This document shows positions 1-61,818 of a stretch of DNA of 61,818 nt, one piece after another. The notes under the pieces were generated by a model. That model worked only from the letters and a program-made list of their open reading frames with translations, searched no databases and was not told where the DNA came from. The translations under genes were made by a program, and so were the position numbers. Each line of letters begins with the position of its first letter. The stretch's first letter is position 1. The stretch is from Pseudomonas phage Itty13. The stretch lies in the sequence record MW460249.1; one strand, 5' to 3'.

Positions 1-3000
1 CGCGCTTGTTCCACCGCTGTTTGGACATGGCGGTGTTGTACTTCTTCAGCGCGGCGGCCTCGGCCTCCTTCCGCGCGTCGCCGGTCAGGCCGTCGTCGCG
101 GATTTCCTGCATGTCCTTTTCGTACTGCCGCTCAGCCTTGCGGCCGGCGATGTCCAGGGCTTGCCCAAGGTTCTCCATCAGAATGGTGTCCAGCTCCTCG
201 GTCATCTGCTTGTAGGCGTCGCGGACCTCGCGGTACTGCGCCTGCAACTCGGGCGACAGCTTGCGGAAGCGCTCGGCCAGAGCCTTATGCGCCTCGCGGC
301 GCTGCTCGTCGGCCGCCTTCTTGGCGAAGGCCTCCATGGCGGCCTCGCTGTTCGGCCGGTACTGCATCACCTGCTCGTCGGCCTTGGTGATCGAGGTTTT
401 GAACGGCTCGGCCGGGTCGGTTTGCGCCAGGGTGGCCTCGTGCATGATGTCGGCCATCTCCTGCGCGCCCTTGCGGTCGAAGGCGATCAGCTTCAGCCAG
501 CGCTGGGCGATGGTGTCGAACTGCTGGTGCTTCTTCGAGCGGTAGGCGTCCATGTCGCGCTTCAGGTTCAGGTACTCCTGGGCCGGCTGGTTCCCGCCGG
601 CCAGCTCCTCGACCATTCGGTCCATGGGCGCCAGGGCCAGGACGCTCCACCGGCCGCCGCTGCGCGGCCCGGCCATGGCGTCGGTCAGCTTCCGGCTAAA
701 CCAGCCTTCCACCTCGGTATCGCTCGGCGCGTTCTCCGGCAGGCTGGCGATGGAGTACCGCTCCCCGTCCATCGAGGAGGCGCCCGGCGCCTGGGCCTCG
801 CTGCGGATCGCGGCCAGCGCCATGGCGCGCAGTTGCGCCGGCGTGACCTGCCCGAGCTGCACGCCGAAGGTGCGGAACAGGAAGTCCTTGATGGCGCCGA
901 TCACGTCGTCCACCCAGCGGCGAACGGCCGCCGGCGCGCTCTCGTACTCCTCGATGGCGTAGGCGCCGAACTCCTCGACCGCCAGCACGTCGCTCATCGG
1001 CAGGTAGCGCTGGGCGGTCTCGACGCGGGCACGGGCGGCGTCGAAGAACTGGCGCGCGCGGCCGTTCGACTTCTCGAACTGCTTGTACAGTTGCTCCAAG
1101 CGGACCATGAGCTGCGCCCAGCGGCGCGTCCCGACCAGCGGCCGGGCGCCGGAGTGGAACATCTCGTGCAGCAGGACGGCCAGGGCATTCTGCGGCGTGA
1201 CGTTGGCGGCGACCATATGGACGCTGCCGTCGTCGTAGGTCTTGGCCTGCATGCCCGGCACGCTCGCGCCCGGCACGGTGCTGGCGTCGGCATGCACGAC
1301 CAGCCGGCCGGCATCCATCAGCTTCTGCAACTGCGCGCCCAGCGGGCCGCTGGTGAGCACATCGCGAATGCGCTCGGGGCTCGCCGGCGCCGACAGGCTC
1401 ATCAGCTCGTAGCGCAGGTCCGGGCGACGGTAGTACCGATCATTCACGGACGGATCGTCCGGCTCCACCATGATCGTGCGAACGTCGTTGAGCATGGTGT
1501 GGTTGTAGTAGGTGATCCGACCGTCCGAGGTCTCGCGCAGCGTGACCATGGTGGTGATCGGCTCGCCATCCACGCGGATGCGGCGACCGAGGTAGTGGTA
1601 GGTGACGCCGTCAGCCTCGCGGCGGCCCAGGTACGGCGCGCCTTCCACGATGCGATCCAGCATCGGAATGGACTTCACCTTCGCCGGGTCGTTGCTGTTC
1701 GCCCGGCTCTTGGTGATGCCGGCCCGGTTGAAGTTGATGGCGCCGAGCTTCTGGTGCTGCATGGAGATGCCGCGCTTTGCCAGCAGGTCGTCGAAGACAC
1801 GGGCGCGAGCGTCCGCCACCGGCATGCTGGCGATTTCCGCCGGCGTGCGCAGGTCGATAGCGTCGGAGCGGATCAGCTCGTACATGCCGTCCGGCTGGAC
1901 GCTGAAGCGCTCGCCGTCCACCACGGCATCCACGCGGGCACCATCGTTCAGCGCGCGCTGGAGCTGGTCGGCGACCGAGGCCTTGACATCCGGCTGCTGC
2001 GGCGGCGTCTCCTTCTTCTTCGGCTTCAACTGGCCGAGCACGTCGTTATGGCGGGTCTTGGCCTGGGCCAGCTCGTCGCGCTTCGCCCAGTCGGCGGCCT
2101 GCTCCTCCAGTTTCGGGATGTCAGCCTGGGCGCGGGCCTTGCGCTGCTCGACCTGCTCGATGGCGCCGCCCAGGTCCTTGACGGTGTTGGTCACGCGCAT
2201 GGACAGGCCGAGCGGATCGGTGTCGAGTTCAAAGGCGGCGGTATAGGTGCCATCGCCCACGACCTGCGCCTCGTAGCGCTCCTTGGTGATGCGCTCCAGG
2301 CGAATTGTGAAGTCGCCGTAGCGGCCGATCTCGGCCTCCTCGGTTCCATTCGCCTCCATCTTGGCGGCCTGGGCCAGGATCGCCTCGCCGGCGTCCTTGC
2401 GCTTGTCGAACTCCTTGCCGTTGATGGTGATGACGAACTCCTTGGGCAGCTCGCGCTTTGCATCGGCGCGCAGCTCGTCCAGCAGGCGGTCAGCGCGCTC
2501 GATGCTGCGCTTCGCCGAGCGGACGCTGTCGCGCAGGCGGAACTGCTCGCGCTCGTGGTTCATCCGCTCGTTTTCGAGCTTCCTGATCTTCTGGCGCAGG
2601 CTCATCTCTTCGAGGATCAGCGGGTTGCCGCTGGCGGCCGCCTTCATCTCGGCGGCGTTCGCGGCCTCGCCGGCAACGTCCTCGATCTCGCGGGTGCCGG
2701 ACGCGCCCTTGCGCACCTGCTCGATGAAGTTGGCCTTGCCCTCGATGGTCTGCCACATGCGGCTGTCCAGGGTCTGCTTCGTGGCGTAGCGGAAGATCGC
2801 CACCTCGAAGCCCTCGGGGTCGCGCTCGTACAGCTTGTTGCCCTGGCGGATGATCCGCCCCTCGCGCTGCTCAAGATCGGACGGGCGCCACGGCGCGTCC
2901 ATGTGGTGCAGGGCGACCAGCCGGTCCTGCACGTTGGTGCCGGCGCCCATCTTCGCGGTGGAGCCGAACAGGAAGCGCACGCGGCCGGAGCGGACCTTGC

Positions 3001-6000
3001 CGAAAAGCTCCTCCTTCTGGAGGTCGGTCTTGGCGTCGTGGATGAAGGCGATCTCGTCGGCCGGGATGCCCTTGGCGATCAGCTTCTGCTTCAGGTCGTC
3101 ATAGACCGAGAAGTCACTGTCCAGGGCCATCAGCTCGTCGGGGCTGACCTTATCCAGCTCGGCGGCCGCGTCCTCGTCTCCCTCGTCGGCCCGGCGTGCG
3201 AGGTCGCGCAGGCGCTCGGCCTCGGCGGAACGAGCGTTCTTCGGCGTGGACAGGTCGATGAAGACCAGTTGCGTGCCGCGATCCTCGTGGAACTTGTCGT
3301 AGAGCGCGCGCATGTTGCCGGCGGCGACGTTGACCTTGCTGCCCTCGTAATCCGGGTAGCTCGGGTCGATCAGGCGCATATCCAGGGCGGCCTTCCGGGC
3401 GTCGCCCATGATCTTCAGCATGTTGTCCGAACCCTTCTCCGCCTTCTTCGGCAGGTTCTCGGAGCGCCAAACCAGCGTGCCGCGCGGGTAATCGTCGGTG
3501 TCGTTGCCGTCCGCGTCCTTGATCGGCTCGCCGATGTAGTTGGCCTGGTCCTGGCTGCGCGGGACGACGACGTTCTCCGGCTTGCCGCCGCGCACCTTCG
3601 GCACCGGCAGCTTCTTGCCCTGGGCGGCGAGCATGCGGTTGATGTCCGCGCGGTTCACCACGTCGGCGAAGGAGCCGTAGCGCTGCATCAGCTCCGGCAT
3701 GTTCACGAATTTCGCGAACCGGCTGTTCATCTTGTACTTGCCGGACGGCGACAGCTCCCAGTCGGTCACGACCTCGCCGAACATGCGCGCCCAGGCGTCG
3801 AAGTGGCTCAGGCCCTGGCCCTTCAGGTTCACATAGTCGAGATACCGCTGCATGGTGTACATCTCGGCCATGGTGTTGCTGATCGGCGTGCCGGTGGCGA
3901 AGACCACGTTGCGGCCGCCGGTGGCCTTCAGCACCTGCCGGACCTTCAGGAACAGGTCGGCCGCCTTCTGGCTGCCGGTCTGCGTGCCCAGGCCTGCGAC
4001 GCGGTTCATGGAGGTGGAGAACGCGAGGTTCTTGAACTCGTGCGCCTCGTCCACGAACAAGGCGTCCACGCCCAGCTCGCCCCAGTACAGGCTGTCGTCC
4101 TTGTTGTCGGCGTCGATCAGCTTCTTCAGCTTCTCCTGCAAGGCGTCGCGGCGCTTCTGCGTCTCCTTGACGTTCCGGCTGTTCTTGCCGTCCACCTGAC
4201 GCATCAGCTCGATGGAGGCGTCGAGGTCATCGACCTGCTCCTGAATGAATGCGGCCTGCTCGTGCGGCTCCACCTCGACCTTGCCGAAACTTGTGTGCGC
4301 GACGATCACCGCGTCCCAGTCGCCGGTGGCGATCCGGGCGAACAGGCGCTTGCGGTTCTCCTTCTCGAAGTCCTTCTTGGTCGCCGCGAGCACGTTGGCG
4401 CCAGGGTAGAGCTTGGTGAAGTCGGCCGCCCACTGGCTGACGAGGTGGTTCGGCACCACGAACATGGGCTTCTTGGCGAGGCCCATGCGGCGCAGCTCCA
4501 TCGCGCCGGCGACCATGGTGAAGGTCTTGCCGGCGCCGACGACGTGGTCCAGCAGGGTCGTGTCAGCCTGCACGATCCGCCACACGGCGTTCCCCTGGTG
4601 CGGGCGCAGGGAGATGATGTCGTCGCCGACCTTGCCGGGGAACGTGAGGTGCGAGCCGTCGTAGTCGCGCGCGACGTTGGTGTTGTAGGTGTCGTTGTAG
4701 ATGCGGCCCAGGCGCTCGCGCCGGGCATCGTCAGCCCACACCCAACGATCCCAGGCCTCCTTGACCGCGTTCACCTTGTCGTTGGCGAGCTGGGTTTCGC
4801 CCTCGTTCAGGGTGCGGCTGCCGTCCGGGTGCGAGTCGTAGACCTGTAGGGTCTTCTGGTTCGCCGCGGCTTCGAGGATGCCGGTCAGGGTGACGCGGCC
4901 GGTGGCGAAGCGCTGGTCGGCTGCGGTGGTGGCATCGACGTTCAGGAACGACCACTTCGCGGTCGCCGGGTTGTAGATGGCGCGGGCGCGGCTGCCCTCG
5001 GCGACGTGGTTGGCGAACTCGGCCATCACTTCCTGCGGCACCCATGGGGCGCCCGGCTTGACGTTGATGTCCACAGCCTCGATGTCGGCCGGCTGCACAC
5101 CTTCCAGGGCTTCGACGTTCGCGGCGAATGCCGGATCGCTCTTGGCCGCCTCGCGGGCCTTGGCCAGCTTCGCCTTCACGTTCCCGCTCAGGTACTCGTC
5201 GCGGGTGACGTAGCCCTTCACCGGGTCCTGATAGACGAGGTCGCCAAGCTCCTTGACGATGGTGTCCGGCGACTTGCCGTACAGCTCGCTCATCAGGTCG
5301 AGGTCTACGCGGCCGGTCTCGGCGAGGCTGGCGACCAGGGCGTCCTTCGCCGACGCGGCGCTGGTCGGCGCCTGATACGGCTGCTGGGTGCGCTTGCTGA
5401 AGATCGCCGCCTTCTGCGCGCTCGGCTTGCGAGCCTCCTCGCCGGTCTTCTTCGCCATGGCGGCGGACAGCCCCTTGTCGAAGTTGTCCTCCAGGGCGGA
5501 GAGCTGCGGCCACGTCGGATCGTCGCGGAACAGGCGCTTGTTGGCGTCGAGGTTGATCGGGCCGTTCGCCTTGACGAAGGCGTCATAGGCCGCGTTCAGC
5601 TCCTTGCGGGCGGCCTCGATCCGCTTGTCGGTGGCGCTCGGGTCCAGTTGCAGGCCGCGCAGGCGGGCCAGCACGTCGCGGATGCCGATCATGCCGACGA
5701 CGCGCTCGCGGGCCTTCTCGTTCGGGAAGGTCACGGCCTCGGCGGTGTTCTCGCCCAGCACGTCCTCGCCGCGCACCTTCACGGTGTCGCCGTCGAGGAA
5801 CATGGAGCCGACGCGCACGTTCTCGGCGCGCACGGTCTCGGCGGTCTCCGGCTTCACCGCCGCCGCCTGGGTCATGACGCCCTCGGGCAGGCGGTCGATG
5901 GCGCGCGCCAGCTCGGCCTGGGTGTCCTGGCCCTCGCGGGCGACCAGGGCGGGCTCGCCGTCGCGGTACATGGAGCCGTAGGCGCCGAAGTCGCCGAGCA

Positions 6001-9000
6001 TCATTTCCGGGTGGCGGTGGAAATACTCGTTCAGCGGAACGGTGTTGCCGTCCTTGTCGGTGTAGTCGCGCACCTCCATCCAGCTCTCGCCGGCTGGCTG
6101 CTCGCCCTCGGCGCGGCGGCGCATGAAGATGATGTCCGTGGTCACGGACGTGCCGGCGTTCGCCATGAAGGCGTCGTTCGGCAGGCGGATCGCGCCCAGG
6201 AAGTCGGCGCGGTCGGCCATGTAGCGGCGTGCCTTGTCGCCCGGCACGTCCATCATGCGGTTGGTCACGACCATGGCCAGCACGCCGCCGGGGCGCAGGC
6301 CGTCCAGGCTCTTGGCGAAGAAATAGTTGTGGATACTGAAGCCGCTCAGGTCCTTGCGGCGACCGTCGTACAGGCTCTCGCGGCCGAACGGCGGGTTGCC
6401 GATGGCGACATCGAAGTAGCCGTCAGGGATCAGGTAGTCCTGATAGCCCATGCGGGCGATCTTCGCCTCGGGATAGAGCTGGGTGGCGATTCCGCTGGTG
6501 ATGTGGTCCAGCTCCACGCCGTTCAACGCGGCGGCCTTGCGCAGCTCGTGCGGCATCAGGCCGAAGAAGTTGCCGGCGCCGACAGACGGCTCCAGCACCC
6601 GGCCACCGTTGAAGCCCAGGCGGGACACGGCGCCCCACATGGCGCGCACGATCTCCGGCGCGGTGTAGTGGGCGTTCTTCGAGGAGGATGCGGCGGCGCG
6701 GTATTCGTCGGCGGTCAGCAGGCCCTTCAGCTCGCCGACCTCGCTATCCCAGCCCTTGCTGGCGCTGCCGTCGCTGCGCTCGAAGGCCTGCGGGATGCCG
6801 CCCCAGCCGACGTATTTCGCCAGGATCGCCTGCTCGTCGGCGGTGGCGGCGCGGCCCTCGGCCTCCAACTGCTTCAGCAGGCGGATCGCCGCGACGTTGT
6901 TCCGGTATTTGGTCTTGGCGCCGCCCTGGCCGATCTCGTCGGCCTCGGTGATGGTGTAGTTCGCAGGGCGCTGCTCGGCGACGACGCCCCGCGACGGTGT
7001 TACGCCGCGCGGCTCTCGATCACCCCGTCCTCGGGATCGGGCTGGATTACCTGCATCGCCTCGTTGAACAGCGCTCCGGTCGCCGCCTCGTCCGCTTCGG
7101 TCTGCTCCTGCGGCGGGAACAGGTACAGCTCCCTCGTCGCTTCCCAGGCCTCGTGCGTCGTCATCCCGGCCGCTTCCAGCTCGCTCATTTCCGCGTGCGT
7201 CCGCTCCGCCGCTTCGCGCAGGGCGTTCCCGAGCTGGTTCTTGGCTTGCAGCTCCTTGTACCGATTCGGCAGGTGCTCCTTCCAGTGCTCCCGTGCTTGG
7301 CTGATCCAACTGTTCAGGTTCATTCGTGATCTCCATGGCCGGGCGGCGCATCTCCGGGGAAATGCCGCTGGCCTCCTGCATGATCATAGCAGCCAAGTCG
7401 GCGGCGGAAAGGTCCACCGGCGCCCAGCGGTTCGTTGCGGACGTGGCGAAGCGGTCGCCGGCCTTGCCGGACACGCGGAACATCACCTGCACGCCGCTGG
7501 GCGTGGTCGGGACGACGCCGCGCAGAGAGCCGCCGCCGATGGTGACATAGGCGTTGGCGCCGGTCTCCGGGTTGCGCATGGTCAGGGACACGTCGCCGCT
7601 AACGGCGATACCGGCCTCGTTCTTCGAGACAGGCTTCTCCAGGCGCCCCTTCTTGTCCTCGTGCGGCATGAAACCGTTGGGCTGCAACACGTCGGCCACG
7701 GCGCGCAGGTAGGAGGTCGCGTCCTTCAGGAACGCCTCTTTGGCCTTCTCGCCCTCGTCGGTGTAGCCGTCGATGTGATCGACGCCGAAATCCTGGGTCA
7801 GCGTGCGGTCGGACGCGGCGCCGGTCTTCACGGTGCGCTTCCGGGGCTTCTTCACCTCGGAGCCGAGCGCGCGGGCCTCCTCCTTCGGCAGCTCGCGGTT
7901 CAGCTCGGCATGCTCGCGCGCGGAGTCTTCCACGCTGGTCATGCCCTCGGTGTCGAGGCCCGGATAGTTCCGGGCGCCCTCCCAAAAGCTCAGCAGGTAC
8001 GGCTTGATCTTGTCGCCGAAGTCATCGGTCATCAGCTTGGCGTACTGGCCGAAGCTGCGCACGCCGGCCTCGATGTAGGCGCCGGCGATGGTCATGCCGT
8101 CGATCAGCACCTCTGGATCGATGCCGCTGTTCAACTGGCTCATCTTCGACTTCAGGCGGGCGCGGGCGGCGGCCACCTTGTCGGCGGTGAACAGCTTGTT
8201 GTCGGCGAAGATGTCGGCGGGCGCCTTGCCCTCGGTCGCGGCAGTGCCTATATTCTCAGGTGCGCCGGTCTCGCGGCTAGCTGTGTCATCCGCGAGTTTC
8301 GTAGTGGCGGTGTCCGTCCTAGCGTCACTACCGGCGTCTTTCACCTCATAGGCCGTCAGCAGCCAAGTCTTCGCATCCCCGTCCCAGGTCAGCCGCACGA
8401 TTGCCGTGCCCGACTTGTCGCGCAGGCGGATGCGGTTCTTCCCAGCCTGGGTGTCATCCTTCGATAGGCGCGAAATAAAGCCTTGCAGGTCGCCCAGCAC
8501 TTCCGGGTGCTTGGCGGCGATCTTCGCCAGCCCCATGCCTTCCTTGCCATTGCCCGGAGCCTCGCCCCACACGAGGTCGATGTCGCCCACGTCAGGGTGA
8601 TGCAGCGCTGCGGTCGCTTCGCCGGTCTTGTCGGCCATCAGGCGCTCGATGGCGGCCTGGGCGTTGTGCCGGTACTGGTCGTGGATGGGTCCGAACGGCC
8701 CGGTGTGTTGCGCTTCCGGCGCTCTCGTTTCGCTTTCCGAAACACTCGGGGCAGCAGAAGTCGCGCCGTTGTCCAGCGTGGCGCTCGGGAACTCGGCGAC
8801 AGCGGGCAGCAGGTCGCGGATCGGCGCGTCCAGGCGGATGATGCGCACGTCCTCTCCGGCGTCGCGCTTGGCGAGCCACTGGTGATGACCGTCCAGCACA
8901 TGGCCGTCGCTGGAGACGAGAATGGCGCGGTCGCCGCCGGTGAACTCCTTCGCCTGGGCGACCTTCTCGGGCGAGAACTCCGCCTGCGTCGGCTTCAGGC

Positions 9001-12000
9001 TGTCGGCTGGGACGGTCTGCTCCTCGTGCGCGATGCCGCGCGCGTTCAGGAAGTTGACCATGGCGCCGCGATGCTCGGCCTTGATCTGCGGCATCTCGGC
9101 TCGCGGCACGCTCAGGGTGCCGGAGTCTGGCGCGAAGGCGGACCACTCGCCGTCGATGTCCTGGCCGCGCATGTCTCCGCCGGCTTCGTCCTGGGTCTGC
9201 TGCTTGGCGTAGGTGACGCCGGCGCGGCTGGCTCGCTCCAGCTCGGCCCGGCTCAGGTTGGTCCGGGAGTTTGTTTCCGCATTGCGGACGACGACCTCGC
9301 CGTTCTTCTCGATGCGCTCGATGACGTAGGGCTTTCCGCCGGAGGCATAGCCGACATCGGCGGACGGCACGATGGTGTCGCCGACCTCGGCGCCGATCAG
9401 CTTGCGAGCGCGGTTGATGTGGCCAGAGGTCTTCGGCTGTTCCTGCTGCGCGGTAGGCGCCTGGGCGGCCGGCTCTTGCTCGGCAGGCGCCTTGCGTTTC
9501 TGGATGATCAGCTTTCCATCGACTGCCTTGGTGCGGAACTCCAGGCCAGGATTGAACTTCCGCATGTCTACGACGGCTTCCATGACCTCCTTTCGGCTGC
9601 GGTCGGTGAAGCCGGGCACGGCTTCCCAACCGTCCTGGGGCGCCTTCTCGCGGATCTCGAAGCGCGAGCGGCCGGCTTCGACAACCTCGTGACTGTCGGC
9701 CAGCTTCTTCTTGGCGATGAAGGCGTCGGCCTTCTCGCGGCTACCGAACCACTTCACGGGCGCCTGCTCGACCGGCTGCTCCGCCTTCACCTCCGGGGAG
9801 GCCTGCTGCTCGGGCTGCGCCGGCTGCTCCTCGACCGGAGCGGCCTGGGCCTTTTTCGCCTCGATGGCGGCCTCTACCTTGCGGCGCTCCTGAATGAGCG
9901 TCTTGTTCCATCCGCCAGCGTTGCGGGCCTGACCGGCGAGATACTTCAGGCGCTCGCGCAGCTCGGGCTCGTCCATCTCCTCGTAGGTGCGCGCGGGCTT
10001 GCGCTCCTCGGGAGCGGGCTCGGCCACCTGTTCGGTTTCGCCGAACAACTGCGGTTGCTCGGCCGCCTGTTCGGCCTGGGCTGGTGCCGGCTCCTCCGCC
10101 GGCTGTGCGGGCTGCTGCTCCTGCGCGGGCGCGGCAGGCTCCTCGACAGGCGCCGGCTGGGCGGCCTGCTGGGCGGCGGCTGCCTGCTCCTCGGGCACGA
10201 CGGTGACGGCGCCGGAGGCGACCTCGTCGGCGGTGATCTGATAGCTCTGGCCGTCGTCGCCACGGATCATCATGCCTTCCGGGGTCTCGGAGACCACGGC
10301 GCCGGTGATCGGATCGACACCTTCGGCGACCAGGGCGACACGGCGGCCATCGGCGGCGCTCTCGTCGGCGCGGCCGGGCTGGGCGCTCTGGAGCGCGCGA
10401 CCGAGCGGGCCGGACGGTGCCGGCTGCGGCGCGGGCTGGGGAGCGGGCTGGGGAGCGGGCTGGGGCTCCGGCTGCGGCGCGGGCGGGGCGGCCTGGACCT
10501 CCTGCGGTGCCTCGGCGGCCGGGGTCGTCTCAGCCTGGGCGGCCGGAGTGGTCGCTGCCGGCTGAGCGGCCGGGGTGGCGCCGTCCTCGCTGACGGTAGG
10601 CTCGATGCGCTCGCGCTGCTCCGCCGGCTTGCGGCTGGTCAGCTTCTCGGCGCCGGCGAACGTGCCACCCAAGGCGCCGCCGGTCATGGCGCCGATGATG
10701 GCGCTGTCGCGCACCTGTACCAGCGCTTCCTTCAAGGTCATGTCCGGGCTGATGTAGCCCTTGTCGATGCCGGCCTGGAGCGCGGCAGTCACCGCCTCCT
10801 GAGCGCCCTCCAAGACGGTGCCTTCGAGCGCCTTTTTCATGATGCCGGCGCCGGGCTTGAGCAGGCGTCCGAGAACAAGCGCCTCGGGTGCAGCCTCGGC
10901 GGCGGCAGTCAGCAGGGCATAGGTCTGCGCCTGCTCCTCGCTCAGGCCGTTCTCTCGGCCGGTGGCGTAGGCCTGACCGCCCACCTGTCCGCCCATGATG
11001 GCGGTTGCGATGCGCGGATTTCGGGTGACGACGGCAGCAGCCAGCATCGGCGCCATCTCGGCCAGCGAGCCGATGGCGGCGCTGCCGTAGTAGGCCATGC
11101 TCTCCGGCTCGGGGCGAACCTCGACCATCGTCTTCTTGGTCTGCTCGCGCCAGTCACGCGCGAAGGCCGAAATCTCCTTCGGGTTGATGATGCCGGCGGC
11201 GTCGAGCTGCTTCAGTTGCTGCTCGTTGAGCGACTGGGCGATGTTCTGCTTGACGGTGCGCAGCGCTTCGGGAATCGGCGTCTTCGGGTCGATCAGCTTC
11301 TCGTTGCCGGCCCAGGCCAGCAGCTTCATGTCGCCGGGCGTGATGCCGTACTGGCGCGCGCGGTCAGCGATGAAGCGCTCGCGCTCCAGGCCCAGGTCCT
11401 CGCCCGCCATCTGGATTAGGCCGGCAATCGACTGCTGGAAGCGCTCTGGCACGTTGGCCAGCGATGCGCCCGTGGCTTCGAGGAAACCCTGATACTCGCG
11501 GGTGTCCTTCGGCGGCAGGCCGGCGGCCAGACGGTTCTGGTTCTCCAGGGTGAGCGGCGACGGCTGGGCCTCGGCCTGCTGTTGCTGCTGGCGCTGCTGG
11601 TTCTCGATGGTGAGCGGAGACGGTGCGCTGACCTGAACAAACGGCTGGGTGGCGGCGAGCGCATCGCCCTGCATCATGGCCGCGCGGCGCTGGTAACGCT
11701 CGACCTGATCGGGCGTCAGCGCCGTGTAACGGCCGGGCTCCTCCTCGTCGAGCATCTTCTGGAGCTGCGCGACGGCCTGGGGCTGATCCGGGTTGGCGGG
11801 CGCACCAGCGCCAGCGGTGCCGGTCGGCGTGAACTGGCCGCCCCACTTGGCGACCTTCTCCATCACTTCCTCGCCGTAGCGAGCGGTCTTCGGCCCCCAC
11901 TGGCGGCGATCCGGGCCGGCGAAGTGCTCCTTGACCGCATCCTCCATGGAGTAACCCTTGTCCAGGCGCTCGCGTATCTGGCGCGCGGCGGCGTCGATGG

Positions 12001-12328
12001 ACTGAGCCGGATCGTAGGGGTTGATGCCGAGGCTGGCGGCAGTGCTGTCGAGATACTGCATCAAGCCCTTGGCGCGGCCCCACTTGGTAGGCTGGCCGAG
12101 CGCGCGCGGGTTGAAGCGCGACTCCTGATCGCCGAGCGCGAGCAGGACGTTGACCGGGACGTTGTACTTGACCGCCGACTGCTCGAACAGCGGCATAAGA
12201 TCGGTGGGAGCCGAGGAGGCGGAAGCCGCTGGCTGCCGCTCCGTAGCGTTGAACTGGAAGTCCGGCAGGCCTGCGGACGGAGCTTCGGACAATACCTTTT
12301 CGAGCGGCGACAGCGGTGCTTTTGCCAC
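1..12328 (-). CDS. Giant multidomain virion/ejection protein (SLT lytic transglycosylase - Gly-rich hydrophobic - Pro/Gln linkers - ParB-like nuclease - N6-adenine MTase - DEAH/SNF2 helicase; DarB-like). 3' end lies beyond the window start.
   Basis: Minus strand. GTG start at ~12328 with RBS AGGAAAG, immediately after the stop of the upstream gene. No complete minus-strand ORF is listed in this frame class (coordinate mod 3 = 1) anywhere in 1..12340, so the frame is open for more than 4100 codons. My own translation shows: SLT motif (YNVPVNVLLALGDQESRFNP...GLMQY); ParB-like (AILVSSDGHVLDGHHQWLAKRDAGEDVRIIRL) at ~8780-9060; MTase motif I VLEPSVGAGNFFG (~6560-6600) and motif IV NPPFG (~6385-6400); helicase Walker A HVVGAGKTFTMVAG (~4520-4545), DEAH (VDEAHEFKN, ~4040-4060), motif III FATGTPISN (~3885-3900), motif VI QREGRIIRQGN (~2840-2875). 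The plus-strand ORFs 161..4849, 5006..8467 and 8483..11419 are the antisense shadow. Confidence 0.8.
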   Translation of the reverse strand, partial: MAKAPLSPLEKVLSEAPSAGLPDFQFNATERQPAASASSAPTDLMPLFEQSAVKYNVPVNVLLALGDQESRFNPRALGQPTKWGRAKGLMQYLDSTAASLGINPYDPAQSIDAAARQIRERLDKGYSMEDAVKEHFAGPDRRQWGPKTARYGEEVMEKVAKWGGQFTPTGTAGAGAPANPDQPQAVAQLQKMLDEEEPGRYTALTPDQVERYQRRAAMMQGDALAATQPFVQVSAPSPLTIENQQRQQQQQAEAQPSPLTLENQNRLAAGLPPKDTREYQGFLEATGASLANVPERFQQSIAGLIQMAGEDLGLERERFIADRARQYGITPGDMKLLAWAGNEKLIDPKTPIPEALRTVKQNIAQSLNEQQLKQLDAAGIINPKEISAFARDWREQTKKTMVEVRPEPESMAYYGSAAIGSLAEMAPMLAAAVVTRNPRIATAIMGGQVGGQAYATGRENGLSEEQAQTYALLTAAAEAAPEALVLGRLLKPGAGIMKKALEGTVLEGAQEAVTAALQAGIDKGYISPDMTLKEALVQVRDSAIIGAMTGGALGGTFAGAEKLTSRKPAEQRERIEPTVSEDGATPAAQPAATTPAAQAETTPAAEAPQEVQAAPPAPQPEPQPAPQPAPQPAPQPAPSGPLGRALQSAQPGRADESAADGRRVALVAEGVDPITGAVVSETPEGMMIRGDDGQSYQITADEVASGAVTVVPEEQAAAAQQAAQPAPVEEPAAPAQEQQPAQPAEEPAPAQAEQAAEQPQLFGETEQVAEPAPEERKPARTYEEMDEPELRERLKYLAGQARNAGGWNKTLIQERRKVEAAIEAKKAQAAPVEEQPAQPEQQASPEVKAEQPVEQAPVKWFGSREKADAFIAKKKLADSHEVVEAGRSRFEIREKAPQDGWEAVPGFTDRSRKEVMEAVVDMRKFNPGLEFRTKAVDGKLIIQKRKAPAEQEPAAQAPTAQQEQPKTSGHINRARKLIGAEVGDTIVPSADVGYASGGKPYVIERIEKNGEVVVRNAETNSRTNLSRAELERASRAGVTYAKQQTQDEAGGDMRGQDIDGEWSAFAPDSGTLSVPRAEMPQIKAEHRGAMVNFLNARGIAHEEQTVPADSLKPTQAEFSPEKVAQAKEFTGGDRAILVSSDGHVLDGHHQWLAKRDAGEDVRIIRLDAPIRDLLPAVAEFPSATLDNGATSAAPSVSESETRAPEAQHTGPFGPIHDQYRHNAQAAIERLMADKTGEATAALHHPDVGDIDLVWGEAPGNGKEGMGLAKIAAKHPEVLGDLQGFISRLSKDDTQAGKNRIRLRDKSGTAIVRLTWDGDAKTWLLTAYEVKDAGSDARTDTATTKLADDTASRETGAPENIGTAATEGKAPADIFADNKLFTADKVAAARARLKSKMSQLNSGIDPEVLIDGMTIAGAYIEAGVRSFGQYAKLMTDDFGDKIKPYLLSFWEGARNYPGLDTEGMTSVEDSAREHAELNRELPKEEARALGSEVKKPRKRTVKTGAASDRTLTQDFGVDHIDGYTDEGEKAKEAFLKDATSYLRAVADVLQPNGFMPHEDKKGRLEKPVSKNEAGIAVSGDVSLTMRNPETGANAYVTIGGGSLRGVVPTTPSGVQVMFRVSGKAGDRFATSATNRWAPVDLSAADLAAMIMQEASGISPEMRRPAMEITNEPEQLDQPSTGALEGAPAESVQGAASQEPARERPARSGGADARGNERAGSGRDDDARGLGSDEGAVPVPAAGADRSGRGGDRSAVQRGDAGNPARSRGRGDREPRGVTPSRGVVAEQRPANYTITEADEIGQGGAKTKYRNNVAAIRLLKQLEAEGRAATADEQAILAKYVGWGGIPQAFERSDGSASKGWDSEVGELKGLLTADEYRAAASSSKNAHYTAPEIVRAMWGAVSRLGFNGGRVLEPSVGAGNFFGLMPHELRKAAALNGVELDHITSGIATQLYPEAKIARMGYQDYLIPDGYFDVAIGNPPFGRESLYDGRRKDLSGFSIHNYFFAKSLDGLRPGGVLAMVVTNRMMDVPGDKARRYMADRADFLGAIRLPNDAFMANAGTSVTTDIIFMRRRAEGEQPAGESWMEVRDYTDKDGNTVPLNEYFHRHPEMMLGDFGAYGSMYRDGEPALVAREGQDTQAELARAIDRLPEGVMTQAAAVKPETAETVRAENVRVGSMFLDGDTVKVRGEDVLGENTAEAVTFPNEKARERVVGMIGIRDVLARLRGLQLDPSATDKRIEAARKELNAAYDAFVKANGPINLDANKRLFRDDPTWPQLSALEDNFDKGLSAAMAKKTGEEARKPSAQKAAIFSKRTQQPYQAPTSAASAKDALVASLAETGRVDLDLMSELYGKSPDTIVKELGDLVYQDPVKGYVTRDEYLSGNVKAKLAKAREAAKSDPAFAANVEALEGVQPADIEAVDINVKPGAPWVPQEVMAEFANHVAEGSRARAIYNPATAKWSFLNVDATTAADQRFATGRVTLTGILEAAANQKTLQVYDSHPDGSRTLNEGETQLANDKVNAVKEAWDRWVWADDARRERLGRIYNDTYNTNVARDYDGSHLTFPGKVGDDIISLRPHQGNAVWRIVQADTTLLDHVVGAGKTFTMVAGAMELRRMGLAKKPMFVVPNHLVSQWAADFTKLYPGANVLAATKKDFEKENRKRLFARIATGDWDAVIVAHTSFGKVEVEPHEQAAFIQEQVDDLDASIELMRQVDGKNSRNVKETQKRRDALQEKLKKLIDADNKDDSLYWGELGVDALFVDEAHEFKNLAFSTSMNRVAGLGTQTGSQKAADLFLKVRQVLKATGGRNVVFATGTPISNTMAEMYTMQRYLDYVNLKGQGLSHFDAWARMFGEVVTDWELSPSGKYKMNSRFAKFVNMPELMQRYGSFADVVNRADINRMLAAQGKKLPVPKVRGGKPENVVVPRSQDQANYIGEPIKDADGNDTDDYPRGTLVWRSENLPKKAEKGSDNMLKIMGDARKAALDMRLIDPSYPDYEGSKVNVAAGNMRALYDKFHEDRGTQLVFIDLSTPKNARSAEAERLRDLARRADEGDEDAAAELDKVSPDELMALDSDFSVYDDLKQKLIAKGIPADEIAFIHDAKTDLQKEELFGKVRSGRVRFLFGSTAKMGAGTNVQDRLVALHHMDAPWRPSDLEQREGRIIRQGNKLYERDPEGFEVAIFRYATKQTLDSRMWQTIEGKANFIEQVRKGASGTREIEDVAGEAANAAEMKAAASGNPLILEEMSLRQKIRKLENERMNHEREQFRLRDSVRSAKRSIERADRLLDELRADAKRELPKEFVITINGKEFDKRKDAGEAILAQAAKMEANGTEEAEIGRYGDFTIRLERITKERYEAQVVGDGTYTAAFELDTDPLGLSMRVTNTVKDLGGAIEQVEQRKARAQADIPKLEEQAADWAKRDELAQAKTRHNDVLGQLKPKKKETPPQQPDVKASVADQLQRALNDGARVDAVVDGERFSVQPDGMYELIRSDAIDLRTPAEIASMPVADARARVFDDLLAKRGISMQHQKLGAINFNRAGITKSRANSNDPAKVKSIPMLDRIVEGAPYLGRREADGVTYHYLGRRIRVDGEPITTMVTLRETSDGRITYYNHTMLNDVRTIMVEPDDPSVNDRYYRRPDLRYELMSLSAPASPERIRDVLTSGPLGAQLQKLMDAGRLVVHADASTVPGASVPGMQAKTYDDGSVHMVAANVTPQNALAVLLHEMFHSGARPLVGTRRWAQLMVRLEQLYKQFEKSNGRARQFFDAARARVETAQRYLPMSDVLAVEEFGAYAIEEYESAPAAVRRWVDDVIGAIKDFLFRTFGVQLGQVTPAQLRAMALAAIRSEAQAPGASSMDGERYSIASLPENAPSDTEVEGWFSRKLTDAMAGPRSGGRWSVLALAPMDRMVEELAGGNQPAQEYLNLKRDMDAYRSKKHQQFDTIAQRWLKLIAFDRKGAQEMADIMHEATLAQTDPAEPFKTSITKADEQVMQYRPNSEAAMEAFAKKAADEQRREAHKALAERFRKLSPELQAQYREVRDAYKQMTEELDTILMENLGQALDIAGRKAERQYEKDMQEIRDDGLTGDARKEAEAAALKKYNTAMSKQRWNKR
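7000..7323 (-). CDS. Embedded or overprinted 107-aa ORF in an alternate frame inside the linker of the giant gene (hypothetical acidic helical protein)
   Basis: ATG with RBS GGAG 7 nt upstream. The product (MNLNSWISQAREHWKEHLPNRYKELQAKNQ...) has normal protein composition and GC3 of about 88%. Over the same 320 nt the giant-gene frame has GC3 of about 45% and translates to G/R/D/A-rich low complexity. The ORF is bounded by an upstream stop 21 codons before the ATG and by TAA at 7000. Confidence 0.45.
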   Translation of the reverse strand: MNLNSWISQAREHWKEHLPNRYKELQAKNQLGNALREAAERTHAEMSELEAAGMTTHEAWEATRELYLFPPQEQTEADEAATGALFNEAMQVIQPDPEDGVIESRAA

Positions 12329-12337
12329 GGGCTTTCC

Positions 12338-13570
12338 TCAACGATAAATCAGGGAGTTCGTCTTGTTGTCCCACACTGGGATGCCACGGCCGGATTGTAC
12401 CGGAGCGGCAGCGGCCGGCGCACCACTGGGCGCGCTTCCAGGCGATCCGCCGCGCTTCGACAGCAGCTCGTCCTGCATCTTCATGACATCGTAGGCGCGG
12501 CGGACCTTCTCGTCGTCCGACAGGTCTTGGAAGTCGAGGCTCTTGTTCAGCGTCTCCAGAATGGAGTTCAGCCGGTTCTGCGGCGACATCTGCTGCGCCT
12601 CGATGCCGACCAGTCGCGGCGCCTGGGCGCGGATGAAGTCGTCGCTGTAGCCCTGAGACTTCAGCCATGCGCTGACCGCTTCGGCATCGCGTACCTTGGT
12701 GCTGGCGGCGCCGGTGCGCAGCTTCTCCGCTTCCTCGGCGCGGCGCAGGTTCGATGCGTTGCCCTGGGCCTCCAGGCGGTAGGCTTGGTCGAGGCTCTTG
12801 CCCTGGATGTCGCGCTGGAACTTGCGGTTCTCCTTCGCCAGCTCGGCGCGCGCGGCCTGGGCCTGCTTCAACTGATCGACGCCGTAGGACAGTACCTCGG
12901 CCGGCGACAGAGCGTTCAGGCCGAGGCGTGCCACGTCCTCGCCGTCGTAGGTCTGCTCGGTGACTTTGCCCTTCGGGTCCTTGAACTTGATCTTGTAGCC
13001 CAGCAGGTTGCCCTTATCGTCCTTCACATCGTCGATGCTCACGGCTTCCATGCCGTCTTGGAAATAGCCCTGCTGGTTGTAGGCGGCCATCAGGTTCTTC
13101 TTGAACGCCTCGCGGTCGCCCGTCTGGAACGCGCGCACGGCGCCGGCCCATGCCTTGACGCCCTTCTGCACGTTCTGATCCTGCATCCACTTTTCCAGCG
13201 CCTGGGCCTTCTCCACATCGCCGGTCTGCATCCAGTGCTCTTGGTACTTCGGGAGCACCGACTTGGCGTAGTAGTCCATGAAGGAGCCGACCTGTTTTTC
13301 GGCGGCTGCGCGCGCGTCACCCTCGCTCGCGTAGCTCTGGCCGCCTACCTCGTAGGTCGGCACGGTGACACCGTTCTCGGACCTGCTGCCGACGTTGATC
13401 GACCGGCCGATGTCAGCCTCGCGCGCGGCCTTCGCCGCATCGGTGCCCTGGGTGGCGATGTCGCGCAGCGCCTTGCGGTCGCGCGCCTTCTGGATCGTGT
13501 CGTAGGCCTGCACGCCCTGGTTCAAGCCGGCCATGAACGCGCCGACGCCGATACCGAAATTGCCTGCCAT
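12338..13570 (-). CDS. Internal virion protein (410 aa from ATG 13570; track ORF extends to GTG 13630)
   Basis: Long minus ORF with protein-like composition (MAGNFGIGVGAFMAGLNQ...). Its stop overlaps the RBS/start of the giant gene. Position between ejection-type proteins supports an internal virion role. Confidence 0.65.
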   Translation of the reverse strand: MAGNFGIGVGAFMAGLNQGVQAYDTIQKARDRKALRDIATQGTDAAKAAREADIGRSINVGSRSENGVTVPTYEVGGQSYASEGDARAAAEKQVGSFMDYYAKSVLPKYQEHWMQTGDVEKAQALEKWMQDQNVQKGVKAWAGAVRAFQTGDREAFKKNLMAAYNQQGYFQDGMEAVSIDDVKDDKGNLLGYKIKFKDPKGKVTEQTYDGEDVARLGLNALSPAEVLSYGVDQLKQAQAARAELAKENRKFQRDIQGKSLDQAYRLEAQGNASNLRRAEEAEKLRTGAASTKVRDAEAVSAWLKSQGYSDDFIRAQAPRLVGIEAQQMSPQNRLNSILETLNKSLDFQDLSDDEKVRRAYDVMKMQDELLSKRGGSPGSAPSGAPAAAAPVQSGRGIPVWDNKTNSLIYR

Positions 13571-13841
13571 CTTCAGGCCCCCGTATCCGAGTTGATGATG
13601 CCGCCGAGGATGTTCGCCAGCGCGCTCCACGACCCGTCGCCGCTGTTCGCCGGCGCGGGTGCGGCGATTTCAGCCGATCCGACATCGCCGCCGACGAGGT
13701 TCTGACCGATGCCAAAGCCGACCGACTTCTGATCGCCGGTCGCGGCCGCTGCCGGTGCATCCTTCTTCTTGCCGTTCTTGAAAGACTTGCCGAGGGCCAT
13801 GCCGCCGGCGAGCCCCTGCGCGAACGCTCCAAGCCCTACGC

Positions 13842-15323
13842 TCATGCTTGCGCCCTCCGTTCCGATCTCCGCGCCTGCGGCCGCTTGCCGATGCTGCGCG
13901 CCAGCTTCTCGACCTTCTGGTCCAGCTCCTGCACGGCCTTCATGTTCACGCCCACGGCGTCGATCAGGTTGATGGTCTTGCCGTCGCCCATGCCGGTGGC
14001 CGCCTGGAAGTCTTCGGCGTAGGGGCCGATGTGGCGGCCCTCGTCGGCGACGCCTTCCTTGTAGCTCCACTCCTCGACGGGCATGGCGTTGACGGCATCC
14101 AGCGCGCCCTCGACAGGTGCCTTGTCCTCCTTCAGCTCCTTCGAGGAGAACGCCATCATGCCGAGGCCGGCGACGGTGCCGAGGCCGCTCCACAGGCCGG
14201 CGGTACCCTGGGCGTTCGCCTGCTGCTGCGCGTTCCAGGCGTTGAGCTGGTTCGCATACTGCTGGTTCAGGATGCTGGCCTGACTGCCGTAACCCTGCAT
14301 CGCGCCGCCGAAGCCGCTGGTCATGATGCCCAGGCCGTTCTGCCATGCCGAGTTGGCGCCGAGCTTGTTGCCCATGGCAGCGGAGCCTGCATTGACGCCG
14401 AGGCCGAGGCCTTGGTAGCCGCCGCCCTGGTTGCCCATGCCGAGCTGCGCGGCGGTATTGCCGATGCCGGACGCGGCGAGGCCCATGTTCTTGGCTTGCA
14501 GTGCCTGCTGGGTGCCGGACTGGTTCGCAGTGTGCGCAGCGGAGGTCGCCTGCATGCCGAGGCCCTGCGCCTGCTGTCCCATCTGCGCGACGTTCTGGCC
14601 GATGCCGACAGCCTGACCGCGCAGCGCCAGCCCCTGCTGGCGAACGGTGTCGCGCGCTTGGTTCTGCGCGCCGGCGGCCGCAAGCGCGGTGTTCAGGTTG
14701 CTGGCGCGGTTGGAGGCGCCGAACCGGCCGGAGTTCGGGTTGACGCCCATGGCGGACATCTGGCGCTGGCTCTGCTGCTGCGCGGCGGCAGCGTTCCCCA
14801 CCACGTCCGCCTTCGCCTGGGCCGCCATCTGGTTCTGCCGATCGGCACTGTCCCAGGTCATCGCGTCTTGCGCGAAGCGGTCCTCGACGGGCTGGAACGT
14901 GTCGCGGTAGCGGTCCTGCTGCTCCTTGGCGAACGCGAATTGATCGGAGGCCTGCTTGTTGAAGGCTTCCTCGTAGCCCTTGCCGGTGCTGATCGCATCC
15001 TTTGCGATCTGGTTCAGCTCGTCGCGGGTCTTCTGGCCGGTGGCGCGATCCTGCTCGGCCCACTGGTCGTACTTGTTGCGGTATCCCTGCTGGATTTCCC
15101 GGTCTTCAGCAGCCCATTTGCTGGCCTGATCCTGCGCGGCGAGCTGCTGCTCGGTCACGCGCTTGGCAAGATCGTCGATGCCCTGCTGGCGCTCGTTCGC
15201 CACGCCGAACTGTTCCCTGGCGAAGTCCAGCCATTGGCCGGCGATCTCCGCCTGCTTCATCGCCGCGAGCCCGATATTCGGGTCCGGCGCCGGGGCTTTG
15301 CTCTTTCCCTTACCGCCGCCCAT
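13842..15323 (-). CDS. Q/N/G/A-rich internal virion / injection protein with C-terminal S74-type intramolecular chaperone domain
   Basis: 493 aa. The low-complexity Q/N/G-rich body is typical of ejection proteins. The C-terminal ~90 aa (SSKELKEDKAPVEGALDAVNAMPVEEWSYKEG...HIGPYAEDF...INLIDAVGVNMKAVQELDQKVEKLA) parallels the C-terminus of the tail fibre at 18628..19764. Confidence 0.65.
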   Translation of the reverse strand: MGGGKGKSKAPAPDPNIGLAAMKQAEIAGQWLDFAREQFGVANERQQGIDDLAKRVTEQQLAAQDQASKWAAEDREIQQGYRNKYDQWAEQDRATGQKTRDELNQIAKDAISTGKGYEEAFNKQASDQFAFAKEQQDRYRDTFQPVEDRFAQDAMTWDSADRQNQMAAQAKADVVGNAAAAQQQSQRQMSAMGVNPNSGRFGASNRASNLNTALAAAGAQNQARDTVRQQGLALRGQAVGIGQNVAQMGQQAQGLGMQATSAAHTANQSGTQQALQAKNMGLAASGIGNTAAQLGMGNQGGGYQGLGLGVNAGSAAMGNKLGANSAWQNGLGIMTSGFGGAMQGYGSQASILNQQYANQLNAWNAQQQANAQGTAGLWSGLGTVAGLGMMAFSSKELKEDKAPVEGALDAVNAMPVEEWSYKEGVADEGRHIGPYAEDFQAATGMGDGKTINLIDAVGVNMKAVQELDQKVEKLARSIGKRPQARRSERRAQA

Positions 15324-15747
15324 CGTTCGATACCTCCGGTAGCCAAGTGCAGTCGCGCCGGAGCATGCCGAGCACGATCAGGTCGTCGTCGCCCATGGCC
15401 TCAACCATGGTCCCCTCGGGCTTGAATCCGAGCCACATGTCGAGCTTGAGCGCGGCCTTGTTCTTGGCCGGCACCAGGGCGGTTACTCGGTTGAGACCGA
15501 GTTGAATGAAGGGGTAGGAGAAGGCTGCGGCGAGGAAGCCGCGCGTACACCAGCGCCGGCCGCCATCGCTGACGACGTGCATGTTGCACATGTGGTCTGT
15601 GAAGTTGTTGTACAGAGTTACGACCACAAGCCGGCCGTCGATCTCCATCCCCAGGGTGTGAGTGTCGCCGTCCACGGCGGCATCAGGATAGTGCTCGATT
15701 GCCCAGTCCTTCAGCCGTTCCGGGTCGTTGTAGATGATCCGCGCCAT
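15310..15747 (-). CDS. GNAT-like acetyltransferase-fold protein (145 aa)
   Basis: The ORF track extends to 15771; I take the ATG at 15747, which has an RBS. The motif ...LGFKPEG... and overall pattern resemble the GNAT fold. An operator-motif copy sits immediately upstream. Confidence 0.45.
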   Translation of the reverse strand: MARIIYNDPERLKDWAIEHYPDAAVDGDTHTLGMEIDGRLVVVTLYNNFTDHMCNMHVVSDGGRRWCTRGFLAAAFSYPFIQLGLNRVTALVPAKNKAALKLDMWLGFKPEGTMVEAMGDDDLIVLGMLRRDCTWLPEVSNDGRR

Positions 15748-15759
15748 AGCATCACCGTT

Positions 15760-15803
15760 TGCCGAATGCAAACAGTCTATGCGAAAGCGAAACAGCGGGC
15801 CAG
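15760..15803. promoter_or_regulatory. Operator motif pair (GTTTGCCGAATGCAAACAG and TGCGAAAGCGAAACAGCGG)
   Basis: Palindromic TTTGC-N5-GCAAAC element abutting the RBS of the GNAT-like gene. Confidence 0.45.
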
Positions 15804-16151
15804 CTATTTGCGGGCGAGGTCGGCCAGCGCGACGATAAGGGAGTTGTAGGCGTCTACCAGGGCGTTGAACTCGTCCATCGAAGGCGCGGCGGAGGCTCGC
15901 GGGATGCGTTTGAAGTTCAGCAGCAGCTCGCCCCGCCGAAGGGCGCTATCGCGGCGCTGATCCCCGCGCTCGCCGAGGAGGACCTGCAACTTCTCCAGCA
16001 GCAGCGCCTGCTCGCGAGCCCGCTGATTCAGGATGCGCTCGACGAGGGTTGTTATCTGCCGCTCGACCGCCAAAGTTAAACCGGCGGACCCTTGCGTCCG
16101 CCTGGACTCCTGGGCGCGCGCCCGCGCCGACTCGCTTCCGCCTCTCGCCAT
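15804..16151 (-). CDS. Hypothetical coiled-coil protein (115 aa)
   Basis: ATG with RBS GAGGT. High GC3. Lies in the minus-strand operon between the tail protein and the GNAT-like gene. Confidence 0.5.
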   Translation of the reverse strand: MARGGSESARARAQESRRTQGSAGLTLAVERQITTLVERILNQRAREQALLLEKLQVLLGERGDQRRDSALRRGELLLNFKRIPRASAAPSMDEFNALVDAYNSLIVALADLARK

Positions 16152-16158
16152 ACCTACC

Positions 16159-17910
16159 TCACGCCTGCGCCAGCTCTGCGCCCGTTCCGGCGATGAGCAC
16201 CTGGGTCACTGTCATGTCGCCCGTTACCTCCACTTCCCATTGCTGGGCCTTGAAGCCGGCCGGCAGCCGATCCATGCGGTTGACCCTGCTGATCGAGGCC
16301 ACCAGCTTCTTGTCGGCATAGACGTTGACCGAGCAGGTCTGGCTGACACTGGGGACGGGCTTCAGCTTGTCGCCGTTCACGGGATACACGTTGATGGCCG
16401 CCGCGTTCAGCGCGCCATCCAGAATGCCGGCGTTGAAGATCGCCTCGTTCTCCTGGCGAATTTTCTCGGCCTGCTCCTCAAGGGCGGCAAGCTCGTCGTC
16501 CGTGAGCTGCACTTCGGCCTCGATCAGGATCGCGCCCATGTTCAGCGGCTTGGGCAGGATGAAGGGCTTCGAGCGCCACGCCTGGATCTCGTTCGCCTCT
16601 CCCAGGGCGTCCCACTCGTACACGTCCGGCCCGATGATGTAGTAGAGCCGGCTTTCCGTGATGTCGTAGTAGAACGCCGTGGGGTATACGCCCGTGCGGG
16701 AGACGAACCCCTCACGCCCAGCCATGTCGAGGATGATGCTGCCGCGATATTCCTGGCTGCTGGAATCGGCGAAGCGGTAGGCGGCGAGGTATCGCCCGTC
16801 GTGCTGGCCGGAGATAATCGTCGCCGGGCTGAGCCTCTGCCATGCCTCGCGCGTGAAAAGCTCCTCGGTCGCCACGCGCACGCCGCCGGAGGATGCCAGC
16901 ACCAGCCCGTCGTTCGACGGATAGGCGATGGCATAGCCGAGGTCTTGGATGCCCTTGGCGTTGATGCACGGCAGGTTGAACTCCAGCTTCTCGGACTGCA
17001 TGTTCTCCGGCGCGGTGCCACTGACGATGTACGGGTTGCCCTTGGTCATCACCACGACGGTAGTGCCATAGGCGCCCAGGCCCACGATGTCATAGTCCAT
17101 CGTCAGGACGTACATCTCGGGCCACGCATGGGGCTGCCATGGCTCGCAGAAGTACAGGTCCTTGCCCATGAAGGCGGCCATCATGCCGTTGGGCAGCGCG
17201 ATCAGCCCGCGCAGGCCGTCCGGCGGCGCGTTGTAGTCCAGCGACGGAAGCGGCTCCTGAATGGCGGTGGACGGCAGGTTGTCGATGAAGTTCGCAGCGC
17301 TGACATCGCGCTCGGCGATGAAATAGAACTGCGTGCCGCTGGTGCTGGACTGGGAGCGGTAAATGCGCTGCTTCGTGATGTTCCGGCCGGCTGGCGCCGC
17401 CTGGAAGCCGCTGAGGGTCACGGTCTGCCCAGGGCTCCACTCGACCTCATTGCTGGCCGGGCACGGCTCCGACTCCTCGCCGAAGTCGGTCACGAACGTA
17501 TAGACGTAGAGGCGGGTTTCGCTGAGGTTCGGGCTAGTCGGCGTGCCGGACACGGCAGCGGTCAATGCCGCCGTTGGGCGCGGCACCGCGAGATTGTAGA
17601 CCGTGCCGTTGACGCGCATCTTGGGCGCGCCGTCGCCGGTGTAGTACAGGCGATCCTGGGCGACCGGGCCGGGCGCTGCATGCACCAGCCCTTGCCACGC
17701 AAGCCACTCGGTTCCGTGCTTGTAGATCGTGCCGTACCCGTTCGCTGGCGCCGTGCCGAAGCTATAGCGAAAGCGCGAACGCCTGATCGGCCGAAGATCG
17801 CCGCTCGTCAGGCGCGTATTGAACGCGCTCTGCGCTGCGTTCTCCGGCAGCAGGCGCGCGCTCAACTTGGGAACTTCGCCTGTGAAGCCGATCAGCTTGA
17901 TGATTGCCAT
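16159..17910 (-). CDS. Tail protein (583 aa; tail spike / tubular-type structural protein)
   Basis: Long ORF, protein-like, in the tail module downstream of the fibre genes. Confidence 0.7.
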   Translation of the reverse strand: MAIIKLIGFTGEVPKLSARLLPENAAQSAFNTRLTSGDLRPIRRSRFRYSFGTAPANGYGTIYKHGTEWLAWQGLVHAAPGPVAQDRLYYTGDGAPKMRVNGTVYNLAVPRPTAALTAAVSGTPTSPNLSETRLYVYTFVTDFGEESEPCPASNEVEWSPGQTVTLSGFQAAPAGRNITKQRIYRSQSSTSGTQFYFIAERDVSAANFIDNLPSTAIQEPLPSLDYNAPPDGLRGLIALPNGMMAAFMGKDLYFCEPWQPHAWPEMYVLTMDYDIVGLGAYGTTVVVMTKGNPYIVSGTAPENMQSEKLEFNLPCINAKGIQDLGYAIAYPSNDGLVLASSGGVRVATEELFTREAWQRLSPATIISGQHDGRYLAAYRFADSSSQEYRGSIILDMAGREGFVSRTGVYPTAFYYDITESRLYYIIGPDVYEWDALGEANEIQAWRSKPFILPKPLNMGAILIEAEVQLTDDELAALEEQAEKIRQENEAIFNAGILDGALNAAAINVYPVNGDKLKPVPSVSQTCSVNVYADKKLVASISRVNRMDRLPAGFKAQQWEVEVTGDMTVTQVLIAGTGAELAQA

Positions 17911-17949
17911 TGCTTTCCAGCCCTCTTGACTTTCCGCATTCTAGCTCTC

Positions 17950-18627
17950 TCAGGTCCAAGAGATATATACCGCGCCATTTCCACCCTTTGCGCCGGCCAC
18001 CTGCCCAGCGCCGCCACTACCGCCAGACGGCACCGTCACCGTGAGCGTTGCGCCGACACCAAGCGCGCCCGGCCCGTAGTCGCTGACCGCGCGGCCGCCG
18101 TCTCCGCCGTTTCCGCCCTTGGTCGCTCCGTAGGTTCCGCCCACGCCGCCATCAGCGCCGCCGCCGGTGCTGTTCAGCACGTTTCCGCCAGACCCGGTCC
18201 CGCTGGCCGCCTTTCCCGGCGTGCTGTAGTACGATCCCTGTCCGCCTGCGCCGCCATTCCCTCGCAGGCCGGTGCCGGAAACCGTTGCATCGCCACCAGC
18301 GGCACCATTCGAGCCCGGATACCCAACATCATAGGTCGAGCCGCCACCACCACCGCCAGCGCCGCGAACGTCGATCCGCAAGGTGCTGTAGACCGGGACG
18401 GTGAAACTGTAGGTGCCTGGGCTCGTGAAGCTGCGAGAGCCCGCGACGGATTTCTGAGCGCCGTAGAACTGGCTCATGTAAATCGCGCCGCCGGTCGGCA
18501 CATTCAGGTTGTTCGCCGTGGTCAGCGCGCCACGGTAGTAGTGCGACATGTAGTTGGGCGGCCCCCAGTTGCCGAACTCGTCGCGCAACTGGGAAATCCA
18601 AATCGTTCCAGAGCCTGGGAGCGCCAT
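17950..18627 (-). CDS. Glycine-rich tail fibre-like protein (225 aa)
   Basis: GGxGG-rich repeats (RGAGGGGGGSTYDVGYPGSNGAAGGD...) typical of phage glycine-rich fibre/collar domains. Directly follows tail fibre 2. Confidence 0.65.
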   Translation of the reverse strand: MALPGSGTIWISQLRDEFGNWGPPNYMSHYYRGALTTANNLNVPTGGAIYMSQFYGAQKSVAGSRSFTSPGTYSFTVPVYSTLRIDVRGAGGGGGGSTYDVGYPGSNGAAGGDATVSGTGLRGNGGAGGQGSYYSTPGKAASGTGSGGNVLNSTGGGADGGVGGTYGATKGGNGGDGGRAVSDYGPGALGVGATLTVTVPSGGSGGAGQVAGAKGGNGAVYISWT

Positions 18628-19764
18628 TTACCGACCCTCCAGCTTGCGAACGCGGGCGGCCAGTTCCTTCACGGCCTCGATCAGCGGGCCAACGATGTTG
18701 CCGTAATCGACGTGCAGACCGTCCGGGCCGGAGCCAACGACCTCGGGCAAGACCTCGCGCACCTCCTGGGCGATCACGCCGACGCGCTGCGCGCCCGTGC
18801 GCTTGTCGATGTACCGGACGCCGCGCAGGCGCTCTATCAGCGCCAGGGCGCCACGGATCGGCCGGATGCGCTTCTTGTGCTTGCGGTCGGAGTAGGCGCC
18901 GATGTTCGCCGTGGCGATGAAGTTGCCGGAGTTGTCCGAGTAGCAGGCCCACCCGCCGCCGCTGGTCAGGAAGCCGACGAGACCGCCATTGCTGTGCAGG
19001 TAGCGCATGCCCCAGTCGGTGTCGTACAGGTTGATCTGCGGCGCGGTGCTGTTGATCTGAAATCCGCCGGTGATCGTTCCACCGGAGAGCGGCAGGTAGT
19101 TCGCCGGGTTGAAGTTGCCGGTCGTCCACACCGAATTGCCGTTCACATACAGATGCGCGCCGGGCATGACGTAATTCGAGCCATCCCAATGCAGGTAGCG
19201 CGCGCCGCTGTTGCCGAGGAAGATCACGCCGGTGCCGGGCGATGCCGGCCGGTAGGTGGTGAGGTCGGCGGTCAGCGTGACGTTGCCGGTGATGGTGCCG
19301 CCAGCCTTGTCGAACTTGGTCGCCAGCGCCGCCGTCGTGCTCGCCTGGTTGTCGGTGATCTGCTGTTGCAAGTTCGCCCGCACGCCCTCCAGTGCGGTGC
19401 TGGCGCCGGACTGGACCGCCGCGTCGCCAGCCTGCATCTCGCCTTGCAGGTCCTCGCGCAGGTCGGAAAACATGGTCGCCAGCGTGCCAGAGGTCAGGCG
19501 CAGCTCGATGCGGTCGCCGACGTTGAACTCCTTGGCGGAGGTTCCCTCGCGGCCGCGCTCGACGGTGAGCACGTCGCTGTTGCGTTCCGTGCAGCGCGCG
19601 ATCTCAAAGTCGCCGGATGGCATGATGATGGTGATGGGGAACCAGTCGCCGCCGGTCGGAGACGGGAACGCGCTTCCGCTTCCAGCTCGCAGGACGATGG
19701 TGGTGTCAGCCGTGCCGAGCTGCGCGGCAAGCGTAGATACAGCGTTGTTCGCTATAAGAGGCAT
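18628..19764 (-). CDS. Tail fibre protein 2 with C-terminal peptidase S74 intramolecular chaperone domain
   Basis: ATG at 19764 with RBS AGAGGG; the track ORF starts further upstream at 20115. The N-terminal domain (MPLIANNAVSTLAAQLG...FPSPTGGDWFPITII...RCTERNSDVLTVERGREGTSAKEFNVGDRIELR) is shared with the fibre at 20284..21822. The C-terminus (DRKHKKRIRPIRGALALIERLRGVRYIDK...VGVIAQEVREVLPEVV...LIEAVKELAARVRKLE) matches the S74 chaperone pattern. Confidence 0.75.
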   Translation of the reverse strand: MPLIANNAVSTLAAQLGTADTTIVLRAGSGSAFPSPTGGDWFPITIIMPSGDFEIARCTERNSDVLTVERGREGTSAKEFNVGDRIELRLTSGTLATMFSDLREDLQGEMQAGDAAVQSGASTALEGVRANLQQQITDNQASTTAALATKFDKAGGTITGNVTLTADLTTYRPASPGTGVIFLGNSGARYLHWDGSNYVMPGAHLYVNGNSVWTTGNFNPANYLPLSGGTITGGFQINSTAPQINLYDTDWGMRYLHSNGGLVGFLTSGGGWACYSDNSGNFIATANIGAYSDRKHKKRIRPIRGALALIERLRGVRYIDKRTGAQRVGVIAQEVREVLPEVVGSGPDGLHVDYGNIVGPLIEAVKELAARVRKLEGR

Positions 19765-19903
19765 CTCTGCGCCCTCTTCGTGATGTCGAAAACGGTCCTT
19801 CCCGATGATCAGGACCGTGATGACAGCGACGAAGAGAAGCGCGAGATATTCATGCCCGCGATTGTCGGCGGCCGAACGTCCGATGGTCAAGCGCGCGCAC
19901 AAT

Positions 19904-20302
19904 TCAGACCGCCGGCAATGGGTATTGCTCGCGAATTTCGTTGTACCGCACGATGGCCGCGTCGCGCACAGCCTCCCAGCCTTCCTCGCCCATGAGCTGC
20001 ATCCGGCTCGCCTCGGCAAACATGCGGTCGGAGCCAGTGATCGGATCGGCGTAGGCCCTGGCGCGTAACGCCTCGATCTCCTCGCGCGTGTATACCGGCG
20101 CTGGCGGAGGCTCATATGCCGCGATCTCGCCGTGCTCGCCGGCCATGATCGCGGCGTAGATCAACCGGCCGGACTCCTCGACATCATCGGGAGAGGCGGT
20201 GAACGGAATCCAGCCGAACACTTCGTGCTCGATCTCGCAGTCAACGGAGCCGACCGCGTTGTACTTCGGGTTGCGCACTTGCATCAGGAAATCCTCAGCC
20301 AA
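19904..20302 (-). CDS. Tail fibre assembly protein (Tfa-like chaperone)
   Basis: 132 aa; pattern AYEPPPAP...EEIEALRARAYADPITGSDRMFAEASRMQL is typical of the Caudovirales Tfa family. Lies between the two fibre genes. Confidence 0.6.
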   Translation of the reverse strand: MAEDFLMQVRNPKYNAVGSVDCEIEHEVFGWIPFTASPDDVEESGRLIYAAIMAGEHGEIAAYEPPPAPVYTREEIEALRARAYADPITGSDRMFAEASRMQLMGEEGWEAVRDAAIVRYNEIREQYPLPAV

Positions 20303-21822
20303 ACAGTTGCCCCACCTGTGTTGCCATTACCCATGCATCGCCACGTTCCTGACGGTGCGCCGCCGCTTACAGCATTGTGAGACGTCCATCGAAGATTGGC
20401 GCCCGAGGTCGTGCCGCCAGCGCCAACGTTGGGGCCAGATGAGTTGAACAAATAGGCATAGGTTCCGATGGCGCCGATGCCCGCATCAGCGGTAAGGCTG
20501 GTTACATCTGCCGTCGTCAGCGACAGCGCGTGCGTGTGGCTCGTCGCGGTGACGCTGTTGCCGGTGCCAGTCGATATGGTGCCAGGAGTGCCCAGGGTGA
20601 GCGTGCGGTCGGCATTGAGCGCGCCGCCGCCCGTCAGGCCGTTGCCGGCGGTAAGCGTCGGCATGTTCCCGGTGTGATAAATCTCGACCGGACTCCGGAG
20701 GCCAATACTGTTCGCCCCCGCTGCGGCATGAAGGAAAAACCGGTCTTGGTACGGAAGGTTCGACAGCCGGAAGCCGGCGGTGGTCGATGAAAGCCTTACG
20801 TCGAGGAAAAAATGCCCGCCCGGCTCACCGGACCGATAGTAGAAACCGGTCGGGTTGCTTTGCCCGATACCAACGCTCGGACCAATCATGACGCCCCCGA
20901 GGCCAAACGCTCCCATCCTCAAGAGGCGATTGAGAGCGGTATCGCCTACTGACGCCTGCGCGTCCCACTGCGCCGCACTTCCGAGTTCCAACGTTTGGCG
21001 AACCGCTGCCGCGTTGGCATCGTCCAGAATGGTCCTGGCGAAGTCGGTGATCGTGAGGTTCACATCACTGAAGGCCTGTGACCACGGTCCCCAGGTGGTC
21101 GCATTGCTCTGAACTTGGAAGAAGAGATTCCCGTTCCGAATGAACATGCGCTGAGCTGCGCCATGGCCGCCGGAAGTATCAGACCACTGCCCGTTGACGA
21201 TAAGGACGCCGTACTGGTTCGTACCAGCGACGGCAGGAATATTCAGTCCATCGGAGCCGCCTCGCGCAAAGCCAGCCACCATACCCTTGCCGAATACATC
21301 GGTAGGGGTTCCGCTCTCTAGAACCGTCCCGCGCAGGTCCAGCATCTTGCCCAGGCCGAAAGCACCTACAGTCATCAGGCGCCCCGTCGCATTGTCCAGC
21401 GCGGTTGCCTGCTTCTGAGAGATAGCGCCGTCTTGCAGTTGGAGCCTATTACGCGCCGAAGCGGCATCAGGATCGCCGAGCATCCCCTGCATGTAGGCGG
21501 AGATGTCGCTGGTCTGCTGGAACTCCAACATAGCGGCGGCGGTGATCCGCAGCTCTACGCGGTCGCCGGCGTTGAACGCACGGGCCGTAGTGCCTTCCTG
21601 GCCGCGCGCCACGGTCAGCACGTCGCCGCTGCGAGCGGTGCAGCGCATGACCTCCATATTGCCGGCAGAGTCAATTACAGTGACCGGATACCATTGGCCC
21701 TGGCCCGCCGGCGGAAACGGGAACTTGCCACCATCTCCAGCCGAGACCGCGAACGATGTCGCAGCAGCGGAGATCGATGACGCAAGCCGGCTGGTCGCGT
21801 TGTTCTTGAGAAGGACGGCCAT
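20284..21822 (-). CDS. Tail fibre protein 1 (512 aa)
   Basis: Shares the conserved N-terminal attachment domain with fibre 2 (NNATSRLASSISAAAT...FPFPPAGQGQWYPVTVI...RCTARSGDVLTVARGQEGTTARAFNAGDRVELR). The C-terminal half is divergent and G/T/S-rich. Confidence 0.7.
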   Translation of the reverse strand: MAVLLKNNATSRLASSISAAATSFAVSAGDGGKFPFPPAGQGQWYPVTVIDSAGNMEVMRCTARSGDVLTVARGQEGTTARAFNAGDRVELRITAAAMLEFQQTSDISAYMQGMLGDPDAASARNRLQLQDGAISQKQATALDNATGRLMTVGAFGLGKMLDLRGTVLESGTPTDVFGKGMVAGFARGGSDGLNIPAVAGTNQYGVLIVNGQWSDTSGGHGAAQRMFIRNGNLFFQVQSNATTWGPWSQAFSDVNLTITDFARTILDDANAAAVRQTLELGSAAQWDAQASVGDTALNRLLRMGAFGLGGVMIGPSVGIGQSNPTGFYYRSGEPGGHFFLDVRLSSTTAGFRLSNLPYQDRFFLHAAAGANSIGLRSPVEIYHTGNMPTLTAGNGLTGGGALNADRTLTLGTPGTISTGTGNSVTATSHTHALSLTTADVTSLTADAGIGAIGTYAYLFNSSGPNVGAGGTTSGANLRWTSHNAVSGGAPSGTWRCMGNGNTGGATVWLRIS

Positions 21823-21825
21823 ACG

Positions 21826-22122
21826 TCAGCACCCCTTGATCCGAATTATGAAACACTCTTCTTTGACGCGGCCCTGGGCGGTGGAGGCGGTGACAACGAC
21901 ATCGTAGGTCGCGCCGACCGTTCCGCCGGAGAGCCACACTTTCACGACAGTGCCGAACACGGCGACGGAATCGATGGAAAGGTCAGTGACCGCATTGGGG
22001 TCGCTGCTCTTGATCTGCGCGACCGCTTCCGCGCTCTGTATCACGTCATCGTCCGACAGCCACTTGCCGAACAGCACGTCGTAGTCTAGCCGATCCTCTG
22101 CGTGCTTCTTCACCGCGAGCAT
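21826..22122 (-). CDS. Hypothetical structural protein (98 aa)
   Basis: Compact ORF in the tail module with protein-like composition. Confidence 0.45.
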   Translation of the reverse strand: MLAVKKHAEDRLDYDVLFGKWLSDDDVIQSAEAVAQIKSSDPNAVTDLSIDSVAVFGTVVKVWLSGGTVGATYDVVVTASTAQGRVKEECFIIRIKGC

Positions 22123-22976
22123 CAGATACTCCTTGTCTCTCGCGCGACGATCAGGCCGCGCGGGTCGCGTTGAACGATGATGGTGCGAGACCGAGGCGCC
22201 GGGACGTATTCGGTCGGGATCGGCGGAATGCCGGCCTGGAGCGCGCCAGCCAGCAGGACAATGGTGGCCGCGCCTTCCGCGTAGACGTAGCGCTGCATGG
22301 CGCTGTCATCGCCACGGCTGAACAGCTCGATCAGGGCGTCGGCAGGTTCGAGATACACCTTCCGGCCGAAGCGCGCGTCGCCGACTGCGCTCAGGGCAAT
22401 GGTGGAATCGCCAGCCGGCGAGTTGATCACCAGATGCGGAGCCGCGCGCGTGGCCAGCTCGATCCTGGCGCCGAACGGCTCCAGGCGCACGGCCCTGCCG
22501 GGCACACCCTCCGCTCCGGTGGCGATGATGATCTGAGAGGCGCCCTCGCCGAAGATGCCGGGCGTCACGCGCTCCTCGATCACGGTCTCGAAGATGATGT
22601 CGAACGACGCGGCAGCAGGCGCAACAACCTGTGCGTCGCCATCAGCCAGGAACACGATGTCCGATGCGCTCTCGCCGAGCACCCAGCGCGTCCCGTCCGC
22701 GTCACTGCCGATCTGGATGATCGACGCGCCGGAGCCGGATCGGCCGTAGATCGCCTCCGCGTCGGAGTCGAGCATGATGTTCGCGGCATAGAACGGCGGC
22801 GTCAGGAGAACCGAGGGCTCGCCCGTGGTCTGCACCTGAATGGAGGCATCCCCGGAGAGGGATGCGCCCCGGATGGACTCTGCATCCGACGCGACCGCCA
22901 CGGTAGACGAGCCGTACCAGCTCCAAATCTCGTTGGAGCCGTTCAACTCGGCGGCGTTGATCGGATGCAGGTTCAC
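22122..22976 (-). CDS. Structural protein with internal Ser/Ala/Gly-rich repeats (284 aa)
   Basis: Repeated motifs (GASLSGDASIQVQTTGE / GSGASIIQIGSDADG / GESASDIVFLADGDAQV) suggest a beta-rich tail or baseplate component. Confidence 0.5.
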   Translation of the reverse strand: MNLHPINAAELNGSNEIWSWYGSSTVAVASDAESIRGASLSGDASIQVQTTGEPSVLLTPPFYAANIMLDSDAEAIYGRSGSGASIIQIGSDADGTRWVLGESASDIVFLADGDAQVVAPAAASFDIIFETVIEERVTPGIFGEGASQIIIATGAEGVPGRAVRLEPFGARIELATRAAPHLVINSPAGDSTIALSAVGDARFGRKVYLEPADALIELFSRGDDSAMQRYVYAEGAATIVLLAGALQAGIPPIPTEYVPAPRSRTIIVQRDPRGLIVARETRSI

Positions 22977-22977
22977 G

Positions 22978-23397
22978 TTAGAGCACCGAGACGGTCAGCT
23001 TCTGCACGTCGATGACGAACACGTCGCCAGGGTTCAGGGTCCGGCTAGATGCGAGCTGCCCGAGCACGAGACAGTTGCCGCCGGTCTGCGCATCCCACAG
23101 GCTGTAGTAGGTCACGGTGAGCGGCGCCGCGCCGTCGAAGACCGGGAAGATCAGTTGCAGCGCGTTCTTGCCGGAGCCGCCCACCGGAGCGGTCCACCCG
23201 GCGGACACAGCGCCGCCCTTGGCCGCGTCCTGGCGCTTGTAGGCGGGGAACGCGGCCAGCGTGACCTCGTTGGCGCCAGTATCGCCGGGGTTGGCGGTAT
23301 GCAGGGCGACGTAGATGGCGGTCGGCGGCACGTAGTTCACGCCGCGCAGCAGGTTGTCGTACAGCTTGTTTTCGAGGTAGTCGGATGCAGCGGACAT
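22978..23397 (-). CDS. Hypothetical virion protein (139 aa)
   Basis: Minus-strand ORF in the head-tail joining region. Confidence 0.5.
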   Translation of the reverse strand: MSAASDYLENKLYDNLLRGVNYVPPTAIYVALHTANPGDTGANEVTLAAFPAYKRQDAAKGGAVSAGWTAPVGGSGKNALQLIFPVFDGAAPLTVTYYSLWDAQTGGNCLVLGQLASSRTLNPGDVFVIDVQKLTVSVL

Positions 23398-23406
23398 GTG
23401 GCCTCC

Positions 23407-24024
23407 TTAGAAGAAACTCGGCCGCGTCCGGGCGGGCGCCCGCTGCTGGCCTTTGATGTTGCGAGTGGACAGGGAGTCGAGCTTCTGGACGAAGCGCAGC
23501 GCGTAGAATTGACCGCGCTCTGGATCGGTGAACGATTGCAGCGGCAGCATCAGGATTTCGCCCAGCGCGCCGTCAGCGATCACGCGCAGGTAGTGCTTCG
23601 CCAGGAAGTCGGGAAGCTGCTCGGCCTCGTTGCTGGGCTTCAGGTACAGGCTCAGATGGAGCTGGCCGCCATGCCCGCGCGGCGCCAGGACAATGCTGTC
23701 CATGGATGCCTGGGAGACAAAGCGCGGGTCGCCGTCATGGGTGCGCCACGTCGGATAGTCGCGCTGAAGATCGGCGTAGGCGATGGGATCGAGAGGCTGG
23801 TCGTTGAAGGTCGCGGTCTCGATCTCCAGCAGCTCGGCGCCTTCCGGCACGCACACGACGTTGCAGTCGTCGCCAGTCACCTCGAAGCTGTCCGAGTCAC
23901 GCCACAGGCGCGTGCGCTCGCAGAACTGTTGCGCCGCGTTGATGATGGCCGCGAACGCGGTCGGCTCCGGGCAGCCGGGCGCGTAGGGCATGATGCTCGG
24001 GAGAAACACGTCGAGGTCGGTCAT
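23407..24024 (-). CDS. Hypothetical virion protein (205 aa)
   Basis: Minus-strand ORF with protein-like composition. Confidence 0.5.
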   Translation of the reverse strand: MTDLDVFLPSIMPYAPGCPEPTAFAAIINAAQQFCERTRLWRDSDSFEVTGDDCNVVCVPEGAELLEIETATFNDQPLDPIAYADLQRDYPTWRTHDGDPRFVSQASMDSIVLAPRGHGGQLHLSLYLKPSNEAEQLPDFLAKHYLRVIADGALGEILMLPLQSFTDPERGQFYALRFVQKLDSLSTRNIKGQQRAPARTRPSFF

Positions 24025-24650
24025 ACGCTACCCACGTTCGGAGAGGCCGCTGCGGCGGTCTCGTTCTGCTGTCCAAGGGCATCACCGAAGGCGCCGTAAT
24101 GTGCGGCGGCGAGCGCTCCATCGGAGTATTCGCTGTCCTTCGCCAGGGCGCGGTACAGCACGAAGCTGACCAGCGGGCTCATGTACACGCGGTCGAGGTC
24201 CAGGCTGTCGGTGTCGCTCGACACGTCGGGCGGCGGCGAGCTGTAGAACATCTCCACCTTGGCGCCCGCCACGGCCGCCGGGTAAACGTAGAAGGTCGTC
24301 GCCGTGCGCTCGTCATAGGTGTAGTGCTTGGTCCGCCCGGCCTTCAGGCGGCGCCAGCCTGGGTATTGATCGTCGAGGAGCTGGCGATCAACGCGGCGCA
24401 CCGGATAGCCGTCTTCCGTTGCAGGGATGTCGAGGAGCTGGATACCGCCCACCGGAATGCGCTGGAGCACGCCGGCTTGCAGCTCGACGGTCTCGGTGAT
24501 GGCGTGCGCAGACGGGCGCCGGATGACGATCTCGGCGGCCCCGTCGTTGATCCATCCGATCAGTTCTTCCTTGGTCCAGCGCACAAACTGGTCATCGTTC
24601 AGGATGATCCCAGCACGCTTGAGGACTTCGCTGACCGGGATGGGCATCAC
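24021..24650 (-). CDS. Hypothetical head-tail connector / completion protein (209 aa)
   Basis: Minus-strand ORF overlapping its neighbours by 4 nt (translational coupling). Confidence 0.5.
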   Translation of the reverse strand: MMPIPVSEVLKRAGIILNDDQFVRWTKEELIGWINDGAAEIVIRRPSAHAITETVELQAGVLQRIPVGGIQLLDIPATEDGYPVRRVDRQLLDDQYPGWRRLKAGRTKHYTYDERTATTFYVYPAAVAGAKVEMFYSSPPPDVSSDTDSLDLDRVYMSPLVSFVLYRALAKDSEYSDGALAAAHYGAFGDALGQQNETAAAASPNVGSV

Positions 24651-25285
24651 TCACCCTCGTCTTCGTCGAGGATTTGCTTGATGCGCTCGGCAGTCAGCTT
24701 GTGGTGCGGCGCCTTTTTGAACCGCGCCTTGTACTGCTCGACCAGGGCCTCGCGATCCAGGGGAGCAGGCTGCTCGGCGGCCTTGTCGTCGCCTTTGGTC
24801 TCGTCGCCATTGCCAGTGTCGGCCTCGCTATCGGCGTCGGCATCATCGACCAGCTCCACCGGATCGGCCTCGATTGCCTTGACCAGCTCCTCGTCGCTCA
24901 GGTCCTCGGCGCCCTCGATCTCCATGTCGCGGGCCAGCACCAGCAGTTGCTCGCGCGGAAGCTGCGGCAGGGTGGAGACGCTACCGTCCTTGTTCTGCAC
25001 GCCGGCCAGGGTGCCGAGCACCGGCTGATCGGTGTTCAGCGGGGAAGCCTGCACCGGCGGCGCCGGCGGCTGCTGCACGGGCGCTGGCGCGGGCGAGGCC
25101 TGGGTCTCGTCGATCTCGGCTGGCTGGAAGCCCTCGGGAATGGACAGGAAGCGCTGGATGTGTGCGCGGATGCTCACCTCGGCAAGGTGGCGCTCATCCT
25201 CCGGCGTCGGCTTGAAGTGGTAGACCTGATCGTCCAGCTCGACGCGCGTGCCGTTCTTCCGGCGGATGATGCTCTCGATCTTCAT
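24647..25285 (-). CDS. Hypothetical head protein with acidic C-terminal tail (212 aa)
   Basis: Track ORF 24647..25765 trimmed to the ATG at 25285 (RBS GAGGG). The upstream part of the track ORF is an out-of-frame overlap with 25336..25785. The C-terminus is acidic and low complexity (DDADADSEADTGNGDETKGDD). Confidence 0.5.
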   Translation of the reverse strand: MKIESIIRRKNGTRVELDDQVYHFKPTPEDERHLAEVSIRAHIQRFLSIPEGFQPAEIDETQASPAPAPVQQPPAPPVQASPLNTDQPVLGTLAGVQNKDGSVSTLPQLPREQLLVLARDMEIEGAEDLSDEELVKAIEADPVELVDDADADSEADTGNGDETKGDDKAAEQPAPLDREALVEQYKARFKKAPHHKLTAERIKQILDEDEGE

Positions 25286-25335
25286 GGGGATACCCTCGGT
25301 AGGAAAGAGCCGGCTTTCGCCGGCTCCTGCGTGGA

Positions 25336-25785
25336 TCACTCGCCGGTCTGGTAGTAGAACAGCACCAGATGCAGCTTCTTGCCGGCGGCGGCCGCGACAT
25401 CGCCGGAGAACTTCATGCCGATGCCGCGCGAGCCTTCGATGGACTTGATCAGCATCGACTCGCCCTTGCTCAGGGAGGCGAACTGCACAGCCTGGGCCGC
25501 GAACAGCTCGTTGCCCGAGGTGCGAGTGGTGTCCTCGGCATCGCCGTAGGTGCCGGACATCAGGCCCACGTCCACGGTGATGCCGGTGAAGCTCCCTTCG
25601 GAGATCAGGGTCGCGGAACCGATCTGGCAGAACGGCGGAAGCTCGCCGATCTCCAAAATGTCGGCGGCGGCGACTGCCTGATTGCTGAAGTCGAAGGTGA
25701 ACTTCTGCGCATGACTGGCGCCGGCGGTTTGCGGACGGACGGCCTGACGGTTGCCCTTGGCCCAAGCGGATTGGATGATTGCCAT
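25336..25785 (-). CDS. Head decoration / capsid-associated protein (149 aa)
   Basis: Follows the major capsid gene directly. Protein-like, high GC3. Confidence 0.5.
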   Translation of the reverse strand: MAIIQSAWAKGNRQAVRPQTAGASHAQKFTFDFSNQAVAAADILEIGELPPFCQIGSATLISEGSFTGITVDVGLMSGTYGDAEDTTRTSGNELFAAQAVQFASLSKGESMLIKSIEGSRGIGMKFSGDVAAAAGKKLHLVLFYYQTGE

Positions 25786-25812
25786 TACTTAGCTCCTCCT
25801 GTTGACCCGAAC

Positions 25813-26913
25813 TCAGGCGTTCGGGTCTTTGGCAGCGGTGTCGATGGCGCAGATGCCGAAGTCCCGGCCGTTGAAGCGGGTCTTGGTCACGCCGATGATG
25901 GTGCCAGCGCAGACGGTCGGCTCGTTGTCGAAGTCGTCCATCTCTTCCTTCCAGGTGAAGCGCAGGCCGCCGGCGGTGCCGAACGCGACGACGCCAGCCT
26001 GACGGCCCATGAACAGGGCGCGGGCTGCGGCGACGTTGCTACCAGCGCCGTAGTCGTTGAAGCGGATCGCCGACTCGTGGCTGTGCAGCACGACGTTGTT
26101 GATCATGCCCATGGAGCCCTTGAAGATCGGGTTGTTGCGACCTTCAGCGGCGGCAGCGGCCTTCTGCACTTCGAGCCAGCCGCGTTCGCCGGTCTCGTTG
26201 CGCAGGTCGTGCTCTTGGAACGGCGACATCAGGCAGACGTAGTGCTTCTCGCCGTTGACCGTGACCGGCATCATGTTCGCGGTCTTCGGGTCCCTGGCGC
26301 GCATCATCTTCGCCTTAACGACGGCGCGCTCGATCATGTAGCGGGTCATCACGTCGGTGGCGTCCAGGGTGGCCTTGGACTGCGCATCGCCGCCGTACAG
26401 CAGGTGCTGCGAATCCGGCGGCAGGAACGCATTGCCCGCGTGGCCGGTGTAGTCGGTCGGCTCGATGAAGTCCTCGTTGATGCCACGAGCACCGGACATG
26501 TACATGAAGTACAACTCGTCGATGTACATGGACCAGTAGTCGGACAGACGATCCTTGGCGACGCGGCGCAGGTCGTGCGCGGTGCGCTTGCGGGTCATCT
26601 TGCCGCCGGCGGAGACGGTCTTACGGATTTGGTCGATGATGACCTCATCGGTGTAGAACTTCAGGTTCTCCTCGGTGCCCTTGGCGCGGTTATCGCCATG
26701 CACCGGCTTGCCCCGGAGTTGTACCGACAGGTCGAAGGAGATGCGGTCGCCCGCGTCGCTCTCCAGCTCGGTCTTACGCTGGATGACGCTGTTCTCGGAC
26801 TCGCCGACGAAGCGGGTGTCCCAGTAGCTTTTCTTGGCGGTCTCCAAGAAGAGCTTGGCGGACCATTTCTTGATGGCCTTCGGATCACCGAAGGGAATAA
26901 CAGTTTGAGTCAT
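25813..26913 (-). CDS. Major capsid protein (366 aa)
   Basis: Positioned after portal, scaffold and CsrA-like genes. Size and composition fit a podovirus major capsid protein. A strong promoter-like conserved region with RBS GAGGG lies upstream. Confidence 0.75.
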   Translation of the reverse strand: MTQTVIPFGDPKAIKKWSAKLFLETAKKSYWDTRFVGESENSVIQRKTELESDAGDRISFDLSVQLRGKPVHGDNRAKGTEENLKFYTDEVIIDQIRKTVSAGGKMTRKRTAHDLRRVAKDRLSDYWSMYIDELYFMYMSGARGINEDFIEPTDYTGHAGNAFLPPDSQHLLYGGDAQSKATLDATDVMTRYMIERAVVKAKMMRARDPKTANMMPVTVNGEKHYVCLMSPFQEHDLRNETGERGWLEVQKAAAAAEGRNNPIFKGSMGMINNVVLHSHESAIRFNDYGAGSNVAAARALFMGRQAGVVAFGTAGGLRFTWKEEMDDFDNEPTVCAGTIIGVTKTRFNGRDFGICAIDTAAKDPNA

Positions 26914-26914
26914 A

Positions 26915-27020
26915 GCGCTGTGCCCTCATGCGGGTTGATGCTTGCACGTCGAAACCGCACGTCTTGCGCAGCGCCGTCCGTTCCGATTATCGGGTAAGTG
27001 ATTGCAAAACGCAAACACCT
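26915..27020 (-). promoter_or_regulatory. Capsid-gene promoter/leader: operator palindrome TTTGCGTTTTGCAA plus -10 GATAAT plus conserved leader shared with the erf upstream region
   Basis: On the gene strand the sequence GTGTTTGCGTTTTGCAATCACTTACCCGATAATCGGAACGGACGGCGC...CGCAAGACGTGC parallels 50297-50380. Confidence 0.5.
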
Positions 27021-27045
27021 ATGGCATGGCGACGGCCATAGGTGC
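27013..27045. other. 10-bp perfect inverted repeat (CACCTATGGC ... GCCATAGGTG) overlapping the stop of the CsrA-like gene
   Basis: Stem-loop with a 9-nt loop; it encodes the C-terminal PMAVAMP of the CsrA-like protein. Confidence 0.5.
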
Positions 27046-27204
27046 CTGCTGGCTAACCTCTCGCAGGTGTGGCCCCTTGATCGGGACATCCTGGGGCGCC
27101 TCGATCACCAGACTGGCGATCTGGCCTGACTTCTTGACCATCTTCACGGTGACATCGCCGATCTGGACGCTCTGTCCGGGGCGCAGGTCGATCTTCAGGG
27201 CCAC
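27019..27204 (-). CDS. csrA-like: CsrA/RsmA-family RNA-binding regulator homologue (61 aa)
   Basis: GTG start with RBS AGGAGAG. The product MALKIDLRPGQSVQIGDVTVKMVKKSGQIASLVIEAPQDVPIKGPHLRE aligns with the CsrA core (IGDxVxV ... GxQxxIGIEAPKDVxV...REE). A 10-bp perfect inverted repeat overlaps its stop codon. Confidence 0.65.
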   Translation of the reverse strand: MALKIDLRPGQSVQIGDVTVKMVKKSGQIASLVIEAPQDVPIKGPHLREVSQQAPMAVAMP

Positions 27205-27213
27205 GTTTCTCTC

Positions 27214-28107
27214 CTAGCGGCTTGCGAGGTACGCTTCTTGGTCGGCCTCAGACAGCTTGCCGAAGGCCTTCTCGAAGCCGAGCGGGTCGCTGTCCATCAG
27301 GCGATCAAGGCTCGCCCACCGGCCGTCGTCGGTGTCGTTGATGTCCGCCGCCGGGACCTTGGCGAGGCTCGGTGGAATCTCGCGCTGCTGGCGCTCCTGC
27401 TTCCTGGCCGGCTCCTTGCCGCTCTTGTCGTCCGCCTTGGACTGCTCGGTCGGCAGGCCCAGGTCCTCGGCCCACTGCTTGTAGGCCTTCTTCAGGTCGG
27501 CCATGCCGGGGTTCTTGCCGGCCTGCATGGTCTCGGCCGTCACCTTGCGCACGACGGTATCGAAGGAGGACCAGCGCAGCTCGTTCTTGGCGATCTCCGG
27601 GTGCCCTTCGAGGAAGGTCTGGACGTTCGCCTGCCACATGGCGTCGATCTGCGCCTGATTGTGCTTCTCGGCGAAGTCGGCCTCCAGTTGCTGGCGCTCG
27701 ATGGCGCCGCGCTCCTTCTCCAGCTTGCGCAGCTCGGCACGGTATTCCGCCGTGGTCAGGTCGCCGTCCTCGAACTTCTGCGAGATTTCATCCTCGCGCT
27801 TGTCGATGTCGGCCAGCTTCGCCTCGGCATCCTCGACGGCATCGACCTTCAGCAGCGGCAGCGGGCGCGCGCTGTCTTCCTCGCCCTGGTCATCGTCGGG
27901 GTTCGGCTGATCATCCTTGCCGTCGTCGCGGCCGGGCTGCTGCTGATCGTCCGGGTTCGGCTCGTCGTCCTCGCCGGCGCCCGGCTGGTCGTCGTTGTCG
28001 TCGCCGGCTCCGGTATCGGTGTCGTCGTCCGGCAGGTCGTCGCTGTGCTCCTCGTCGAGCCCGGCGCGTTCTTCTTCGGTCAGCAGAGCAAGTTCTTCAG
28101 GGGACAT
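27214..28107 (-). CDS. Scaffolding protein (297 aa)
   Basis: Highly acidic (D/E/P-rich N-terminus) and helical. Sits between the portal and capsid genes. Confidence 0.65.
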   Translation of the reverse strand: MSPEELALLTEEERAGLDEEHSDDLPDDDTDTGAGDDNDDQPGAGEDDEPNPDDQQQPGRDDGKDDQPNPDDDQGEEDSARPLPLLKVDAVEDAEAKLADIDKREDEISQKFEDGDLTTAEYRAELRKLEKERGAIERQQLEADFAEKHNQAQIDAMWQANVQTFLEGHPEIAKNELRWSSFDTVVRKVTAETMQAGKNPGMADLKKAYKQWAEDLGLPTEQSKADDKSGKEPARKQERQQREIPPSLAKVPAADINDTDDGRWASLDRLMDSDPLGFEKAFGKLSEADQEAYLASR

Positions 28108-28125
28108 TCCTCGATCCTCTCGTGG

Positions 28126-30468
28126 TTACATGGGTGGTTGCTGCTGTGCGGGATCAGCCGGCGGCTGTTCCTGCTGTGCCTGTTGCTGCTGCGCGGCCTG
28201 CTCCTGGGCTGCTTGCTCCTGGGCGGCCTGCTGCTGTGCCTGGGCCTCGATCATCGCCTGCTGCTCGGCGGCGGCCTGCTGCTGGGCGATTGTCTCCTGC
28301 TCGGTGCGCGACTGGAAGCCGGCCTCGTGCAGGACGGTGTCGGCGATTGGGACAACCTGGGGCGCGCTGACCATGGCGAGCGCGGTTTCGAGCGCCTTGC
28401 GCTGGGTGTCCACGTTCTGGCCGGCGAGCTGGCTGGCGATCTGCTGCGCCTGCACGGCGATCCGCTGGGCGTCGGCGGCAGACTTCTGCGCGTCGGCTGC
28501 TGTCTTCTGCGCGTCCGCCTCCTTCTTGGCGATGTCGGCCATGGCGGCGCGCTGCTGCATTTCGGCCTGGGCCTGCTTCGCCTGCTCCTGCTGGATTTCC
28601 TCGGGCGTCGGCTCCTCGGCGTCCGGGTCGCGCATGCCGGTGACTTGGCGGATGCGCTTCACCAGCTCCTCGCGGTTGCCGATGTCCATCTCCTCGACGA
28701 TCAGGTCGATCATCACCATGGCGAGCTGCGGCGCCACCGGCGCGAGCTGGCCGAGCATGGCCAGCAGCTCCTCGGCTTGGTTCTGGCGGATCGTGGCGCG
28801 CCAGTCGGACTCGCTGATGACGAAGTCGGCCTTGGTCCGGGTGATGTCGTTCTCCGGCAAGCCGTCGTTGATCGCGATGTATTCCGGCGTGCCGCGCATG
28901 TTGGTGATGCGGAACTCCTTTTCCTCGCTGAAGAACTGCTCGACGAGGGAAAGCTGCTTCTCGCCCTGTATCTGCGTAGCGAAGCGCAGGTTGTCGAAGA
29001 CGCCAGCGGTTGCCATGCTGCCCTGTTCCTGGCGGAGACCGATGGCCTTGCCGGAAGTGGCGTTCGTGCTGCGCCCCAGCAGCTCGTCGGTCACGCCCGA
29101 CAGCGTCTGGATCATGTTGATGGACCGGCCCATCATTTCGAGGTGAGCGGCGGCCAGCTCGCGCTCGGCGTTCAGGACCAGCTCTTTGCCCTGCTTCTTG
29201 ACGATCACGGCGTCCGGGCGGGCGACCTCTTCCTTGAACTCGTCGATGTCATCGACCGCGCCCTCGTCCATGATCACCTTGTTGGTGCTCAGGATGTGCA
29301 GGGCCTTGGCCGCGCGCTTGTTGATGTCGTACTGGATGTCGCGCATGCCCCGGATCATGCCGTAGGGCAGCCCGTCGCGGCCGCGCCGGTAGCACCAAAT
29401 AGGCGTGAACGGGAAGCGGTTGTGCCGGTACGGGCTCTCGCCGTAGTACAGGATGCCCGACGAGGTGAAGATGCAGACATGCACCCGCATCATGATCTTG
29501 TCCACGACGACGGACTCGCCGGCCTCGATGGCGGCGCGGTGGCCTGGGCTGTACTTGTCGTAGACCTCGCCCTTGAACTCGCCGCCGTACATCTGCTTGA
29601 CGGACACGGGCCGGCGTATCCAGCCCTCGATCAGGCGCACGCGGTTGCGCTGGTACTCGCTGAGGTTCGACCGGGAGCTGCTGTAGTCTTGCAGCTCGAT
29701 CTCGGCCGAGTCCATTGCCTCATCGCCCTGGGTGTCGATGCCGTAGCTGTCGGTGTCACGGGCGGAGGTGCGCAGCAGGCCGGCGCGCTTCGGGAACATC
29801 GCTTCGGCGACATCGAGGTCCACCCACTTGGAGCGGAACACATAGCGGCAGTCGCTCAGGTCCTTCTCGGTCGAGGCGCTGTCCCATAGCATGTTGCGCC
29901 AGGACTCGTAGCGCGAGTAGACGGGCTCCTCGTCGCCGTCGTCCTGCACGCCGTCCTCCAGCCAGCCGACGCCGACCTTGACGCAGTCCTCGAAGGCGCG
30001 CGAGCGGTGGAACGGTGTGCGGTTCACGTCGCTCAGGTACTTGAGCAACTGGGTCTTGCGGCGGGCCTGCCGGCCGGACTCCTTGCGGCGAGGCAGGACG
30101 CGGAAGTCGGAGCGCCCGCGCTTCTCGGTGCCGATCACCCAGTTAATCGCCTGGGTGATGACGTTGTAGACTAGCGGCTCCTGGCCACGGTCGCGGAGCG
30201 TCTGCGCGTCCTCGGGCGTCCACTGGATGCTGTCGTAGAAGTCCTCGTCCACCGCCATCTGCGCGCGGTTCTCGGCCTGCCGGTCCAGCTCCTGCTCGTA
30301 GATGCCCAGGATTTCGGTGTGGAAGCGCTTCATCCGGTCGTTATCGAGCGGGTGCTGCTTCTTCCCTTGCGGCGCCGGGTTGTCGTTGGCGGTGCGGGTC
30401 CAGGCGTCGTCCTTCTTGACGCGCGCGCCGGCGATGTCCGGGCCTTGCATGTGGTCGGCGTCAAACAT
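28126..30468 (-). CDS. Portal protein (780 aa from ATG at 30468)
   Basis: Large ORF directly after the terminase-region genes. The internal ATG (MFDADHMQGPD...) overlaps the stop of the upstream gene (ATGTTTGA). Size and position are typical of a podovirus portal. Confidence 0.8.
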   Translation of the reverse strand: MFDADHMQGPDIAGARVKKDDAWTRTANDNPAPQGKKQHPLDNDRMKRFHTEILGIYEQELDRQAENRAQMAVDEDFYDSIQWTPEDAQTLRDRGQEPLVYNVITQAINWVIGTEKRGRSDFRVLPRRKESGRQARRKTQLLKYLSDVNRTPFHRSRAFEDCVKVGVGWLEDGVQDDGDEEPVYSRYESWRNMLWDSASTEKDLSDCRYVFRSKWVDLDVAEAMFPKRAGLLRTSARDTDSYGIDTQGDEAMDSAEIELQDYSSSRSNLSEYQRNRVRLIEGWIRRPVSVKQMYGGEFKGEVYDKYSPGHRAAIEAGESVVVDKIMMRVHVCIFTSSGILYYGESPYRHNRFPFTPIWCYRRGRDGLPYGMIRGMRDIQYDINKRAAKALHILSTNKVIMDEGAVDDIDEFKEEVARPDAVIVKKQGKELVLNAERELAAAHLEMMGRSINMIQTLSGVTDELLGRSTNATSGKAIGLRQEQGSMATAGVFDNLRFATQIQGEKQLSLVEQFFSEEKEFRITNMRGTPEYIAINDGLPENDITRTKADFVISESDWRATIRQNQAEELLAMLGQLAPVAPQLAMVMIDLIVEEMDIGNREELVKRIRQVTGMRDPDAEEPTPEEIQQEQAKQAQAEMQQRAAMADIAKKEADAQKTAADAQKSAADAQRIAVQAQQIASQLAGQNVDTQRKALETALAMVSAPQVVPIADTVLHEAGFQSRTEQETIAQQQAAAEQQAMIEAQAQQQAAQEQAAQEQAAQQQQAQQEQPPADPAQQQPPM

Positions 30469-30886
30469 GCTCGCGCACCTCGAAGTGGCGGACGTTGCCG
30501 TTCTCGTCGGTGCGGAAGGCATCGGCGACGACGACGGTCTCGGTCGGCTTGGGCGGGATTTTCAGCAGCTCGCCCAGCTCGTCGCGGACGATGGACAGGA
30601 TGCGCAGCAGCGTGAAGCGGTTGAAGCCGTCGAGGCCCAGGCACTCGGCGAACTGGAAAGCGGTCTGCACCGCGTCCTGATGGTCGCCGACCTCCTCGCT
30701 CCACTTCCAGGCGTTCTCCAGGGGGACGACGCAAGGGGTGACGCGCTCGAAGCCCTCGCGGTAGCTCGGGACCAGCACCAGGGCCGGGCGCTGCTGCTCG
30801 CCGAACCATGTGCCGTAGGCGGTGATGTCGCCGTGCTGGCGGCGGAATGCGTGCTTGGTCAGGTCCAGGGCGATGCGGGTGCTCAC
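30461..30886 (-). CDS. Hypothetical protein (141 aa)
   Basis: GTG start with RBS GAGGA; the start overlaps the stop of the small membrane gene (GTGA). Its stop overlaps the portal ATG. Confidence 0.5.
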   Translation of the reverse strand: MSTRIALDLTKHAFRRQHGDITAYGTWFGEQQRPALVLVPSYREGFERVTPCVVPLENAWKWSEEVGDHQDAVQTAFQFAECLGLDGFNRFTLLRILSIVRDELGELLKIPPKPTETVVVADAFRTDENGNVRHFEVREHV

Positions 30887-31074
30887 TGCTGGCGGTCCTC
30901 GGTCGTGGTGTCGGAGTGCAGCCCCGGCTGGCGGACGACGCGGGCGATGGCCACCAGCGTGCCGAGGGCGCTGTTCAGGATTGCGTAGGCGGTCGGCGAC
31001 AGGCCGAGCTGCGGGAGGAGCGCCAGGGCGGCGTTCAGGATGATGATGACGACAGCGATGCGAACGCTCGCCAT
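30883..31074 (-). CDS. Small two-TM membrane protein (63 aa; pinholin-like topology)
   Basis: Sequence MASVRIAVVIIILNAALALLPQLGLSPTAYAILNSALGTLVAIARVVRQPGLHSDTTTEDRQQ has two hydrophobic helices and a charged C-terminus. RBS GGAAGG. An operator motif lies upstream. Confidence 0.45.
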   Translation of the reverse strand: MASVRIAVVIIILNAALALLPQLGLSPTAYAILNSALGTLVAIARVVRQPGLHSDTTTEDRQQ

Positions 31075-31147
31075 CTTCCACGCCTTCCGCCAGTCTTCGA
31101 TCAGTTGCACGCCAATACCCCCGGTTTGTTCCGCTATTTTGCAGGTC

Positions 31148-31172
31148 GTTTCGATTTTAGCAACACTCGGGC
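31148..31172 (-). promoter_or_regulatory. Operator motif (GTGTTGCTAAAATCGAAACGACC)
   Basis: Lies between the terL stop and the small membrane gene. Confidence 0.4.
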
Positions 31173-31174
31173 CA

Positions 31175-32746
31175 CTAAACAGCCCTCGCGCTGACCTTCC
31201 GTTTCGGCCTCTGCCCGGCGCGGACGTTGACGACCTTGTAGCCCTGGGCGAACTGCCGGAAGCTGTCGGCGCCCTCGGTATGCACGTCCTTGAGGGGCTG
31301 GTCGGTGAACGTCTGCGTCGTGGTGTTGAACTTCTTCCGGTACAGCTCAAGGTGAGCGATGCCCTCCTTGCAGCCTTCCTCGTCGAACCAGCAGGCCGGG
31401 AAGATGTCGCGGACGGCCTGGATGCCGTGCTGTAGCTCCTGCACGCGGTCAACGATCTCGATGTTCTTCAGCCCCAGCTTCTCCAGTTGCTCGCGCGGCG
31501 TCAGGTTCTGGTCCATGCCCTGGCGGACGTGGTTGCCGTCGTGCGGCAGGTAGTGCGTGCCCCAAACCCAGCCGAGTTCCTGCATCTGCTGGACGAAGTA
31601 GCTGTAGGGCTCGCCCCAGCCCTCCATGAACCTGATGAACCGATGCTGCTGGCCGATGTGCTGGTGGAACCAGATAGCCGTCCCGTCGCCGGCGCCGATG
31701 TCCCAATACGTGTTGACCGGGTAGCCGGGCATGTAGGGCACGACGCCGATCCGGCGCTCCTTGCGCGCGGCGACGATCTGGCGGGTGTAGTAGCAGCCCT
31801 CCAGGCTCTTCTTGAACGCCTCGTCCGGGGTGGACGGGTACTCCTGCCACATCTTCTCGTCCTGGCCGGCGAAGATGCTGTCCCGCGTGTCGATCCACCA
31901 CGCGCGCTGCTCGATGTCGATCACGGCGCCCGTCTTGGCCTCGATCTCGTCGAAATACTCGTGCTCGCGCTGGGTGATGATCACGAGGTCCGGGTCGGAG
32001 CGGTACGTCATCTCGCCCCACCAGGGGTAGAAGTGGAACTTCAGGTCCTTGTTGGTCAGGCGCTTGCCGGCGTCGTGCAGCCTCTTCGCCCGCATCGCCA
32101 TGCTGTAGAACTCGCCTTCCTGGCCCTCGGCGGTGCTCTCGATGAACAGCATGCCGTCGTCGGGCACGGCAGGGATCGAGCCGGTGACGACCTCCTTGGC
32201 CTTCTCGGGGAACTTCGCGCCGATCTTCCCCATCTCGGAGACGTGCAGGTAGTGCATCGTGCCGGAGCGCATGGACGTGCCGACGCGGATGCTGCTGTTG
32301 TTGTGGGCGAACAGCAGCTCGGTCTTGCTCTCGACGGCGAGCGGCATGGCCTCGCGCAGGGCGTCCGGCAGATTGTCGTAGGCGAACTTCACCTTGTCGC
32401 GGAAGATCGTCTCCACCGCGCTCCGGTCCTGGGCGATGATGCCGGCGCGCACGTTCGCCCGGAACAGAACGCAGTCGAGGAAGAAAATCGCGATCAGCGT
32501 CGTGAAACCGAGCTGGCGCGCCTTCAGGATCAGATTGCGCGTGTGCAGGTTCTTCAGCAGGCGGCGCTGGGCGCGGTTGGGACGGAACGGGAGAACCAGG
32601 CCGTCCTCGCCGTCGCCCTCAGTCTTCACGATAATCTTGTACAGCGCGCCGGAGCACAGGCGCCACCAGGGATCGGCGAGGCAGGCCGCCAGCTCCTCGG
32701 GCGTGCTCGGGCGGAAGTCGAGGTCGATGCCGACGCGGGCGCTCAC
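31175..32746 (-). CDS. terL: Terminase large subunit (523 aa from GTG at 32746; track ORF starts at 32818)
   Basis: ATPase and nuclease-domain composition typical of TerL (…WGEMTYRSDPDLVII...). The GTG start overlaps the stop of the upstream small ORF (GTGA) and has RBS GGGAG. Confidence 0.8.
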   Translation of the reverse strand: MSARVGIDLDFRPSTPEELAACLADPWWRLCSGALYKIIVKTEGDGEDGLVLPFRPNRAQRRLLKNLHTRNLILKARQLGFTTLIAIFFLDCVLFRANVRAGIIAQDRSAVETIFRDKVKFAYDNLPDALREAMPLAVESKTELLFAHNNSSIRVGTSMRSGTMHYLHVSEMGKIGAKFPEKAKEVVTGSIPAVPDDGMLFIESTAEGQEGEFYSMAMRAKRLHDAGKRLTNKDLKFHFYPWWGEMTYRSDPDLVIITQREHEYFDEIEAKTGAVIDIEQRAWWIDTRDSIFAGQDEKMWQEYPSTPDEAFKKSLEGCYYTRQIVAARKERRIGVVPYMPGYPVNTYWDIGAGDGTAIWFHQHIGQQHRFIRFMEGWGEPYSYFVQQMQELGWVWGTHYLPHDGNHVRQGMDQNLTPREQLEKLGLKNIEIVDRVQELQHGIQAVRDIFPACWFDEEGCKEGIAHLELYRKKFNTTTQTFTDQPLKDVHTEGADSFRQFAQGYKVVNVRAGQRPKRKVSARAV

Positions 32747-33012
32747 TGAAGCATCTCCCACACTCGCCGGGCGTGCGCCGACTTGAACCAGCGAGCGACC
32801 AGCAAGGTGACGCCGCATCGCTTGCAGCTCCAGCGCATCTCCTCGCCGATGGTCAGTGGCTCGCCGCCGGTGATGAGCTGGACGCGGATTTCGCGCTCCT
32901 CTCGGAGCTGATGGCGATGAAAGCCCAGGCGGCAGGCCAGCAGCCCGCTCCTACGCGAAAAGCGCTGGGCAATCCCCCACGCTGGTGGCCAGATTTCACG
33001 TAGGAACGTCAA
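32743..33012 (-). CDS. Hypothetical small protein with CxxC motif (89 aa, TTG start)
   Basis: High GC3. The TTG start overlaps the GIY-YIG stop (TTGA) and the stop overlaps the TerL GTG, so the three genes are translationally coupled. Confidence 0.35.
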   Translation of the reverse strand: MTFLREIWPPAWGIAQRFSRRSGLLACRLGFHRHQLREEREIRVQLITGGEPLTIGEEMRWSCKRCGVTLLVARWFKSAHARRVWEMLQ

Positions 33013-33521
33013 GACACCACCATGACGGCAGTGTTTCGCCGCTTCAGCTCGGCGATCAGCTCCTCGTCGGTGAACGTCTTCAGCATCTGCTGGCGGACGC
33101 CGTGGCTGCGATCAGGGTGCGCGGTTTCCGATGCGTTCAGCAGGCGCCCCTCGAAGCGCCACATCCAGAACTGCTCGCGGGCGTGCAGGAACAGGGCGTC
33201 GATCCTGCGCTCCACCACCGTGAACAGGAAGGCATCTTCGCCGTGCTCGTCCCATGCCTGCTGGAGCAGGGTGGACGAATGATCTCCACGGCGCAGTTCC
33301 CCTTTGTGCGCAGAGAAGCGCTGCTTCGCATTCCTCGTCTGTCCCACATATGCCTGAGCCGTTGGCTTGCAGATGATCAGGTATACGTCGCCAGTAGGAG
33401 CCGGCTCCTCTCGTTTATTCAGCCTGCCGTAGCCGTACTTCTCTTGCCACTCTCGCTCAATTCTCTCGTGATCATGCCTGTTCTTATGCCGGCGTCGCCA
33501 TCTCGGGGTTAGCTCGATCAT
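33009..33521 (-). CDS. GIY-YIG family endonuclease (homing-endonuclease-like) between terS and terL
   Basis: ATG at 33521 with RBS AGGGGG. GIY-YIG motif (GDVYLIICKPTAQAYVGQTRNAKQRFSAHKGELRRG...). Locally lower GC at the 5' end. Confidence 0.7.
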   Translation of the reverse strand: MIELTPRWRRRHKNRHDHERIEREWQEKYGYGRLNKREEPAPTGDVYLIICKPTAQAYVGQTRNAKQRFSAHKGELRRGDHSSTLLQQAWDEHGEDAFLFTVVERRIDALFLHAREQFWMWRFEGRLLNASETAHPDRSHGVRQQMLKTFTDEELIAELKRRNTAVMVVS

Positions 33522-34267
33522 TGCTCGCCCCCTGGCTTCAGCGTGGCGCCGGAGACCTGTTGCAGCAGCAGTGCAATCGGGTTCTCGGCGTCGCCCTTCA
33601 GGGTCAGCTTGTCGTTGAACATGCCCAGGTGGCGCGCGACGTTCTCCAGGGCCTTGCCCTGATCCTGCATTTTCACCTCCAGGCCTTCCTTCGTGACCTT
33701 CACGCCGGCGTAGAGCGCTCGGGCTGACGGGCCGAGGTGGCGGGTGTCGGCCACGAACACATCGCCATGGCCCTCGCCGAAGCACTTCGGGCACCTGGGA
33801 TGCGGCGGCAGGGTCGGGTCGAAGCCGTATCCGCCCTCGTCGCTGGGCGGCTCGCGGTCATCCTTCGCGGCGTTGTCGCAAGCGCGCTCGTACTCGGCCT
33901 CGTCCTTCCAGTGGTAGGCGTGGTCCCGGCCATAGCAATGCCGGCAGCAGACGCGGCGGTGCTGGATCAGCTCGTTCGGGTCGGCGGTGGCGATCTCCCA
34001 CCAGCGCTGGAGCACCATCTCTTGCGTGATCTGCGTCCGTGCAGACAGGTCCTTGCGCGCTTCGGCGATGGCCTGGGCGATTTCAGGTTTTTTCAACAGC
34101 TCGTCGCCGATCTGACCGGCGGTCTTGGCGCTGTATTTCGCGCGGATGGCCGCCTGAGTGGCGTTCAGGTCAACGAGGTACTCCTCGACGAAACGCTGTT
34201 GCTTCGGCGTGAGTGGGCGTGTGGATTTCGTGGATGCCGCTGCATCTTGCGCGCGCTTCGTGGGCAT
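33518..34267 (-). CDS. terS: Terminase small subunit with Cys-rich insertion
   Basis: N-terminal region (LTPKQQRFVEEYLVDLNATQAAIRAKYSAKTAGQIGDELLKKPEIAQAI) matches the terminase small-subunit (Terminase_2) pattern. Head of the late minus-strand operon, with an operator motif ~60 nt upstream. Confidence 0.7.
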   Translation of the reverse strand: MPTKRAQDAAASTKSTRPLTPKQQRFVEEYLVDLNATQAAIRAKYSAKTAGQIGDELLKKPEIAQAIAEARKDLSARTQITQEMVLQRWWEIATADPNELIQHRRVCCRHCYGRDHAYHWKDEAEYERACDNAAKDDREPPSDEGGYGFDPTLPPHPRCPKCFGEGHGDVFVADTRHLGPSARALYAGVKVTKEGLEVKMQDQGKALENVARHLGMFNDKLTLKGDAENPIALLLQQVSGATLKPGGEQ

Positions 34268-34323
34268 AACTCGTTGATCCGACTCCGGTATTGACGAATC
34301 GCCTGAGATGGTGATTCAGGCGT

Positions 34324-34347
34324 GACTGTTTCGATTGTAAAAACGGA
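34324..34347. promoter_or_regulatory. Operator motif (CTGTTTCGATTGTAAAAACGG / TTTTTACAATCGAAACAG) between divergent terS and the 34357 gene
   Basis: It abuts the RBS of the plus-strand gene and lies ~60 nt upstream of the terS ATG. Confidence 0.4.
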
Positions 34348-34356
34348 GCGGATATA

Positions 34357-34656
34357 GTGCAAACGGCTATCGAGTTCACCGTGGTGGAGATGGGGAACGG
34401 GGTTTTCCGGTTCCAAGACACCGAGCGGATCACAGGGGAGCCCCAGGTTCCCCCCGACGCGGTCGAGGTTGACCTGGGATATGTGGGCTGGCGTGGCGCT
34501 CTTGAAGATGCCTGTCGCTTGGCCGGAGTGGAACTGTACGATGTGTCGCTGTGGAAAGCCTACGTGTGGTCGAGAGCTGGCGCGGTCGCGCATGTGATAG
34601 CGTTGCGCTCTGACTGCACGCCCCCGCCGGGGGATCGCCTGTCTGATACGAAGTGA
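34357..34656 (+). CDS. Hypothetical protein (99 aa, GTG start)
   Basis: RBS GGAGCGG. An operator motif abuts the RBS. Moderate GC3. Sits at the edge of the ORF-free structured region. Confidence 0.4.
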   Translation: MQTAIEFTVVEMGNGVFRFQDTERITGEPQVPPDAVEVDLGYVGWRGALEDACRLAGVELYDVSLWKAYVWSRAGAVAHVIALRSDCTPPPGDRLSDTK

Positions 34657-34859
34657 TCGCCCATTGTGAGCTGGATCACTGATAAGTCAGGCGCCGGCCC
34701 TCGACCTCTGGCCATGATTGCCGGCGTCAACCTCTAGAATTTCAAGGGCGGCTTACCCGCCAGCATGCCCTTGCGCCGATGGCGGGCAATTCCACGTCGT
34801 TACTCCTTGGCGCTTCCTTCGCCTCAGAGCCGGCCCCCGGAGTGAGTTGACGGGGATTA

Positions 34860-34960
34860 GGCGCCCCACCGTGGGATCGAACCACGGTCTCCACGGCTCG
34901 CGGCATTCAATTGCGCAGCACTTACGCAACATCCTGACACTACCCTTCGCTCCGCATCCT
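34860..34960 (-). ncRNA. tRNA-like element 1 (T-arm CGTGG-TTCGATC-CCACG plus acceptor-like 3' strand); not a canonical tRNA
   Basis: The minus strand reads ...GACCGTGGTTCGATCCCACGGTGGGGCGCC.... I could not find a matching 5' acceptor strand or anticodon arm. Coordinates are approximate. Confidence 0.25.
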
Positions 34961-35157
34961 TCCGCCGCTGTGCAAGTTCGGCGGCGATCCTCGGCGCTCC
35001 GGCTCGTGGTGTCCTGACCAACTGGACGAGTGGGGTACATCTGCATGGGAGTGGTGACGGCAGGGGCCAGTCGCCGGCGTCGTTGAACCCTCCACCCTTG
35101 CGGGCTTCATTGGAGTCTTGCCTGCCCCGCGTCGGTGCCCGCCTGCATGCAGCACCG

Positions 35158-35215
35158 TCACCACTCCGATGCAGCCTGGGCGGGTGACATGGCTGGGGTC
35201 GCCCAGGTGATCGGG
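35158..35215 (+). repeat. Structured repeat copy A (CCGATGCAGCC - hairpin CCTGGGCG/CGCCCAGG - TGATCGGG)
   Basis: Outer stem TCCGAT/ATCGGG encloses an inner 8-bp hairpin. One of three copies; see findings. Confidence 0.5.
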
Positions 35216-35335
35216 ATGCTGGTTCGTTGGCGGCTACGTGCTCCTTCGGCCTGCGCCCTCTGAAAGGTTCTGCGGCAGGCGACCCATTACCAAGCTCAGT
35301 TTCGACGAACCTGCATCGGGGAAGGCAATGAGGCC

Positions 35336-35445
35336 GGGGTCGAACCGGCGACCTGCATGGGAATGAGCGTTCGCGTTCATGACCGCTTGCGCTCGCTGCT
35401 CTACCGCGCTGAGCTACCCATTGCCTTCTCCGATGCAGCCTGCGC
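35336..35445 (-). ncRNA. tRNA-like element 2: cloverleaf-like with 10-bp terminal stem, D-arm, T-arm and a ~47-nt insert in place of the anticodon arm
   Basis: Minus strand: GAAGGCAATG-GG-TA-GCTC-AGCGCGGTA-GAGC-A-[47 nt]-GCCGG-TTCGACC-CCGGC-CT-CATTGCCTTC. The terminal stem is GAAGGCAATG / CATTGCCTTC. D- and T-arms are canonical; the central region is too long for a standard tRNA. Confidence 0.3.
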
Positions 35446-35492
35446 TACAGATTTGCAGGGACATCGGGCCGTCTCTCCGGCTGTCACGCCTA
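35423..35492 (+). repeat. Structured repeat copy B (CCGATGCAGCC - hairpin CCTGC/GCAGG - GACATCGGG CCGTCTCTCCGGCTGTC)
   Basis: Same conserved flanks as copies A and C, with a different but still self-complementary inner stem. Shares the 3' tail with copy C. Confidence 0.5.
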
Positions 35493-35727
35493 GGTTTCAG
35501 GTCTGCTTGTTGGACCGGCGTTCCGCAACACTCTCCCCGTGACCCTTGGGGGCGGCCCTATCCAGCATTGGGGACCGCAGAAAGCACCTCATGGGTGGCT
35601 GGCTTTCAGACTTCCGGCTTTCGCCATGTTCTGCATTGGAAAGAGGGAACCTGACAGCTATGGCGCACTGCGTCCGGCCGTTCGCATTGCTCGTGCGCCC
35701 TGCTCAGCTTTTTGCACGGGCCGCCCT

Positions 35728-35798
35728 CTTTCCGATGCAGCCTCCCGTTCTCCGCCAGGAGCCGTGGGAGGTGATCGGGCCGTCTCTCCGGCTGTCCG
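35728..35798 (+). repeat. Structured repeat copy C (CCGATGCAGCC - hairpin CCTCCC/GGGAGG - TGATCGGG CCGTCTCTCCGGCTGTC)
   Basis: Same conserved flanks as copies A and B; the inner stem covaries. Confidence 0.5.
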
Positions 35799-35869
35799 CC
35801 CGTCTTTCCAGGCTGTACTGGTCCAGCAGGTGAGCTGGTGGAGCGAAGTATCTGCCAGCCCGATACAGA

Positions 35870-35945
35870 TTTGCAAATTTAAATACTACCGTTCGTCGGG
35901 TTTCTACTTCTTATGATTGCGTTAGTTCTAACGCTAACCTAAGAT
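35870..35945 (+). promoter_or_regulatory. AT-rich early promoter/operator region with palindromes (ATTTGCAAAT, GCGTTAG-TTC-TAACGC)
   Basis: Local GC drop. Inverted repeats lie just upstream of the first early plus-strand gene. Confidence 0.35.
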
Positions 35946-35997
35946 GATCTCAACACGGCAAGCAATGCCGGACAGCAACCGACCGAGAGGTAGCAGC

Positions 35998-36528
35998 ATG
36001 GAACAGTTCGATCACATCGAGGCCGCCAGGGAAATCATCGCCATCGAGAAGGCGGAAGGCCGCCGCGCCGCAGAGCGCCACATCGCCCGCATGGCCAAAG
36101 ACTTCAACTGCGTACCCTTCGCCGAGGACCTGACCGCCAATGCCAGCGAGCTGGCCGACGTGCTGAACGTGCTGCCGTCCACCCTTCGTTGGATCGCCGA
36201 CACCCTGAACAGCGCCGTTGGGAAGTTCGCCAACCACATCGGCTACAGCGACGTGCATCCCTACGAAATCGTGCGGGAAGTCTCCGACAAGATCATCGAG
36301 GTGCGCGCGATGAAGGCCGAGCGCGACCCGACTTGGAAGCCCGAGATGATCCCTGGCGGCTTCGCTGCCCACTGCACCAACCAGCACGAACAGCGCTGGA
36401 TCATCACCAGCGACGAGAGCGCCCCGGTCATCCGCCTGCACCTGCGCAAGGATGGATGCTTCTACCGCCAGGGCAGCAAGTTCCGCCGCGAGGCCAAGCC
36501 GCGCCGGTTCTACGACTACAACTTCTGA
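35998..36528 (+). CDS. Hypothetical early protein (176 aa)
   Basis: ATG with RBS AGAGG (track ORF starts at 35944). First gene of the plus-strand early block. Confidence 0.55.
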   Translation: MEQFDHIEAAREIIAIEKAEGRRAAERHIARMAKDFNCVPFAEDLTANASELADVLNVLPSTLRWIADTLNSAVGKFANHIGYSDVHPYEIVREVSDKIIEVRAMKAERDPTWKPEMIPGGFAAHCTNQHEQRWIITSDESAPVIRLHLRKDGCFYRQGSKFRREAKPRRFYDYNF

Positions 36529-36544
36529 CCGGGAGGGCAAGACG

Positions 36545-36709
36545 ATGAACGCAGCACTGGCCAGACTTCAAAACAAACGCGCTTGGATGCTTCGCGACAT
36601 GCTTTCGAACAGATGGCACGGCTTCAGCTTTGCCGGCCACCCGTGGGCGAAGCAAATTCGCGCGATGCATGACGAGGCGAAATGCATCCGCGAGCATCAC
36701 GGCCGCTAA
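36545..36709 (+). CDS. Hypothetical small protein (54 aa)
   Basis: ATG with RBS GGGAGGG, inside track ORF 36452..36709. Confidence 0.45.
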   Translation: MNAALARLQNKRAWMLRDMLSNRWHGFSFAGHPWAKQIRAMHDEAKCIREHHGR

Positions 36710-36751
36710 TCAAGCCGCCCCGGTACGCCGGGGCATCACCGAGGAAAGGAC

Positions 36752-36997
36752 ATGAAAGATCACACTTCGATTCACCGCCAAGCCAAGGCCGAGGCATCCC
36801 GAATTGCTGATCACGCGGCGGCCACCAAGGGCGGCCCGTATATCGCCGCCAACAAGATCATGGCTCGCCGGGCCACCAAAGGGGCCAAGGCGGCATTGAT
36901 CGCGGCCATGACTGTAGGCGCCCTTTGCGAACGTGGACTGGCCGATGCAGCCGAGCAGTTGACGAAAGAGCTGGCCATGCTGGCAGCCGAGCACTAA
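36752..36997 (+). CDS. Hypothetical protein (81 aa)
   Basis: RBS GAGGAAAGG then ATG. Ala-rich helical product. Confidence 0.5.
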   Translation: MKDHTSIHRQAKAEASRIADHAAATKGGPYIAANKIMARRATKGAKAALIAAMTVGALCERGLADAAEQLTKELAMLAAEH

Positions 36998-37043
36998 CCC
37001 GCCGCCCTGCCGGTAGCAGGGCATCACCAGAGGAGACACCGAC

Positions 37044-37139
37044 ATGCAAAGCCTTCGTGACCGCTACGAAATCTACGTCCGCTGCGCCACCGACCTCGGC
37101 TGGACGGTGAAGACCTTCGAGGAGTGGCTGAACTCTTAA
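37044..37139 (+). CDS. Hypothetical small ORF (31 aa)
   Basis: RBS GAGGAG then ATG; product MQSLRDRYEIYVRCATDLGWTVKTFEEWLNS. Below the ORF-track size cut-off. Confidence 0.3.
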   Translation: MQSLRDRYEIYVRCATDLGWTVKTFEEWLNS

Positions 37140-37232
37140 CCCGCCGCCCGGCCGGAAGCCGGGCCTCCCGAGAGCGCATCCAGAGCGGTGCGCTGTCGAG
37201 AGCAACGACCAACGAGCGAGGATCAACCCGCC

Positions 37233-37520
37233 ATGACCCGAGAAATCGTCTTCACCGCCACCGATACCGAGCTGGAAACCGCGCAACTGATCGTCGAGCG
37301 TGCCGAGAGCATGGCGCGCAAGTACGGCCAGGAAATCGACCGCACGTCCCTGCTCATGGACCTGATCGCCTGCAACGCGAACGGCTGCCCGCTGAAGTTC
37401 CAGGCTCTGCTGGACGCCGACGACGGGAATTTCGCGCACGATGTGTTCGGCATCCGCCGCTACATGGACCGCACCACCGGCCAGCTCACTGACTGCTTCC
37501 TTCCGCGCTTCGCGGTTTGA
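37233..37520 (+). CDS. Hypothetical protein (95 aa)
   Basis: ATG with RBS GCGAGGAT, within track ORF 37188..37520. Confidence 0.5.
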   Translation: MTREIVFTATDTELETAQLIVERAESMARKYGQEIDRTSLLMDLIACNANGCPLKFQALLDADDGNFAHDVFGIRRYMDRTTGQLTDCFLPRFAV

Positions 37521-37528
37521 GGATCACC

Positions 37529-37726
37529 ATGAAACGCTTCCCGACTTACCGCGAGCGCCTGAACCGCGCTCTGTACTCCGCGCCGCGCATCACCCTGCAC
37601 GACGCCGACATGATCCAAGCCGCCGAGCTGGAGCGCCAGACGCTGGAGCTGGAGCGCATCCGCGCGAAGGCCTCGGCCTACATCGCCAAGAACCCGGCAC
37701 CGCGCGCCGTCTACCTCCTGGGGTGA
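37529..37726 (+). CDS. Hypothetical protein (65 aa)
   Basis: RBS GAGGA then ATG, within track ORF 37517..37726. Confidence 0.45.
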   Translation: MKRFPTYRERLNRALYSAPRITLHDADMIQAAELERQTLELERIRAKASAYIAKNPAPRAVYLLG

Positions 37727-37729
37727 TCC

Positions 37730-37972
37730 ATGAACAAGTATCAGCGCAAACTCATCCTCGAAGCGCTCTGCCGGCTGCGCGACCCTGGCAACCCCGAGAG
37801 CATCGAAACCGCACGCGGATACGCCCAGGGCGCTCGCCACTTCGCCCTGCAAAGCGGACTGCTCACCCACGAGGAGAGCACTCGGCTGTTCGAGCTGGAG
37901 CGGAATGCCGCCGGCCACTGCTCCGCCAAAACTCCCTGGCCGAAGGCGTTCAACGAATGTCTCCCTTTCTGA
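37730..37972 (+). CDS. Hypothetical protein (80 aa)
   Basis: Track ORF with RBS GGGGTGA. Confidence 0.5.
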   Translation: MNKYQRKLILEALCRLRDPGNPESIETARGYAQGARHFALQSGLLTHEESTRLFELERNAAGHCSAKTPWPKAFNECLPF

Positions 37973-38060
37973 AACTGGCCGTCGCCGGCCTCGCCCTGAC
38001 CCTCCTGGCCGCCTTCGTGGTGCTGGAGATCATCGCCGCGAACCTGGGAGGGATGCCGCT

Positions 38061-38234
38061 GTGACCGTCGCCCTGCTGGTGTGGTGGCTGACCGCCACGA
38101 GCTGCGAGGCCGCAACGCCTATCGTCTCCGACGAACACGACGCGCTGCGCATCTGCCTGACCATCGCAGCGGACGAGAAGCCCAACTACAGCGCATTCGG
38201 CGAAGGCGTCGAGTGCGTCACCTACGACAACTGA
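38061..38234 (+). CDS. Small secreted/lipoprotein-like protein (57 aa, GTG start)
   Basis: RBS GGGAGGG then GTG. N-terminal hydrophobic segment LLVWWLTATSC with a lipobox-like Cys. Forms the tail of track ORF 37905..38234. Confidence 0.35.
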   Translation: MTVALLVWWLTATSCEAATPIVSDEHDALRICLTIAADEKPNYSAFGEGVECVTYDN

Positions 38235-38303
38235 TCCGGCCGCATGGCCAGAACCGAAGCCGGCCCGGCATGGACGGCACCCAACCAAGAAGGAAAGTTA
38301 CCG

Positions 38304-38696
38304 ATGAACGAGAAAGTTACCGAAGTCGAACGCGAGGAAAGCGAAGGTTTCAACCTTGAGCAGTGGATCGAAAGCAAGCCCGCCGCCTTCGACCGTAAGG
38401 CGGAGTACGAGGAACACATCGAGCCGCTGGTGCTCGCACTTCACCAAGCCTGTCGGCGCCACGGGCTCCCGTTCTTCGCCGTCATTACGCATACCCAACA
38501 GGCCAACGGCGACACCGGCGCAGCATGCAGCCACCACTTCCCCTCGATGGAGCATACACCGCCGGAGATGCTGATGCTCATCTCCGCATCGCGGCGCCAT
38601 TTGGAAGGCGTCATGCTTGTGGCGAGTGGAGCCATGGAGCGCCACGGCACCGACGAGGAGCCGGCCGAAGCTCCGGCCTCGGAAACCGCTCACTGA
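38304..38696 (+). CDS. Hypothetical protein (130 aa)
   Basis: ATG with RBS AGAAGGAAAG, within track ORF 38244..38696. Confidence 0.5.
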   Translation: MNEKVTEVEREESEGFNLEQWIESKPAAFDRKAEYEEHIEPLVLALHQACRRHGLPFFAVITHTQQANGDTGAACSHHFPSMEHTPPEMLMLISASRRHLEGVMLVASGAMERHGTDEEPAEAPASETAH

Positions 38697-38774
38697 TCAA
38701 CCACCGACCGAGCGCCGGCCCTTCGGGGCCGGTTTCTCCATGGCCCAAAGGCCCAATAACGAGAGGGAATCCCC

Positions 38775-39077
38775 ATGGCTAAACGCGGACAACTGACCCA
38801 GGCCGTAGCCGACAAGGCGCGCGAGCTGCTTGGCAAGGAAATCACCCAGGTCGAGCTGCGCCTGATGCCCTATGCGCAGAACGTGATGCTGAACGACCAG
38901 CGTATCGACCCGCGAAAGATCAACGGCGAGGAGCGCGAAATTCTCAGCGACTGGCGCGAGCGCGGATGGATCGAAGGTGGCGCCGCCGGCATGGCGATCA
39001 GCAAAGACTTCTGGACCGCCATCCACGAAATCCTTTGGCTCGCCTACGTCGCCTACGCCGAGCAGCCGGACGAGTGA
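38775..39077 (+). CDS. Hypothetical protein (100 aa)
   Basis: RBS GAGAGGGAA then ATG. Confidence 0.55.
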   Translation: MAKRGQLTQAVADKARELLGKEITQVELRLMPYAQNVMLNDQRIDPRKINGEEREILSDWRERGWIEGGAAGMAISKDFWTAIHEILWLAYVAYAEQPDE

Positions 39078-39084
39078 CGCCGCC

Positions 39085-39294
39085 ATGCTGAAGCGCATCC
39101 GCATCTACCTCCTGAAGCGCTCGCTCAAGGCCAGCTACACCGCGTACATGGAAGCGCTGGAGAGCAGGGATTGCGGCCGCGAGCTAGCCGACAGCCTGCC
39201 GAGTGTGAGCCGCCACCGCGAGCGCTGCAATGTGCTGCTGTCCAAGCTGCGCCGGCTGGACCCTGCCGCGCCGCTGCCCAGCCGCATCAACTGA
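39085..39294 (+). CDS. Hypothetical protein (69 aa)
   Basis: ATG within track ORF 38977..39294. Weak RBS. Confidence 0.35.
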   Translation: MLKRIRIYLLKRSLKASYTAYMEALESRDCGRELADSLPSVSRHRERCNVLLSKLRRLDPAAPLPSRIN

Positions 39295-39333
39295 CCTACC
39301 GGCCTCACGGCCCAACAACGAGAGGAAATCCCC

Positions 39334-40038
39334 ATGCAAGTAGACATCAACATCGAGGAGCTGGCAGGCGCCGCGCTGGCGAGCGCCCTGGAGCCGTCCC
39401 GTATCGCCGACAAGCTGCGCGAGCACATGGAGAAGTCCGTTGACGAAGCCATCGGCGACCTGTTCCGCTACAGCAGCCCGTTCAAGAAGATGCTGGCCGA
39501 GCAGCTTGCCAGCGCCATGCCAACCACAGTCGAAGGCATCGGCCAGTACGGTGATGTCGTGCTCAAGACCCTGATGGGCGTCATCTCCCAGGTCCGCGAA
39601 GACAACCTCCGGCAGACCATCGAGGAGGAGGCCAAGAACCTGCTCGCGCCTGTGCCGGCCGAGTACACGCTTTCCGAGCTGCTGCGCCTCTTCTGCGAGA
39701 AGGCGGACGACGAATACAGCGACAACTCCCGCCCCACGATCATCGTCGATGAGCCTGACGAGCGCGGTTACTGGGACCTCTCTCTCGACAAGGAACCGGG
39801 CCAATCGAAGTACGGATGCGCGTACCGCCTGCGCTTCCGCAAAATCGAAGGTTCCGAGCTTTCCGAGTGCTGGTCGATGAAGGCGGGCGATGTCGATCCA
39901 TCGAAATCGCTGTTCCTCGGCAAGAGCTACGGCGAGCAGGCCCTCCTGCTGAACCTGTACACCTGCAAAACCAAGGTGAAGTACGAGCCCATCGATCCCG
40001 ACGACTTCGGCTACCCGAGCCGCGAGCGCGACTACTGA
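39334..40038 (+). CDS. Hypothetical protein (234 aa)
   Basis: RBS GAGAGGAAA then ATG. Good composition. Confidence 0.55.
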   Translation: MQVDINIEELAGAALASALEPSRIADKLREHMEKSVDEAIGDLFRYSSPFKKMLAEQLASAMPTTVEGIGQYGDVVLKTLMGVISQVREDNLRQTIEEEAKNLLAPVPAEYTLSELLRLFCEKADDEYSDNSRPTIIVDEPDERGYWDLSLDKEPGQSKYGCAYRLRFRKIEGSELSECWSMKAGDVDPSKSLFLGKSYGEQALLLNLYTCKTKVKYEPIDPDDFGYPSRERDY

Positions 40039-40087
40039 TCATCAACCTACCGGGCGCCCTGGTGGCGCCCCCACCGAGGAAAGGAAC

Positions 40088-40288
40088 ATGCTGACTGAAC
40101 AGCAGCGCAGGACGCTCGCGCAGCGACTGATCGAGACCTACATCGCCAACTGCCATTGCAGCGGCGTCGATGAACTCAGGCAGGCGATTGCCACAATGCA
40201 GGAGATGGCGAACGACTGCGCCGCCTCGATTGGCGAAGGCCGCGCCATTCTGGTCGCGGTGGACATGGACGGCATCACCAAGCACTGA
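40088..40288 (+). CDS. Hypothetical protein (66 aa)
   Basis: RBS GAGGAAAGGAA then ATG. Confidence 0.5.
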   Translation: MLTEQQRRTLAQRLIETYIANCHCSGVDELRQAIATMQEMANDCAASIGEGRAILVAVDMDGITKH

Positions 40289-40333
40289 CCACCACCGGGC
40301 GCCGTGCGCGCCCCAACAACGAGGGGAACCCCC

Positions 40334-40675
40334 ATGCTCAAGAAACTGATGGCCCTGTTAGGCCGCAAGAAGCCCAAGCCCAAAGCGCCCGCGCCGATCC
40401 GCGCAACCAGCGTGCGGGAAACGCTGGGCAGCCACCGCGACAGTCCAAGCGTTTCGCGTGTCGTGCGAGATGACAGTCGGCGCGACGACTCCCTGGACCC
40501 ATTGAACCCGCTGAACCCGATGGGCATCACCAGCCCCATCAGCCCGCTGAACCCGGCGAACTATTCCGCCGACCCGTCGCCTTCGTGCAGCAGCGACAGC
40601 TTCAGCGGCTCCAGCAGCTACTCGTCGAGCGACAGCGGCAGCTCGTGCAGCTCCAGCGACAGCAGCAACTGGTGA
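40334..40675 (+). CDS. Low-complexity protein with Ser/Asp/Cys-rich C-terminal tail (113 aa)
   Basis: RBS GAGGGGAA then ATG. The C-terminus is SPSCSSDSFSGSSSYSSSDSGSSCSSSDSSNW. GC3 is high, so it is likely coding. Confidence 0.5.
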   Translation: MLKKLMALLGRKKPKPKAPAPIRATSVRETLGSHRDSPSVSRVVRDDSRRDDSLDPLNPLNPMGITSPISPLNPANYSADPSPSCSSDSFSGSSSYSSSDSGSSCSSSDSSNW

Positions 40676-40730
40676 CGATCAACCATCAGGGCGCCCAGGC
40701 GGCGCCCCAACAATGAGAGGTAACAGCCCC

Positions 40731-41177
40731 ATGACTTCCCATGACCGCAACCTGCTGAAAACCGACGATATTCTGGCGTTCCAGCGCTGGATGGACGAGA
40801 ACAAGCTGCCCTGGCGGAAGGGCAAGGGCGAGTTCGAGCTGATGCAGGTGAAGCTGTCCCGTGGCTGGGCGGCGATCTTCACCAACACCGCCGGCGCCGT
40901 GACCACTCCGGCGGCACTGCGCGAGATGATCGCGCGCTTCAAGAAAGGCCTGCCGTACACCGGCCAGACGCCGCGCTCCCAGGCTCAGGCCGAAGGCGCC
41001 GACTTCCTCAACGACCTGCGCGACGACATCGCCATGCGCGTGCTGCCCTCGCTGCTCATCGACGCATACCACACTCGCGGCTCGACGCCGGAGGCGATGG
41101 CTGAATCCGCTTACGACATCGCGGACGCCATGCTGGCCGAGCGCGCGAAGCGCCTGGGCAGAGGATCGCAGGCATGA
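40731..41177 (+). CDS. Hypothetical protein (148 aa)
   Basis: RBS GAGAGG then ATG, within track ORF 40713..41177. Confidence 0.5.
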   Translation: MTSHDRNLLKTDDILAFQRWMDENKLPWRKGKGEFELMQVKLSRGWAAIFTNTAGAVTTPAALREMIARFKKGLPYTGQTPRSQAQAEGADFLNDLRDDIAMRVLPSLLIDAYHTRGSTPEAMAESAYDIADAMLAERAKRLGRGSQA

Positions 41178-41335
41178 AGCGCCAGGCCGAGCGCGCCACC
41201 CCGGCGCAGGTTCAACAGCACATCGAGCGCCAGCACGCCCTGGGCGAGCGCATGATCGGCGACCGCGACATGCCGCGTCCGGTCGAGCTGATCGTGACCG
41301 GGCTGCTGCTGGTCCTGGCCTTCCTGATCTGAGGC
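41174..41335 (+). CDS. Small tail-anchored membrane protein (53 aa)
   Basis: ATG overlaps the upstream stop (ATGA). C-terminal TM segment VELIVTGLLLVLAFLI. Confidence 0.4.
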
Positions 41336-41340
41336 CCGCC

Positions 41341-41613
41341 ATGTTCGACGCGATCAGACCATCAGCACACGGCGGCATGGCCCGCGCCGTGCTCGCCGTG
41401 GAGGGCATCACCTACACGGTAGAGTTCTTCCCAGGCTCCGACATTGTGCAGACGCTCATCGAGGGCGACATGCTGCCGGTGCGCGGCGGCTCCGGCATGG
41501 GCATGGAGTTCCGGCGCTCTGAGGTCATCGAGCGCGGGCGCTACTTCGAGCGCTGGACGGAGAGCTACTTCGTCTTCGCAACGACACCAGCCCGGCGGCG
41601 CCGGGGAGGATGA
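41341..41613 (+). CDS. Hypothetical protein (90 aa)
   Basis: Track ORF with RBS GAGG. Confidence 0.5.
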   Translation: MFDAIRPSAHGGMARAVLAVEGITYTVEFFPGSDIVQTLIEGDMLPVRGGSGMGMEFRRSEVIERGRYFERWTESYFVFATTPARRRRGG

Positions 41614-41617
41614 CGCG

Positions 41618-41788
41618 ATGCGCAGGCACTCCCGAGACTGGTATCTCGAAAAGATCAGGCTGGCCCAGGCCAAGGCCATTTACGAGGGCATCCCCTACGT
41701 TCTGCTCGCGCTCCCTCGCGGCGAGGTAGTGGTGATGCCAGACGGCAAGAAATTCGGCGGCAAGCTCCTTGAGCGCTTCCACCCATAA
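41618..41788 (+). CDS. Hypothetical small protein (56 aa)
   Basis: RBS GGGGAGGA then ATG. Forms the tail of track ORF 41444..41788. Confidence 0.45.
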   Translation: MRRHSRDWYLEKIRLAQAKAIYEGIPYVLLALPRGEVVVMPDGKKFGGKLLERFHP

Positions 41789-41800
41789 CCGGAGTAGAGA

Positions 41801-41980
41801 ATGACCGACAGAACCAGAAACGAGCGCGCGAAGCGCCTGTACGAGAAGCGGATCGCCGAGGGCAAGGTGAAGCTCTCCTACTGGGTGAGCGCAAAGGCCA
41901 GGGCGCGGCTGGAGGTCCTGGCCAGCAAGGCGGGCATGCAGCCGGCCGACTTCCTCGAACAACTCCTTGAGCGGGCCTAG
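41801..41980 (+). CDS. Small ribbon-helix-helix-like DNA-binding protein (59 aa)
   Basis: RBS GGAGTAGAGA then ATG. Product MTDRTRNERAKRLYEKRIAEGKVKLSYWVSAKARARLEVLASKAGMQPADFLEQLLERA. Last gene before the terminator. Confidence 0.4.
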   Translation: MTDRTRNERAKRLYEKRIAEGKVKLSYWVSAKARARLEVLASKAGMQPADFLEQLLERA

Positions 41981-41995
41981 TGCCCGCTTTTTTTC
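41968..41995 (+). terminator. Intrinsic terminator (GCGGGC-ctagt-GCCCGC followed by TTTTTTT) ending the plus-strand early block
   Basis: A perfect 6-bp GC stem followed by a T7 run sits at the convergent junction with the minus-strand hydroxylase-like gene. Confidence 0.6.
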
Positions 41996-42531
41996 ACGTC
42001 CACCAGCAGGATCAGCCGATCCCGATCCCCATCGTTCCGCGCGCTGTGCAGTAGCGTGTCGTCGAACAGCAGGACCTCCCCGTCGCGCCACTCGCGCGTT
42101 TCCTCCCCGACAGTGATGCTCGCCCCAGGCGGACAGTCGAGCCCCAGGTGCAGGCGCAGGACATCGCTCGTGTAGCCGACGTGCGGCACGATCACCGTGC
42201 CCGGCGCCAGCCTGGAGAAGCCGGCGTTGAACACCAGGGCACGCGCCAGCCAGGGGAACAGCTCGATCACCGGCAGCACGACCTCGCCCTGCCACTTCAG
42301 CGCGAACACATCCCAGCCGCCGCCGTGCAGCGGCTCCGGCCACTCCATGAACGACCGCGAGGCATTCTCCGCGAACTGGCGGAGCTGGTCGGCCTGGGCC
42401 TGGAGCTGGCCGGCAAGCGAGCGGATCGCGGGAAAGTCATCGACGAAAAGGAACATATCACCCCCAGGAGGCCGCCAGATTTCGCGCAGGCGGCGTTTTC
42501 TTCGCTTACCCATGGCGTAGGCAGCATCCAT
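41977..42531 (-). CDS. Aspartyl/asparaginyl beta-hydroxylase-like cupin oxygenase (184 aa)
   Basis: ATG at 42531; the track ORF extends further as low-complexity sequence. The C-terminal cupin region (WPEPLHGGGWDVFAL...GTVIVPHVGYTSDVLRLHLGLDCP...EWRDGEVLLFDDTLLHSARN) resembles the Asp/Arg-hydroxylase family. Confidence 0.5.
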   Translation of the reverse strand: MDAAYAMGKRRKRRLREIWRPPGGDMFLFVDDFPAIRSLAGQLQAQADQLRQFAENASRSFMEWPEPLHGGGWDVFALKWQGEVVLPVIELFPWLARALVFNAGFSRLAPGTVIVPHVGYTSDVLRLHLGLDCPPGASITVGEETREWRDGEVLLFDDTLLHSARNDGDRDRLILLVDVKKSGH

Positions 42532-42545
42532 GCCGCCACCGCGCT

Positions 42546-43334
42546 CTACGCGCGAGCAGACGCCCACTTGCAGAGGATAGTCCGGCCGCCGGCCTCGTTC
42601 AGTCGATCGGCAACCCGGTCGCCGAGGCAGGCGCGCACCTGATCGCGCTCGATGTTGCCGGCGAACACCGTGGGGCGCTTCGCCTGATACCGGGCGTTGA
42701 TGATCTCGAAGAGGTACAGCAGCTCGGTATCGCTCCCCCAGCCCATGCCGATCTCGTCCAGCACCAGCAGGGACGGCGAGGCGTAGGCGTCGATGATGTC
42801 GCTCTCCGCCCTGGCGCGGGTCGTCCAGTTGTCCTTGAACTGGCGCACCGCGTCGGTGACGGTCGAGTAGACAGCGGACATTCGGTGCCGGCGGATCACC
42901 TCGCCGGCGATGGCGGTGGCCAGATGGGTCTTCCCGGTGCCCGGCGGGCCGAGCAGCAGCAGACAACGGCCGTCTTCCAGGCGCTCGGGAAAGGTCTCGG
43001 CATAGTCGCGGCAGGCCTCCAGGGCCGCGCGCTGGCGGTCGCCCTCGACGCGGTAGTCCTGAAAGGTCTTGCTCTCGAAGCGCGGAGGGATCGCGGAGCG
43101 GCCGAGCAGCGCCATGACGCGCTGCGATGCACGGCGCTCGCGCTCGCGCTGCTGCTCCTCCTGCTCGATACGGCTCTGCTCCTCGCGCGAGCACTCCGGG
43201 CAACTCGTCCAGTTGCCGGTGCGCTCGATCAGCGCGGACACGAAGTCGCCATGCACCTCGCAGGTGCTACGGCGCTTCTTCGTGATCCCAAAGCGACGAT
43301 CCATTTCGCTGATGATGGTCGAAAGCTCCTGCAT
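42546..43334 (-). CDS. DnaC/IstB-like AAA+ helicase loader (262 aa)
   Basis: Walker A LLLGPPGTGKTHLATAIA and Walker B LLVLDEIG. ATG at 43334 overlaps the upstream stop. Confidence 0.7.
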   Translation of the reverse strand: MQELSTIISEMDRRFGITKKRRSTCEVHGDFVSALIERTGNWTSCPECSREEQSRIEQEEQQRERERRASQRVMALLGRSAIPPRFESKTFQDYRVEGDRQRAALEACRDYAETFPERLEDGRCLLLLGPPGTGKTHLATAIAGEVIRRHRMSAVYSTVTDAVRQFKDNWTTRARAESDIIDAYASPSLLVLDEIGMGWGSDTELLYLFEIINARYQAKRPTVFAGNIERDQVRACLGDRVADRLNEAGGRTILCKWASARA

Positions 43335-43999
43335 CACAGCCCCCCGACAAGCACGGTTTGATCGGAGCCGTCGCCGTAGTCCCGCTGATCGAGACCATGA
43401 TGCCGGGATGGCGGCGCACGGCGGTTCGCCAGCCATGCGGCCTTCAGACTCTGCCAGCCGGCGGCCATGGCCTCAGCCAGGGCGTCATCGACGGACCAGC
43501 CGGACCCCGCTGCAAGGGACAACTCCTTCGCCAGCAGGTTCACGGCGGTTTGCGTGAGCGGCGCCCGCTTCGCCTTCCGATGCTTCAGGAAGTCAGCCCA
43601 TACAGCCGGGCTCGGCTGCTCAGGGAAGCCGGAGAGGTCGAGCTGCGCAGCAGCGCTCTTTTTCGGTTCCTTTGTAGGTTCCTGTTGCGGTTCCTTTACG
43701 GTTCTGGGTGCACCTGCTGCGGGGCGCACCTCCTGCGGGGGTGCATATGCTGCGGGGGTGATCGTGAAGTAGGAGGATCGCCCAGTCCGTTCGTTCACCG
43801 TGACAATCTTCGCCGAGGCGAGCCACTTGATCGCATTCTGAACAGCCCGCTCCGAAAGGCAGGTGCGCATGCAGATTTTCGCGATGGACGGCCAGCAAAC
43901 GCCCTCGTCGTTCGCATTGTCGGCGAGCGAGATCAGAACAGCCTTCTGAGTGGCGGACATCTGGAGCGGCCAGCATTGCGACATGATGATGGTGCTCAT
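43334..43999 (-). CDS. Replication initiation protein with N-terminal HTH (lambda O-like, 221 aa)
   Basis: RBS GGAGGCGAGGA then ATG. N-terminal QKAVLISLADNANDEGVCWPSIAKICMRTCLSERAVQNAIKWLASAKIV is an HTH of the replication-initiator type. Adjacent to the DnaC-like loader. Confidence 0.6.
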   Translation of the reverse strand: MSTIIMSQCWPLQMSATQKAVLISLADNANDEGVCWPSIAKICMRTCLSERAVQNAIKWLASAKIVTVNERTGRSSYFTITPAAYAPPQEVRPAAGAPRTVKEPQQEPTKEPKKSAAAQLDLSGFPEQPSPAVWADFLKHRKAKRAPLTQTAVNLLAKELSLAAGSGWSVDDALAEAMAAGWQSLKAAWLANRRAPPSRHHGLDQRDYGDGSDQTVLVGGL

Positions 44000-44583
44000 T
44001 CCTCGCCTCCGACAAAGCGTTGGCAAACGGCAATCGCAGCGCGCTCGGGAACACGGAAAAACTCACGCCCCGGCAGCCGATGAGCGGAAAGCTCCTCGTG
44101 GATCGCGCGCTCATGCGCTGCCGGAGTAGAGCTGTCGAATGCCTTCACCAGCTCGAACGGCATCGGAATAGAGGTGCTTTGCGATAGCTGGCGGATGCGC
44201 AGCTCCACCGTCTTGCGCGTGAACCCGATCTTCACGACGCCATGCAGCGCAGGATTTCGCAGGATGTAGATCAGTCCAGGCCCTTCGCCGATCAGGATCG
44301 GCTCACGCCGTGGCGAGCCATGAGCTTCCTCGCCCGGAGCAGGTGGAGCGCTCCAGTCGCCGAAACCGAGCTTTCGCCAGACGTAATTCTTGATGGCTCG
44401 AAGCTCTTGCTGCCTGCCGAAGCCATAGCCGGCAGCTATCGCGAGCCCATGCAGATCGTCCGCCACATCGTACTCGATGTTGCTATCGACCATGCCATCG
44501 ACGTGCAGGCGCTCCACGAAAGCATCTGCCAGGAGGACCGCCCCATCGGTGAGCATCGGAAAATCTTCGCGCCGCACCGTCAT
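43996..44583 (-). CDS. T5orf172 (MUG113)-domain protein (195 aa)
   Basis: C-terminal GLIYILRNPALHGVVKIGFTRKTVELRIRQLSQSTSIPMPFELVKAF...HEELSAHRLPGREFFRV matches the T5orf172 (GIY-YIG-like) pattern. ATG with RBS AAGGCGG. Confidence 0.55.
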   Translation of the reverse strand: MTVRREDFPMLTDGAVLLADAFVERLHVDGMVDSNIEYDVADDLHGLAIAAGYGFGRQQELRAIKNYVWRKLGFGDWSAPPAPGEEAHGSPRREPILIGEGPGLIYILRNPALHGVVKIGFTRKTVELRIRQLSQSTSIPMPFELVKAFDSSTPAAHERAIHEELSAHRLPGREFFRVPERAAIAVCQRFVGGEE

Positions 44584-44849
44584 ACAGCACCGCCTTGAGC
44601 GCCGCTGCGCACAAGCCAGTATTCCGCGACCCGGCACGGGCTACCGTTGCGGTTGCGCACCGTGATCATCTTCGTGTGGATGACATGCCCGCTCTGGCGA
44701 AGATCGCGCACGCGAGCAGCGAGCCGACCAACCCCGAACTCCCTCAGAGCGATGCTGGCGGTGATGGGTTTTCCGAGCTGGAGCCACGCGAGAATGCGGG
44801 CGCACTGGCTGTTGGTGGTGGGGTTATGCAAAGCGCCGTCGTGTGCCAT
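44580..44849 (-). CDS. Winged-helix/HTH DNA-binding regulator (89 aa)
   Basis: Strong RBS AAGGAGG then ATG. HTH-like segment IALREFGVGRLAARVRDLRQSGHVIHTK. Confidence 0.55.
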   Translation of the reverse strand: MAHDGALHNPTTNSQCARILAWLQLGKPITASIALREFGVGRLAARVRDLRQSGHVIHTKMITVRNRNGSPCRVAEYWLVRSGAQGGAV

Positions 44850-44877
44850 ATACTGGGCACCTCCTTGCGAGGACCCC

Positions 44878-44930
44878 CGATCAGGCTGGCAGGCCGCTGA
44901 AGATCGGGGGTTTTTTATTGGCCGTTCAGC
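44878..44930 (+). terminator. Terminator-like hairpin with a T-run on the plus strand, between two minus-strand genes
   Basis: GACCCCCGATC...GATCGGGGG followed by TTTTTTATT. The T-run follows the stem only on the plus strand. Confidence 0.35.
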
Positions 44931-44948
44931 TCGGCCTACTTCGTGTCG

Positions 44949-45692
44949 CTATTCTACCTGTGCCGTTTCGGAAACCGGAACATTGCCGGCAGCAGTCAGC
45001 CAGAACACCAGCAGATGGCGCACGCCCGCCTCGACGGCGCGGCCACGGTGCTGGATGTGCTTGCCGTCGAAGACCAGGGCGTAGCCCTTGGGCAGCGGCG
45101 GGACGCTCAAATAGTCCACCGGGCTCATGCGCACGTCGGTGCCGCCGCCCAGGTGCAGCTCGGGCGCAAGGCTGACCACGGCGGTCAGGTCGCTGTCGCG
45201 GTCGTGGTGCCAGTTGCCGTGCGCGGTGCCGTTCGGCTCGTACTTGGCGAACTGAATGGAAGCGATACCGCGCGCCTCGATCTGGTAGATCAGCAGGAAC
45301 CAGACGTTCAGGAAGCTGATCAGCTCCACCACCTCGGCATGCAGCTCGGGTGCTACGTGCGCCAGCACCAGCTCGGGTATCTGGTACGGCGACTCCTCCT
45401 CGGGGTTCGGCCGGTGGCCGACCTCCTTGCCCAGGCGCTCGGCGTGGGCGACCAGCTCGTCGCAGTAGGCCGGATCGAGGAGAGGCAGGCCGAAGGCGGA
45501 GCCGGCGAGACCGGTGACGCGGTTGCTCAGCAGCAGGTCGCGCGCCCAGGTCCAGGCGGCCAGCCAGTCGCTATCCTCCTCGATCAGCTCGGTCAGGCGC
45601 TCGGGATCGTCCGTCACCTCCTTGGCGCAGGTGATGATCTCCAGCAGCGCCGGCAGATGGGTGCGTAGGTCGGGGTGCAATCGGTGAATCAT
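44949..45692 (-). CDS. 2OG-Fe(II) oxygenase superfamily protein (247 aa)
   Basis: ATG at 45692 with RBS GAAGGA. HxD...H iron-binding motif (GNWHHDRDSD...HIQHRG). An operator motif lies 20 nt upstream. Confidence 0.6.
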   Translation of the reverse strand: MIHRLHPDLRTHLPALLEIITCAKEVTDDPERLTELIEEDSDWLAAWTWARDLLLSNRVTGLAGSAFGLPLLDPAYCDELVAHAERLGKEVGHRPNPEEESPYQIPELVLAHVAPELHAEVVELISFLNVWFLLIYQIEARGIASIQFAKYEPNGTAHGNWHHDRDSDLTAVVSLAPELHLGGGTDVRMSPVDYLSVPPLPKGYALVFDGKHIQHRGRAVEAGVRHLLVFWLTAAGNVPVSETAQVE

Positions 45693-46156
45693 TGTTCTGC
45701 ATCCTTCTGTATTGTTTCGATTTCCGCAACACTCAGGCCGCGAGAAAAGTCCTCCAGCCTGAAGCCGCCGCCATCCTTCTTGGCCTGCTTGACCGCCTTG
45801 AAGAAGCCGAACCAGGGCATCAGCTCGGCGACCAGCTTGATCTTCATCTGGCCCTTTTCGGAGGTGAAGCCGCCCTTGGTCTCGTGGATCGCCAGCGACT
45901 GGTCGGCATGCAGGACCAGGAAGTCCACCTCGTAGTAGGTGTTGTCCGCCAGCCTGATGCGCATGGGGTGGAACTTGTAGTCGATGATCTCGCCGGCGGC
46001 CTTCTGCTGGTCCAGCAGGTCGGCATACTCGCGCTCGGTCTTGTTCATCGTGCCCCTGGGCAGGCGACCGAGGGCCTGCCATCGCTTATGGCCGGAGGGG
46101 GGCCGGGACCGGCCCTTCAGCTTGGCGAACTCTGCTTCGGAGAGGCGAGCGCTCAT
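45689..46156 (-). CDS. DUF1064-family phage protein (155 aa)
   Basis: ATG at 46156 with RBS GGGGAGGA. Pattern IIDYKFHPMRIRLADNTYYEVDFLVLHADQSLAIHETKGG...KIKLVAELMPWF matches the DUF1064 signature. Confidence 0.5.
   Translation of the reverse strand: MSARLSEAEFAKLKGRSRPPSGHKRWQALGRLPRGTMNKTEREYADLLDQQKAAGEIIDYKFHPMRIRLADNTYYEVDFLVLHADQSLAIHETKGGFTSEKGQMKIKLVAELMPWFGFFKAVKQAKKDGGGFRLEDFSRGLSVAEIETIQKDAEQ
45708..45732 (-). promoter_or_regulatory. Operator motif (GTGTTGCGGAAATCGAAACAATAC)
   Basis: About 20 nt upstream of the oxygenase ATG. Nearly identical to the site at ~31150. Confidence 0.4.
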
Positions 46157-46950
46157 GTCACGATCCTCCCCGGCGCCGATTCCAGGCGATCCTGCCAGCG
46201 GCCGACGACCTCGCCGGAGTTGAACTCTTGGTAGATGCCGCGCGCATACCAGACGTTGCCGCTGATGGCCGGCTTGTTCTTCCAGAAGCGCCATACTCCG
46301 TCCTTGTCCTGGGTCAGCCACATGGCCCAGTGCGGGGCGTCATCCCACGACGGTTTCCCGGTCGGATCGACGAGGCCGTCAGTGATCGGAAGCTCCTGCT
46401 TTTCCGCGACCTTCACGGGGCTGTAGGCAGGAGCCTGCTCGGGCTCGTTGCCGGCGGTGCAGCGGTGCAGCGGATGGCCCTGGCCGCAACCGCTACAGAC
46501 GTGGCGCGGGCGCTCGGGCTCCTGCTCCTCGTAGTGCTCGCCGGTGTTGCCGTTCTGGCCGATGATGTCGGCGCGGGCCTCATCGAAAGCGTTGAACGCA
46601 TTCACGTTGGCAACGACAACGGGATCAACCCCGGTCCCGGTGATGGCGGTCCTGGGACAGTGCTCACCGCCCCCAAGCCCGCAAGGGCCGTCGAAGACTG
46701 CGCCGCATGCGTCACACGGCGGGCAAGCGGTAGCAACATCCTCGCCGCGCATAGCCTTCCAGCGCTCCAGGGTATCGACGGCCTCCTGCACGTCCTGGCT
46801 GATGTCTTTGGCTCCCCGGCCACCGGCCACCAGAAGTTTCTTGATGGCGTGCTGGAGGCACGGGTCGGTCACTTCGAACAGGCGCAGCACGCGGTACACG
46901 TCGATGTGCGTCAGGCCGGTAACGGGCTTGAAGTAATGGCTGTGCTTCAC
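46153..46950 (-). CDS. Hypothetical Cys-rich protein (265 aa, GTG start)
   Basis: RBS GAGGAAAGG then GTG. Several CxxC pairs (CPPCDACG, CSGCGQG). Confidence 0.5.
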   Translation of the reverse strand: MKHSHYFKPVTGLTHIDVYRVLRLFEVTDPCLQHAIKKLLVAGGRGAKDISQDVQEAVDTLERWKAMRGEDVATACPPCDACGAVFDGPCGLGGGEHCPRTAITGTGVDPVVVANVNAFNAFDEARADIIGQNGNTGEHYEEQEPERPRHVCSGCGQGHPLHRCTAGNEPEQAPAYSPVKVAEKQELPITDGLVDPTGKPSWDDAPHWAMWLTQDKDGVWRFWKNKPAISGNVWYARGIYQEFNSGEVVGRWQDRLESAPGRIVT

Positions 46951-46963
46951 GTCCTTTCCTCGA

Positions 46964-47275
46964 TCAGCGGGCTTTCATGCCCTTGATGGTGATGATGCCG
47001 GCGTCGATCCGGCGCTCTTGGGTTTCAGCGACGGCACGGAGCATGTCGCGCCAGTCGATCTCGACGCCGGCGACCCGGCCGTCGATCACGTCATGGCAGG
47101 CGGAGCACGCATCGACGGCGACCGTATCGAAGCCCTTCATGCCGGTGCCCTTCTGCCCACAGGGCAGGTGCGCCAGCACGGTTGTCTCTGGATTGAAGTT
47201 GCACACGCCCGGAAAGCGGACGGTGCAGTCCTGGCCGCGCGCGAAGTCGCGGTATTTCTGGCTCTCAACTCTCAT
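46964..47275 (-). CDS. DUF1364 (YbcO-like putative nuclease) protein (103 aa)
   Basis: Pattern RDFARGQDCTVRFPGVCNFNPETTVLAHL...CSACHDVIDGR resembles the YbcO/DUF1364 family of lambdoid prophages. Confidence 0.5.
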   Translation of the reverse strand: MRVESQKYRDFARGQDCTVRFPGVCNFNPETTVLAHLPCGQKGTGMKGFDTVAVDACSACHDVIDGRVAGVEIDWRDMLRAVAETQERRIDAGIITIKGMKAR

Positions 47276-47778
47276 GCGAATGCCAATATGTCATCGACCA
47301 TCTTCCGTAGCTGCTCCTCGGACACGGACATCCTGAAGACCTTCTTGAGCGCCACGTTGATGAAGTCGGAGTAGATTTGCTGCTGCTCCTCCTCCGAGCA
47401 GTTCGCCCAGGACCAAGACTTCGCCTCCAGGCGGACGCGACCGTTGATGTCGTAGGTCGCGTCGTAGTGGCCTGCCAGGATCGTCATATCCTTGCGGAAC
47501 CGCTCGAATGAGGGCTGCGCCTTCATGCCCTTGTACTCAAGGCCGGTGTCGTACTGCTCGACGAAGTAGTCGAAACACACGCGGGCCAGGGCGAACATCT
47601 TCTTGAAGAACTTGTAATTCCGTGGCCGCGTGATCTCGGCGGCCAGGGCCTCGCCGTTCTTCACCTTCTGGAGCCATTCGGCGGTCTCGTCGTTGTCAGG
47701 GACGAGCACGCCCCCTTGGACCTTACGAACGTAGAGTTTCACCTTTCTCCCATCCATTCCGGTGGCGCTGCCGTTCAT
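47272..47778 (-). CDS. DUF1367 (YbcN-like) protein (168 aa)
   Basis: The family that sits next to DUF1364 in DLP12-like prophages. Composition and adjacency support the call. Confidence 0.45.
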   Translation of the reverse strand: MNGSATGMDGRKVKLYVRKVQGGVLVPDNDETAEWLQKVKNGEALAAEITRPRNYKFFKKMFALARVCFDYFVEQYDTGLEYKGMKAQPSFERFRKDMTILAGHYDATYDINGRVRLEAKSWSWANCSEEEQQQIYSDFINVALKKVFRMSVSEEQLRKMVDDILAFA

Positions 47779-47846
47779 CCAGCATGCGCCCGAAGTATCC
47801 GAGGACCGCGCCGATCACGATGCCGGCCAAGAGCATTCCAGTCATT

Positions 47847-48749
47847 TCAGACCCCTGTAGGTAATTCTTCACCGCCGAGCGCTTCGGTAAGCGCGGCGAT
47901 CAATTCGTAGAGCGAGCCGGCCGCGATTGCCAGAGATGCGACCAACTGTCCGTGGGCATCTTCGCCGCCGTCCTTCTCGGCCTGCTCTTGCAGCAGGTCC
48001 TCGAACCGGAGGCGCTTGATCGCCAGCTTGTCGTCCAGCACGAACGAGAGCTTGTCGCCCCAGGCCATCGACAGCTTCGTCACCAGCTTGCCGGCTGTCA
48101 GGTGCAACTGGGTTTCCTCGCTGGTCAGGTCCTGGCGCTTGCAGCGGACGATGCCGCCGTCCTCGTGGGTGTCGCGCAGGTCGCATTCGTCGAGGAGGTG
48201 GAAGTCGCCCGGCGCCTCCTGGGTCTTCACCCAGTCGGTCATGCTGGCGGTCGGCGCGACCTTCACGGCCAGCGGCCGCACCGGCAGGGAGCCCAGGGCT
48301 TCGCGCAGGGTAGACAGCAGGTCCTCGGCGTGGCGCGCGCTGGTGGCGTCCACGATGATGAACTCCTCGCCGAGGATGGCGAAGGTCGCCTTGTGGCGCA
48401 GGAACGCGCGCGGCAGCAGGTTCAGAACGATCTCGTCTTTGAGCTGGTCCTTCTCCTTCTTGTAGACCTTGCGCATCTGCTGCTCTTCGATCTCGGCGAC
48501 CTTCTTCGCCAGCTCCTCGCGGACCACGGCGCCGGGCAGGATGCGCTCGGTCTTCTTGGCGGCGATCAGCATCGCGCCATCGACGTGCTGCACCAGCTCA
48601 GAGCCGAACGGCGGGACAAAGCCGTAGGTCGTCAGCTCCTGGGATGCCGGCTCGCGGTGCGGCTTGGTGGCCAGGGCCTCGGCCAGGGCGTCGGGCTTCA
48701 GGTCGATGTGCTGGGCGAAGCGGTAGATCAGTGCGTTACGGAAGAACAT
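47847..48749 (-). CDS. rdgC-like: RdgC-like recombination-associated protein (300 aa)
   Basis: N-terminus [11 protein letters not shown] matches the RdgC signature (MxFKNxxVYR); the length also fits. Confidence 0.6.
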
Positions 48750-48765
48750 GGGGCTTTCCTCTTGG

Positions 48766-49221
48766 TTATTGGGCCTTGCGGCCGGGGGTGGTGGTGAAGC
48801 TGATGCTGTGCTCGCGGGCGATCCGCTTCAGGTGATTCCGGCTGATGCCGAGCGCCCTGGCGGTTTCCGTGATGGTGTCGCCGAGCCCGGCATGGATCGC
48901 CACTTTCGCGGACAGGACCTCGCGCTCGCGGCGGCGCATCTCGCTTTTCACGGCATGCGCTTTCTTCAGCGCCTCCGGGTTGCCCTGGGATGGAGCGCGG
49001 CGCGCCGGCGCCTTCCTGCGGGGACGCGGCCGATCCTCTTTCGACTGCGGGTTGATGGTGAAGACGCGAGCCATCCGGTCACGGCCTTCGCCCAGGTCAG
49101 CGCAGGCGCCGGAGGAGAACTCCTTCACGGCATTGCCAGCGGCCAGGAAACGCTCAGTTGCGGCGGCGATCATCGCGCGGTCGGCCTCGCGTTGGTCGAT
49201 GTGGCTACGGGAGAGGAGCAT
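48766..49221 (-). CDS. DNA-binding protein with C-terminal Fis-type HTH (151 aa)
   Basis: C-terminus [29 protein letters not shown] resembles HTH_8/Fis. Confidence 0.45.
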
Positions 49222-49600
49222 TCATCGTCTCCTTCGCGCGGTTGAGCAGGACGGCCGCCTCGTCGATCAGGCTGGAGGCGGCATCCATCTGGCGGCGTGC
49301 GCGCCGCGCCGGGGCGGCCACCTTCGCCAGTTCCTTGACCTCGCGGTCATTGATGTCCGTAGGGATGCCGAGCACGTAATGGAGGAACAGCAGTCGGCGA
49401 ACTGCCGCCGGTATCGGCGTTTTGCCTGTTTCGTATGCGCATCCGCGCGAGCCGGAAACGCAAACGGCTCCCCAAAACTCTTTCTGCGTCAGCTTCAGCT
49501 TCGTGCGAAGCTCCAGGGACGCCACCCCGTTGATGTCATTTTCGTTTTTGATTTCCACTTTCCCACCTGGGTGTCGATGATTCCGGGACAATGTTTGCAT
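49205..49600 (-). CDS. Cro/CII-like HTH regulator, divergent from the repressor (131 aa; alternative GTG start near 49558)
   Basis: HTH segment LRTKLKLTQKEFWGAVCVSGSRGCAYETGKTPIPAAVRRLL. The ATG at 49600 lies inside an operator motif. The downstream GTG has RBS GGTGGG. Confidence 0.5.
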   Translation of the reverse strand: MQTLSRNHRHPGGKVEIKNENDINGVASLELRTKLKLTQKEFWGAVCVSGSRGCAYETGKTPIPAAVRRLLFLHYVLGIPTDINDREVKELAKVAAPARRARRQMDAASSLIDEAAVLLNRAKETMNAPLP

Positions 49601-49680
49601 AATCGAAACGCCGATTCAAGAAAAGCAATTGCGAAATCGAAACAGGCGGTGCATAAGGGGCTCAGATTCTGGAGTGCAGT
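49560..49680. promoter_or_regulatory. Divergent immunity-region operator/promoter (two operator motifs: TTTGCATAATCGAAACGCC and TTGCGAAATCGAAACAGGCGG)
   Basis: Intergenic region between the Cro/CII-like gene (minus) and the CI-like gene (plus). A TTGCGA-17nt-CATAAG sigma70-like spacing is present. Confidence 0.5.
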
Positions 49681-50256
49681 ATGGTGAACAAGGCTTTCTT
49701 CGACGATCTGCTCGTCAGCAAGGGCATGTCGCTCCGCCAGTTGGCGAAGCGCATGGATGTCCTGCCGTCGCAGCTCTCGCTGACCTTCAACGGGAAGCGC
49801 CGCATGCAGATGGCCGAGGCTGTGCGCATATCGCAGCTCCTTGGCGCCCCACTCAACGAGGTCATGGCGGCGGCCGGCATCGTCGAGGCTACCGCTCGTC
49901 GCTGCAAGGTGGTCGGAGTGCTCAACGGCAACGGCTTCATCACGGAGGTGGAGAAGGACTCCATCGAGCGCGTGATGGTGCCAGACGGGATGCCGTCAGA
50001 GGTTTTCGCAGTCCAGGCCCGCACCGCCGAAAGCCCGCTCGGCTTCATGGATGGGTGGGTGATGTTCTGCAATGGCGAGCACGCCCCCGAGGAGCTTCTG
50101 GATCGGTATTGCGTAGTGAGGCTCGCCGACGGTCGGCAGCTCCCGGCAACCATCAGGCGCGGATACACTCCTGGGACCTTCAATCTCTTCGGCATCAATA
50201 CCCTGCTCAACGAGCGCGTGGCCTCTGCCTCGCCGGTCCTCATAACCCGCCACTGA
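49681..50256 (+). CDS. CI-like repressor (N-terminal HTH, C-terminal oligomerisation-type domain, 191 aa)
   Basis: N-terminal HTH MSLRQLAKRMDVLPSQLSLTFNGKRRMQMAEAVRISQLLGAPLNEV. Arranged divergently from the Cro-like gene. Confidence 0.55.
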   Translation: MVNKAFFDDLLVSKGMSLRQLAKRMDVLPSQLSLTFNGKRRMQMAEAVRISQLLGAPLNEVMAAAGIVEATARRCKVVGVLNGNGFITEVEKDSIERVMVPDGMPSEVFAVQARTAESPLGFMDGWVMFCNGEHAPEELLDRYCVVRLADGRQLPATIRRGYTPGTFNLFGINTLLNERVASASPVLITRH

Positions 50257-50296
50257 ATCAGCAAAGCGCACTCGATGCGCTTTCTATTTGCCAAAG

Positions 50297-50385
50297 GTGT
50301 TTGCAAAACGCAAACAGGTTGATCTACTATCGGAACGACGGCGCAAGACGCGCCCCAAATCAACCGACAATCCGAGGCAATCCCC
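50297..50385 (+). promoter_or_regulatory. erf promoter/leader: GTGTTTGCAAAACGCAAACAGG plus -10 TACTAT plus conserved leader TATCGGAACGACGGCGCAAGACGCGC
   Basis: TTGCAA-18nt-TACTAT spacing. The leader is shared with the capsid upstream region. Confidence 0.5.
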
Positions 50386-50386
50386 G

Positions 50387-51124
50387 ATGGAAGAAAACGC
50401 CGTTCCGGCGCGCGATCCCATGCCCGCGCTCTATGCTGCCCTGGCGAAAGCTCAAGGCGAGTTCAAGCCAATCGCCAAGAACCGCGATGTCACCATTCGC
50501 GGCCGCAACAAGCACACCCAGCAGGAAACCTCCTACCAGTTCCGCTATGCCGATCTGGAGACCATTCTGGCCGCCACCCGTCCGGCACTCGCCGCAAACG
50601 GTCTGGCCCTAGTGCAGCCGATCCGCGAGGACAACGGCGGCGTCTACCTCGACACGATGCTGATGCACTCCGATGGCGGCGTCATCACGTCGTCGATCCC
50701 GCTGCACGATCCGGTAGCCATGGCCGACCTGAAGCACTACGGCGCCGAAATCAGCTACCTGCGCCGCTATGCCGTGACCGCGATCCTCGGCGTCTCCGCC
50801 GATGACGATCTCGACGAGGACGGCCAGCAGCCGGAAGACGAGCCGGCCGGCAAGAGCAAGCCGCGCAGCCCGCGCAGTCCGCGCACCAACAAGCCGGGGC
50901 AGAAGCAGGCGCCGGCGCAGCAGCAGGTCGAGCAGCAGCCGGCCAACCCCGAGGCGCCGGCCGGTAGCGCAGGCCTGACCGATGGCATGATCAAGATGCT
51001 CCAGACGAAGCTGGCCGCCGCCGACAAGAGCGTCGAGGCGCTGCTGGAGCACTTCGGCGTCGCCGCGCTCGAAGACATCCCGCGCTCGCTCGTCAACGAC
51101 GCGATGGACTGGATCAAGTCGTGA
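50387..51124 (+). CDS. erf: ERF-family single-strand annealing recombinase (245 aa)
   Basis: ATG at 50387 with RBS GAGG. Pattern AKAQGEFKPIAKNRDVTI...YQFRYADLETILAATRPALAANGLALVQ matches the ERF core. A conserved promoter/leader lies upstream. Confidence 0.6.
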   Translation: MEENAVPARDPMPALYAALAKAQGEFKPIAKNRDVTIRGRNKHTQQETSYQFRYADLETILAATRPALAANGLALVQPIREDNGGVYLDTMLMHSDGGVITSSIPLHDPVAMADLKHYGAEISYLRRYAVTAILGVSADDDLDEDGQQPEDEPAGKSKPRSPRSPRTNKPGQKQAPAQQQVEQQPANPEAPAGSAGLTDGMIKMLQTKLAAADKSVEALLEHFGVAALEDIPRSLVNDAMDWIKS

Positions 51125-51705
51125 GCGGCCTGACGTTCGACGCCGTAAGCCACACCTACCGGCTGGACGGCAAGGTCATTCCCGGCGTCACCACGATCCT
51201 GAAGCCGCTGAATGACCTCAGCCACATCCCGCCGGAGGTACTGGCCCGCAAGGCAGCGCTCGGCACGGCCGTGCATACCGCCTGCGAGCAGGTCAACCAC
51301 GGAACGCTCGACTACGACGCGCTCGACGACGAGGCGCGCCCGTATGTGGACCAGTACCTGCTGTTTCTGGAGCAGAGCGGTTTCGAGGTTGTCCTGACCG
51401 AGCGTCGCGTCCTCAGCCGCAAGTATCGCTTCGCCGGCACCCTCGATCTGTGGGGCTACCTGAACGGGCGAACCACGCTCGCGGACATCAAGACCACGGC
51501 CGACGTGTACCCCGTGATGGGCTTGCAGACGGCCGCCTATGACCTCGCCCTGGAGGAGCAGGACGGGCTGAAAACCGATGACCGGGTGATCCTCCGCCTG
51601 GGCACCGATCAATACCGCTTTGAACCCATGACCGCCCGAGACGACCGCTCGGTCTTCCTCGCGGCCCTTACTTGCCACCATTGGAGACTCCGCAATGGCA
51701 ACTGA
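51121..51705 (+). CDS. PD-(D/E)XK-fold nuclease (recombination exonuclease partner of ERF, 194 aa)
   Basis: Motifs ...FAGTLDLWGY...LADIKTT... fit D...D/ExK. Start overlaps the ERF stop. Confidence 0.5.
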   Translation: MSGLTFDAVSHTYRLDGKVIPGVTTILKPLNDLSHIPPEVLARKAALGTAVHTACEQVNHGTLDYDALDDEARPYVDQYLLFLEQSGFEVVLTERRVLSRKYRFAGTLDLWGYLNGRTTLADIKTTADVYPVMGLQTAAYDLALEEQDGLKTDDRVILRLGTDQYRFEPMTARDDRSVFLAALTCHHWRLRNGN

Positions 51706-52408
51706 AATCAAGCTCCCCGCCATCATCACCGACAGCAAAGAGGCCATGGCCGCCGAGAAGGAGGCCATCAACTGGGAACAGGTGGCGAAGTCCTACGTCA
51801 TCGACTCCCCGGAGATGGCCGAGGCCGCCGCCGAGGACCTGAAGTCGATCAAGGCCAAGGCCAAGGACCTCGACAACCTGCGCACCACTCTGAAGAAGCC
51901 GAGCCTGGAAGAAGGCCGCGCCATCGACAAGCACTTCAAGCGGCCGCTCGACTTCCTGGCGAACGCCGAGAAGGTGCTGAAAGGCGCCATTGTGAACTTC
52001 CAGGCGGCCGAGCAGCGCCGCATCGAAGAAGAGCAGCGCCGGATCAACGCCGAGGCAGAGGCCGAGCGCCAGCGCCAGGAGGAGGAGCGCCAGGAGCGCA
52101 TCGCCGAGGCCGAGGCCGCCGGCGACCACGAAGCCGCCGCCGCGATCAGCGAGGAGCTGACCTTCGCGCCCGTCGTTCCCCAGGCCGAGCAGACCAAGCT
52201 CTCCGGCATCAGCACCCGCTCGGTCTGGAAAGGCCGCGTGACCGACAAGATGGCGCTGATCAAGGCCGTGGCCGAGGGCCGCGCCGACATGGCGCTCCTC
52301 GAAGTCAATCAGCAGGTCCTCGACGGGCTGGCGAAGGCGCTGAAGGGCAGCCTGAGCATTCCGGGCTGCGAGCCCTTCGAGGACAAGAGCGTGAGCGTCC
52401 GCGTATGA
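51695..52408 (+). CDS. Hypothetical coiled-coil protein, possibly Sipho_Gp157-like (237 aa)
   Basis: Central E/R/Q-rich coiled coil. Sits in the recombination module. Confidence 0.4.
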   Translation: MATEIKLPAIITDSKEAMAAEKEAINWEQVAKSYVIDSPEMAEAAAEDLKSIKAKAKDLDNLRTTLKKPSLEEGRAIDKHFKRPLDFLANAEKVLKGAIVNFQAAEQRRIEEEQRRINAEAEAERQRQEEERQERIAEAEAAGDHEAAAAISEELTFAPVVPQAEQTKLSGISTRSVWKGRVTDKMALIKAVAEGRADMALLEVNQQVLDGLAKALKGSLSIPGCEPFEDKSVSVRV

Positions 52409-52659
52409 CCGACGACCGCATGATCTCCGAGCAGGAGCTTGCGGTGCGCTGGGGCAAATCGGAGCGCACGATCAAGCGCTGGCGCAAGGAAGGAGGCGGC
52501 AAGGTGCCGCCCTCCTATCCGCTCGGGAAGAAAGGGGGCTTCGGCCAGGGCGTGAAATACCGCCTGTCCGAGGTGATCGAGTTTGAAGACCGCCAGAAGC
52601 AGGGAGCGCAATGCGAATCCACTGCCGATGCCGCAAGTGCGGCGCCCGAAAAACCCTGA
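52405..52659 (+). CDS. Small HTH DNA-binding protein (HTH_17/excisionase-like, 84 aa)
   Basis: ISEQELAVRWGKSERTIKRWRKEG is a typical HTH_17/MerR-like segment. Confidence 0.5.
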   Translation: MTDDRMISEQELAVRWGKSERTIKRWRKEGGGKVPPSYPLGKKGGFGQGVKYRLSEVIEFEDRQKQGAQCESTADAASAAPEKP

Positions 52660-52886
52660 GCCAGCGGCCGGAGGAGTACCTACGCCCCAGGCGCTGCCCG
52701 TGCGGCGGTACCTACCGGGTGGACAAGTGGGCGAACAGCCGGCCCTGGCGCGCCAAGAGCAAGCTCTGTCACTGCGATGGTGTCTGGTTCTCGATCCGTG
52801 GTGCGCCTCATCGGCGCGGAGGCGGGAGCTGCATCTACAACGAAAAACTCTACGAGGAAACGAACCATGAACCTGAGTCTCATTGA
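52611..52886 (+). CDS. Zinc-ribbon protein (91 aa, several CxxC)
   Basis: RBS AGGGAG then ATG. Motifs CRCRKCG, CPCGG, CHCDG. GC3 about 75%. Confidence 0.4.
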   Translation: MRIHCRCRKCGARKTLSQRPEEYLRPRRCPCGGTYRVDKWANSRPWRAKSKLCHCDGVWFSIRGAPHRRGGGSCIYNEKLYEETNHEPESH

Positions 52887-53319
52887 CCAACGCATCAACG
52901 AAGCCAAGACCGAAACCGAGTGCGCGCAATGGATCGAGCTGCGCAATGCACTGGTAAGCGCCGAAGAGGTCAAGATCAGCAGCGACATCCACCAGCAGAA
53001 CCGCCTGGAGCTGCTGCGCGAGGCCCGCCTGATGCGATTCAGCGCCGACATCAACACCGACATTTCCATGCAGGATAAGATCGATCCGCACATGGCCTGG
53101 GCGAACGATCTCGATCCGAAGAACCGCGACGAGTGGATACACGTCGTCGAGAAGATGATGCACATCGCCCTGAAGCATGGCCTGTGGGTCGATCCGTTCG
53201 CCGACATCGGCTTCCCGGCTGGCCGCTGGTGCGAAACCATGGATCGCCCGGCGGCGCGCTGCGGTTGCCCGGACTGCGGCTCCTCCCTGGTGCAGCAGGT
53301 GGAGGGCATGCCGGAATGA
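52867..53319 (+). CDS. Hypothetical protein with C-terminal CxxC (150 aa)
   Basis: RBS GAGGAAACG then ATG, within track ORF 52777..53319. Confidence 0.5.
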   Translation: MNLSLIDQRINEAKTETECAQWIELRNALVSAEEVKISSDIHQQNRLELLREARLMRFSADINTDISMQDKIDPHMAWANDLDPKNRDEWIHVVEKMMHIALKHGLWVDPFADIGFPAGRWCETMDRPAARCGCPDCGSSLVQQVEGMPE

Positions 53320-53702
53320 ATATCGCGGAGCGGAAAGCCTACGACGAGTGGTTGGAGAGCCTGAAGCCCGGCGACGCCGTGATCCTGAAATCCGGCTACG
53401 GCTTTCACAATCGAGATTGCGTCGCCAAGGTTGCCCGTGTCACTCCAACGCTGATCGTGCTCGAAGGTAATCGTCGCTTCCGCCGAAAGGACGGCCGCCA
53501 GTACGAGAGCCCGCCCAGGTGGGGCAGCAGCGACTCCCTGGAAAAGCCGACGAAGGAGGCCCGGCGTCGTGTCAGGCTGGAGAACGCCCGCGACACGCTT
53601 CGGAACCTGAAACCTGAGCAACTGAACGACGCCCAGGTCCTCGCCATGGTCAGGGCGATGAACGATCACGCCGACAAGGCCGGCGAAGGCGGTGCCGTGT
53701 GA
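53316..53702 (+). CDS. Hypothetical protein (128 aa)
   Basis: RBS GGAGGG then ATG, within track ORF 53133..53702. Confidence 0.5.
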   Translation: MNIAERKAYDEWLESLKPGDAVILKSGYGFHNRDCVAKVARVTPTLIVLEGNRRFRRKDGRQYESPPRWGSSDSLEKPTKEARRRVRLENARDTLRNLKPEQLNDAQVLAMVRAMNDHADKAGEGGAV

Positions 53703-54580
53703 GCCGGGCGTGGGGTCATGACGAGCTGGCCCACGACCTCGCACAGAGCCTCCGGGTGAATCCCGAGCACATCGTTTGGGAGAACATGCAGATGGGGCCT
53801 TCGGGCTCCATCCGCCCGGACGTGTACCTGCTGAAGAAACGCTACTCGACCTTCGCGCCCGTGACCTACGAGGTGAAGGTCAGCGTCAGCGACTTCCGAA
53901 GCGATGTCACCTCCGGCAAGTGGCAGGGCTACCTGAAGTTCTCCAGCGGCGTGATTTTCGCGGTGCCCGCCGGGCTGATCAACAAGGCCGACGTGCCCGC
54001 AGGCTGCGGCCTGATCGTTCGCCACGACGAGGTATGGCGCACCGTCAAGCGGCCGACCATGCAGGTGATCGAAACGCTTCCGCATGAAGCCTGGATGAAG
54101 CTGGTGATCGACGGCATCGAGCGCGCCGTAAAGCAGCGCGACGAGCCCAGGCTACGCCACGCGCCGAACTCTTGGACGGTGCAGCAGATGCTGCGGAAGA
54201 AGGTCGGCGGCGAGATCGCCGAGCTGATCGCCCAGGCTATGAGATCGCGCGAGGGCGTAGAGAACGCGATCCGGCACGCCGAGGAACAGCGCCAGGAGAT
54301 CAACGCCGGAACACACCGCGAGCTGAAGCGGGCGCGCGAGCGCATCGAGGCCGAAAGCGCTTACCTGTCCGCCGAGCTGCGCGATCTGGCCAAAGCGCTT
54401 GGCCTGCCAGCGGAAACCACGACGAGCGAGCTGTGTGCCGCCGTCCGGCAGGCCGCCCGGCGCCTTGCCGAAGACGCCGAGGTCCAACGACTGCGCAGGC
54501 TGTTCGAGCGCATCCAAGAAGCCACCGCCGATGGCGTGCTCCCGCTGCCCGGCGAACAACAAGAGGCAATTCCCGCATGA
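53699..54580 (+). CDS. Nuclease-fold (MmcB / PD-(D/E)XK-like) protein with C-terminal coiled coil (293 aa, GTG start)
   Basis: N-terminal DVYLLKKRYSTFAPVTYEVKVSVSDF... suggests a restriction-endonuclease-like fold. The GTG start overlaps the upstream stop. Confidence 0.4.
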   Translation: MSRAWGHDELAHDLAQSLRVNPEHIVWENMQMGPSGSIRPDVYLLKKRYSTFAPVTYEVKVSVSDFRSDVTSGKWQGYLKFSSGVIFAVPAGLINKADVPAGCGLIVRHDEVWRTVKRPTMQVIETLPHEAWMKLVIDGIERAVKQRDEPRLRHAPNSWTVQQMLRKKVGGEIAELIAQAMRSREGVENAIRHAEEQRQEINAGTHRELKRARERIEAESAYLSAELRDLAKALGLPAETTTSELCAAVRQAARRLAEDAEVQRLRRLFERIQEATADGVLPLPGEQQEAIPA

Positions 54581-55299
54581 AAATCGACGAAACCAGCATC
54601 TGCCAGGGCACCAACTGCGGCACCACGACGGGCGATCACTCGCCGGAATGCCTTGCCGAAGCGGCCGCATCCCAGGGCTGGGAGCTGAAGCCGGAAGACC
54701 TCGGCGAGGTGGAGGTGGTGGCCTATCTCGCCACTGCCGAACATCCGAAGCACGGTCAGCCGCACAAGGCGATCAACTACTTCAAGGACCCGCACGACGC
54801 ACAGGTGGCGCACTGGCGTGAGCGCGGCTGCACAGTGACGGAAGACCAGCTTATGACCGTCGCCCTGCACGGGCGCCGGATGGCGGCGCTCGATTCCTCC
54901 TGGCGCCGGCATTTGGTCCACCCATCCGAGCGCTACTGGGAAAATCGCTACCGCGACGAGGCGAAGGAGAACGAGCGCCTGCGCGCCCTGATCAACAGCC
55001 CCGAGCTGCATGAATTCGCCAAGGGCGTGGTGCTGGAAGCGGCGCACCAGCGCGAGCGCTGGGGCAGCGAGCAAGACGCAGGGAAGCAGCCGGCCGACTG
55101 GTTCTGGCTGATCGGCTACCTCGCGCAGAAGGCCATGATGGCGCAGCTCGCCGGCGACCCCGAGAAGGCCTTGCACCACTGCATCAGCACAGCGGCCGCG
55201 ATGAACAACTGGCACGCCAGCATCCTGGGCGCCAACACCAGCATGCGCCCTGGGCTGCCCGAGGAAGCGCTGCCGGCCGGCGAAGGGGGTGCAGTGTGA
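54577..55299 (+). CDS. Hypothetical protein (240 aa)
   Basis: ATG within track ORF 54172..55299; overlaps the upstream stop (ATGA). Confidence 0.45.
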   Translation: MKIDETSICQGTNCGTTTGDHSPECLAEAAASQGWELKPEDLGEVEVVAYLATAEHPKHGQPHKAINYFKDPHDAQVAHWRERGCTVTEDQLMTVALHGRRMAALDSSWRRHLVHPSERYWENRYRDEAKENERLRALINSPELHEFAKGVVLEAAHQRERWGSEQDAGKQPADWFWLIGYLAQKAMMAQLAGDPEKALHHCISTAAAMNNWHASILGANTSMRPGLPEEALPAGEGGAV

Positions 55300-55799
55300 G
55301 CGCCATCATCAGCGAGTGCGGCCGCTACCGCTACCGCCTGGAGCGCGAGACCGGCGTGGCCGGGCCGGTCGTCGCCTTCATCGGCGTGAACCCGTCCACC
55401 GCCGACGCCACCGAGGACGACGCCACCATTCGCAAGATGGTCGGCTTCGCCCGCCGGTGGGGCTACAGCCGGGTCATCGTCGGCAACCTGTTCGCCTACC
55501 GCGCGACCGACGTGCGGGAGTTGCGCCGCGCGTACCTCGATCCATTCGAGACCCGCCCGCTGTTCGCCATCGAGTCGCGCTACCTGCTCGACATCATCCG
55601 AAACGCCGATCTGCTGGTGCCGTGCTGGGGCGACCGAGGGAAAATCCCGAAGGTGCTGCGCGACCGACCGAGCGACGTGCTCCACCTGCTGCGGCACCCA
55701 GCGAAGCCGATTTGCCACCTGGGCCTGACCAAGCGCGGCGATCCCAAGCACCCGCTCATGCTCGGCTACGACACCCAGCTCGTCGAGTGGAGGGCCTGA
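55296..55799 (+). CDS. DUF1643-family protein (167 aa, GTG start)
   Basis: Pattern RYRYRLERE...AFIGVNPSTADATEDDATIRKMVGFARRWGYSRVIVGNLFAYRATD...HPLML matches DUF1643. Confidence 0.55.
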   Translation: MSAIISECGRYRYRLERETGVAGPVVAFIGVNPSTADATEDDATIRKMVGFARRWGYSRVIVGNLFAYRATDVRELRRAYLDPFETRPLFAIESRYLLDIIRNADLLVPCWGDRGKIPKVLRDRPSDVLHLLRHPAKPICHLGLTKRGDPKHPLMLGYDTQLVEWRA

Positions 55800-55802
55800 T
55801 CC

Positions 55803-55940
55803 ATGGCTACCGAAAGCAAATCCTGCTGGCTCGTCTGCCTTCCTGGCCGGAAGCCGTTCTTCATGGTCGGCGCCAAGATGGACTTTGACGAGGCGCTGGC
55901 CGCCGCTCGGGTGATCTGGCCGGAGGCCGAAGTCAAATGA
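55803..55940 (+). CDS. Hypothetical small protein (45 aa)
   Basis: RBS GGAGGG then ATG; product MATESKSCWLVCLPGRKPFFMVGAKMDFDEALAAARVIWPEAEVK. Confidence 0.35.
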   Translation: MATESKSCWLVCLPGRKPFFMVGAKMDFDEALAAARVIWPEAEVK

Positions 55941-55970
55941 ACATCCTACGAAGCTGGTCGAGGTGAAGGC

Positions 55971-56129
55971 ATGAAAAATAGACTGGACGAAATTAACCGG
56001 AGCATACTGCTCAGCGGGGCCATTGCCTGGGGATCGGGATTGATCGCCGCAATGGTCATCGGCGGCGGCGCGCTGGCCCTCCCTCTGATCAAGAGCCTGA
56101 TCGGATGGCAGTGGGGGTGCCATTTCTAA
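55971..56129 (+). CDS. Small hydrophobic membrane peptide (52 aa) with low-GC 5' end
   Basis: RBS GAGGTGA then ATG; product MKNRLDEINRSILLSGAIAWGSGLIAAMVIGGGALALPLIKSLIGWQWGCHF. Local GC drops sharply. Lies just before alpA and int. Confidence 0.4.
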   Translation: MKNRLDEINRSILLSGAIAWGSGLIAAMVIGGGALALPLIKSLIGWQWGCHF

Positions 56130-56171
56130 TCCTGCTGCGCCCCACCTTGTCCCTTTCCCTCCTGTTTGCGT

Positions 56172-56198
56172 CGTGCTATCCCGTGTTTCGATTTCGCA
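56172..56198 (+). promoter_or_regulatory. Operator motif (GTGTTTCGATTTCGCAAACAGG) fused to the alpA RBS
   Basis: The core 16-mer TGTTTCGATTTCGCAA is identical to the reverse complement of the site at ~49634. Confidence 0.45.
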
Positions 56199-56212
56199 AA
56201 CAGGAGGGCTCC

Positions 56213-56446
56213 TTGTCGTCTGCTCATTCCATCCAGTCCGGTGATCGCCTGCTCCGCCTGCGCGACGTGAAGACGAAGACCGGGCTGGGCTCCTCTACGA
56301 TCTACCGCTACATCCAGGCCGGCACCTTCCCGGCGCCGGTCAAGATCGGCGGCTTTACCGCGCGCTGGCGCGAGTCTCAGGTCGAGGCGTGGATTGACGC
56401 CTTGCCGCGCCTGCGGCCGGACACGACCTCGTCCAGCGGCATCTGA
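56213..56446 (+). CDS. alpA-like: AlpA-family excisionase / transcriptional regulator (77 aa, TTG start)
   Basis: Pattern LLRLRDVKTKTGLGSSTIYRYIQAGTFPAPVKIGGFTARWRESQVEAWI matches the Phage_AlpA family. RBS AGGAGGG abuts an operator motif. 3' end is convergent with int. Confidence 0.65.
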   Translation: MSSAHSIQSGDRLLRLRDVKTKTGLGSSTIYRYIQAGTFPAPVKIGGFTARWRESQVEAWIDALPRLRPDTTSSSGI

Positions 56447-57639
56447 TCGACGATCAGCAGGTCGGCCCATTCCTGGGCCAGCTCGCGGCGGCGCGCCAGA
56501 TGCGCCGCGCGATTGTACGCCGCCTCGACTTTGTCCTTGGGCGTGTGCGCCAGCATCAGGTCGATGATGCGGCTGTCCTGGGGGTGGCGCTCGTTCATCA
56601 CCGTCGAGAACGTTGACCGCCAGCCGTGGGGTACATGGCGGTGGTGATACCCCGCCCGGTTCAGCAGATACCCCATGGCGTTCTCGCTCATCGGCTTGTG
56701 CGCGTGCCGGCCGTTCGGGAACACGAACGGGCAGCGGCCGGTCAGCGGGCGCAGCGCCTCGATCACCTCGCGGGCCTGCCGCGACAGCGGGACGAGGTGG
56801 TCGCGGGCCTCGTCGTCCTTCAGGTGCAGGGCCAGCTTCATCCGCGCCGCCGGCACGGTCCACAGGTCCTCGACATCCTCCAGCTCCTCCCATGGCGTCG
56901 TCGCCAGGGTGCCGGGGCGCAGCGCGGTCAGCGCCAGCAGCCGGATCGCCAGCTTCGTCGCCGGGTGCGCGCCCTCGCGGTCCACCTTGCGGATGATTTC
57001 GCGGGCCTGTTCGAGGTCGGTGATGGCCGGCTGCCGGCCCTTCTTCAGCGGGGCCATGGCGCCCTGGACGATGGCGGCCGGGTCGTTCTCGCCTCGGCCG
57101 GAGGCGATGGCGTAGACGAACACGGCGGACATCCGCTGCCGGATGCGCCGCGCGGTCTCCACCGCCGGCCGCTTCTCGATGGAGCGCAGGACCTTCAGCA
57201 CCATGGGCGCGGTGATCGCCTTGATCGGCAGGGCGCCCAGCTCGGGGAACACGTCGCGCTCCAGGCTGTGCAGCACGTCATAGCAGTGAACGGGCGTCCA
57301 CTTCGCCTTGTTGGCCTCGTGCCACTCGCGGGCGACCGCCTCGAAGGTGGTGCCGGCGTCGAAGATCGCGGCGGCGGCGCGCTCCTTCTTCTCCACGGAC
57401 GGGTCGCGGCCGTCGCGCAGGATCGCGCGGGCGTCGTCGCGCTTCTCGCGGGCCTGGGCCAGGGAGACCTCGGGGTATGGGCCGAAGGAAAGCAGCTTCT
57501 CCTTGCCGGCGAAGCGGTACTTCATGCGCCACAGCTTCGAGCCGTTGGGATTGAGCTGGAGGTAGAGGCCTGCGCTATCGGTCAGCTTGCGGGGCTTGTC
57601 GGTGGCCTTGGCGCGGCGAATCTCGGCATCGGTCAGCAT
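56377..57639 (-). CDS. int: Tyrosine integrase, P4-type (420 aa)
   Basis: N-terminal arm-binding region (LTDAEIRRAKATDKPRKLTDSAGLYLQLNPNGSKLWRMKYRFAGKEKLLSFGPYPEVSLAQAR) and C-terminal catalytic region (...HGWRSTFST...LAHTPKDKVEAAYNRA). Confidence 0.8.
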   Translation of the reverse strand: MLTDAEIRRAKATDKPRKLTDSAGLYLQLNPNGSKLWRMKYRFAGKEKLLSFGPYPEVSLAQAREKRDDARAILRDGRDPSVEKKERAAAAIFDAGTTFEAVAREWHEANKAKWTPVHCYDVLHSLERDVFPELGALPIKAITAPMVLKVLRSIEKRPAVETARRIRQRMSAVFVYAIASGRGENDPAAIVQGAMAPLKKGRQPAITDLEQAREIIRKVDREGAHPATKLAIRLLALTALRPGTLATTPWEELEDVEDLWTVPAARMKLALHLKDDEARDHLVPLSRQAREVIEALRPLTGRCPFVFPNGRHAHKPMSENAMGYLLNRAGYHHRHVPHGWRSTFSTVMNERHPQDSRIIDLMLAHTPKDKVEAAYNRAAHLARRRELAQEWADLLIVDQMPLDEVVSGRRRGKASIHAST

Positions 57640-57944
57640 TCGATTTCCTCTTGGGTTGCGATACCCCCAAGGATCAAATTCGAGTCCCCGTTTCTACCCC
57701 CACCGATGTGGGGTAGCGTGGGAAAGGCCGGGACCGGATAGGACAGGGAAAGACGCCTAACCCATTGAATTATCAACAGGATTTGAACGGCGCGGGAAAG
57801 GTTGGGAAAGGAAAATGGCGGAGACGGAGCCCCTCGAATAGAACGGCCAAGCTGCTGGAACTGCTACGCTTTTTCGGCGCTACCCCGCGCCGATACCCGG
57901 AAATCTACCCCCAGGCGCGAAGGCCTGGGGTTTTCCACAGTTTC

Positions 57945-58481
57945 CTACTCCCGCTGAAGCGCTTCGCACTGCCGGGCGTAGTCTTGCAGGTAGGCTATCT
58001 TCGCCCGGTCTTCGAGGATTCCTCCTCGGGCGGCAAGAACGTTGCGTCCAGCAGCTCCAGAGAGTTCGACGGTGGTGTCATCGCCCAGGCCGCCGGCGGC
58101 GGCATTCTGGCCGCCTTGGTTGCCACCGGCTGGAGCTGGACAGCGGGCTTGGACGCGCAGCCGGCGCTCGCCAGCGGCAACAGCATCAGCAAGACGAGCG
58201 TTCTCGGCTTGGGCATTCTTCAGGTCCTCGGTGTGCTTGCGGTCGGAGTCGGCCAGCCGCTGCTCGGCGGCCTGCTGCTTTTCCAAGGCGCCGGCGGTCG
58301 CCCGCTGCGCCTCGTCGGTGATGCGCTTCAGTTCGGTCGCGTGGTCGGTCTGGAGCTGGCTGTAGGCCCGGTCCTTGTCGGCGAGCTGCTCGCCGTAGCG
58401 CCAGCCCTGCGCGGTGCCGGCGGCGATGGCGCCGGCCAGGAATGAGGAGAGGGTGAGAATGGCGTAGCCCTTGAGCGTCAC
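57945..58481 (-). CDS. Rz: Rz-like i-spanin (178 aa, GTG start)
   Basis: N-terminal TM (YAILTLSSFLAGAIAAG) and a periplasmic coiled coil (...AEQRLADSDRKHTEDLKNAQAENARLADAV...) typical of the Rz family. Rz1 is embedded in another frame. Confidence 0.7.
   Translation of the reverse strand: MTLKGYAILTLSSFLAGAIAAGTAQGWRYGEQLADKDRAYSQLQTDHATELKRITDEAQRATAGALEKQQAAEQRLADSDRKHTEDLKNAQAENARLADAVAAGERRLRVQARCPAPAGGNQGGQNAAAGGLGDDTTVELSGAAGRNVLAARGGILEDRAKIAYLQDYARQCEALQRE
57995..58216 (-). CDS. Rz1: Rz1-like o-spanin lipoprotein embedded in Rz (73 aa)
   Basis: Signal peptide plus lipobox LLMLLPLASAGC, Pro-rich mature part. Lies wholly inside Rz in a different frame. Confidence 0.65.
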   Translation of the reverse strand: MPKPRTLVLLMLLPLASAGCASKPAVQLQPVATKAARMPPPAAWAMTPPSNSLELLDATFLPPEEESSKTGRR

Positions 58482-58759
58482 TTCGCCTGCTCCGTGGCCT
58501 TCTCGACCGCCGTTTCCGCCTTGTTGGCGGCCTCGGTCGCTTTGGCAATGCAGATGTGAATGGACTCGTCCTTGGCGGCCAGCGCCTCGGCGTATGCGGC
58601 ATTCAGGGCGGTGATCCGCTGTTCAGCGGAGCCACGCTCCCACATCATCCCCAGCGGTAGCCCGATGGCGACGCCGGCGGCGAACAGCACGCCGACGATG
58701 CCCCAGGTTTCCGCGCTGCGGAAGCCGACCTTGCAGTTAGTGCTGCGACCGTCGTTCAT
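58478..58759 (-). CDS. Single-TM membrane protein with helical periplasmic domain (93 aa; holin/antiholin candidate)
   Basis: ATG at 58759 (track ORF starts at 58795). TM segment WGIVGVLFAAGVAIGLPLGMMW. Stop overlaps the Rz start. Confidence 0.45.
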   Translation of the reverse strand: MNDGRSTNCKVGFRSAETWGIVGVLFAAGVAIGLPLGMMWERGSAEQRITALNAAYAEALAAKDESIHICIAKATEAANKAETAVEKATEQAK

Positions 58760-59102
58760 CTCCAGTCCTCTCCAGCGCCCCCCGCAGTGTGACAATTTCC
58801 TGCTTCATCTGTTCGATGCGCGACTCCAGCATCTTCTGGCTGGTTTCCAGGGCGCGGACGCTGCCGATCAGCTCGCCTACCTCCCGGTAGAGCTTGTTGC
58901 GCTCGGCTGTGACCTCTTGCAGGCTCAGGCGCAGCTCCTTGTTCTCCTCTTGGAGCCGGTCGATCATGTCCACTTCGGCCCTGGCGTTGGCGATCTCCGC
59001 CGCGTCCTTGGAGAGCTTCGTGCGGAGCCACAGGCCGCCCATCACCAGACTGGTCAGGCCGGCGCCGATCATCCCCCACAGGGTTTGCGGTTGCTCGTCC
59101 AT
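58737..59102 (-). CDS. Single-TM membrane protein with long coiled coil (121 aa; holin/lysis-regulator candidate)
   Basis: ATG at 59102 overlaps the endolysin stop (TGATG). TM segment LWGMIGAGLTSLVMGGLWL followed by a heptad-rich C-terminus. Confidence 0.45.
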   Translation of the reverse strand: MDEQPQTLWGMIGAGLTSLVMGGLWLRTKLSKDAAEIANARAEVDMIDRLQEENKELRLSLQEVTAERNKLYREVGELIGSVRALETSQKMLESRIEQMKQEIVTLRGALERTGDERRSQH

Positions 59103-59701
59103 CAGGCAATGCCCCCTCCCGCGCTCTTGAAGGCGGCCGCCAGCTTCGTGTCGTACTGGTTCGCCGCGTAGTTCGGGCCGTTGTAGAGAAGCGCGAAGGT
59201 CTTCCAGTCCTGCCGCTTCAGCGCCTCGTGCAGCTTCGGGTTCGCCTTGACGAACCGGACGAAGGCGTCGAGCTGGTCGCCCTCGCTGTAGTACATGGCG
59301 TTGATGAAGGCCTGGAGCGTGGGATAGCCGAGCGTTTCCCAGTGGTAGCCCATGATCTGGAACAGACCCCAGCTCGCCGACTCCAGGGCGCACTCCCGGT
59401 CGATCAGCTTGGCGGCGCGGTCCATGCGGTCAGGCTGCGCGGACTCCTTGCCGTAGGCGCCGGGCTTCGGGTTGATGATGTCGGGGTAGCGCTCGACCAG
59501 GGCGTCGGCGCGGGTGAAGCCGTACTTGGCCTTGGTGCGCCGGTACATGATGTGGCGCTCGAACAGGACGACCGGGCGGCCATCCGGCAGGAAGCCGTCG
59601 CCACGGCTTTCGACAGCGCAGACCGCTTTCACGGCTGCGACCGGCACCGACAGAGAGTCGGCGGCTTTCTGAATATCGGGATCGGTGAGTTTCTTGCGCA
59701 C
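59102..59701 (-). CDS. Endolysin, N-acetylmuramidase family (199 aa from GTG at 59701)
   Basis: RBS GGAGGC then GTG. Catalytic region VAAVKAVCAVESRGDGF...WGLFQIMGYHWETLGY...FVRFVKANPKLHEALKRQDWKTFALLYNGPNYAAN matches the phage muramidase family. No TM segment. Confidence 0.7.
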   Translation of the reverse strand: MRKKLTDPDIQKAADSLSVPVAAVKAVCAVESRGDGFLPDGRPVVLFERHIMYRRTKAKYGFTRADALVERYPDIINPKPGAYGKESAQPDRMDRAAKLIDRECALESASWGLFQIMGYHWETLGYPTLQAFINAMYYSEGDQLDAFVRFVKANPKLHEALKRQDWKTFALLYNGPNYAANQYDTKLAAAFKSAGGGIA

Positions 59702-59767
59702 AGACGTGCCTCCAGTTTCCACGGGGGGCGGCACGTCATGCGCTGCTGATCACATTCTATACAGCAT

Positions 59768-59790
59768 ATTGCCATTATCGAAACAGTGAA
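59768..59790. promoter_or_regulatory. Operator motif (TTGCCATTATCGAAACAGTG) upstream of the endolysin gene
   Basis: About 70 nt upstream of the lysis cassette; followed on the gene strand by TATAGAAT. Confidence 0.4.
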
Positions 59791-59884
59791 GTGACGGGAT
59801 GCGCCCGATTCCATGCCCGTCGCCATGGTCCAAGAGGTGATCCGCGCAACCAGATCGGGTGCCAGTCGCGCGGTGTGCTCCCCG

Positions 59885-61818
59885 TTACCGATAGATAGCG
59901 TCACCGAGGTTATCACGAAGGCGCCGATCAAGTCGCGGGTTCAGCGCGACGCCGCCCTCGGTGCGCTGGCTGTACCGCTGCCGCGACCGGATCGACCGGG
60001 TGATGGTCTCGGCCGTGATGGCGACCTCCCGGTGCTCCTTGTTAAAGGCCTTCACGTCCTCGCGGATCGCCTGCATCTCCTCCCGGTCCTTCAGCTTGTA
60101 GGCCGTGGCGTAGCGGTCCATCAGGCGCCGGCGCTCGTCCATGATCCGCTTCTCGGCGTTCTTCAGGGCCGAGTTGCGCTCGTACTGCTCCGCCAGCACC
60201 GCCGGGGTGAAGCCGAGCAACTGCGCCGCGATCTCGTTCGGCTTGAAGCGGTCCACCAGGGCATCGCCGCGCAGGGTCTGCGCGCCCTCGGTGGCGAACC
60301 GGCCAGCCCGCATCATGTCCTTGATGAACTTCGGCGACATCGTCTCGACGCCACGGAAGACGTGCCCGTCGAGCATCTGGTTCCAGCCGCGCCACATGTT
60401 CTGTGCGATGCCCGGCACCGCCCCGAGGAGCTGGGTCTGCCAGTAGTTGAACTCGTCTTCGCCTTCGAGCTGGCGGTCGGGCGAGCGGAACCACAGGTCA
60501 GGCATACCGACGCGCTCGGAGATGGAGATGCCCAGGGCATGGCCGGGCACGCCGTTCAGCAGGAAGCCGGCGGCGGTCGGGCCGAGCAGGTCCACGGTCC
60601 CCTTCTTGAAGCGCTCCTCCGCGTCGTCGCCGAAGAACATGCTGGCCAGGGCCATCGCCAGACCGTACAGCCACACGCCGCGCACGCCGGCGTTCAGCGC
60701 CATTAGGCCGGTGACGCCCGCCAACTGGCGCACGGCCTCGCGGCGGCCTTCCTTGTCCCCGCGCAGCGCCTGATGGGTATCGCGGAACAGGCGCCACAGC
60801 ATGTTGATCTGGTAGTTGCGGAAGACCAGGGCGACCTTCGCCACGTCGCCGTGCATGGCGCGCGGGCGGTTGGTGTTGCCGTAGTCGAAATGCACCTTGT
60901 AGGTCATGCGCGAGGCCTGATCGACGGCGCGCTCGTGGTCCAGGCCATCCTTCCGGGCCATCCGGTAGGCGGCCAGGAAAGTCACCTCGCGGTTGAGCCG
61001 TTCGGCCTGATGGAACTGCCACGCAATAATCCCCATGACCTTGTTCCGCACCGGGCTGTACTCGACGCCGGTTTCCCCGACGCCGGCGAGGTTGTGCGAC
61101 TGCGAGCTGTCCACCACGCCGGAGTCGTAGGCCGCGCGCATCGCCTTGCGCTCGTCCTCGGTCAGGCCGGAGGAGCGCTCGGCGCGGCCGCGCCCGGTGA
61201 TGAAGTTGCCCAGGGCGCGGTTCAGCTCCACGGTGGTGCGGGCGGCGCCGTACTTGGCGCCCATGATCGGCACGCCCAGGACAACGGTTTGCGACAGGTT
61301 CACCAGCGCGGCCGCCGGCGACATCGACAGGTGGTAGACGAACGCGGCGGACGTGATGTGCTGGGCGAGCGCCCCGCCTTTCGGGTTCATGACGTAGTCG
61401 TGCCGGCGGTTCAGTTCGTTCACCACGGCGGTGTCGCGCTCCGGGTTGCTGCTGACGCGCGCCGCGTCCTTCGCGAGGTCGAGCTGTTCCTGCATCCGCG
61501 CGCCGTACTTCAGGCGGCCGAGCTGGTGCGCACCGTGGAACATGCGCGAGGCGAAGGCGCGCAGGGCGTCGGAGCTGAAGCCGGAGCGGCCCTTCCGGTG
61601 GATAAAGCCCTTGCGCATGCTCATGTCCGGCATGCTTTCGAGGAAGCGCTGCCAGACCTGATCCTTGACAGAATCGGGCACGCTGGCGCCGGCCAGGATG
61701 TCCTCAACGTCGGAGACGAAGCGCGGATCGACCGAGCCGCGCACGTCGGCGTCGTTGTTCAGCAGGCCGGTCTGCACGGCGCCCAGGCGCGCCGCCTGCT
61801 TGGCGAAACGCTGTTGCT
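59885..61818 (-). CDS. Large protein, 5'-truncated at the window end (at least 644 aa). Possibly the C-terminal continuation of the giant gene if the record is a circular genome.
   Basis: The reading frame stays open to the right edge (…QQRFAKQAARLGAVQTGLLNN…). Same frame class (coordinate mod 3 = 1) as the giant ORF that exits at position 1. Confidence 0.55.
   Translation of the reverse strand, partial: QQRFAKQAARLGAVQTGLLNNDADVRGSVDPRFVSDVEDILAGASVPDSVKDQVWQRFLESMPDMSMRKGFIHRKGRSGFSSDALRAFASRMFHGAHQLGRLKYGARMQEQLDLAKDAARVSSNPERDTAVVNELNRRHDYVMNPKGGALAQHITSAAFVYHLSMSPAAALVNLSQTVVLGVPIMGAKYGAARTTVELNRALGNFITGRGRAERSSGLTEDERKAMRAAYDSGVVDSSQSHNLAGVGETGVEYSPVRNKVMGIIAWQFHQAERLNREVTFLAAYRMARKDGLDHERAVDQASRMTYKVHFDYGNTNRPRAMHGDVAKVALVFRNYQINMLWRLFRDTHQALRGDKEGRREAVRQLAGVTGLMALNAGVRGVWLYGLAMALASMFFGDDAEERFKKGTVDLLGPTAAGFLLNGVPGHALGISISERVGMPDLWFRSPDRQLEGEDEFNYWQTQLLGAVPGIAQNMWRGWNQMLDGHVFRGVETMSPKFIKDMMRAGRFATEGAQTLRGDALVDRFKPNEIAAQLLGFTPAVLAEQYERNSALKNAEKRIMDERRRLMDRYATAYKLKDREEMQAIREDVKAFNKEHREVAITAETITRSIRSRQRYSQRTEGGVALNPRLDRRLRDNLGDAIYR

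What the first reader, a model, noticed from the sequence alone, without database searches (positions are those of the whole stretch)
34660..35940. A 1.2-kb ORF-free structured region with three copies of a nested-hairpin element that shows compensatory stem changes
Three elements (~35158, ~35423, ~35728) share the 5' box TCCGATGCAGCC and the 3' box (G)TGATCGGG. Two of them also share CCGTCTCTCCGGCTGTC. The boxes CCGAT/ATCGG pair to form an outer stem. The enclosed inner hairpin has a different but perfectly self-complementary stem in each copy (CCTGGGCG/CGCCCAGG; CCTGC/GCAGG; CCTCCC/GGGAGG). That pattern is the signature of selection for RNA (or cruciform DNA) structure rather than sequence. 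The region lies between the late-operon head (terS) and the first early gene and contains no credible ORF. The elements could be processed sRNAs, antitermination (nut/put-like) RNA elements at the start of the early transcript, origin or pac-associated structures, or ligands for the phage CsrA-like protein.
Basis: seen in the sequence. Interest (0 to 1): 0.75.

Follow-up and report, generated by a model that had tools for sequence, protein, structure and literature searches.

The report
Modular structured-RNA cassette array in phage
The three repeats are the conserved front ends of three RNA "cassettes", each a standard hairpin frame holding a different folded RNA (one is a tRNA look-alike); the same frame carries dozens of unrelated RNAs in Pseudomonas phages and I found no description of it.

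Summary

The repeat is only the 5' leader of a larger unit. Read on the minus strand, GGCUGCAUCGGA opens a 20-22 bp helix whose 3' strand (CYCCNAUGCAG) lies 110-134 nt downstream. That helix encloses a different structured "cargo" in each copy:
- Unit 2 holds a tRNA-like cloverleaf with an elongated anticodon arm.
- A fourth, unframed tRNA-like RNA with a ~100-nt insert follows unit 3.

The same frame occurs in about 45 named Pseudomonas phages and in prophages of about 35 Pseudomonas species. It is unannotated, co-oriented with its neighbouring genes, and carries at least 58 unrelated cargo types of 26-179 nt. Helix covariation is strong, and G.U wobbles outnumber A.C mismatches on this strand.

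Rfam 15 and the literature gave nothing. The best reading is a modular array of processed or stabilised small RNAs, with RNase III-type excision inferred from geometry rather than shown. Cargo functions are unknown.

The parts
35797..35943 (-). Gap between the divergent units, where the array's transcript presumably starts. It contains the 16-bp inverted repeat GCGTTAGTTCTAACGC (35919-35934) and an orphan half-frame, CTGTATCGGG (35868->35859).
   Evidence: Read from the sequence. No sigma-70 consensus was found on the minus strand, so the promoter is unidentified.
35741..35792 (-). Cassette 1 leader: hp0 hairpin GCCGGAGAGACGGC (35779-35792), CCGAU box (35774-35778) and hp1 hairpin CCUCCC...GGGAGG (35741-35771).
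   Evidence: Model hit at 35729-35781, E 1.4e-7; fold; alternative nested fold.
35631..35740 (-). Cassette 1 framed unit. The basal helix CUGCAUCGGAAAGAGGG / CCCUCUUUCCAAUGCAG (C.A mismatch at position 7) encloses a ~70-nt cargo of unknown type.
35482..35630 (-). Spacer 1 between cassettes 1 and 2. It is predicted to be structured and is 99% identical in L017.
35439..35481 (-). Cassette 2 leader: hp0 (35468-35481), CCCGAU box (35463-35468) and hp1 CCUGC...GCAGG (35439-35459).
   Evidence: Model hit at 35427-35469, E 2e-6.
35311..35438 (-). Cassette 2 framed unit. A 22-bp helix (A.C mismatch at position 10) runs continuously into the acceptor stem of a tRNA-like cloverleaf (core 35324-35423). 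The cloverleaf has a canonical D arm and T arm, and an elongated anticodon arm ending in the loop GUCAUGAA.
   Evidence: ARAGORN with introns allowed; 87% identical core in phages Shamal and Haboob plus 20 IMG/VR contigs; RNAalifold cloverleaf with 8 compensated pairs.
35216..35310 (-). Spacer 2, a conserved non-coding module 84% identical to Caudoviricetes sp. MW202713. Together with cassette 3 it is absent from L017.
35175..35215 (-). Cassette 3 leader: CCCGAU box (35210-35215) and hp1 CCUGGGCG...CGCCCAGG (35175-35207).
   Evidence: Model hit at 35163-35217, E 3.3e-9.
35041..35174 (-). Cassette 3 framed unit. The helix CUGCAUCGGAGUGGUGACGG / CCGUCACCACUCCCAUGCAG (C.C mismatch at position 7) encloses a ~90-nt cargo of unknown type.
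34860..35036 (-). Element 4, an unframed tRNA-like RNA that starts 4 nt after cassette 3. It has D arm GUCC-AGUUGGUCA-GGAC, T arm CGUGG-UUCGAUC-CCACG and acceptor ACCCCAC/GUGGGGC, with a ~100-nt insert replacing the anticodon arm.
   Evidence: ARAGORN with introns allowed. Found only in L017 besides the window. About 1% divergence against 6.7% in terS.
34700..34859 (-). Tail of the array. The hairpin GGCGG-GUAAG-CCGCC followed by CUUGAAAUUCU (34746-34761) is a weak candidate terminator.
   Evidence: Read from the sequence. It is not called by the terminator scan.

Best explanation
Region 35800->34860 on the minus strand is a tandem array of small structured non-coding RNA genes built on a shared, exchangeable frame.

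Each cassette consists of:
- a small hairpin (hp0);
- a CCGAU box;
- a second small hairpin (hp1, always closing CCU...AGG);
- immediately after hp1, a 20-22 bp basal helix. Its first 11 positions are conserved in sequence (CUGCAUCGGAG / CYCCNAUGCAG, with conserved mismatches at positions 7 and 10). Its distal half only covaries.
The helix encloses a cargo RNA that differs from cassette to cassette. One cargo here is a tRNA mimic whose acceptor stem continues into the frame. A second tRNA mimic with a large insert follows unframed.

SHOWN: the architecture, its covariation, the strand, its modularity (whole cassettes gained or lost between near-identical phages; the same frame and flanks holding different cargos), and its wide distribution in Pseudomonas phages.

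INFERRED: the array is transcribed as one precursor. The two-turn helix is a processing and stability module recognised by a ruler-type double-strand RNA enzyme, most likely host RNase III cutting near the central mismatches. That would release cargos carrying a ~10-bp stem, much as rRNAs are excised from their operon transcript. This would cap the 3' end of the upstream RNA.

The cargos are probably trans-acting RNAs, because the same cargo appears in unrelated genomic contexts. Their functions are unknown. tRNA mimicry suggests decoys or ligands for tRNA-binding host factors.
For: Frame is real and specific:
- Exactly 3 hits in the window with a model trained on other phages.
- 117 unit calls in 1.48 Mb of fetched loci against 0 in shuffled versions.

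Basal helix:
- On 30 distinct frames, 93% of cells are paired and 12 of 20 pairs have double-sided changes. 0 of 500 shuffles reach the observed score, and slid controls give about 30% paired.
- Length is 20-22 bp in 80 of 99 unique units and is uncorrelated with cargo length (r = -0.04).

RNA strand:
- In helix positions 11-25 there are about 26 G.U wobbles against 4 A.C mismatches on the minus-sense strand.
- The D-arm and T-arm sequences read as tRNA only on this strand.
- The unit is co-oriented with flanking genes in 8 of 8 annotated phages.

Cargos are structured and diverse:
- At least 58 clusters among 93 unique cargos.
- Compensatory changes occur inside cargos.

Modularity:
- The window has a 260-nt insertion (spacer 2 plus cassette 3) exactly after ...GATGCAG, relative to the 96-99% identical L017. 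L017 has its own 185 nt elsewhere in the array.
- Loci L029, L066, L113, L123 and L132 share leader, frame and downstream flank but carry five different cargos.
- The tRNA-like cargo sits upstream of four different genes and also in a podophage.

Context:
- Units are interleaved with genuine tRNA genes in L042.
- In PAJU2 the unit lies about 195 nt downstream of a strong promoter, in the P_L-type leader.

Other:
- The leader alone folds into the nested hairpin at ensemble frequency 0.47-0.90, while full units fold into the long helix.
- No conserved neighbouring protein was found (best is 37 of 107 loci), and 35 of 39 genome hits are Pseudomonas. Both point to a host factor.
Against: - There is no expression or cleavage evidence of any kind. 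RNase III is inferred from helix length and the central mismatches only.
- RNase III does not normally need an 11-nt conserved sequence, so that conservation, and hp0/hp1, are more than the model requires. They may indicate a different, sequence-specific partner.
- No promoter consensus was found upstream of the array and no canonical terminator downstream.
- Units were selected for pairing, so the 93% paired figure is partly built in, although the covariation and slid controls are not.
- Cargo covariation rests on 4-7 sequences per cluster.
- Cargo function is entirely unknown.
Confidence: 0.5

Rival explanations
1. The helix is a static clamp rather than a cleavage site. It simply locks each cargo into a nuclease-resistant, correctly folded module within the mRNA or precursor. 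The leader's alternative hairpin acts as a co-transcriptional folding guard, holding the 5' strand until its partner is made.
For: The leader folds into the nested hairpin on its own and the long helix wins in the full unit. Units lie inside operons right after stop codons and just before start codons.
Against: This does not explain the narrow 20-22 bp length, the conserved central mismatches, or the sequence conservation of positions 1-11.
Confidence: 0.2
2. The frame is a cis-acting transcription element (put-like or nut-like antiterminator, or anti-pausing element) that modifies RNA polymerase so that it reads through the operon. On this view the cargo is incidental.
For: In PAJU2 the unit lies in the leader about 195 nt after a P_L-type promoter. 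The frame has two abutting helices, as put has two stem-loops (PMC9378689). hp0 class A, GCCG-GARAGA-CGGC, has a purine-rich loop that from memory recalls the lambda boxB hairpin. Genus-level sequence conservation would suit binding to a conserved polymerase.
Against: Three tandem copies occur in one array. Cargos reach 179 nt, show their own covariation and include tRNA mimics. Units occur at varied intergenic positions, kilobases from promoters. The same cargo is conserved across different operons. There is no sequence similarity to any Rfam family.
Confidence: 0.12
3. The units are DNA-level mobile or recombination elements: integron attC-like folded single-strand sites, or MITE/REPIN-like elements with terminal inverted repeats. 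The hairpins would matter as DNA.
For: Whole-cassette gain and loss occurs exactly at the conserved ...GATGCAG boundary. Cargo is swapped within identical flanks. Only the helix base is conserved in sequence, with fixed mismatches, as in attC (from memory).
Against: G.U wobbles greatly outnumber A.C mismatches on one strand, which indicates RNA pairing. tRNA-type D and T arms appear in cargos. Orientation is strictly the same as the host operon (8 of 8). No recombinase or transposase is consistently nearby. There is one copy per genome rather than many. A search for one predicted empty junction found nothing. Homologous recombination between conserved frames would explain the modularity equally well.
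Confidence: 0.08
4. The repeats are binding sites that titrate the phage CsrA-like protein or the host RsmA, acting as an RsmY/RsmZ-like sponge.
For: The conserved box contains CAUCGGAG, which loosely resembles a GGA motif. Bcep22-type phages encode a CsrA-like protein.
Against: GGA is not enriched and A(N)GGA is depleted. There is no CANGGANG match, and GGAs lie in predicted stems rather than loops. Most carriers are lambdoid phages in whose annotated neighbourhoods no CsrA-like gene appears.
Confidence: 0.03

Closest known systems
rRNA operon processing stems cut by RNase III (16S and 23S excision), and RNase III sites between T7 early genes or in the lambda N leader
   Same: Flanking sequences pair into a helix of about two turns that encloses a stable structured RNA within a polycistronic transcript which also carries tRNAs. 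Central internal loops or mismatches sit in the helix. In PAJU2 the unit occupies the position of the lambda N-leader hairpin.
   Different: Here the helix base is conserved at the sequence level across dozens of unrelated small cargos, it is preceded by two extra conserved hairpins and a box, and it is phage-borne and confined to one genus. Cleavage has not been shown.
[quoted passage not shown]
   Same: These are phage-encoded small RNAs, co-transcribed with tRNAs or mRNAs and released by host RNases.
   Different: Those are single, fixed RNAs. No shared exchangeable frame or cargo diversity is known for them.
tRNA-scaffolded RNAs: the engineered Ponchon-Dardel tRNA scaffold, the gammaherpesvirus 68 tRNA-miRNA chimeras, and the RNase P-processed P1/P7 C4 and P4 CI immunity RNAs
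   Same: Unit 2, element 4 and several cargos in other phages keep the acceptor, D and T arms and replace the anticodon arm with another structure.
   Different: Most cargos are not tRNA-like. Here the acceptor stem is extended by about 15 bp rather than left free. There is no C4 match in Rfam, and no complementarity to the phage's own genome above chance.
Bacterial Y RNAs (YrlA)
   Same: They are modular: a long stem formed by the two ends, plus a tRNA-like domain.
   Different: From memory, in YrlA the stem continues from the anticodon-stem position and the acceptor end is closed. Here it is the reverse. There is no Rfam match at E <= 10, and no Ro/Rsr gene was noted nearby.
HK022 put RNA
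   Same: It is a protein-independent RNA element with two stem-loops downstream of early promoters.
   Different: put is about 70 nt, has no cargo and occurs once per promoter (PMC9378689). Here there are three tandem units of 150-180 nt with variable inserts.
Integron gene cassettes and their attC sites
   Same: A conserved helix base with fixed mismatches, a variable interior, arrays of exchangeable cassettes, and gain or loss at the conserved boundary.
   Different: attC works as folded single-stranded DNA with an integrase, and its cargo (an ORF) lies between sites. Here the cargo lies inside the hairpin, the evidence points to RNA, and no integrase is associated.

Membership tests
Canonical tRNA gene | Detected by standard tRNA finders or the Rfam tRNA model. 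| tested here: not met
   Default ARAGORN finds 0 genes. The Rfam tRNA model does not match, even at E <= 10. Calls appear only when introns are allowed.
Canonical tRNA gene | D arm and T arm carrying the universal tertiary-contact nucleotides (U8, A14, G18 G19, A21; G53 T54 Psi55 C56 R57 A58), plus a 7-bp acceptor stem. | tested here: met
   Unit 2 has UA-GCUC-AGCGCGGUA-GAGC and GCCGG-UUCGACC-CCGGC. Element 4 has UC-GUCC-AGUUGGUCA-GGAC and CGUGG-UUCGAUC-CCACG. Acceptor and T stems covary.
Canonical tRNA gene | A 5-bp anticodon stem with a 7-nt loop, and a free or encodable CCA end. | tested here: not met
   The anticodon arm is 5 bp, an internal loop, 3 bp and an 8-nt loop in unit 2, and a ~100-nt insert in element 4. 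No CCA is encoded. The acceptor stem is extended by about 15 bp of frame.
RNase III processing site | About 20 bp or more (two turns) of largely uninterrupted double-stranded RNA, often with a central internal loop. | tested here: met
   The helix is 20-22 bp in 80 of 99 units, with conserved mismatches at positions 7 and 10.
RNase III processing site | Cleavage by RNase III in vivo or in vitro, leaving 2-nt 3' overhangs. | not testable with these tools
   No transcript-end data are available for any carrier phage.
HK022 put antiterminator RNA | An RNA of about 70 nt with two stem-loops, located once downstream of P_L and once downstream of P_R (PMC9378689). | tested here: not met
   Units with their leaders are 150-180 nt long here, carry variable cargo, occur three times in tandem, and sit at varied positions.
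HK022 put antiterminator RNA | Terminator read-through that depends on the beta-prime zinc-binding domain of RNA polymerase. | not testable with these tools
   This needs transcription assays.
Lambda nut site | A boxA sequence plus a boxB hairpin, with an N-type protein encoded nearby. | not tested
   hp0 class A, GCCG-GARAGA-CGGC, loosely resembles boxB from memory. No boxA search and no N-protein search was made. hp0 has at least 3 unrelated sequence classes.
CsrA/RsmA-titrating sRNA (RsmY/RsmZ type) | Multiple GGA or A(N)GGA motifs exposed in hairpin loops. | tested here: not met
   GGA count is 23 against 20.7 +/- 3.6 in shuffles. A(N)GGA count is 2 against 4.5. In units 1-3 no GGA is fully unpaired.
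P1/P7 C4 and P4 CI immunity RNAs | Loops complementary to target sequences in the same phage; match to the Rfam C4 model. | tested here: not met
   The longest complementarity to the rest of the genome is 13 nt, against 12-16 nt in shuffles. No Rfam match.
Bacterial Y RNA (YrlA) | Match to the Rfam model; a Ro-binding stem continuous with the anticodon-stem position. | tested here: not met
   No Rfam match at E <= 10. The stem is continuous with the acceptor stem instead.
Integron attC / MITE / REPIN | Acts as DNA: no strand-specific RNA signature, an associated recombinase or transposase, empty sites, and (for MITE/REPIN) many copies per genome. | tested here: not met
   There is a G.U versus A.C asymmetry. 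No conserved neighbouring enzyme. One copy per genome hit. The one predicted empty junction was not found. Only that single junction was tried.
Any Rfam 15 family | Score at or above the family's gathering threshold. | tested here: not met
   Window: 0 hits. Region at E <= 10: only 2 chance-level hits. Nine related loci: only genuine tRNAs.

The most novel reading that the evidence does not exclude
Pseudomonas phages carry an RNA counterpart of a gene-cassette platform. One conserved processing frame, recognised by a genus-specific host factor, lets phages acquire, swap and express a large library of small structured RNAs (at least 58 types seen here). These would include tRNA mimics that act in trans on host or rival-phage machinery, for example as RNA decoys against tRNA-targeting or RNA-sensing defence systems.
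Probability: 0.3. Interest if true: 0.92.

Novelty: categorically new. Interest (0 to 1): 0.8.

Why it matters
If the cassettes are expressed, they reveal a large hidden layer of phage-encoded structured RNAs. A common frame holds dozens of unrelated cargos in common Pseudomonas phages, including P. aeruginosa therapeutic and clinical prophage relatives and P. syringae phages.

This would offer four things:
- A defined sequence and structure signature for finding many new phage RNAs at once.
- A natural RNA expression scaffold, comparable to the engineered tRNA scaffold.
- A testable route to RNA-based host manipulation or counter-defence.
- An explanation for the 0.2-1.2 kb "empty" gaps that annotators currently leave blank or fill with spurious ORFs.

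The tRNA mimic with a fully conserved, elongated CAU-loop arm is a specific candidate ligand or decoy for a tRNA-binding factor.

Tried and rejected
- Default ARAGORN, and Rfam at gathering and at E <= 10: nothing. This rules out known families, tmRNA and the known self-cleaving ribozymes.
- tmRNA calls from ARAGORN at relaxed thresholds were not credible.
- Empty-site search for a cassette-free junction, TTAACTGCCCGATGCAG: 0 hits. Only this one junction type was tried.
- Antisense or immunity idea: no complementarity to the phage's own genome above chance.
- CsrA sponge: no GGA enrichment.
- Conserved partner protein: none within 2.5 kb.
- Shared motif among cargos: only the sub-scaffold and T-loop motifs, each in 6-8 of 53 clusters.
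- Promoter and terminator scans of the array: nothing inside it.
- DC1, PEp14 and the stretches of D3 that I fetched lack the frame, so it is not a general Bcep22-group or D3 feature.
- Element 4 has no relatives beyond L017.
- The HK022 record has no put annotation, so no direct sequence comparison was made.
- Nine literature searches, including one for the frame sequence as text, and two papers read (the MD8 genome paper and a 2025 phage-sRNA review) found no description.
Full report
OBSERVATION

The 12-mer GGCTGYATCGGA, which is the minus-strand reading of TCCGATGCAGCC, occurs exactly three times in the 61.8-kb window (35165, 35429, 35731), all on the minus strand. I built a covariance model of the repeat from 24 sequences of other phages, leaving out the window and its close relative L017. 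Searched with filters off, it finds exactly three significant sites: 35163-35217, 35729-35781 and 35427-35469, all minus strand, with E = 3e-9, 1e-7 and 2e-6. The next best hit has E = 0.74. The inner hairpins and the shared CCGTCTCTCCGGCTGTC are as described. One detail needs correcting: GTGATCGGG is present in two copies only, and the third reads ACATCGGG.

WHAT THE REPEAT BELONGS TO

The region makes sense on the minus strand. There, GGCUGCAUCGGA is the 5' strand of a long helix whose 3' strand (CYCCNAUGCAG) lies 110-134 nt downstream. All three copies fold the same way. A small hairpin (hp1) directly abuts a 20-22 bp basal helix, and that helix encloses a different cargo in each copy:
- Unit 1: 35631-35740.
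- Unit 2: 35311-35438.
- Unit 3: 35041-35174.

Upstream of hp1 lie the CCGAU box and usually another small hairpin, hp0.

The cargo of unit 2 is a tRNA-like cloverleaf. It has a canonical D arm (GCUC-AGCGCGGUA-GAGC), a canonical T arm (GCCGG-UUCGACC-CCGGC) and a 7-bp acceptor stem that continues into the frame. Its anticodon arm is elongated and ends in the 8-nt loop GUCAUGAA.

Four nucleotides after unit 3 a second tRNA-like RNA begins (34860-35036). It has good D and T arms and a ~100-nt insert in place of the anticodon arm. Standard tRNA finders and Rfam miss both.

A WIDESPREAD FAMILY

- The tRNA-like unit is 87% identical in Pseudomonas phages Shamal and Haboob and occurs in 20 IMG/VR contigs. 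Its flanking helix is completely different in sequence there, yet fully compensated.
- Searching for the frame rather than the cargo gave many more units. In total I collected 120 units with an abutting hp1, holding 93 unique cargos in at least 58 unrelated clusters of 26-179 nt.
- About 45 named Pseudomonas phages carry the frame, including phi1, phi2, MD8, zjk6, PAE2, JBD88b, Medea1, phiPSA1 and PAJU2. Under the listed matches the records show no feature or an overlapping CDS (mostly hypothetical proteins), never an RNA feature.
- 35 of 39 species-level genome hits are Pseudomonas.
- DC1, PEp14 and the fetched parts of D3 lack it.
- A structure-based scanner gives 117 calls in 1.48 Mb of fetched loci and none in shuffled copies.

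EVIDENCE THAT THIS IS RNA, AND WHICH STRAND

- On 30 distinct frames the basal helix is 93% paired. Twelve of 20 pairs show double-sided changes, 0 of 500 shuffles reach the observed covariation, and sliding the partner strand drops pairing to about 30%. A caveat applies: units were selected for pairing, though not for which bases pair.
- In the variable half of the helix, G.U wobbles (about 26) far outnumber A.C mismatches (4) on the minus-sense strand.
- The tRNA signatures read correctly only on that strand.
- In 8 of 8 annotated phages the unit has the orientation of its flanking genes.
- Cargo interiors show compensatory changes too.
- Positions 1-11 of the helix are conserved in sequence, with conserved mismatches at position 7 (C.C or C.A) and position 10 (A.C). 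Positions 12-22 only covary.
- hp1 always closes CCU...AGG and has at least 10 different interiors.

The box CCGAU(G) is a copy of the helix's 3' strand, so it can pair with the same CAUCGG. In the full unit the long helix replaces that outer stem. The two are mutually exclusive. The outer stem is invariant in sequence, so covariation can neither support nor refute it.

MODULARITY

The window and L017 are 96-99% identical over the flanks. Even so, the window has an extra 260 nt (spacer 2 plus cassette 3) inserted exactly after ...GATGCAG, and L017 has a private 185 nt between units 1 and 2. Loci that share leader, frame and downstream flank hold five different cargos. The same tRNA-like cargo precedes four different genes in lambdoid prophages, and it also sits in this podophage. 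The array diverges by about 1% between the window and L017, against 6.7% for terS.

CONTEXT

The window is a new temperate Bcep22/PEp14/PBC5-type genome. The genes for terS (34267->33518), a GIY-YIG endonuclease, terL and portal are on the minus strand.

A probable plus-strand gene (34357-34656) lies between the array and terS. All three of its substitutions against L017 fall on third codon positions. The array is therefore likely its own minus-strand unit, starting in the 35800-35940 gap. I found no consensus promoter there and no canonical terminator downstream.

In lambdoid carriers the units sit in the early-left operon. In PAJU2 the order is: cI stop codon, intrinsic terminator, strong promoter (TTGACA-17-TAGATT), then the unit about 195 nt later, 34 nt before the first ORF. 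In L042 the units are interleaved with four genuine tRNA genes.

MECHANISM

What is shown is a conserved, exchangeable RNA frame around diverse structured cargos.

What I infer rests on geometry. The helix is 20-22 bp in 80 of 99 units whatever the cargo length (r = -0.04), and the conserved mismatches sit at its centre. By established knowledge of RNase III substrates (rRNA processing stems, T7 early sites, the lambda N leader), this is the geometry such an enzyme uses. I therefore propose excision of cargos carrying a ~10-bp stem. The conserved half-helix would stay on the flanking RNA, where the box can refold with it into a 3'-terminal hairpin. For the tRNA mimics, RNase P and 3' trimming could then follow.

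The 11-nt sequence conservation, hp0 and hp1 are more than RNase III needs. No partner protein is encoded nearby, and the family is confined to one genus. A Pseudomonas host factor that reads the sequence is therefore plausible. Cargo functions are unknown, and no motif is shared across the cargos.

RIVALS

- A non-cleaved clamp or folding guard (0.2).
- A put/nut-like cis element (0.12). The PAJU2 position favours it. Tandem copies, large covarying cargos and varied positions count against it. put is about 70 nt and occurs once per promoter (PMC9378689).
- DNA-level attC-like or MITE-like cassettes (0.08). The G.U asymmetry, the tRNA features, the fixed orientation, the lack of a recombinase and single-copy occurrence count against it.
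- A CsrA sponge (0.03).
- Self-targeting antisense RNA was also rejected.

NOVELTY

There is no Rfam 15 match. Nine literature searches, including one for the frame sequence as text, found nothing. Neither did the MD8 genome paper or a 2025 review of phage sRNAs. The closest analogies (rRNA processing stems, T4 stable RNAs, DicF, tRNA scaffolds, Y RNAs, put, attC) each share one feature, and none shares the conserved frame with exchangeable cargo. I rate the organisation as categorically new. Two caveats apply: expression is unproven, and subscription-only literature was not searchable.

Noticed in passing
window 33009-33794 (-): An ORF with a GIY-YIG homing-endonuclease domain sits between terS and terL. 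It looks like a mobile insertion in the packaging module.
   Followed up: partly
window 34357-34656 (+): A 99-aa ORF with no family match. All 3 of its differences from L017 fall on third codon positions, so it is probably a real gene, convergent with the RNA array and divergent from terS. A sigma-70-like site (TTTGCA-18-TACAAT, minus strand, 34363->34334) lies upstream of terS.
   Followed up: partly
window 35216-35310 (-): The spacer between units 2 and 3 is 84% identical to Caudoviricetes sp. MW202713 (positions 1572-1658), next to a gene annotated as an antitermination protein. It is a further conserved non-coding module of unknown nature.
   Followed up: partly
window 35919-35934: A perfect 16-bp inverted repeat, GCGTTAGTTCTAACGC, lies in the gap between the divergent units. 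It looks like an operator for a repressor.
   Followed up: no
window 35859-35875 and 35446-35457: An orphan half-frame (minus-strand CTGTATCGGG) sits at the head of the array. A 12-nt repeat, TACAGATTTGCA, is shared with the loop of unit 2's small hairpin.
   Followed up: no
window 35350-35362 (-); L002 and relatives: The tRNA-like cargo carries an internal copy of the frame's 3' motif (CCNAUGCAG) in its variable region. This gives an alternative ~18-bp pairing with the frame's 5' strand that would exclude the T arm.
   Followed up: partly
L132, L066, L082, L160, L188 and other loci: Many cargos share a second-level scaffold, AAUGCGCAGGCUGAUGCGC ... GCCGGAGAUCAGCRCCGGC, around a further variable insert. 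The two hairpin loops (GGCUGAU and AGAUCAGC) are complementary, which suggests a kissing-loop contact.
   Followed up: partly
L042 (reverse strand, about 600-4000): A phage contig encoding tRNA-Thr, Asn, Met and Gly, the same set as phage D3, interleaves these genuine tRNAs with several framed units. Those units have variant helix bases (CUGGAUCGGAG..CUCCGAUACAG; CCGCAUCGGAG..ACCGAUGCGG).
   Followed up: partly
L002 (phage Haboob) 979-2717: A reverse transcriptase gene next to a four-helix-bundle protein gene, resembling a diversity-generating retroelement, lies about 1.3 kb from the framed unit.
   Followed up: no
L029, L066, L113, L123, L132; also L048, L057, L127: Two modules recur immediately downstream of units. 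One is UUUUCAUCGAUUUAAAGCGCAUCACCG, whose CAUCG can pair with the CGAUG of the frame's 3' strand. The other is the hairpin AGAAGCGCCC-AGCUCC-GGGCGCGG.
   Followed up: no

What the first reader, a model, noticed from the sequence alone, without database searches (positions are those of the whole stretch)
34860..35445. Two tRNA-like elements (TTCGATC / TTCGACC T-arms with acceptor-like stems) on the minus strand that do not complete a canonical tRNA
Element 2 (~35336-35445) has a 10-bp terminal stem GAAGGCAATG/CATTGCCTTC, a textbook D-arm (GCTC-AGCGCGGTA-GAGC), and a textbook T-arm (GCCGG-TTCGACC-CCGGC). However, about 47 nt take the place of the 17-nt anticodon arm. Element 1 (~34860-34905) has CGTGG-TTCGATC-CCACG plus GTGGGGCGCC, with no matching 5' strand found. 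They could be a tRNA with an unusual insert, tmRNA-like or tRNA-like structures (TLS), or duplicated 3' tRNA halves used as recombination or att cores.
Basis: seen in the sequence. Interest (0 to 1): 0.6.

Follow-up and report, generated by a model that had tools for sequence, protein, structure and literature searches.

The report
tRNA-shaped RNAs in phage RNA cassettes
Two complete but non-decoding tRNA-shaped RNA genes sit in a 1.2-kb island of structured non-coding RNAs in a Pseudomonas phage, and one of them belongs to a widespread, unannotated family of swappable RNA cassettes held in a conserved 20-bp stem.

Summary
Both elements are real and lie on the minus strand. Element 2 (35423-35324) is a full cloverleaf body. 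Its acceptor stem continues into a 22-bp helix, and 42 nt replace the 17-nt anticodon arm. The whole unit (35036-34860) has a canonical acceptor stem, D arm and T arm, with 109 nt between the strands of its anticodon-like stem.

ARAGORN in intron mode calls exactly these two in 61.8 kb and none in shuffles. Default ARAGORN and Rfam call nothing.

Neither is a decoding tRNA. The "anticodon" assigned to homologues of element 2 changes from one to the next, there is no U33, and the acceptor sequence is not conserved.

Element 2 is one cargo of a modular family in Pseudomonas phages and prophages: hairpin, CCGAUCA, hairpin, then the stem CUGCAUCGGA...UCCNAUGCAG around the cargo. I found about 150 loci and at least 26 unrelated cargos. 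G-U outnumbers A-C mismatches 22 to 2, and the stems show compensatory changes. The family is absent from Rfam 15 and unannotated in 21 GenBank phage records.

The most likely mechanism is inferred, not shown: host RNases excise stable small RNAs, and the tRNA shape is a scaffold or mimic that presents an invariant 30-nt arm. The att-core, tmRNA, YrlA and intron-tRNA readings were all rejected.

The parts
35847..35876 (-). Putative sigma-70-like promoter of the RNA island: TTGCAA, 18 nt, GATACT
   Evidence: Read from the sequence. It matches 8 of 12 positions, so it falls below the threshold of the scan. Inferred only.
35741..35792 (-). Lead-in of unit A: hairpin hp0 (GCCGGAGAGACGGC), linker CCCGAUCA, hairpin hp1 (CCUCCC...GGGAGG)
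   Evidence: The same hp0-linker-hp1 order is seen in 117 distinct upstream contexts. hp1 carries a GNRA loop in 42 of them and a UUCG loop in 3.
35631..35743 (-). Unit A: conserved stem (AGG)CUGCAUCGGA...UCCAAUGCAG around cargo type A, the commonest cargo (56 loci)
   Evidence: The inner helices of cargo A covary: 8 of the 26 predicted pairs have changes on both sides.
35442..35485 (-). Lead-in of unit B: a 23-nt repeat of the unit A box (GACAGCCGGAGAGACGGCCCGAU), followed by a partial copy of the promoter region in place of hp1
   Evidence: Direct repeats D2 and D4; sequence.
35311..35441 (-). Unit B (the finding's element 2): a 22-bp stem (35438-35417 with 35332-35311) enclosing the tRNA-shaped cargo
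   Evidence: (I2). Seven stem pairs and one T-stem pair carry compensatory changes between the window lineage and the P. aeruginosa-phage lineage.
35324..35423 (-). tRNA-shaped core of unit B. It has acceptor stem CAAUGGG/CUCAUUG, U8 and A9, a D arm with A14, G15, G18, G19 and A21, a 42-nt arm in place of the anticodon arm, variable loop AGGUC, and a T arm with loop UUCGACC.
   Evidence: ARAGORN with introns allowed; sequence.
35365..35394 (-). Near-invariant 30-nt hairpin GAGCG-CAA-GCG-GUCAUGAA-CGC-GAA-CGCUC inside the arm that replaces the anticodon stem-loop
   Evidence: An exact match, with one free position, in 20 IMG/VR contigs. In alignment A3 only two positions vary, the free one and one change in L127, while the surrounding stems covary.
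35221..35311 (-). Unit E: a separate structured RNA without the conserved stem; outer stem GGUUCGU/ACGAACC
   Evidence: 84% identical to the metagenomic podovirus MW202713. Three compensatory changes in the outer stem.
35041..35215 (-). Unit C with its lead-in: CCCGAUCA, hp1 (CCUGGGCG...CGCCCAGG), then the stem CUGCAUCGGAGUGGUGACGG/CCGUCACCACUCCCAUGCAG around a cargo found only here
   Evidence: (I1). The cargo has no homologue among the fetched loci.
34860..35036 (-). Unit D (the finding's element 1, now complete). It has a 5' half at 35036-35005, a 109-nt insert at 35004-34896, and a 3' half at 34895-34860. The 3' half is CGUGG-AGAC-CGUGG-UUCGAUC-CCACG-GUGGGGC-G-CC.
   Evidence: The only other copy is in contig L017/L190, with 3 substitutions; one of them turns a C-G pair of the anticodon-like stem into U-G.
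34660..34859 (-). 3' tail of the island, with a candidate pseudoknot at 34786-34744. It runs towards the 3' end of a weak plus-strand ORF (34357-34656).
   Evidence: Read. 100% identical in L017. No intrinsic terminator found. Not followed up.

Best explanation
The finding covers two genes for tRNA-shaped, non-decoding small RNAs. They lie in a 1.2-kb island of at least five structured non-coding RNA modules on the minus strand, about 35880-34660, in a temperate Pseudomonas phage.

Unit B is one cargo of a modular RNA cassette family specific to Pseudomonas phages. Each cassette has a variable hairpin, a single-stranded CCGAUCA, a second hairpin that often carries a GNRA or UUCG loop, and then a stem of about 20 bp with a conserved base (CUGCAUCGGA / UCCNAUGCAG). 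The stem has recurrent mismatches at layers 7 and 10 and encloses an exchangeable structured cargo. Unit D is a free-standing tRNA-shaped RNA immediately 3' of such a cassette.

Proposed mechanism (inferred, not shown):
- The island or host operon is transcribed as one RNA.
- The two-turn stems act as processing stalks for a host double-strand RNase. RNase III is the obvious candidate, by analogy with rRNA and T7 early-mRNA processing.
- The tRNA-shaped bodies are recognised by host tRNA enzymes (RNase P, 3' trimming, CCA addition, elbow modifications). This would yield stable small RNAs.
- The tRNA shape serves as a stabilising scaffold or mimic, not as an adaptor.
- The working part of unit B is the invariant 30-nt hairpin that replaces the anticodon stem-loop. 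It presumably binds a host protein or RNA.

Cargo swapping between otherwise identical phage contexts suggests accessory functions such as host manipulation or anti-defence.
For: Shown:
- Canonical tRNA elbow positions in both units, with ARAGORN intron-mode calls only here.
- The cloverleaf is energetically equal to the MFE for unit B.
- Unit B recurs in P. aeruginosa phages Shamal and Haboob and in 20 IMG/VR contigs. It has 8 compensated pairs and a near-invariant inner arm.
- The scaffold pattern hits more than 120 viral contigs and 27 Pseudomonadaceae genomes with real stems. Hits outside that family lack the stem.
- There are 93 unique units and at least 26 unrelated cargo clusters.
- The median stem is 20 bp. 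Its variable layers hold 398 Watson-Crick, 22 G-U and 2 A-C pairs, so selection acts on the RNA of this strand.
- The most conserved base covaries: CUGCAU/AUGCAG, CUGUAU/AUACAG, CCGCAU/AUGCGG.
- hp1 carries RNA-type tetraloops, and cargo A covaries internally.
- Units are co-oriented with annotated genes in Shamal, Haboob, Aurca01 and MD8. A crude ORF test gave about 185 same-strand flanks against 41 opposite.
- Units are interleaved with genuine tRNA genes on one strand in L048, and one follows a tRNA-Gly in L169.
- The slot between MD8 gp49 and gp48, with the same upstream hairpins and stem, holds a different cargo from the tRNA-shaped one in Shamal and Haboob. L017 carries unit B where the window carries unit C.
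- The window and Shamal share only one protein, a DnaC-like loader. Any factor that reads the stem is therefore most likely from the host.
Against: - There are no expression or end-mapping data, so processing by RNase III or RNase P is analogy only.
- A 5' leader fully paired to the 3' trailer, as in unit B, is not a typical RNase P substrate.
- The D arm and the inner arm of unit B never vary, so they give no covariation support. Unit B covariation rests on only two lineages.
- Unit D has a single, nearly identical relative.
- No target for the invariant loop was found in the window.
- No terminator or firm promoter delimits the island.
- The strict sequence conservation of the stem base is more than RNase III is known to need. 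It may instead reflect recombination between cassettes or an unknown binding factor.
Confidence: 0.5

Rival explanations
1. They are functional tRNA genes interrupted by introns in the anticodon loop, and are spliced to give decoding tRNAs.
For: ARAGORN in intron mode reports tRNA-Leu(caa) with a 25-nt intron and tRNA-Ser(cga) with a 102-nt intron.
Against: - The called anticodon of unit B homologues changes between Trp, Ser, Leu, Gly and Pyl, and the intron position moves.
- The modelled loops (CG-CAA-GC, CG-CGA-GC) lack U33.
- 25-109 nt is far below the roughly 200 nt of self-splicing group I introns, the only tRNA introns known in bacteria (general knowledge).
- The acceptor sequence is completely different in the two unit B lineages.
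- No CCA is encoded, and in unit B the acceptor helix runs on for 15 more layers.
Confidence: 0.04
2. They are members of a known tRNA-mimic family: bacterial Y RNA (YrlA), tmRNA, or a C4-type antisense RNA.
For: - There is a tRNA-like elbow plus a long 5'/3' stem with an unpaired C, and a modular conserved-stem, variable-module logic like that of Y RNAs (PMC4201824).
- Phage C4 RNA is cut out by RNase P (my own knowledge).
Against: - Rfam 15 gives no match, even at E<=10.
- YrlA is circularly permuted: the T arm precedes the D arm and the Ro stem replaces the anticodon stem. Here the order is canonical and the long stem extends the acceptor stem.
- The GNCGAAN0-1G motif is absent.
- None of the 47 ORFs scanned against Pfam, including all those over 400 aa except the portal and large-terminase genes, has a TROVE domain.
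- ARAGORN finds no tmRNA.
Confidence: 0.05
3. The inverted repeats act at the DNA level, as a MITE-like or attC-like folded-DNA recombination site or as an att core. On this view the tRNA likeness is a relic.
For: - About 20-bp inverted repeats flank variable inserts of 70-160 bp, with fixed mismatches, somewhat like attC sites.
- Cargo is exchanged exactly at the repeat boundaries between the window and L017.
- The window encodes an integrase.
Against: - G-U outnumbers A-C 22 to 2 on the gene-sense strand.
- GNRA and UUCG loops occur in hp1.
- Cargo helices covary, and the canonical tRNA tertiary positions are kept.
- Orientation follows transcription.
- No copy of either tRNA 3' half occurs elsewhere in the window.
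- The sequence bears no resemblance to the integron R'/R'' cores.
Confidence: 0.08
4. The cassette is mainly a cis-acting operon element. Either the hp0-linker-hp1 part modifies RNA polymerase (nut/put-like antitermination, or protection of untranslated RNA from Rho), or the stem is only an mRNA processing and stability punctuation mark. In either case the cargo has no function of its own.
For: - Units lie between genes in early-left operons downstream of the repressor gene.
- The window island lies just downstream of a promoter-like site.
- A hairpin, a single-stranded box, then another hairpin recalls the boxB/boxA order.
- A 1.2-kb untranslated RNA needs protection from Rho.
Against: - Cargo structures are themselves under selection: there is covariation in cargos A and B, and a near-invariant 30-nt arm.
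- Units occur in tandem and inside tRNA gene arrays.
- HK022 put is a roughly 70-nt two-stem RNA with no enclosed cargo.
- No boxA-like sequence is present.
Confidence: 0.15

Closest known systems
Bacterial Y RNAs of the YrlA type (Chen et al. 2014, PMC4201824)
   Same: - It is a non-decoding RNA with tRNA-like D and T arms that keep the elbow-forming nucleotides.
- A long stem is formed by the 5' and 3' ends and contains an unpaired C.
- It also occurs in phages.
- The logic is modular: a conserved stem with a variable effector module.
   Different: - YrlA is permuted: T arm, then a closed "acceptor" hairpin, then D arm, with the Ro-binding stem in place of the anticodon stem.
- YrlA lies within 4 kb of an rsr (TROVE) gene and carries GNCGAAN0-1G.
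- Here the arm order is canonical and the stem extends the acceptor stem. No TROVE gene was found among the ORFs scanned, and there is no Rfam match.
tmRNA (including two-piece forms)
   Same: An acceptor stem and T arm of tRNA type, with a large insertion between the halves (unit D has 109 nt).
   Different: - The D arm here is intact.
- There is no G3:U70 alanine identity, no tag ORF and no encoded CCA.
- ARAGORN and Rfam do not call it.
Stable non-tRNA RNAs encoded within phage tRNA clusters (T4 species 1 and 2 RNAs) and the RNase P-processed C4 RNA of P1/P7 (my own knowledge)
   Same: Small structured RNAs co-transcribed with, or shaped like, tRNAs and released by tRNA-processing enzymes. 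In L048 the cassettes are interleaved with real tRNA genes.
   Different: - There is no sequence or model similarity. The Rfam C4 model hits only a distant site in L119.
- None of these RNAs has a conserved enclosing stem with exchangeable cargo.
RNase III processing stalks of rRNA operons and T7 early mRNAs
   Same: Two-turn helices (median 20 bp) formed by sequences flanking a structured RNA, with conserved internal mismatches, repeated along one transcript.
   Different: Cleavage has not been shown here. The base of the stem is conserved in sequence far beyond what RNase III is known to require. The stem is also preceded by a fixed hairpin-linker-hairpin lead-in.
Engineered tRNA scaffolds for RNA expression (anticodon arm replaced by a cargo RNA; my own knowledge)
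   Same: Units B and D keep the acceptor, D and T arms and replace the anticodon stem-loop with another structured RNA. This is the design used to stabilise recombinant RNAs in bacteria.
   Different: This is a natural element and its function is unknown.

Membership tests
Canonical (decoding) tRNA | 7-bp acceptor stem, D arm and T arm with the conserved elbow nucleotides (U8, A14, G18, G19, A21, G53, U54, U55, C56, A58, C61) | tested here: met
   Both units. Unit D has an A1.C72 mismatch.
Canonical (decoding) tRNA | 5-bp anticodon stem with a 7-nt loop carrying U33, and an anticodon conserved among homologues | tested here: not met
   42 nt (unit B) and 109 nt (unit D) lie in its place. The loops ARAGORN models lack U33, and the called anticodon differs among homologues.
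Canonical (decoding) tRNA | Detected by standard tRNA finders or the Rfam tRNA model | tested here: not met
   Default ARAGORN finds 0 genes. Rfam finds nothing at gathering score or at E<=10.
Canonical (decoding) tRNA | Free 3' end (encoded or added CCA) and aminoacylation | not testable with these tools
   No CCA is encoded: unit B has C-CUU, paired to the leader, and unit D has G-CCU. The acceptor sequence is not conserved between the unit B lineages.
Bacterial tRNA with a group I intron | Self-splicing intron of about 200 nt or more with a P1-P9 core in the anticodon loop | tested here: not met
   The inserts are 25-109 nt. There is no Rfam intron match.
tmRNA | tRNA-Ala-like domain with G3:U70, a reduced D arm, and a tag-peptide ORF with pseudoknots | tested here: not met
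   ARAGORN finds no tmRNA at default settings; only sub-threshold noise appears at -ps70. The acceptor pairs are C-G and A-U.
YrlA / bacterial Y RNA | Permuted tRNA-like domain (T arm 5' of D arm, closed acceptor-like hairpin), with the terminal stem replacing the anticodon stem | tested here: not met
   The order here is acceptor, D, arm, T, acceptor, and the terminal stem extends the acceptor stem.
YrlA / bacterial Y RNA | Encoded within a few kb of an Rsr/Ro60 (TROVE) gene; GNCGAAN0-1G motif near the 5' end | tested here: not met
   No TROVE domain appears in the 47 ORFs scanned against Pfam, which do not cover every ORF of the window. The motif is AUCGGAG, not GNCGAA.
YrlA / bacterial Y RNA | Binds Ro60 | not testable with these tools
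   Needs biochemistry.
RNase III processing stalk | About two helical turns of double-stranded RNA formed by flanking sequences | tested here: met
   The median stem is 20 bp, range 9-24, with RNA-type pair statistics.
RNase III processing stalk | Staggered cleavage by RNase III in vivo or in vitro | not testable with these tools
   No transcript-end data are available.
Integron attC / folded-DNA recombination site | R''/R' cores RYYYAAC and GTTRRRY, extrahelical bases, and an adjacent IntI integrase | tested here: not met
   The cores are CUGCAU/AUGCAG. Pfam places the only integrase found in the general phage-integrase family, with an arm-DNA-binding domain; I read it as P4-type, not IntI. 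It lies 21 kb away.

The most novel reading that the evidence does not exclude
Pseudomonas phages carry a previously undescribed system of exchangeable RNA cassettes. A fixed lead-in (hairpin, CCGAUCA, hairpin) and a sequence-conserved 20-bp handle are read by a host factor. They present any of dozens of unrelated structured cargos, one of which is a tRNA mimic with an invariant effector arm. The cargos would be trans-acting small RNAs that manipulate the host or counter its defences. The logic would resemble Y RNAs (conserved stem, variable module), and the evolutionary behaviour would resemble anti-defence gene hotspots.
Probability: 0.3. Interest if true: 0.8.

Novelty: new variant of a known kind. 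Interest (0 to 1): 0.62.

Why it matters
If the cassettes are processed into stable RNAs, they form a large, unannotated layer of phage-encoded small RNAs. They occur in well-studied P. aeruginosa temperate phages such as MD8, phi2, JBD88b and YMC11/02/R656. The hypervariable cargo in a fixed slot is the pattern seen at arms-race loci.

The tRNA-shaped members would be natural examples of the "tRNA scaffold" design, and a new topology of tRNA mimicry distinct from YrlA, tmRNA and viral TLS.

In practical terms, standard annotation (default ARAGORN, Rfam) misses them completely. In 19 of the 21 matching GenBank records nothing is annotated over the scaffold. Some records place a short hypothetical ORF over it or over unit B.

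Tried and rejected
- **Default ARAGORN and Rfam** (gathering score and E<=10) gave nothing. Rfam on 13 related loci gave nothing at the units.
- **YrlA / Y RNA idea:** rejected on topology after reading Chen et al. 2014, and because no TROVE ORF was found.
- **CsrA/Rsm sponge idea:** GGA is enriched only in the unit D insert (6 against 2.5 expected) and not across the island. No CsrA ORF was found among those scanned. Kept only as a weak lead.
- **Antisense target of the invariant loop:** no good complement in the window.
- **Type I-F CRISPR repeat mimicry (RNA anti-CRISPR):** the resemblance of one lead-in variant disappears in the other variants (read).
- **Sigma-54 promoter in hp1:** the spacing is off by one and the motif is absent from other variants.
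- **Alternative pairing of CCGAU with AUCGG:** the U varies without compensation, so it is unsupported.
- **Shared phage protein that could bind the handle:** only a DnaC-like loader is shared with Shamal.
- **More distant homologues:** the metagenome scan returned only the L017 contig plus one chance hit. Unit D and its insert occur only in L017.
- **tRNA ancestry** from tRNAs in the fetched loci: inconclusive.
- **Literature searches** found no description. The catalogue of 10,006 unnamed viral candidate RNAs (PMC10690425) may include the family, but this could not be checked.
- **Burkholderia phage DC1**, whose structural genes are related, has protein genes and no RNA island next to terS.
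Full report
**Setting**

The window is a 65% G+C temperate phage genome, or something close to one. Its terminase, portal and capsid genes resemble those of Bcep22/PEp14-type podoviruses. Every other nucleotide match is to a Pseudomonas phage. It encodes:
- a small terminase subunit at 33518-34267(-);
- an integrase at 56377-57639(-);
- a cI-type HTH protein, Erf and RdgC;
- a DnaC-like loader;
- lysis genes.

The finding lies in a gap of about 1.3 kb (34600-35940) with no convincing ORF. The gap separates the minus-strand packaging genes from a plus-strand gene block.

**Checking the observation**

However, the stem is 22 layers long (35438-35417 with 35332-35311). It is a 7-bp acceptor stem, CAAUGGG/CUCAUUG, that continues without a break into CUGCAUCGGAGAAGG/CCUUCCCCGAUGCAG. 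Next come U8 and A9, the D arm, a 42-nt region, a 5-nt variable loop (AGGUC) and the T arm.

Element 1 is the 3' part of a second complete cloverleaf body. Its 5' half is ACCCCAC-UC-GUCC-AGUUGGUCA-GGAC-A-CCACG at 35036-35005. The 3' strand of the anticodon-like stem (CGUGG) follows 109 nt later, and then AGAC, the T arm and GUGGGGC-G-CC.

Default ARAGORN calls nothing. Rfam 15 gives nothing at gathering score, and nothing relevant at E<=10. With introns of 0-200 nt allowed, ARAGORN calls exactly these two loci in 61.8 kb and none in ten shuffled windows. It made one poor false call in 1.59 Mb of related loci.

Unit B folds at -68.8 kcal/mol (z = -4.3). Forcing the cloverleaf costs 0.1 kcal/mol for unit B and 2.2 kcal/mol for unit D.

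**Why they are not decoding tRNAs**

- The anticodon that ARAGORN assigns to homologues of unit B is Trp, Ser, Leu, Gly or Pyl depending on the copy, and the "intron" position moves.
- The modelled loops lack U33.
- The inserts are far too short for the self-splicing introns known in bacterial tRNAs.
- The acceptor sequence is entirely different in the two lineages of unit B.
- No CCA is encoded.
- Neither 3' half recurs in the window, so the att-core idea fails.

**The surroundings are an RNA island**

Three long hairpins share the same base, (AGG)CUGCAUCGGA...UCCNAUGCAG:
- unit A, 35743-35631;
- unit B, 35441-35311;
- unit C, 35177-35041.

Units A and C are each preceded by a small hairpin (hp0), a single-stranded CCCGAUCA, and a second hairpin (hp1) whose 3' arm abuts the long stem. 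hp1 covaries: CCUCCC/GGGAGG in unit A, CCUGGGCG/CGCCCAGG in unit C, and CCUGGC/GCCAGG in P. aeruginosa phages. Unit B has the hp0 box and the start of the linker, but a partial copy of the promoter region stands where hp1 would be.

Between units B and C lies unit E (35311-35221). It is a different structured RNA that is shared with a metagenomic podovirus, with three compensatory changes in its outer stem. Unit D starts 4 nt after the stem of unit C.

A promoter-like TTGCAA-N18-GATACT lies at 35876-35847. No intrinsic terminator is predicted in the island.

**Related sequences**

Unit B is 87% identical to intergenic DNA of the lambdoid P. aeruginosa phages Shamal and Haboob. There it lies in the leftward early operon downstream of the cI-like gene, on the sense strand. 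Its inner hairpin is found exactly in 20 IMG/VR contigs.

On nine distinct sequences, the proposed structure pairs 95.9% of cells. Eight pairs carry changes on both sides, seven in the long stem and one in the T stem. No shuffle out of 500 reached this, and no slid register came close. This evidence has limits. The D arm and the 30-nt inner hairpin GAGCG-CAA-GCG-GUCAUGAA-CGC-GAA-CGCUC almost never vary, and the covariation comes from only two lineages.

Unit D occurs only in one other contig (L017/L190). That contig is a close relative of the window. It has three substitutions in unit D, one of which keeps a stem pair as U-G.

**A cassette family**

It also hits 57 genome contigs. Of those, 27 have a real stem, and all but one (a Geminicoccus MAG) are Pseudomonas or Azomonas. 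The hits in other phyla lack the stem, and their number is about what chance predicts (the chance estimate is my own).

Key numbers for the family:

| Measure | Value |
|---|---|
| Unique units | 93 |
| Unrelated cargo clusters | at least 26 |
| Median stem length | 20 bp |
| Variable layers: Watson-Crick / G-U / A-C | 398 / 22 / 2 |
| Layer 7 pairs (C-G, C.A, C.C) | 27, 11, 6 |
| Layer 10 pairs (A-U, A.C) | 21, 20 |
| Unit length | 72-164 nt |
| Loci with two distinct units | about 20 of 150 (the window has three) |

The G-U excess points to selection on RNA of this strand. The most conserved part of the stem also covaries: CUGUAU/AUACAG, and CCGCAU/AUGCGG in L092. hp1 carries a GNRA loop in 42 of 117 distinct contexts and a UUCG loop in 3. 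The commonest cargo, type A (the cargo of the window's unit A), has its own covarying helices.

In L048 two units sit between genuine tRNA-Met/Asn and tRNA-Trp/Ser genes on one strand. In L169 a unit follows a tRNA-Gly by 8 nt.

Twenty-one GenBank records of P. aeruginosa temperate phages carry the lead-in and handle, almost always with nothing annotated there. In MD8 the slot between gp49 and gp48 holds a cargo different from the tRNA-shaped one in Shamal and Haboob. L017 carries unit B where the window carries unit C. Cargos are therefore exchanged at the conserved boundaries.

**Mechanism**

Shown:
- These are RNA-level structures under selection, transcribed in the sense of the surrounding genes.
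- They are modular and specific to Pseudomonas phages.
- Two of them have a tRNA shape with intact elbow nucleotides but no anticodon loop.

Inferred:
- The two-turn stems are processing stalks for a host double-strand RNase.
- The tRNA-shaped bodies are handled by host tRNA enzymes and become stable small RNAs.
- The near-invariant arm of unit B is the effector.
- The cargos are accessory functions.

A host factor, rather than a phage factor, is likely to read the handle. The window and Shamal share only a DnaC-like protein.

I put 0.5 on this overall picture. The structural part is much more certain than the processing and effector parts.

**Comparison with known families**

The closest functional analogue is the bacterial Y RNA YrlA, but its tRNA-like domain is permuted and it is tied to Ro60. 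tmRNA, group I intron tRNAs, C4 RNA and HK022 put RNA each fail a defining feature. Stable RNAs in the T4 tRNA cluster and engineered tRNA scaffolds are analogies from my own knowledge.

I found no description of this scaffold in Rfam 15 or in the searchable literature.

**Verdict**

The surrounding cassette family is the more interesting result.

I rate it a new variant of a known kind (tRNA mimics and phage small RNAs), with interest 0.62. I give a 0.3 chance that it represents a new modular RNA system.

Noticed in passing
window 33009-33794 (-): An ORF with a GIY-YIG homing-endonuclease domain (residues about 137-210) lies between the small and large terminase genes. Its first part overlaps terS, so the true start is probably further downstream.
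   Followed up: partly
window about 36530-37083: Pieces of 100-300 nt are 79-98% identical to otherwise unrelated P. aeruginosa phages (PAK_P3, BUCT566, PBPA162, PCCM_PaP007), where they are annotated as hypothetical proteins. This may be a small mobile gene or module boundary.
   Followed up: no
window 34744-34786 (-): A candidate H-type pseudoknot lies in the 3' tail of the RNA island. CCCGCCA pairs with UGGCGGG, and the loop AAGGGC is complementary to GCCCUU just downstream.
   Followed up: no
window 35221-35311 (-); L003 1572-1658: Unit E is a structured RNA without the conserved handle. It is shared with the metagenomic podovirus MW202713, downstream of an antitermination-protein gene. 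The core CGAAACUGAGCUUGGUAAUGGGU is invariant, and the outer stem has three compensatory changes.
   Followed up: partly
window 34896-35004 (-): The 109-nt insert of unit D contains 6 GGA motifs against 2.5 expected (1 of 300 shuffles reached this), and none on the other strand. This is a weak hint of RsmA/CsrA binding. There is no such enrichment elsewhere in the island.
   Followed up: partly
window 35766-35779 (-): The linker plus the hp1 arm of unit A reads CCCGAUCACCUCCC. This contains GAUCACCUCC, the 3' end of 16S rRNA as I remember it. Other units have CCUGG or CCUCG here instead, so it may be chance.
   Followed up: no
window 35425-35441 (-) and family-wide: The 5' strand AGGCUGCAUCGGAGUG resembles the 5' ends of vertebrate Y RNAs (GGCUGGUCCGAGUG, from memory), including an unpaired C in the helix. 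No Ro60 gene was found among the ORFs scanned.
   Followed up: partly
L080 and L092, just 3' of cargo-A units: A conserved hairpin and a strong Shine-Dalgarno sequence are followed by a two-codon ORF, AUG-AAG-UAG.
   Followed up: no
L119 902-1083 and 2984-3164: Two copies each of C4 antisense RNA, its a1/b1 targets and isrK (Rfam, above gathering score) lie about 4-6 kb from the cassette in this prophage contig.
   Followed up: no
window 35443-35457 and 35861-35875; 35463-35485 and 35774-35796: Part of the promoter region and the 23-nt hp0 box upstream of unit A are duplicated upstream of unit B, where the hp1 hairpin is missing. This looks like a scar of cassette rearrangement.
   Followed up: partly
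L002 (phage Haboob) 1-1717: A reverse transcriptase gene and a four-helix-bundle protein gene lie about 1.3-3 kb downstream of the tRNA-shaped unit. I read them as a diversity-generating retroelement, from memory. They are not annotated in the corresponding part of Shamal, so they are probably unrelated to the unit.
   Followed up: no

Follow-up and report, generated by a model that had tools for sequence, protein, structure and literature searches.

The lysis cassette and its surroundings

The window, that is, the whole 61,818-nt stretch analysed here, is the entire genome of Pseudomonas phage Itty13 in circularly permuted form. Its lysis cassette lies on the minus strand and runs from a PF11860 muramidase through two small membrane proteins, p121 and p93, to an Rz gene with Rz1 embedded in it (Table 1). 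The endolysin, the two single-TMD proteins and the Rz/Rz1 pair that an initial annotation had reported at this place were all confirmed (5/5 genes) and, judged by family E-values and by conservation in more than 20 loci, none of them is a chance ORF. Directly upstream lies the C-terminal part of a giant DarB-like ORF, which runs on from 12337..2 across the window ends with its frame kept, 61818 being a multiple of 3. Synteny between the DarB-like gene and the cassette was also seen in Parlo, PEp14, GP4 and Skulduggery. Scans of species-representative genomes returned no prophage copies.

Table 1. Features of the lysis cassette, its flanks and the p75 locus
Feature	Positions	Strand	Evidence or remark
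Giant DarB-like ORF, C-terminal part	59888..61816	-	directly upstream of the cassette
Promoter-like site TCGATA-16-TAGAAT	59754..59781	-	gap between DarB-like gene and endolysin; weak evidence
Endolysin, soluble N-acetylmuramidase PF11860/DUF3380, 199 aa	59102..59701	-	PF11860 3.4e-62; phrog_1224/2860 'endolysin'
p121, 121 aa, phrog_2658	58737..59102	-	phrog_2658 5.8e-23; start overlaps endolysin stop (TGATG)
p93, 93 aa, phrog_6065	58478..58759	-	phrog_6065 1.3e-12
Rz i-spanin, 178 aa	57945..58481	-	PF03245 2e-17 (64 bits, cut-off 25.4); phrog_2466 2.8e-40
Rz1 o-spanin lipoprotein, 73 aa	57995..58216	-	PF06085 6.3e-9 (35.9 bits, cut-off 27.9); phrog_3198 2.7e-17
G+C-rich hairpin CCCCAGGC-n6-GCCTGGGG	57909..57930	-	15 nt past the Rz stop; read from sequence
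p75, DUF7940/HolP2110-like two-TMD protein	30883..31110	-	PF25612 3.8e-15; phrog_1356 'holin' 2e-18

The start of the endolysin gene was placed at GTG 59701, which follows a GGAGG at a distance of 7 nt; read at its longest, the ORF begins at 59734. The protein covers positions 2-173 of the 175 in PF11860 with 210 bits (cut-off 22.3), and shares 60% identity with the endolysin of GP4, the LysP2110 orthologue. In agreement with the earlier description of a muramidase without TM or SAR segment, a hydrophobicity scan detected no TMD, SAR segment or export signal, the best 19-residue window having a KD value of 1.26 and a summed apparent free energy of +11.2 kcal/mol. At the other end of the cassette, Rz carries an N-terminal TMD, and Rz1 lies wholly inside it in the +1 frame, with a lipobox-like sequence, LASAG/C, in which the Ser at position -3 is atypical. 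With both profile matches above cut-off, Rz and Rz1 make up a two-component spanin of embedded architecture.

The endolysin/p121 and p93/Rz junctions are indeed the TGATG and GTGA overlaps previously noted, the latter joining the p93 stop to the GTG start of Rz. The p121/p93 junction, in contrast, is a 23-nt overlap and not a motif of 4-5 nt, so this part of the description had to be amended. A survey of the ORFs for hydrophobic segments found no class I/II holin and no multi-TMD ORF within the cassette, bearing out the claim that it holds no multi-TMD holin, and a search of both strands from 57.9 to 59.9 kb yielded no further hydrophobic ORFs. p121 and p93 are the sole membrane proteins of the cassette besides the spanins. 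A scan for promoter-like consensus sites returned one, against 0.4 expected, between the DarB-like gene and the endolysin. The G+C-rich hairpin beyond Rz may mark where the late transcript ends; lacking a T run, it went unreported in the terminator scan.

Two single-pass proteins between endolysin and spanins

Exactly one hydrophobic segment was found in each of p121 and p93. p121 combines an acidic N-tail, a Gly-rich TMD (residues 8-26), the juxtamembrane sequence LRTKLSKD and a coiled coil of ~75 residues. Between residues 41 and 115, L/I/V/M occupy 76% of heptad a/d positions vs 29% overall, and AlphaFold2 returned a single helix over residues 8-120 (pLDDT 89.9). In p93, whose start is preceded by GGAG, a basic N-tail is followed by a TMD at about residues 18-40 (KD 2.2) containing GxxxGxxxG with G29, G33 and G37, and then by an Ala-rich helix; here AlphaFold2 gave a helix over residues 16-92 at low confidence (pLDDT 64.6). 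No curated family accounts for either protein: Pfam and NCBIfam gave nothing above cut-off for p121 and, for both, just sub-threshold coiled-coil noise, while neither matched a Pfam holin family or the gpt family. A profile search of the PDB likewise led to generic coiled coils. The p121 family counts 253 cluster representatives at E<=1e-3. For p93, tblastn against phages gave no match, and homologues surfaced only via PHROG and a local HMM.

Charge distribution points to opposite orientations. Within the p121 family, 81 of 82 members carry more K/R past the TMD than before it, with means of 0.37 K/R and 2.05 D/E in the N-tail and of 4.21 K/R over the 15 residues that follow the TMD; p121 is thus predicted to be N-out/C-in. 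Among p93 members, K/R are more numerous in the N-tail than in the C-flank in 8/11 and equal in 3/11, and p93 is predicted to be N-in/C-out with ~50 periplasmic residues. Both topologies derive from the positive-inside rule alone, and a plain K/R count mispredicts our control, Rz; p121 is set apart only by its acidic, K/R-free N-tail and by the R-x-K immediately after the TMD. The soluble domain of p121 is better conserved than its TMD.

Homologues of p121 are annotated as holins in PEp14, Parlo and the SopranoGao group, and the Parlo paper labels its copy a "class III holin", from annotation only (PMC6606913). The initial annotation had likened both proteins to a class III holin/antiholin. 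Like p121 and p93, the class III holins T4 gpt (IIIa) and phiKZ gp142 (IIIb) are inner-membrane proteins with a single TMD and one large soluble domain, and gp142 provides an experimental precedent for release of a soluble endolysin by a single-TMD holin (PMC12894885). Both known types, however, are N-in/C-out (PMC12894885), whereas p121 is predicted to be N-out/C-in; p93 would have the class III orientation, but with only ~50 residues in the periplasm. The comparison therefore holds for the predicted topology of p93 and fails for that of p121, which the published label appears to fit poorly, and neither protein matches the T4 gpt family. A spanin-like nature, also suggested earlier, is unlikely, given the absence of a lipobox from p93 and a cassette already equipped with both Rz and Rz1. 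We also considered that p93 might be a lipoprotein or o-spanin, its homologues in PEp14 and Cruim01 being annotated 'lipoprotein', and rejected this because no Cys follows the hydrophobic segment.

The Mu releasin gp25 (DUF2730) resembles p121 in several respects: it is ~100 aa long and N-out/C-in, with a TMD near the N-terminus and a cytoplasmic domain of helical structure, and its gene lies just downstream of that of the endolysin (PMC9239132). However, gp25 works with a SAR endolysin, and Mu is transposable and has no holin (PMC9239132); homology to p121 was undetectable. BLASTP gave no alignment, the hhalign probability was 6.7%, and PF10805, which Mu gp25 itself matched at 2.5e-13 as a control, matched neither p121, nor its Parlo and Skulduggery homologues, nor any of the 82 family members scanned. 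Thus, p121 was rejected as a releasin homologue and gp25 retained as an analogue in architecture alone.

Of 20 related loci, 16 show the order muramidase, (DUF7940,) p121, p93, Rz/Rz1, among them those of PEp14 and Parlo. This set covers phages of Erwinia, Serratia, Klebsiella, Ralstonia and Pseudomonas as well as metagenomes; scans of viral contigs with narrower alignments gave 2 and 8 loci. A p93 homologue lies directly downstream of the p121 homologue in 17/20 loci and starts within or at the end of the p121 gene in all loci inspected. PEp14 (JN585957), Parlo (MK618715) and the Klebsiella SopranoGao/LASTA group share with Itty13 the order DarB-like gene, PF11860, phrog_2658, phrog_6065, Rz/Rz1 and integrase, together with the same overlapping junctions and a podophage backbone (terL, portal, capsid) at ~74% nucleotide identity, but their p121 counterparts are only 33-39% identical to p121. 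In Cruim01 the late operon opens with the p121/p93 pair on its own, the endolysin and spanins being 30 kb away. Within this phage group the arrangement is not unusual; nor is it new, having already been deposited and annotated in PEp14, Parlo and the GP4-like phages.

A DUF7940 gene at the terL-portal junction

A two-TMD ORF of 63 aa (30883..31074), described as pinholin-like, had been reported near terL. We confirmed that a two-TMD gene of a holin family adjoins terL, and the ORF is real. Its length needs revision: the most likely start is GTG 31110, which gives a protein of 75 aa (p75), because a relative with 99% identity has its gene called at 75 aa and only this form spans the whole DUF7940 profile (PF25612, positions 1-63 of 63; 56.6 bits, cut-off 27). 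A conserved dual start (Met1, Met13) was considered and rejected, as Met13 is absent in 2/4 relatives. p75 has the DUF7940 build, that is, ~75 aa, a basic N-terminus (4 K/R in the N-tail), two hydrophobic helices (residues 14-32, KD 2.42, and 41-59, KD 1.62) and a basic/polar C-tail, and it was aligned with the members from GP4, Cimandef and Rollin. Its predicted topology is N-in/C-in.

The p75 gene is not adjacent to the endolysin: its neighbours are terL and a gp50-like gene that immediately precedes portal, at a distance of ~33 kb from the cassette along the late strand, and its stop overlaps the GTG of the next gene (GTGA). Lysis timing split between operons, one option of the initial annotation, is no more than a conjecture. 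Both loci are on the same strand, in one 38-kb late gene block, and weak promoter-like matches, with candidates at 34363..34334 and 59781..59754, are the sole support for separate transcription units. The order terL-DUF7940-gp50-like-portal, along with a cassette that has no DUF7940 gene, is kept in a relative that is only 74-75% identical, so that the relocation has been stably maintained in the clade.

Ralstonia phages of the GP4-like and Cimandef-like groups have a DUF7940 gene between the genes orthologous to the muramidase and to p121, p93 and Rz. It adjoins the endolysin in GP4, Cimandef and P2110, and lies two genes upstream of the lysin in Rollin. The GP4/P2110 cassettes thus hold the same components as Itty13, namely an orthologous muramidase (60%), a two-helix DUF7940 protein, p121-like and p93-like proteins and Rz/Rz1, but with the DUF7940 gene directly after the endolysin, whereas in Itty13 it is ~33 kb upstream on the late strand and p75 is a distant member. 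The P2110 protein, HolP2110 (76 aa), is encoded by a gene 97% identical to the GP4 copy. Produced in E. coli, it fractionated with the membranes, its expression alone led to extracellular beta-galactosidase and nucleic acid, and together with LysP2110 it lysed the culture, azide advancing lysis (PMC10299722). These data come from pET overexpression in E. coli, with no phage mutant, and the authors read TMD1 as a signal peptide; the homologues of p121 and p93 and the spanins were overlooked in that study (PMC10299722). The link between p75 and HolP2110 was found by reading the GP4 cassette together with Pfam. Pairwise similarity to HolP2110-type proteins is weak (29% identity over 35 residues), and family membership rests on the profile matches; tblastn with p75 gave one weak match.

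The pinholin comparison was not upheld. The first TMD of pinholin S21 68 is a weakly hydrophobic SAR segment that leaves the membrane, whereas in p75 no segment is more hydrophobic than TMD1 (KD 2.42, summed apparent free energy +0.49); moreover, the endolysin has no SAR segment, and HolP2110 expression led to beta-galactosidase outside the cells. The related phage Bcep22, unlike Itty13, has a pinholin and a SAR endolysin, and no hidden DUF7940 gene was found in the 360-bp unannotated gap between its TerL and gp50 genes. Altogether, DUF7940 is the one holin family in the genome with any experimental support (PMC10299722), and p75 is probably a holin that has moved to the terL-portal junction.

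Who opens the inner membrane?

We hold with middling confidence that p75 is the displaced hole-former and that p121/p93 form a coupled membrane module of the holin/timing type, the inner-membrane step being encoded at two places. Gene order, families, synteny and the published HolP2110 experiments are the starting point of this model; to these we add, as predictions, the topologies, a p121-p93 complex and the division of labour. During late expression, p75 would build up in the inner membrane and would then give the soluble PF11860 muramidase access to the cell wall, after which Rz and Rz1 would break the outer membrane. In the clade of Itty13, the holin gene would have left the cassette for the terL-portal junction while staying on the late strand, where it is translationally coupled to the next gene. 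p121, with its long cytoplasmic leucine-zipper helix, and p93, with its glycine-zipper TMD, have opposite predicted topologies and would most likely form one heteromeric inner-membrane complex of the holin/antiholin type that sets the timing of lysis.

Split lysis loci have a precedent in mycobacteriophages. LysF1a/LysF1b and D29 LysA2a/LysA2b each combine a two-TMD, N-in/C-in holin-like protein with a single-TMD, N-out/C-in protein, both needed for efficient lysis, and the single-TMD gene of D29 lies far from its cassette (PMC13056207; bioRxiv 10.64898/2026.08.27.747656). These systems operate in a different host envelope, no sequence relationship is expected, and in Itty13 it is the two-TMD gene that is displaced.

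The phages with this cassette and no DUF7940 gene bear most directly on the alternatives. No DUF7940 match was obtained in the complete genomes of PEp14 and Cruim01, nor in Parlo outside 8.6 kb within its DarB gene, using a local HMM built from seven sequences that could miss divergent members; the SopranoGao/LASTA group likewise yielded no such gene, whereas the clade of Itty13 has one beside terL. No other late multi-TMD candidate was seen in PEp14, Parlo or Cruim01. These three phages lyse without DUF7940, which is therefore not required with this cassette type, and there p121/p93 may supply the holin function. The pair could be the primary holin in Itty13 too. Indeed, it is possible, and we retain this tentatively, that p121 and p93 are the real holin system, one a single-TMD holin and the other its partner or antiholin, with the DUF7940 protein either a redundant holin or a membrane protein linked to packaging or morphogenesis. 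The holin annotations of the homologues, including the Parlo label (PMC6606913), speak for it, as do the lack of another candidate in those three phages, the lambda-S-like position of the pair in Cruim01, and the existence of single-TMD holins such as phiKZ gp142 (PMC12894885) and of LysF1b, a single-TMD, N-out/C-in protein without which a mycobacteriophage does not lyse efficiently (PMC13056207). Yet these family roles are putative and come from annotation, P2110 Hol and Lys lysed E. coli without the pair (PMC10299722), and the clade of Itty13 keeps its DUF7940 gene, translationally coupled and on the late strand. Furthermore, a p121 soluble domain that outconserves the TMD fits a role in regulation or interaction better than one in hole formation. 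A bolder version, which we regard as rather doubtful, has p121 and p93 as a two-component holin: opposite single-pass proteins, made in equal amounts via translational coupling, whose antiparallel TMDs would be the hole-forming unit, sufficient alone in PEp14, Parlo and Cruim01 and acting beside a DUF7940 holin in Itty13 and the Ralstonia phages. Such a holin would resemble a class II hairpin split over two polypeptides, with a glycine zipper in p93 and a leucine zipper in p121 controlling oligomerisation and timing.

Two further readings take the pair away from hole formation. p121 might be a releasin-like or accessory membrane-tethered cytoplasmic factor that aids endolysin or holin without making holes, p93 being its anchor or partner. 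The gp25-like build and predicted topology (a short N-tail in the periplasm, a single TMD with basic residues next to it, and a helical domain in the cytoplasm) and a position within a few genes downstream of the endolysin, as for DUF2730 genes, are in line with this idea, and some DUF2730 families pair with endolysins that have no SAR domain (PMC9239132). We consider it unlikely, though, given that none of the searches described above related p121 to releasin, that the endolysin has no SAR anchor from which to be released, that Itty13 is not Mu-like and that phages with just p121/p93 would be left with no holin. Still more improbable is a function unrelated to lysis, for instance superinfection exclusion or another membrane function, with the pair merely travelling with the cassette. 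Small phage membrane proteins often have such roles, and the lysis role of the pair is putative, but in 16/20 loci the two genes lie strictly between endolysin and spanins in overlapping frames, and their expression is late and coupled to that of the other lysis genes.

The displaced-holin model removes an apparent anomaly: the soluble endolysin would have its holin after all, encoded elsewhere and belonging to a family with experimental support. It also draws attention to the phrog_2658/phrog_6065 pair as a conserved, portable and translationally coupled two-gene module, present in lysis cassettes of phages from at least five host genera and belonging to no curated family. If p121/p93 did prove to be a two-component holin, it would establish a new topological class among the holins of phages that infect Gram-negative bacteria. 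The module occurs both with an independent holin (Ralstonia phages, Itty13) and without one (PEp14, Parlo, Cruim01), and therefore offers a ready comparison for the pair as holin, antiholin or timing regulator. Settling its role would correct the automatically propagated labels "hol-like chemotaxis", "chemotaxis protein" and "lysis protein B".

The lysis cassette and its genomic setting

The lysis cassette lies immediately 3' of a giant DarB-like gene, with every gene on the minus strand. Its PF11860 muramidase has no hydrophobic segment and is followed by p121 and p93 (121 and 93 aa, hereafter the pair) and by Rz/Rz1, the junctions being TGATG, a 23-nt overlap, and GTGA. Scanning both strands of the cassette revealed no further hydrophobic ORF. 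The observation made in the initial annotation, that is, a soluble muramidase, two proteins with a single transmembrane domain (TMD), and Rz/Rz1 with no canonical holin, was therefore borne out. In the Rz1 lipobox (L-A-S-A-G-C), position -3 is occupied by Ser rather than the usual Leu, Val or Ile; the PEp14 and Parlo homologues carry I-S-G-C and L-A-A-C. The hairpin that precedes the integrase gene lacks a T run, and the terminator scan made no call there.

The window is a complete, circularly permuted podophage genome of the Bcep22/PEp14/Parlo type, with a G+C content of 65% and no tRNA genes. The DarB-like ORF exits the window at 2 and re-enters it at 61816 in the same frame, the window length (61818) being a multiple of 3, and the terL, portal, and capsid genes share ~74% nucleotide identity with PEp14, Pavtok, DC1, Bcep22, and SopranoGao. 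Near the integrase end, a very hydrophobic 52-aa ORF (MKNRLDEINRSILLSGAIAWGSGLIAAMVIGGGALALPLIKSLIGWQWGCHF) had no match in NCBIfam; it could represent a moron or encode a small membrane toxin. Another 52-aa ORF, in the early region, has a GC3 of 0.94, strongly of the coding type; with its C-terminal TMD, the product would be tail-anchored. The ORF upstream of terL contains a GIY-YIG-like motif, and its counterpart in a relative matches Terminase_2 and LEM-3_GIY-YIG.

Features of the lysis cassette and of other loci in the window
Feature	Coordinates	Strand	Remarks
PF11860 muramidase	59701..59102	-	GTG start, GGAGG Shine-Dalgarno
p121	59102..58737	-	one hydrophobic segment
p93	58759..58478	-	one hydrophobic segment
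Rz	58481..57945	-	Rz1 embedded
Rz1	57995..58216	-	embedded in Rz
G+C hairpin	57909..57930	-	perfect 8-bp, CCCCAGGC-n6-GCCTGGGG; 15 nt past Rz stop
Tyrosine integrase			after hairpin, also on the minus strand
DarB-like ORF	2..12337 and 59888..61816	-	~4,755 aa
p75	31110..30883	-	75 aa, GTG start at 31110
63-aa form of p75	30883..31074	-	ATG at codon 13 (31074), GGAAGG 8 nt upstream
Promoter-like match	34363..34334		upstream of packaging genes
Promoter-like match	59781..59754		upstream of endolysin
ORF upstream of terL	33009..33794	-	GIY-YIG-like motif
52-aa ORF	41174..41332	+	early region
52-aa ORF	55971..56129	+	near integrase end

A displaced DUF7940 gene

A 63-aa ORF with two TMDs near terL had been singled out initially as pinholin-like. 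The ORF is real and matches a holin family, but it is the 3' portion of a longer gene, p75 (75 aa), and gene callers give the 75-aa form in a 99%-identical relative. p75 spans the entire Pfam DUF7940 profile (56.6 bits; cut-off 27), and it also matches phrog_1356, a family annotated "holin" (2e-18). At its stop, the p75 gene overlaps the beginning of a Bcep22 gp50-like gene, which in turn overlaps the portal gene, indicating that the p75 gene is built into the late strand. The internal ATG could be a holin/antiholin-style dual start, although P0031 and P0033, two of the four close relatives, lack Met13. The pinholin comparison was not supported, as TMD1 is strongly hydrophobic and a SAR domain is absent from the endolysin. 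In contrast, the related phage Bcep22 has a true pinholin and a SAR endolysin, which shows the lysis cassette to be a swappable module in this phage group.

The displaced position is conserved. In a metagenomic relative (~75% identical), one locus carries terS, terL, DUF7940, a 141-aa gene, and portal, and the other DarB, muramidase, p121, p93, Rz, and integrase. In the window, the p75 locus and the cassette lie on the same strand within a single late-gene block of ~38 kb, and each has a promoter-like sequence upstream (one consensus match vs 0.4 expected in either case). Scattered lysis genes are well known from mycobacteriophage D29 and Campylobacter phages, and those of T4 are also scattered over the genome.

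The cassette of GP4, whose muramidase is 60% identical to that of the window, contains a 75-aa ORF after the muramidase and ahead of the p121 homologue. This ORF matches DUF7940 at 8.7e-17 and is clearly related to p75; the pairwise alignment is weak (29% over 35 residues), so the link rests on profiles. The same gene comes right after the muramidase in Cimandef and in 31 records of Ralstonia phages.

The family has experimental support. HolP2110 of phage P2110 (76 aa), whose gene lies immediately 3' of the endolysin gene, localized to the membrane fraction; expressed alone in E. coli, it stopped growth, after which beta-galactosidase and nucleic acids appeared outside the cells, while LysP2110 alone had no effect and the two together lysed the culture (PMC10299722). 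Azide advanced lysis in E. coli and deletion of residues 1-30 abolished activity; in that study, the first hydrophobic helix is interpreted as a cleavable Sec signal peptide, and the family is described as exclusive to Ralstonia phages (PMC10299722). It is simpler to read the protein as class II with two TMDs, and the family is broader than stated there, since it has members in the window, Pseudomonas phage Rollin, cyanophages, and an Aliivibrio phage. In Rollin (OR577172; locus L014, 2606..4366), a distant DUF7940 gene sits in another lysis cassette, preceded by a 132-aa protein (coiled coil, central TMD); next come a 74-aa lipoprotein and a GH19-type lysin. Here too, DUF7940 is paired with a coiled-coil membrane protein.

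Distribution and predicted topology of the p121/p93 pair

p121 belongs to phrog_2658. Using tblastn, we found homologues in Skulduggery, SopranoGao, LASTA, ZX1, Parlo, PEp14, Pavtok, Stean, Cruim01, Aurca01, and 16 Ralstonia phage records, and searching 1.8 billion representatives with a profile returned 253 clusters. Local HMMs of six proteins were run across 20 related loci. The order muramidase, p121, p93, Rz/Rz1 appeared in 16, two of which (Ralstonia phages) have the DUF7940 gene inserted between muramidase and p121. One locus (L019) had muramidase, p121, and p93 with no match to the local Rz HMM, in the two Skulduggery-type loci the lysozyme was a different one and p93 was shortened to 47-53 aa, and Cruim01 had the pair by itself. 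This short p93 (L001, 3347..3490, Skulduggery SKUL_31; L018, 4341..4502) retains the TMD and the basic motif of the N-tail and lacks the Ala-rich helix, so that the periplasmic helix of p93 is dispensable for the pair's role, whatever that may be. The Center for Phage Technology annotated the Parlo genes as endolysin, holin, hypothetical protein, i-spanin, and o-spanin, the "holin" being the p121 homologue, which the Parlo paper labels a "class III holin" (PMC6606913), and the "hypothetical protein" that of p93; the window cassette thus belongs to a known type, already deposited and annotated. In Cruim01 (PP179333; L007, L015, L029), the pair sits at the beginning of the late operon, after NinG, and is annotated "chemotaxis protein" and "lipoprotein"; the distant lysis genes are a GH19 endolysin, a DUF2514 i-spanin, and an unannotated embedded o-spanin (lipobox LLATGC).

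p121 and p93 always co-occur, with the p93 start inside p121 or at its end. Among 82 family members, the p121 N-tail is acidic and nearly K/R-free (0.37 K/R, 2.05 D/E), and a basic motif (consensus LRRxLSxD) directly follows the TMD, with 4.21 K/R over the next 15 residues. The remainder is a canonical heptad coiled coil, modelled by AlphaFold2 as one helix (pLDDT 89.9). This charge pattern points to an N-out/C-in topology, opposite to that of class III holins. The p93 N-tail is basic, with the conserved motif C-x-K/R-V-G-F/L-K/R-S-x-E-x-W, and its TMD carries GxxxGxxxG, followed by the Ala-rich helix, which points to N-in/C-out. As the K/R count gave the wrong topology for the control Rz, both assignments are predictions, not results. 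The interpretation in the initial annotation was supported in part: the class III resemblance agrees with the predicted topology of p93 but not with that of p121, and the pinholin analogy was not supported. Conservation in p121 is stronger in the soluble part than in the TMD, a pattern suggestive of a specific interaction. Mu releasin gp25 (PMC9239132) has the same architecture as p121, but no homology between the two was detectable, and the nearest functional analogue may be mycobacteriophage LysF1a (two TMDs) with LysF1b (one TMD, N-out/C-in) (PMC13056207).

Candidates for the hole-forming protein

The evidence on which protein forms the hole pulls both ways. DUF7940 membership, the HolP2110 experiments, and the in-cassette place of the Ralstonia homologues argue that p75 would form the hole in this phage, while the pair would set lysis timing as a holin- or antiholin-type complex and could serve as the holin in phages without DUF7940. 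We give this reading an even chance. The main alternative, which we consider less likely, has the pair acting as the primary holin in this phage as well, and several points favor the pair. A local DUF7940 HMM found nothing in the complete PEp14 and Cruim01 genomes, in Parlo (covered except for 8.6 kb within the DarB gene), or in those portions of Skulduggery that were scanned, and PEp14, Parlo, and Cruim01 have no other late multi-TMD candidate. Moreover, the Cruim01 pair stands alone at the lambda S position, 30 kb from the endolysin and the embedded spanin pair, and single-TMD holins releasing soluble endolysins are now established with phiKZ gp142 (PMC12894885). What remains of interest is the p121/p93 module and the poor fit of the label "class III holin" to its predicted topology.
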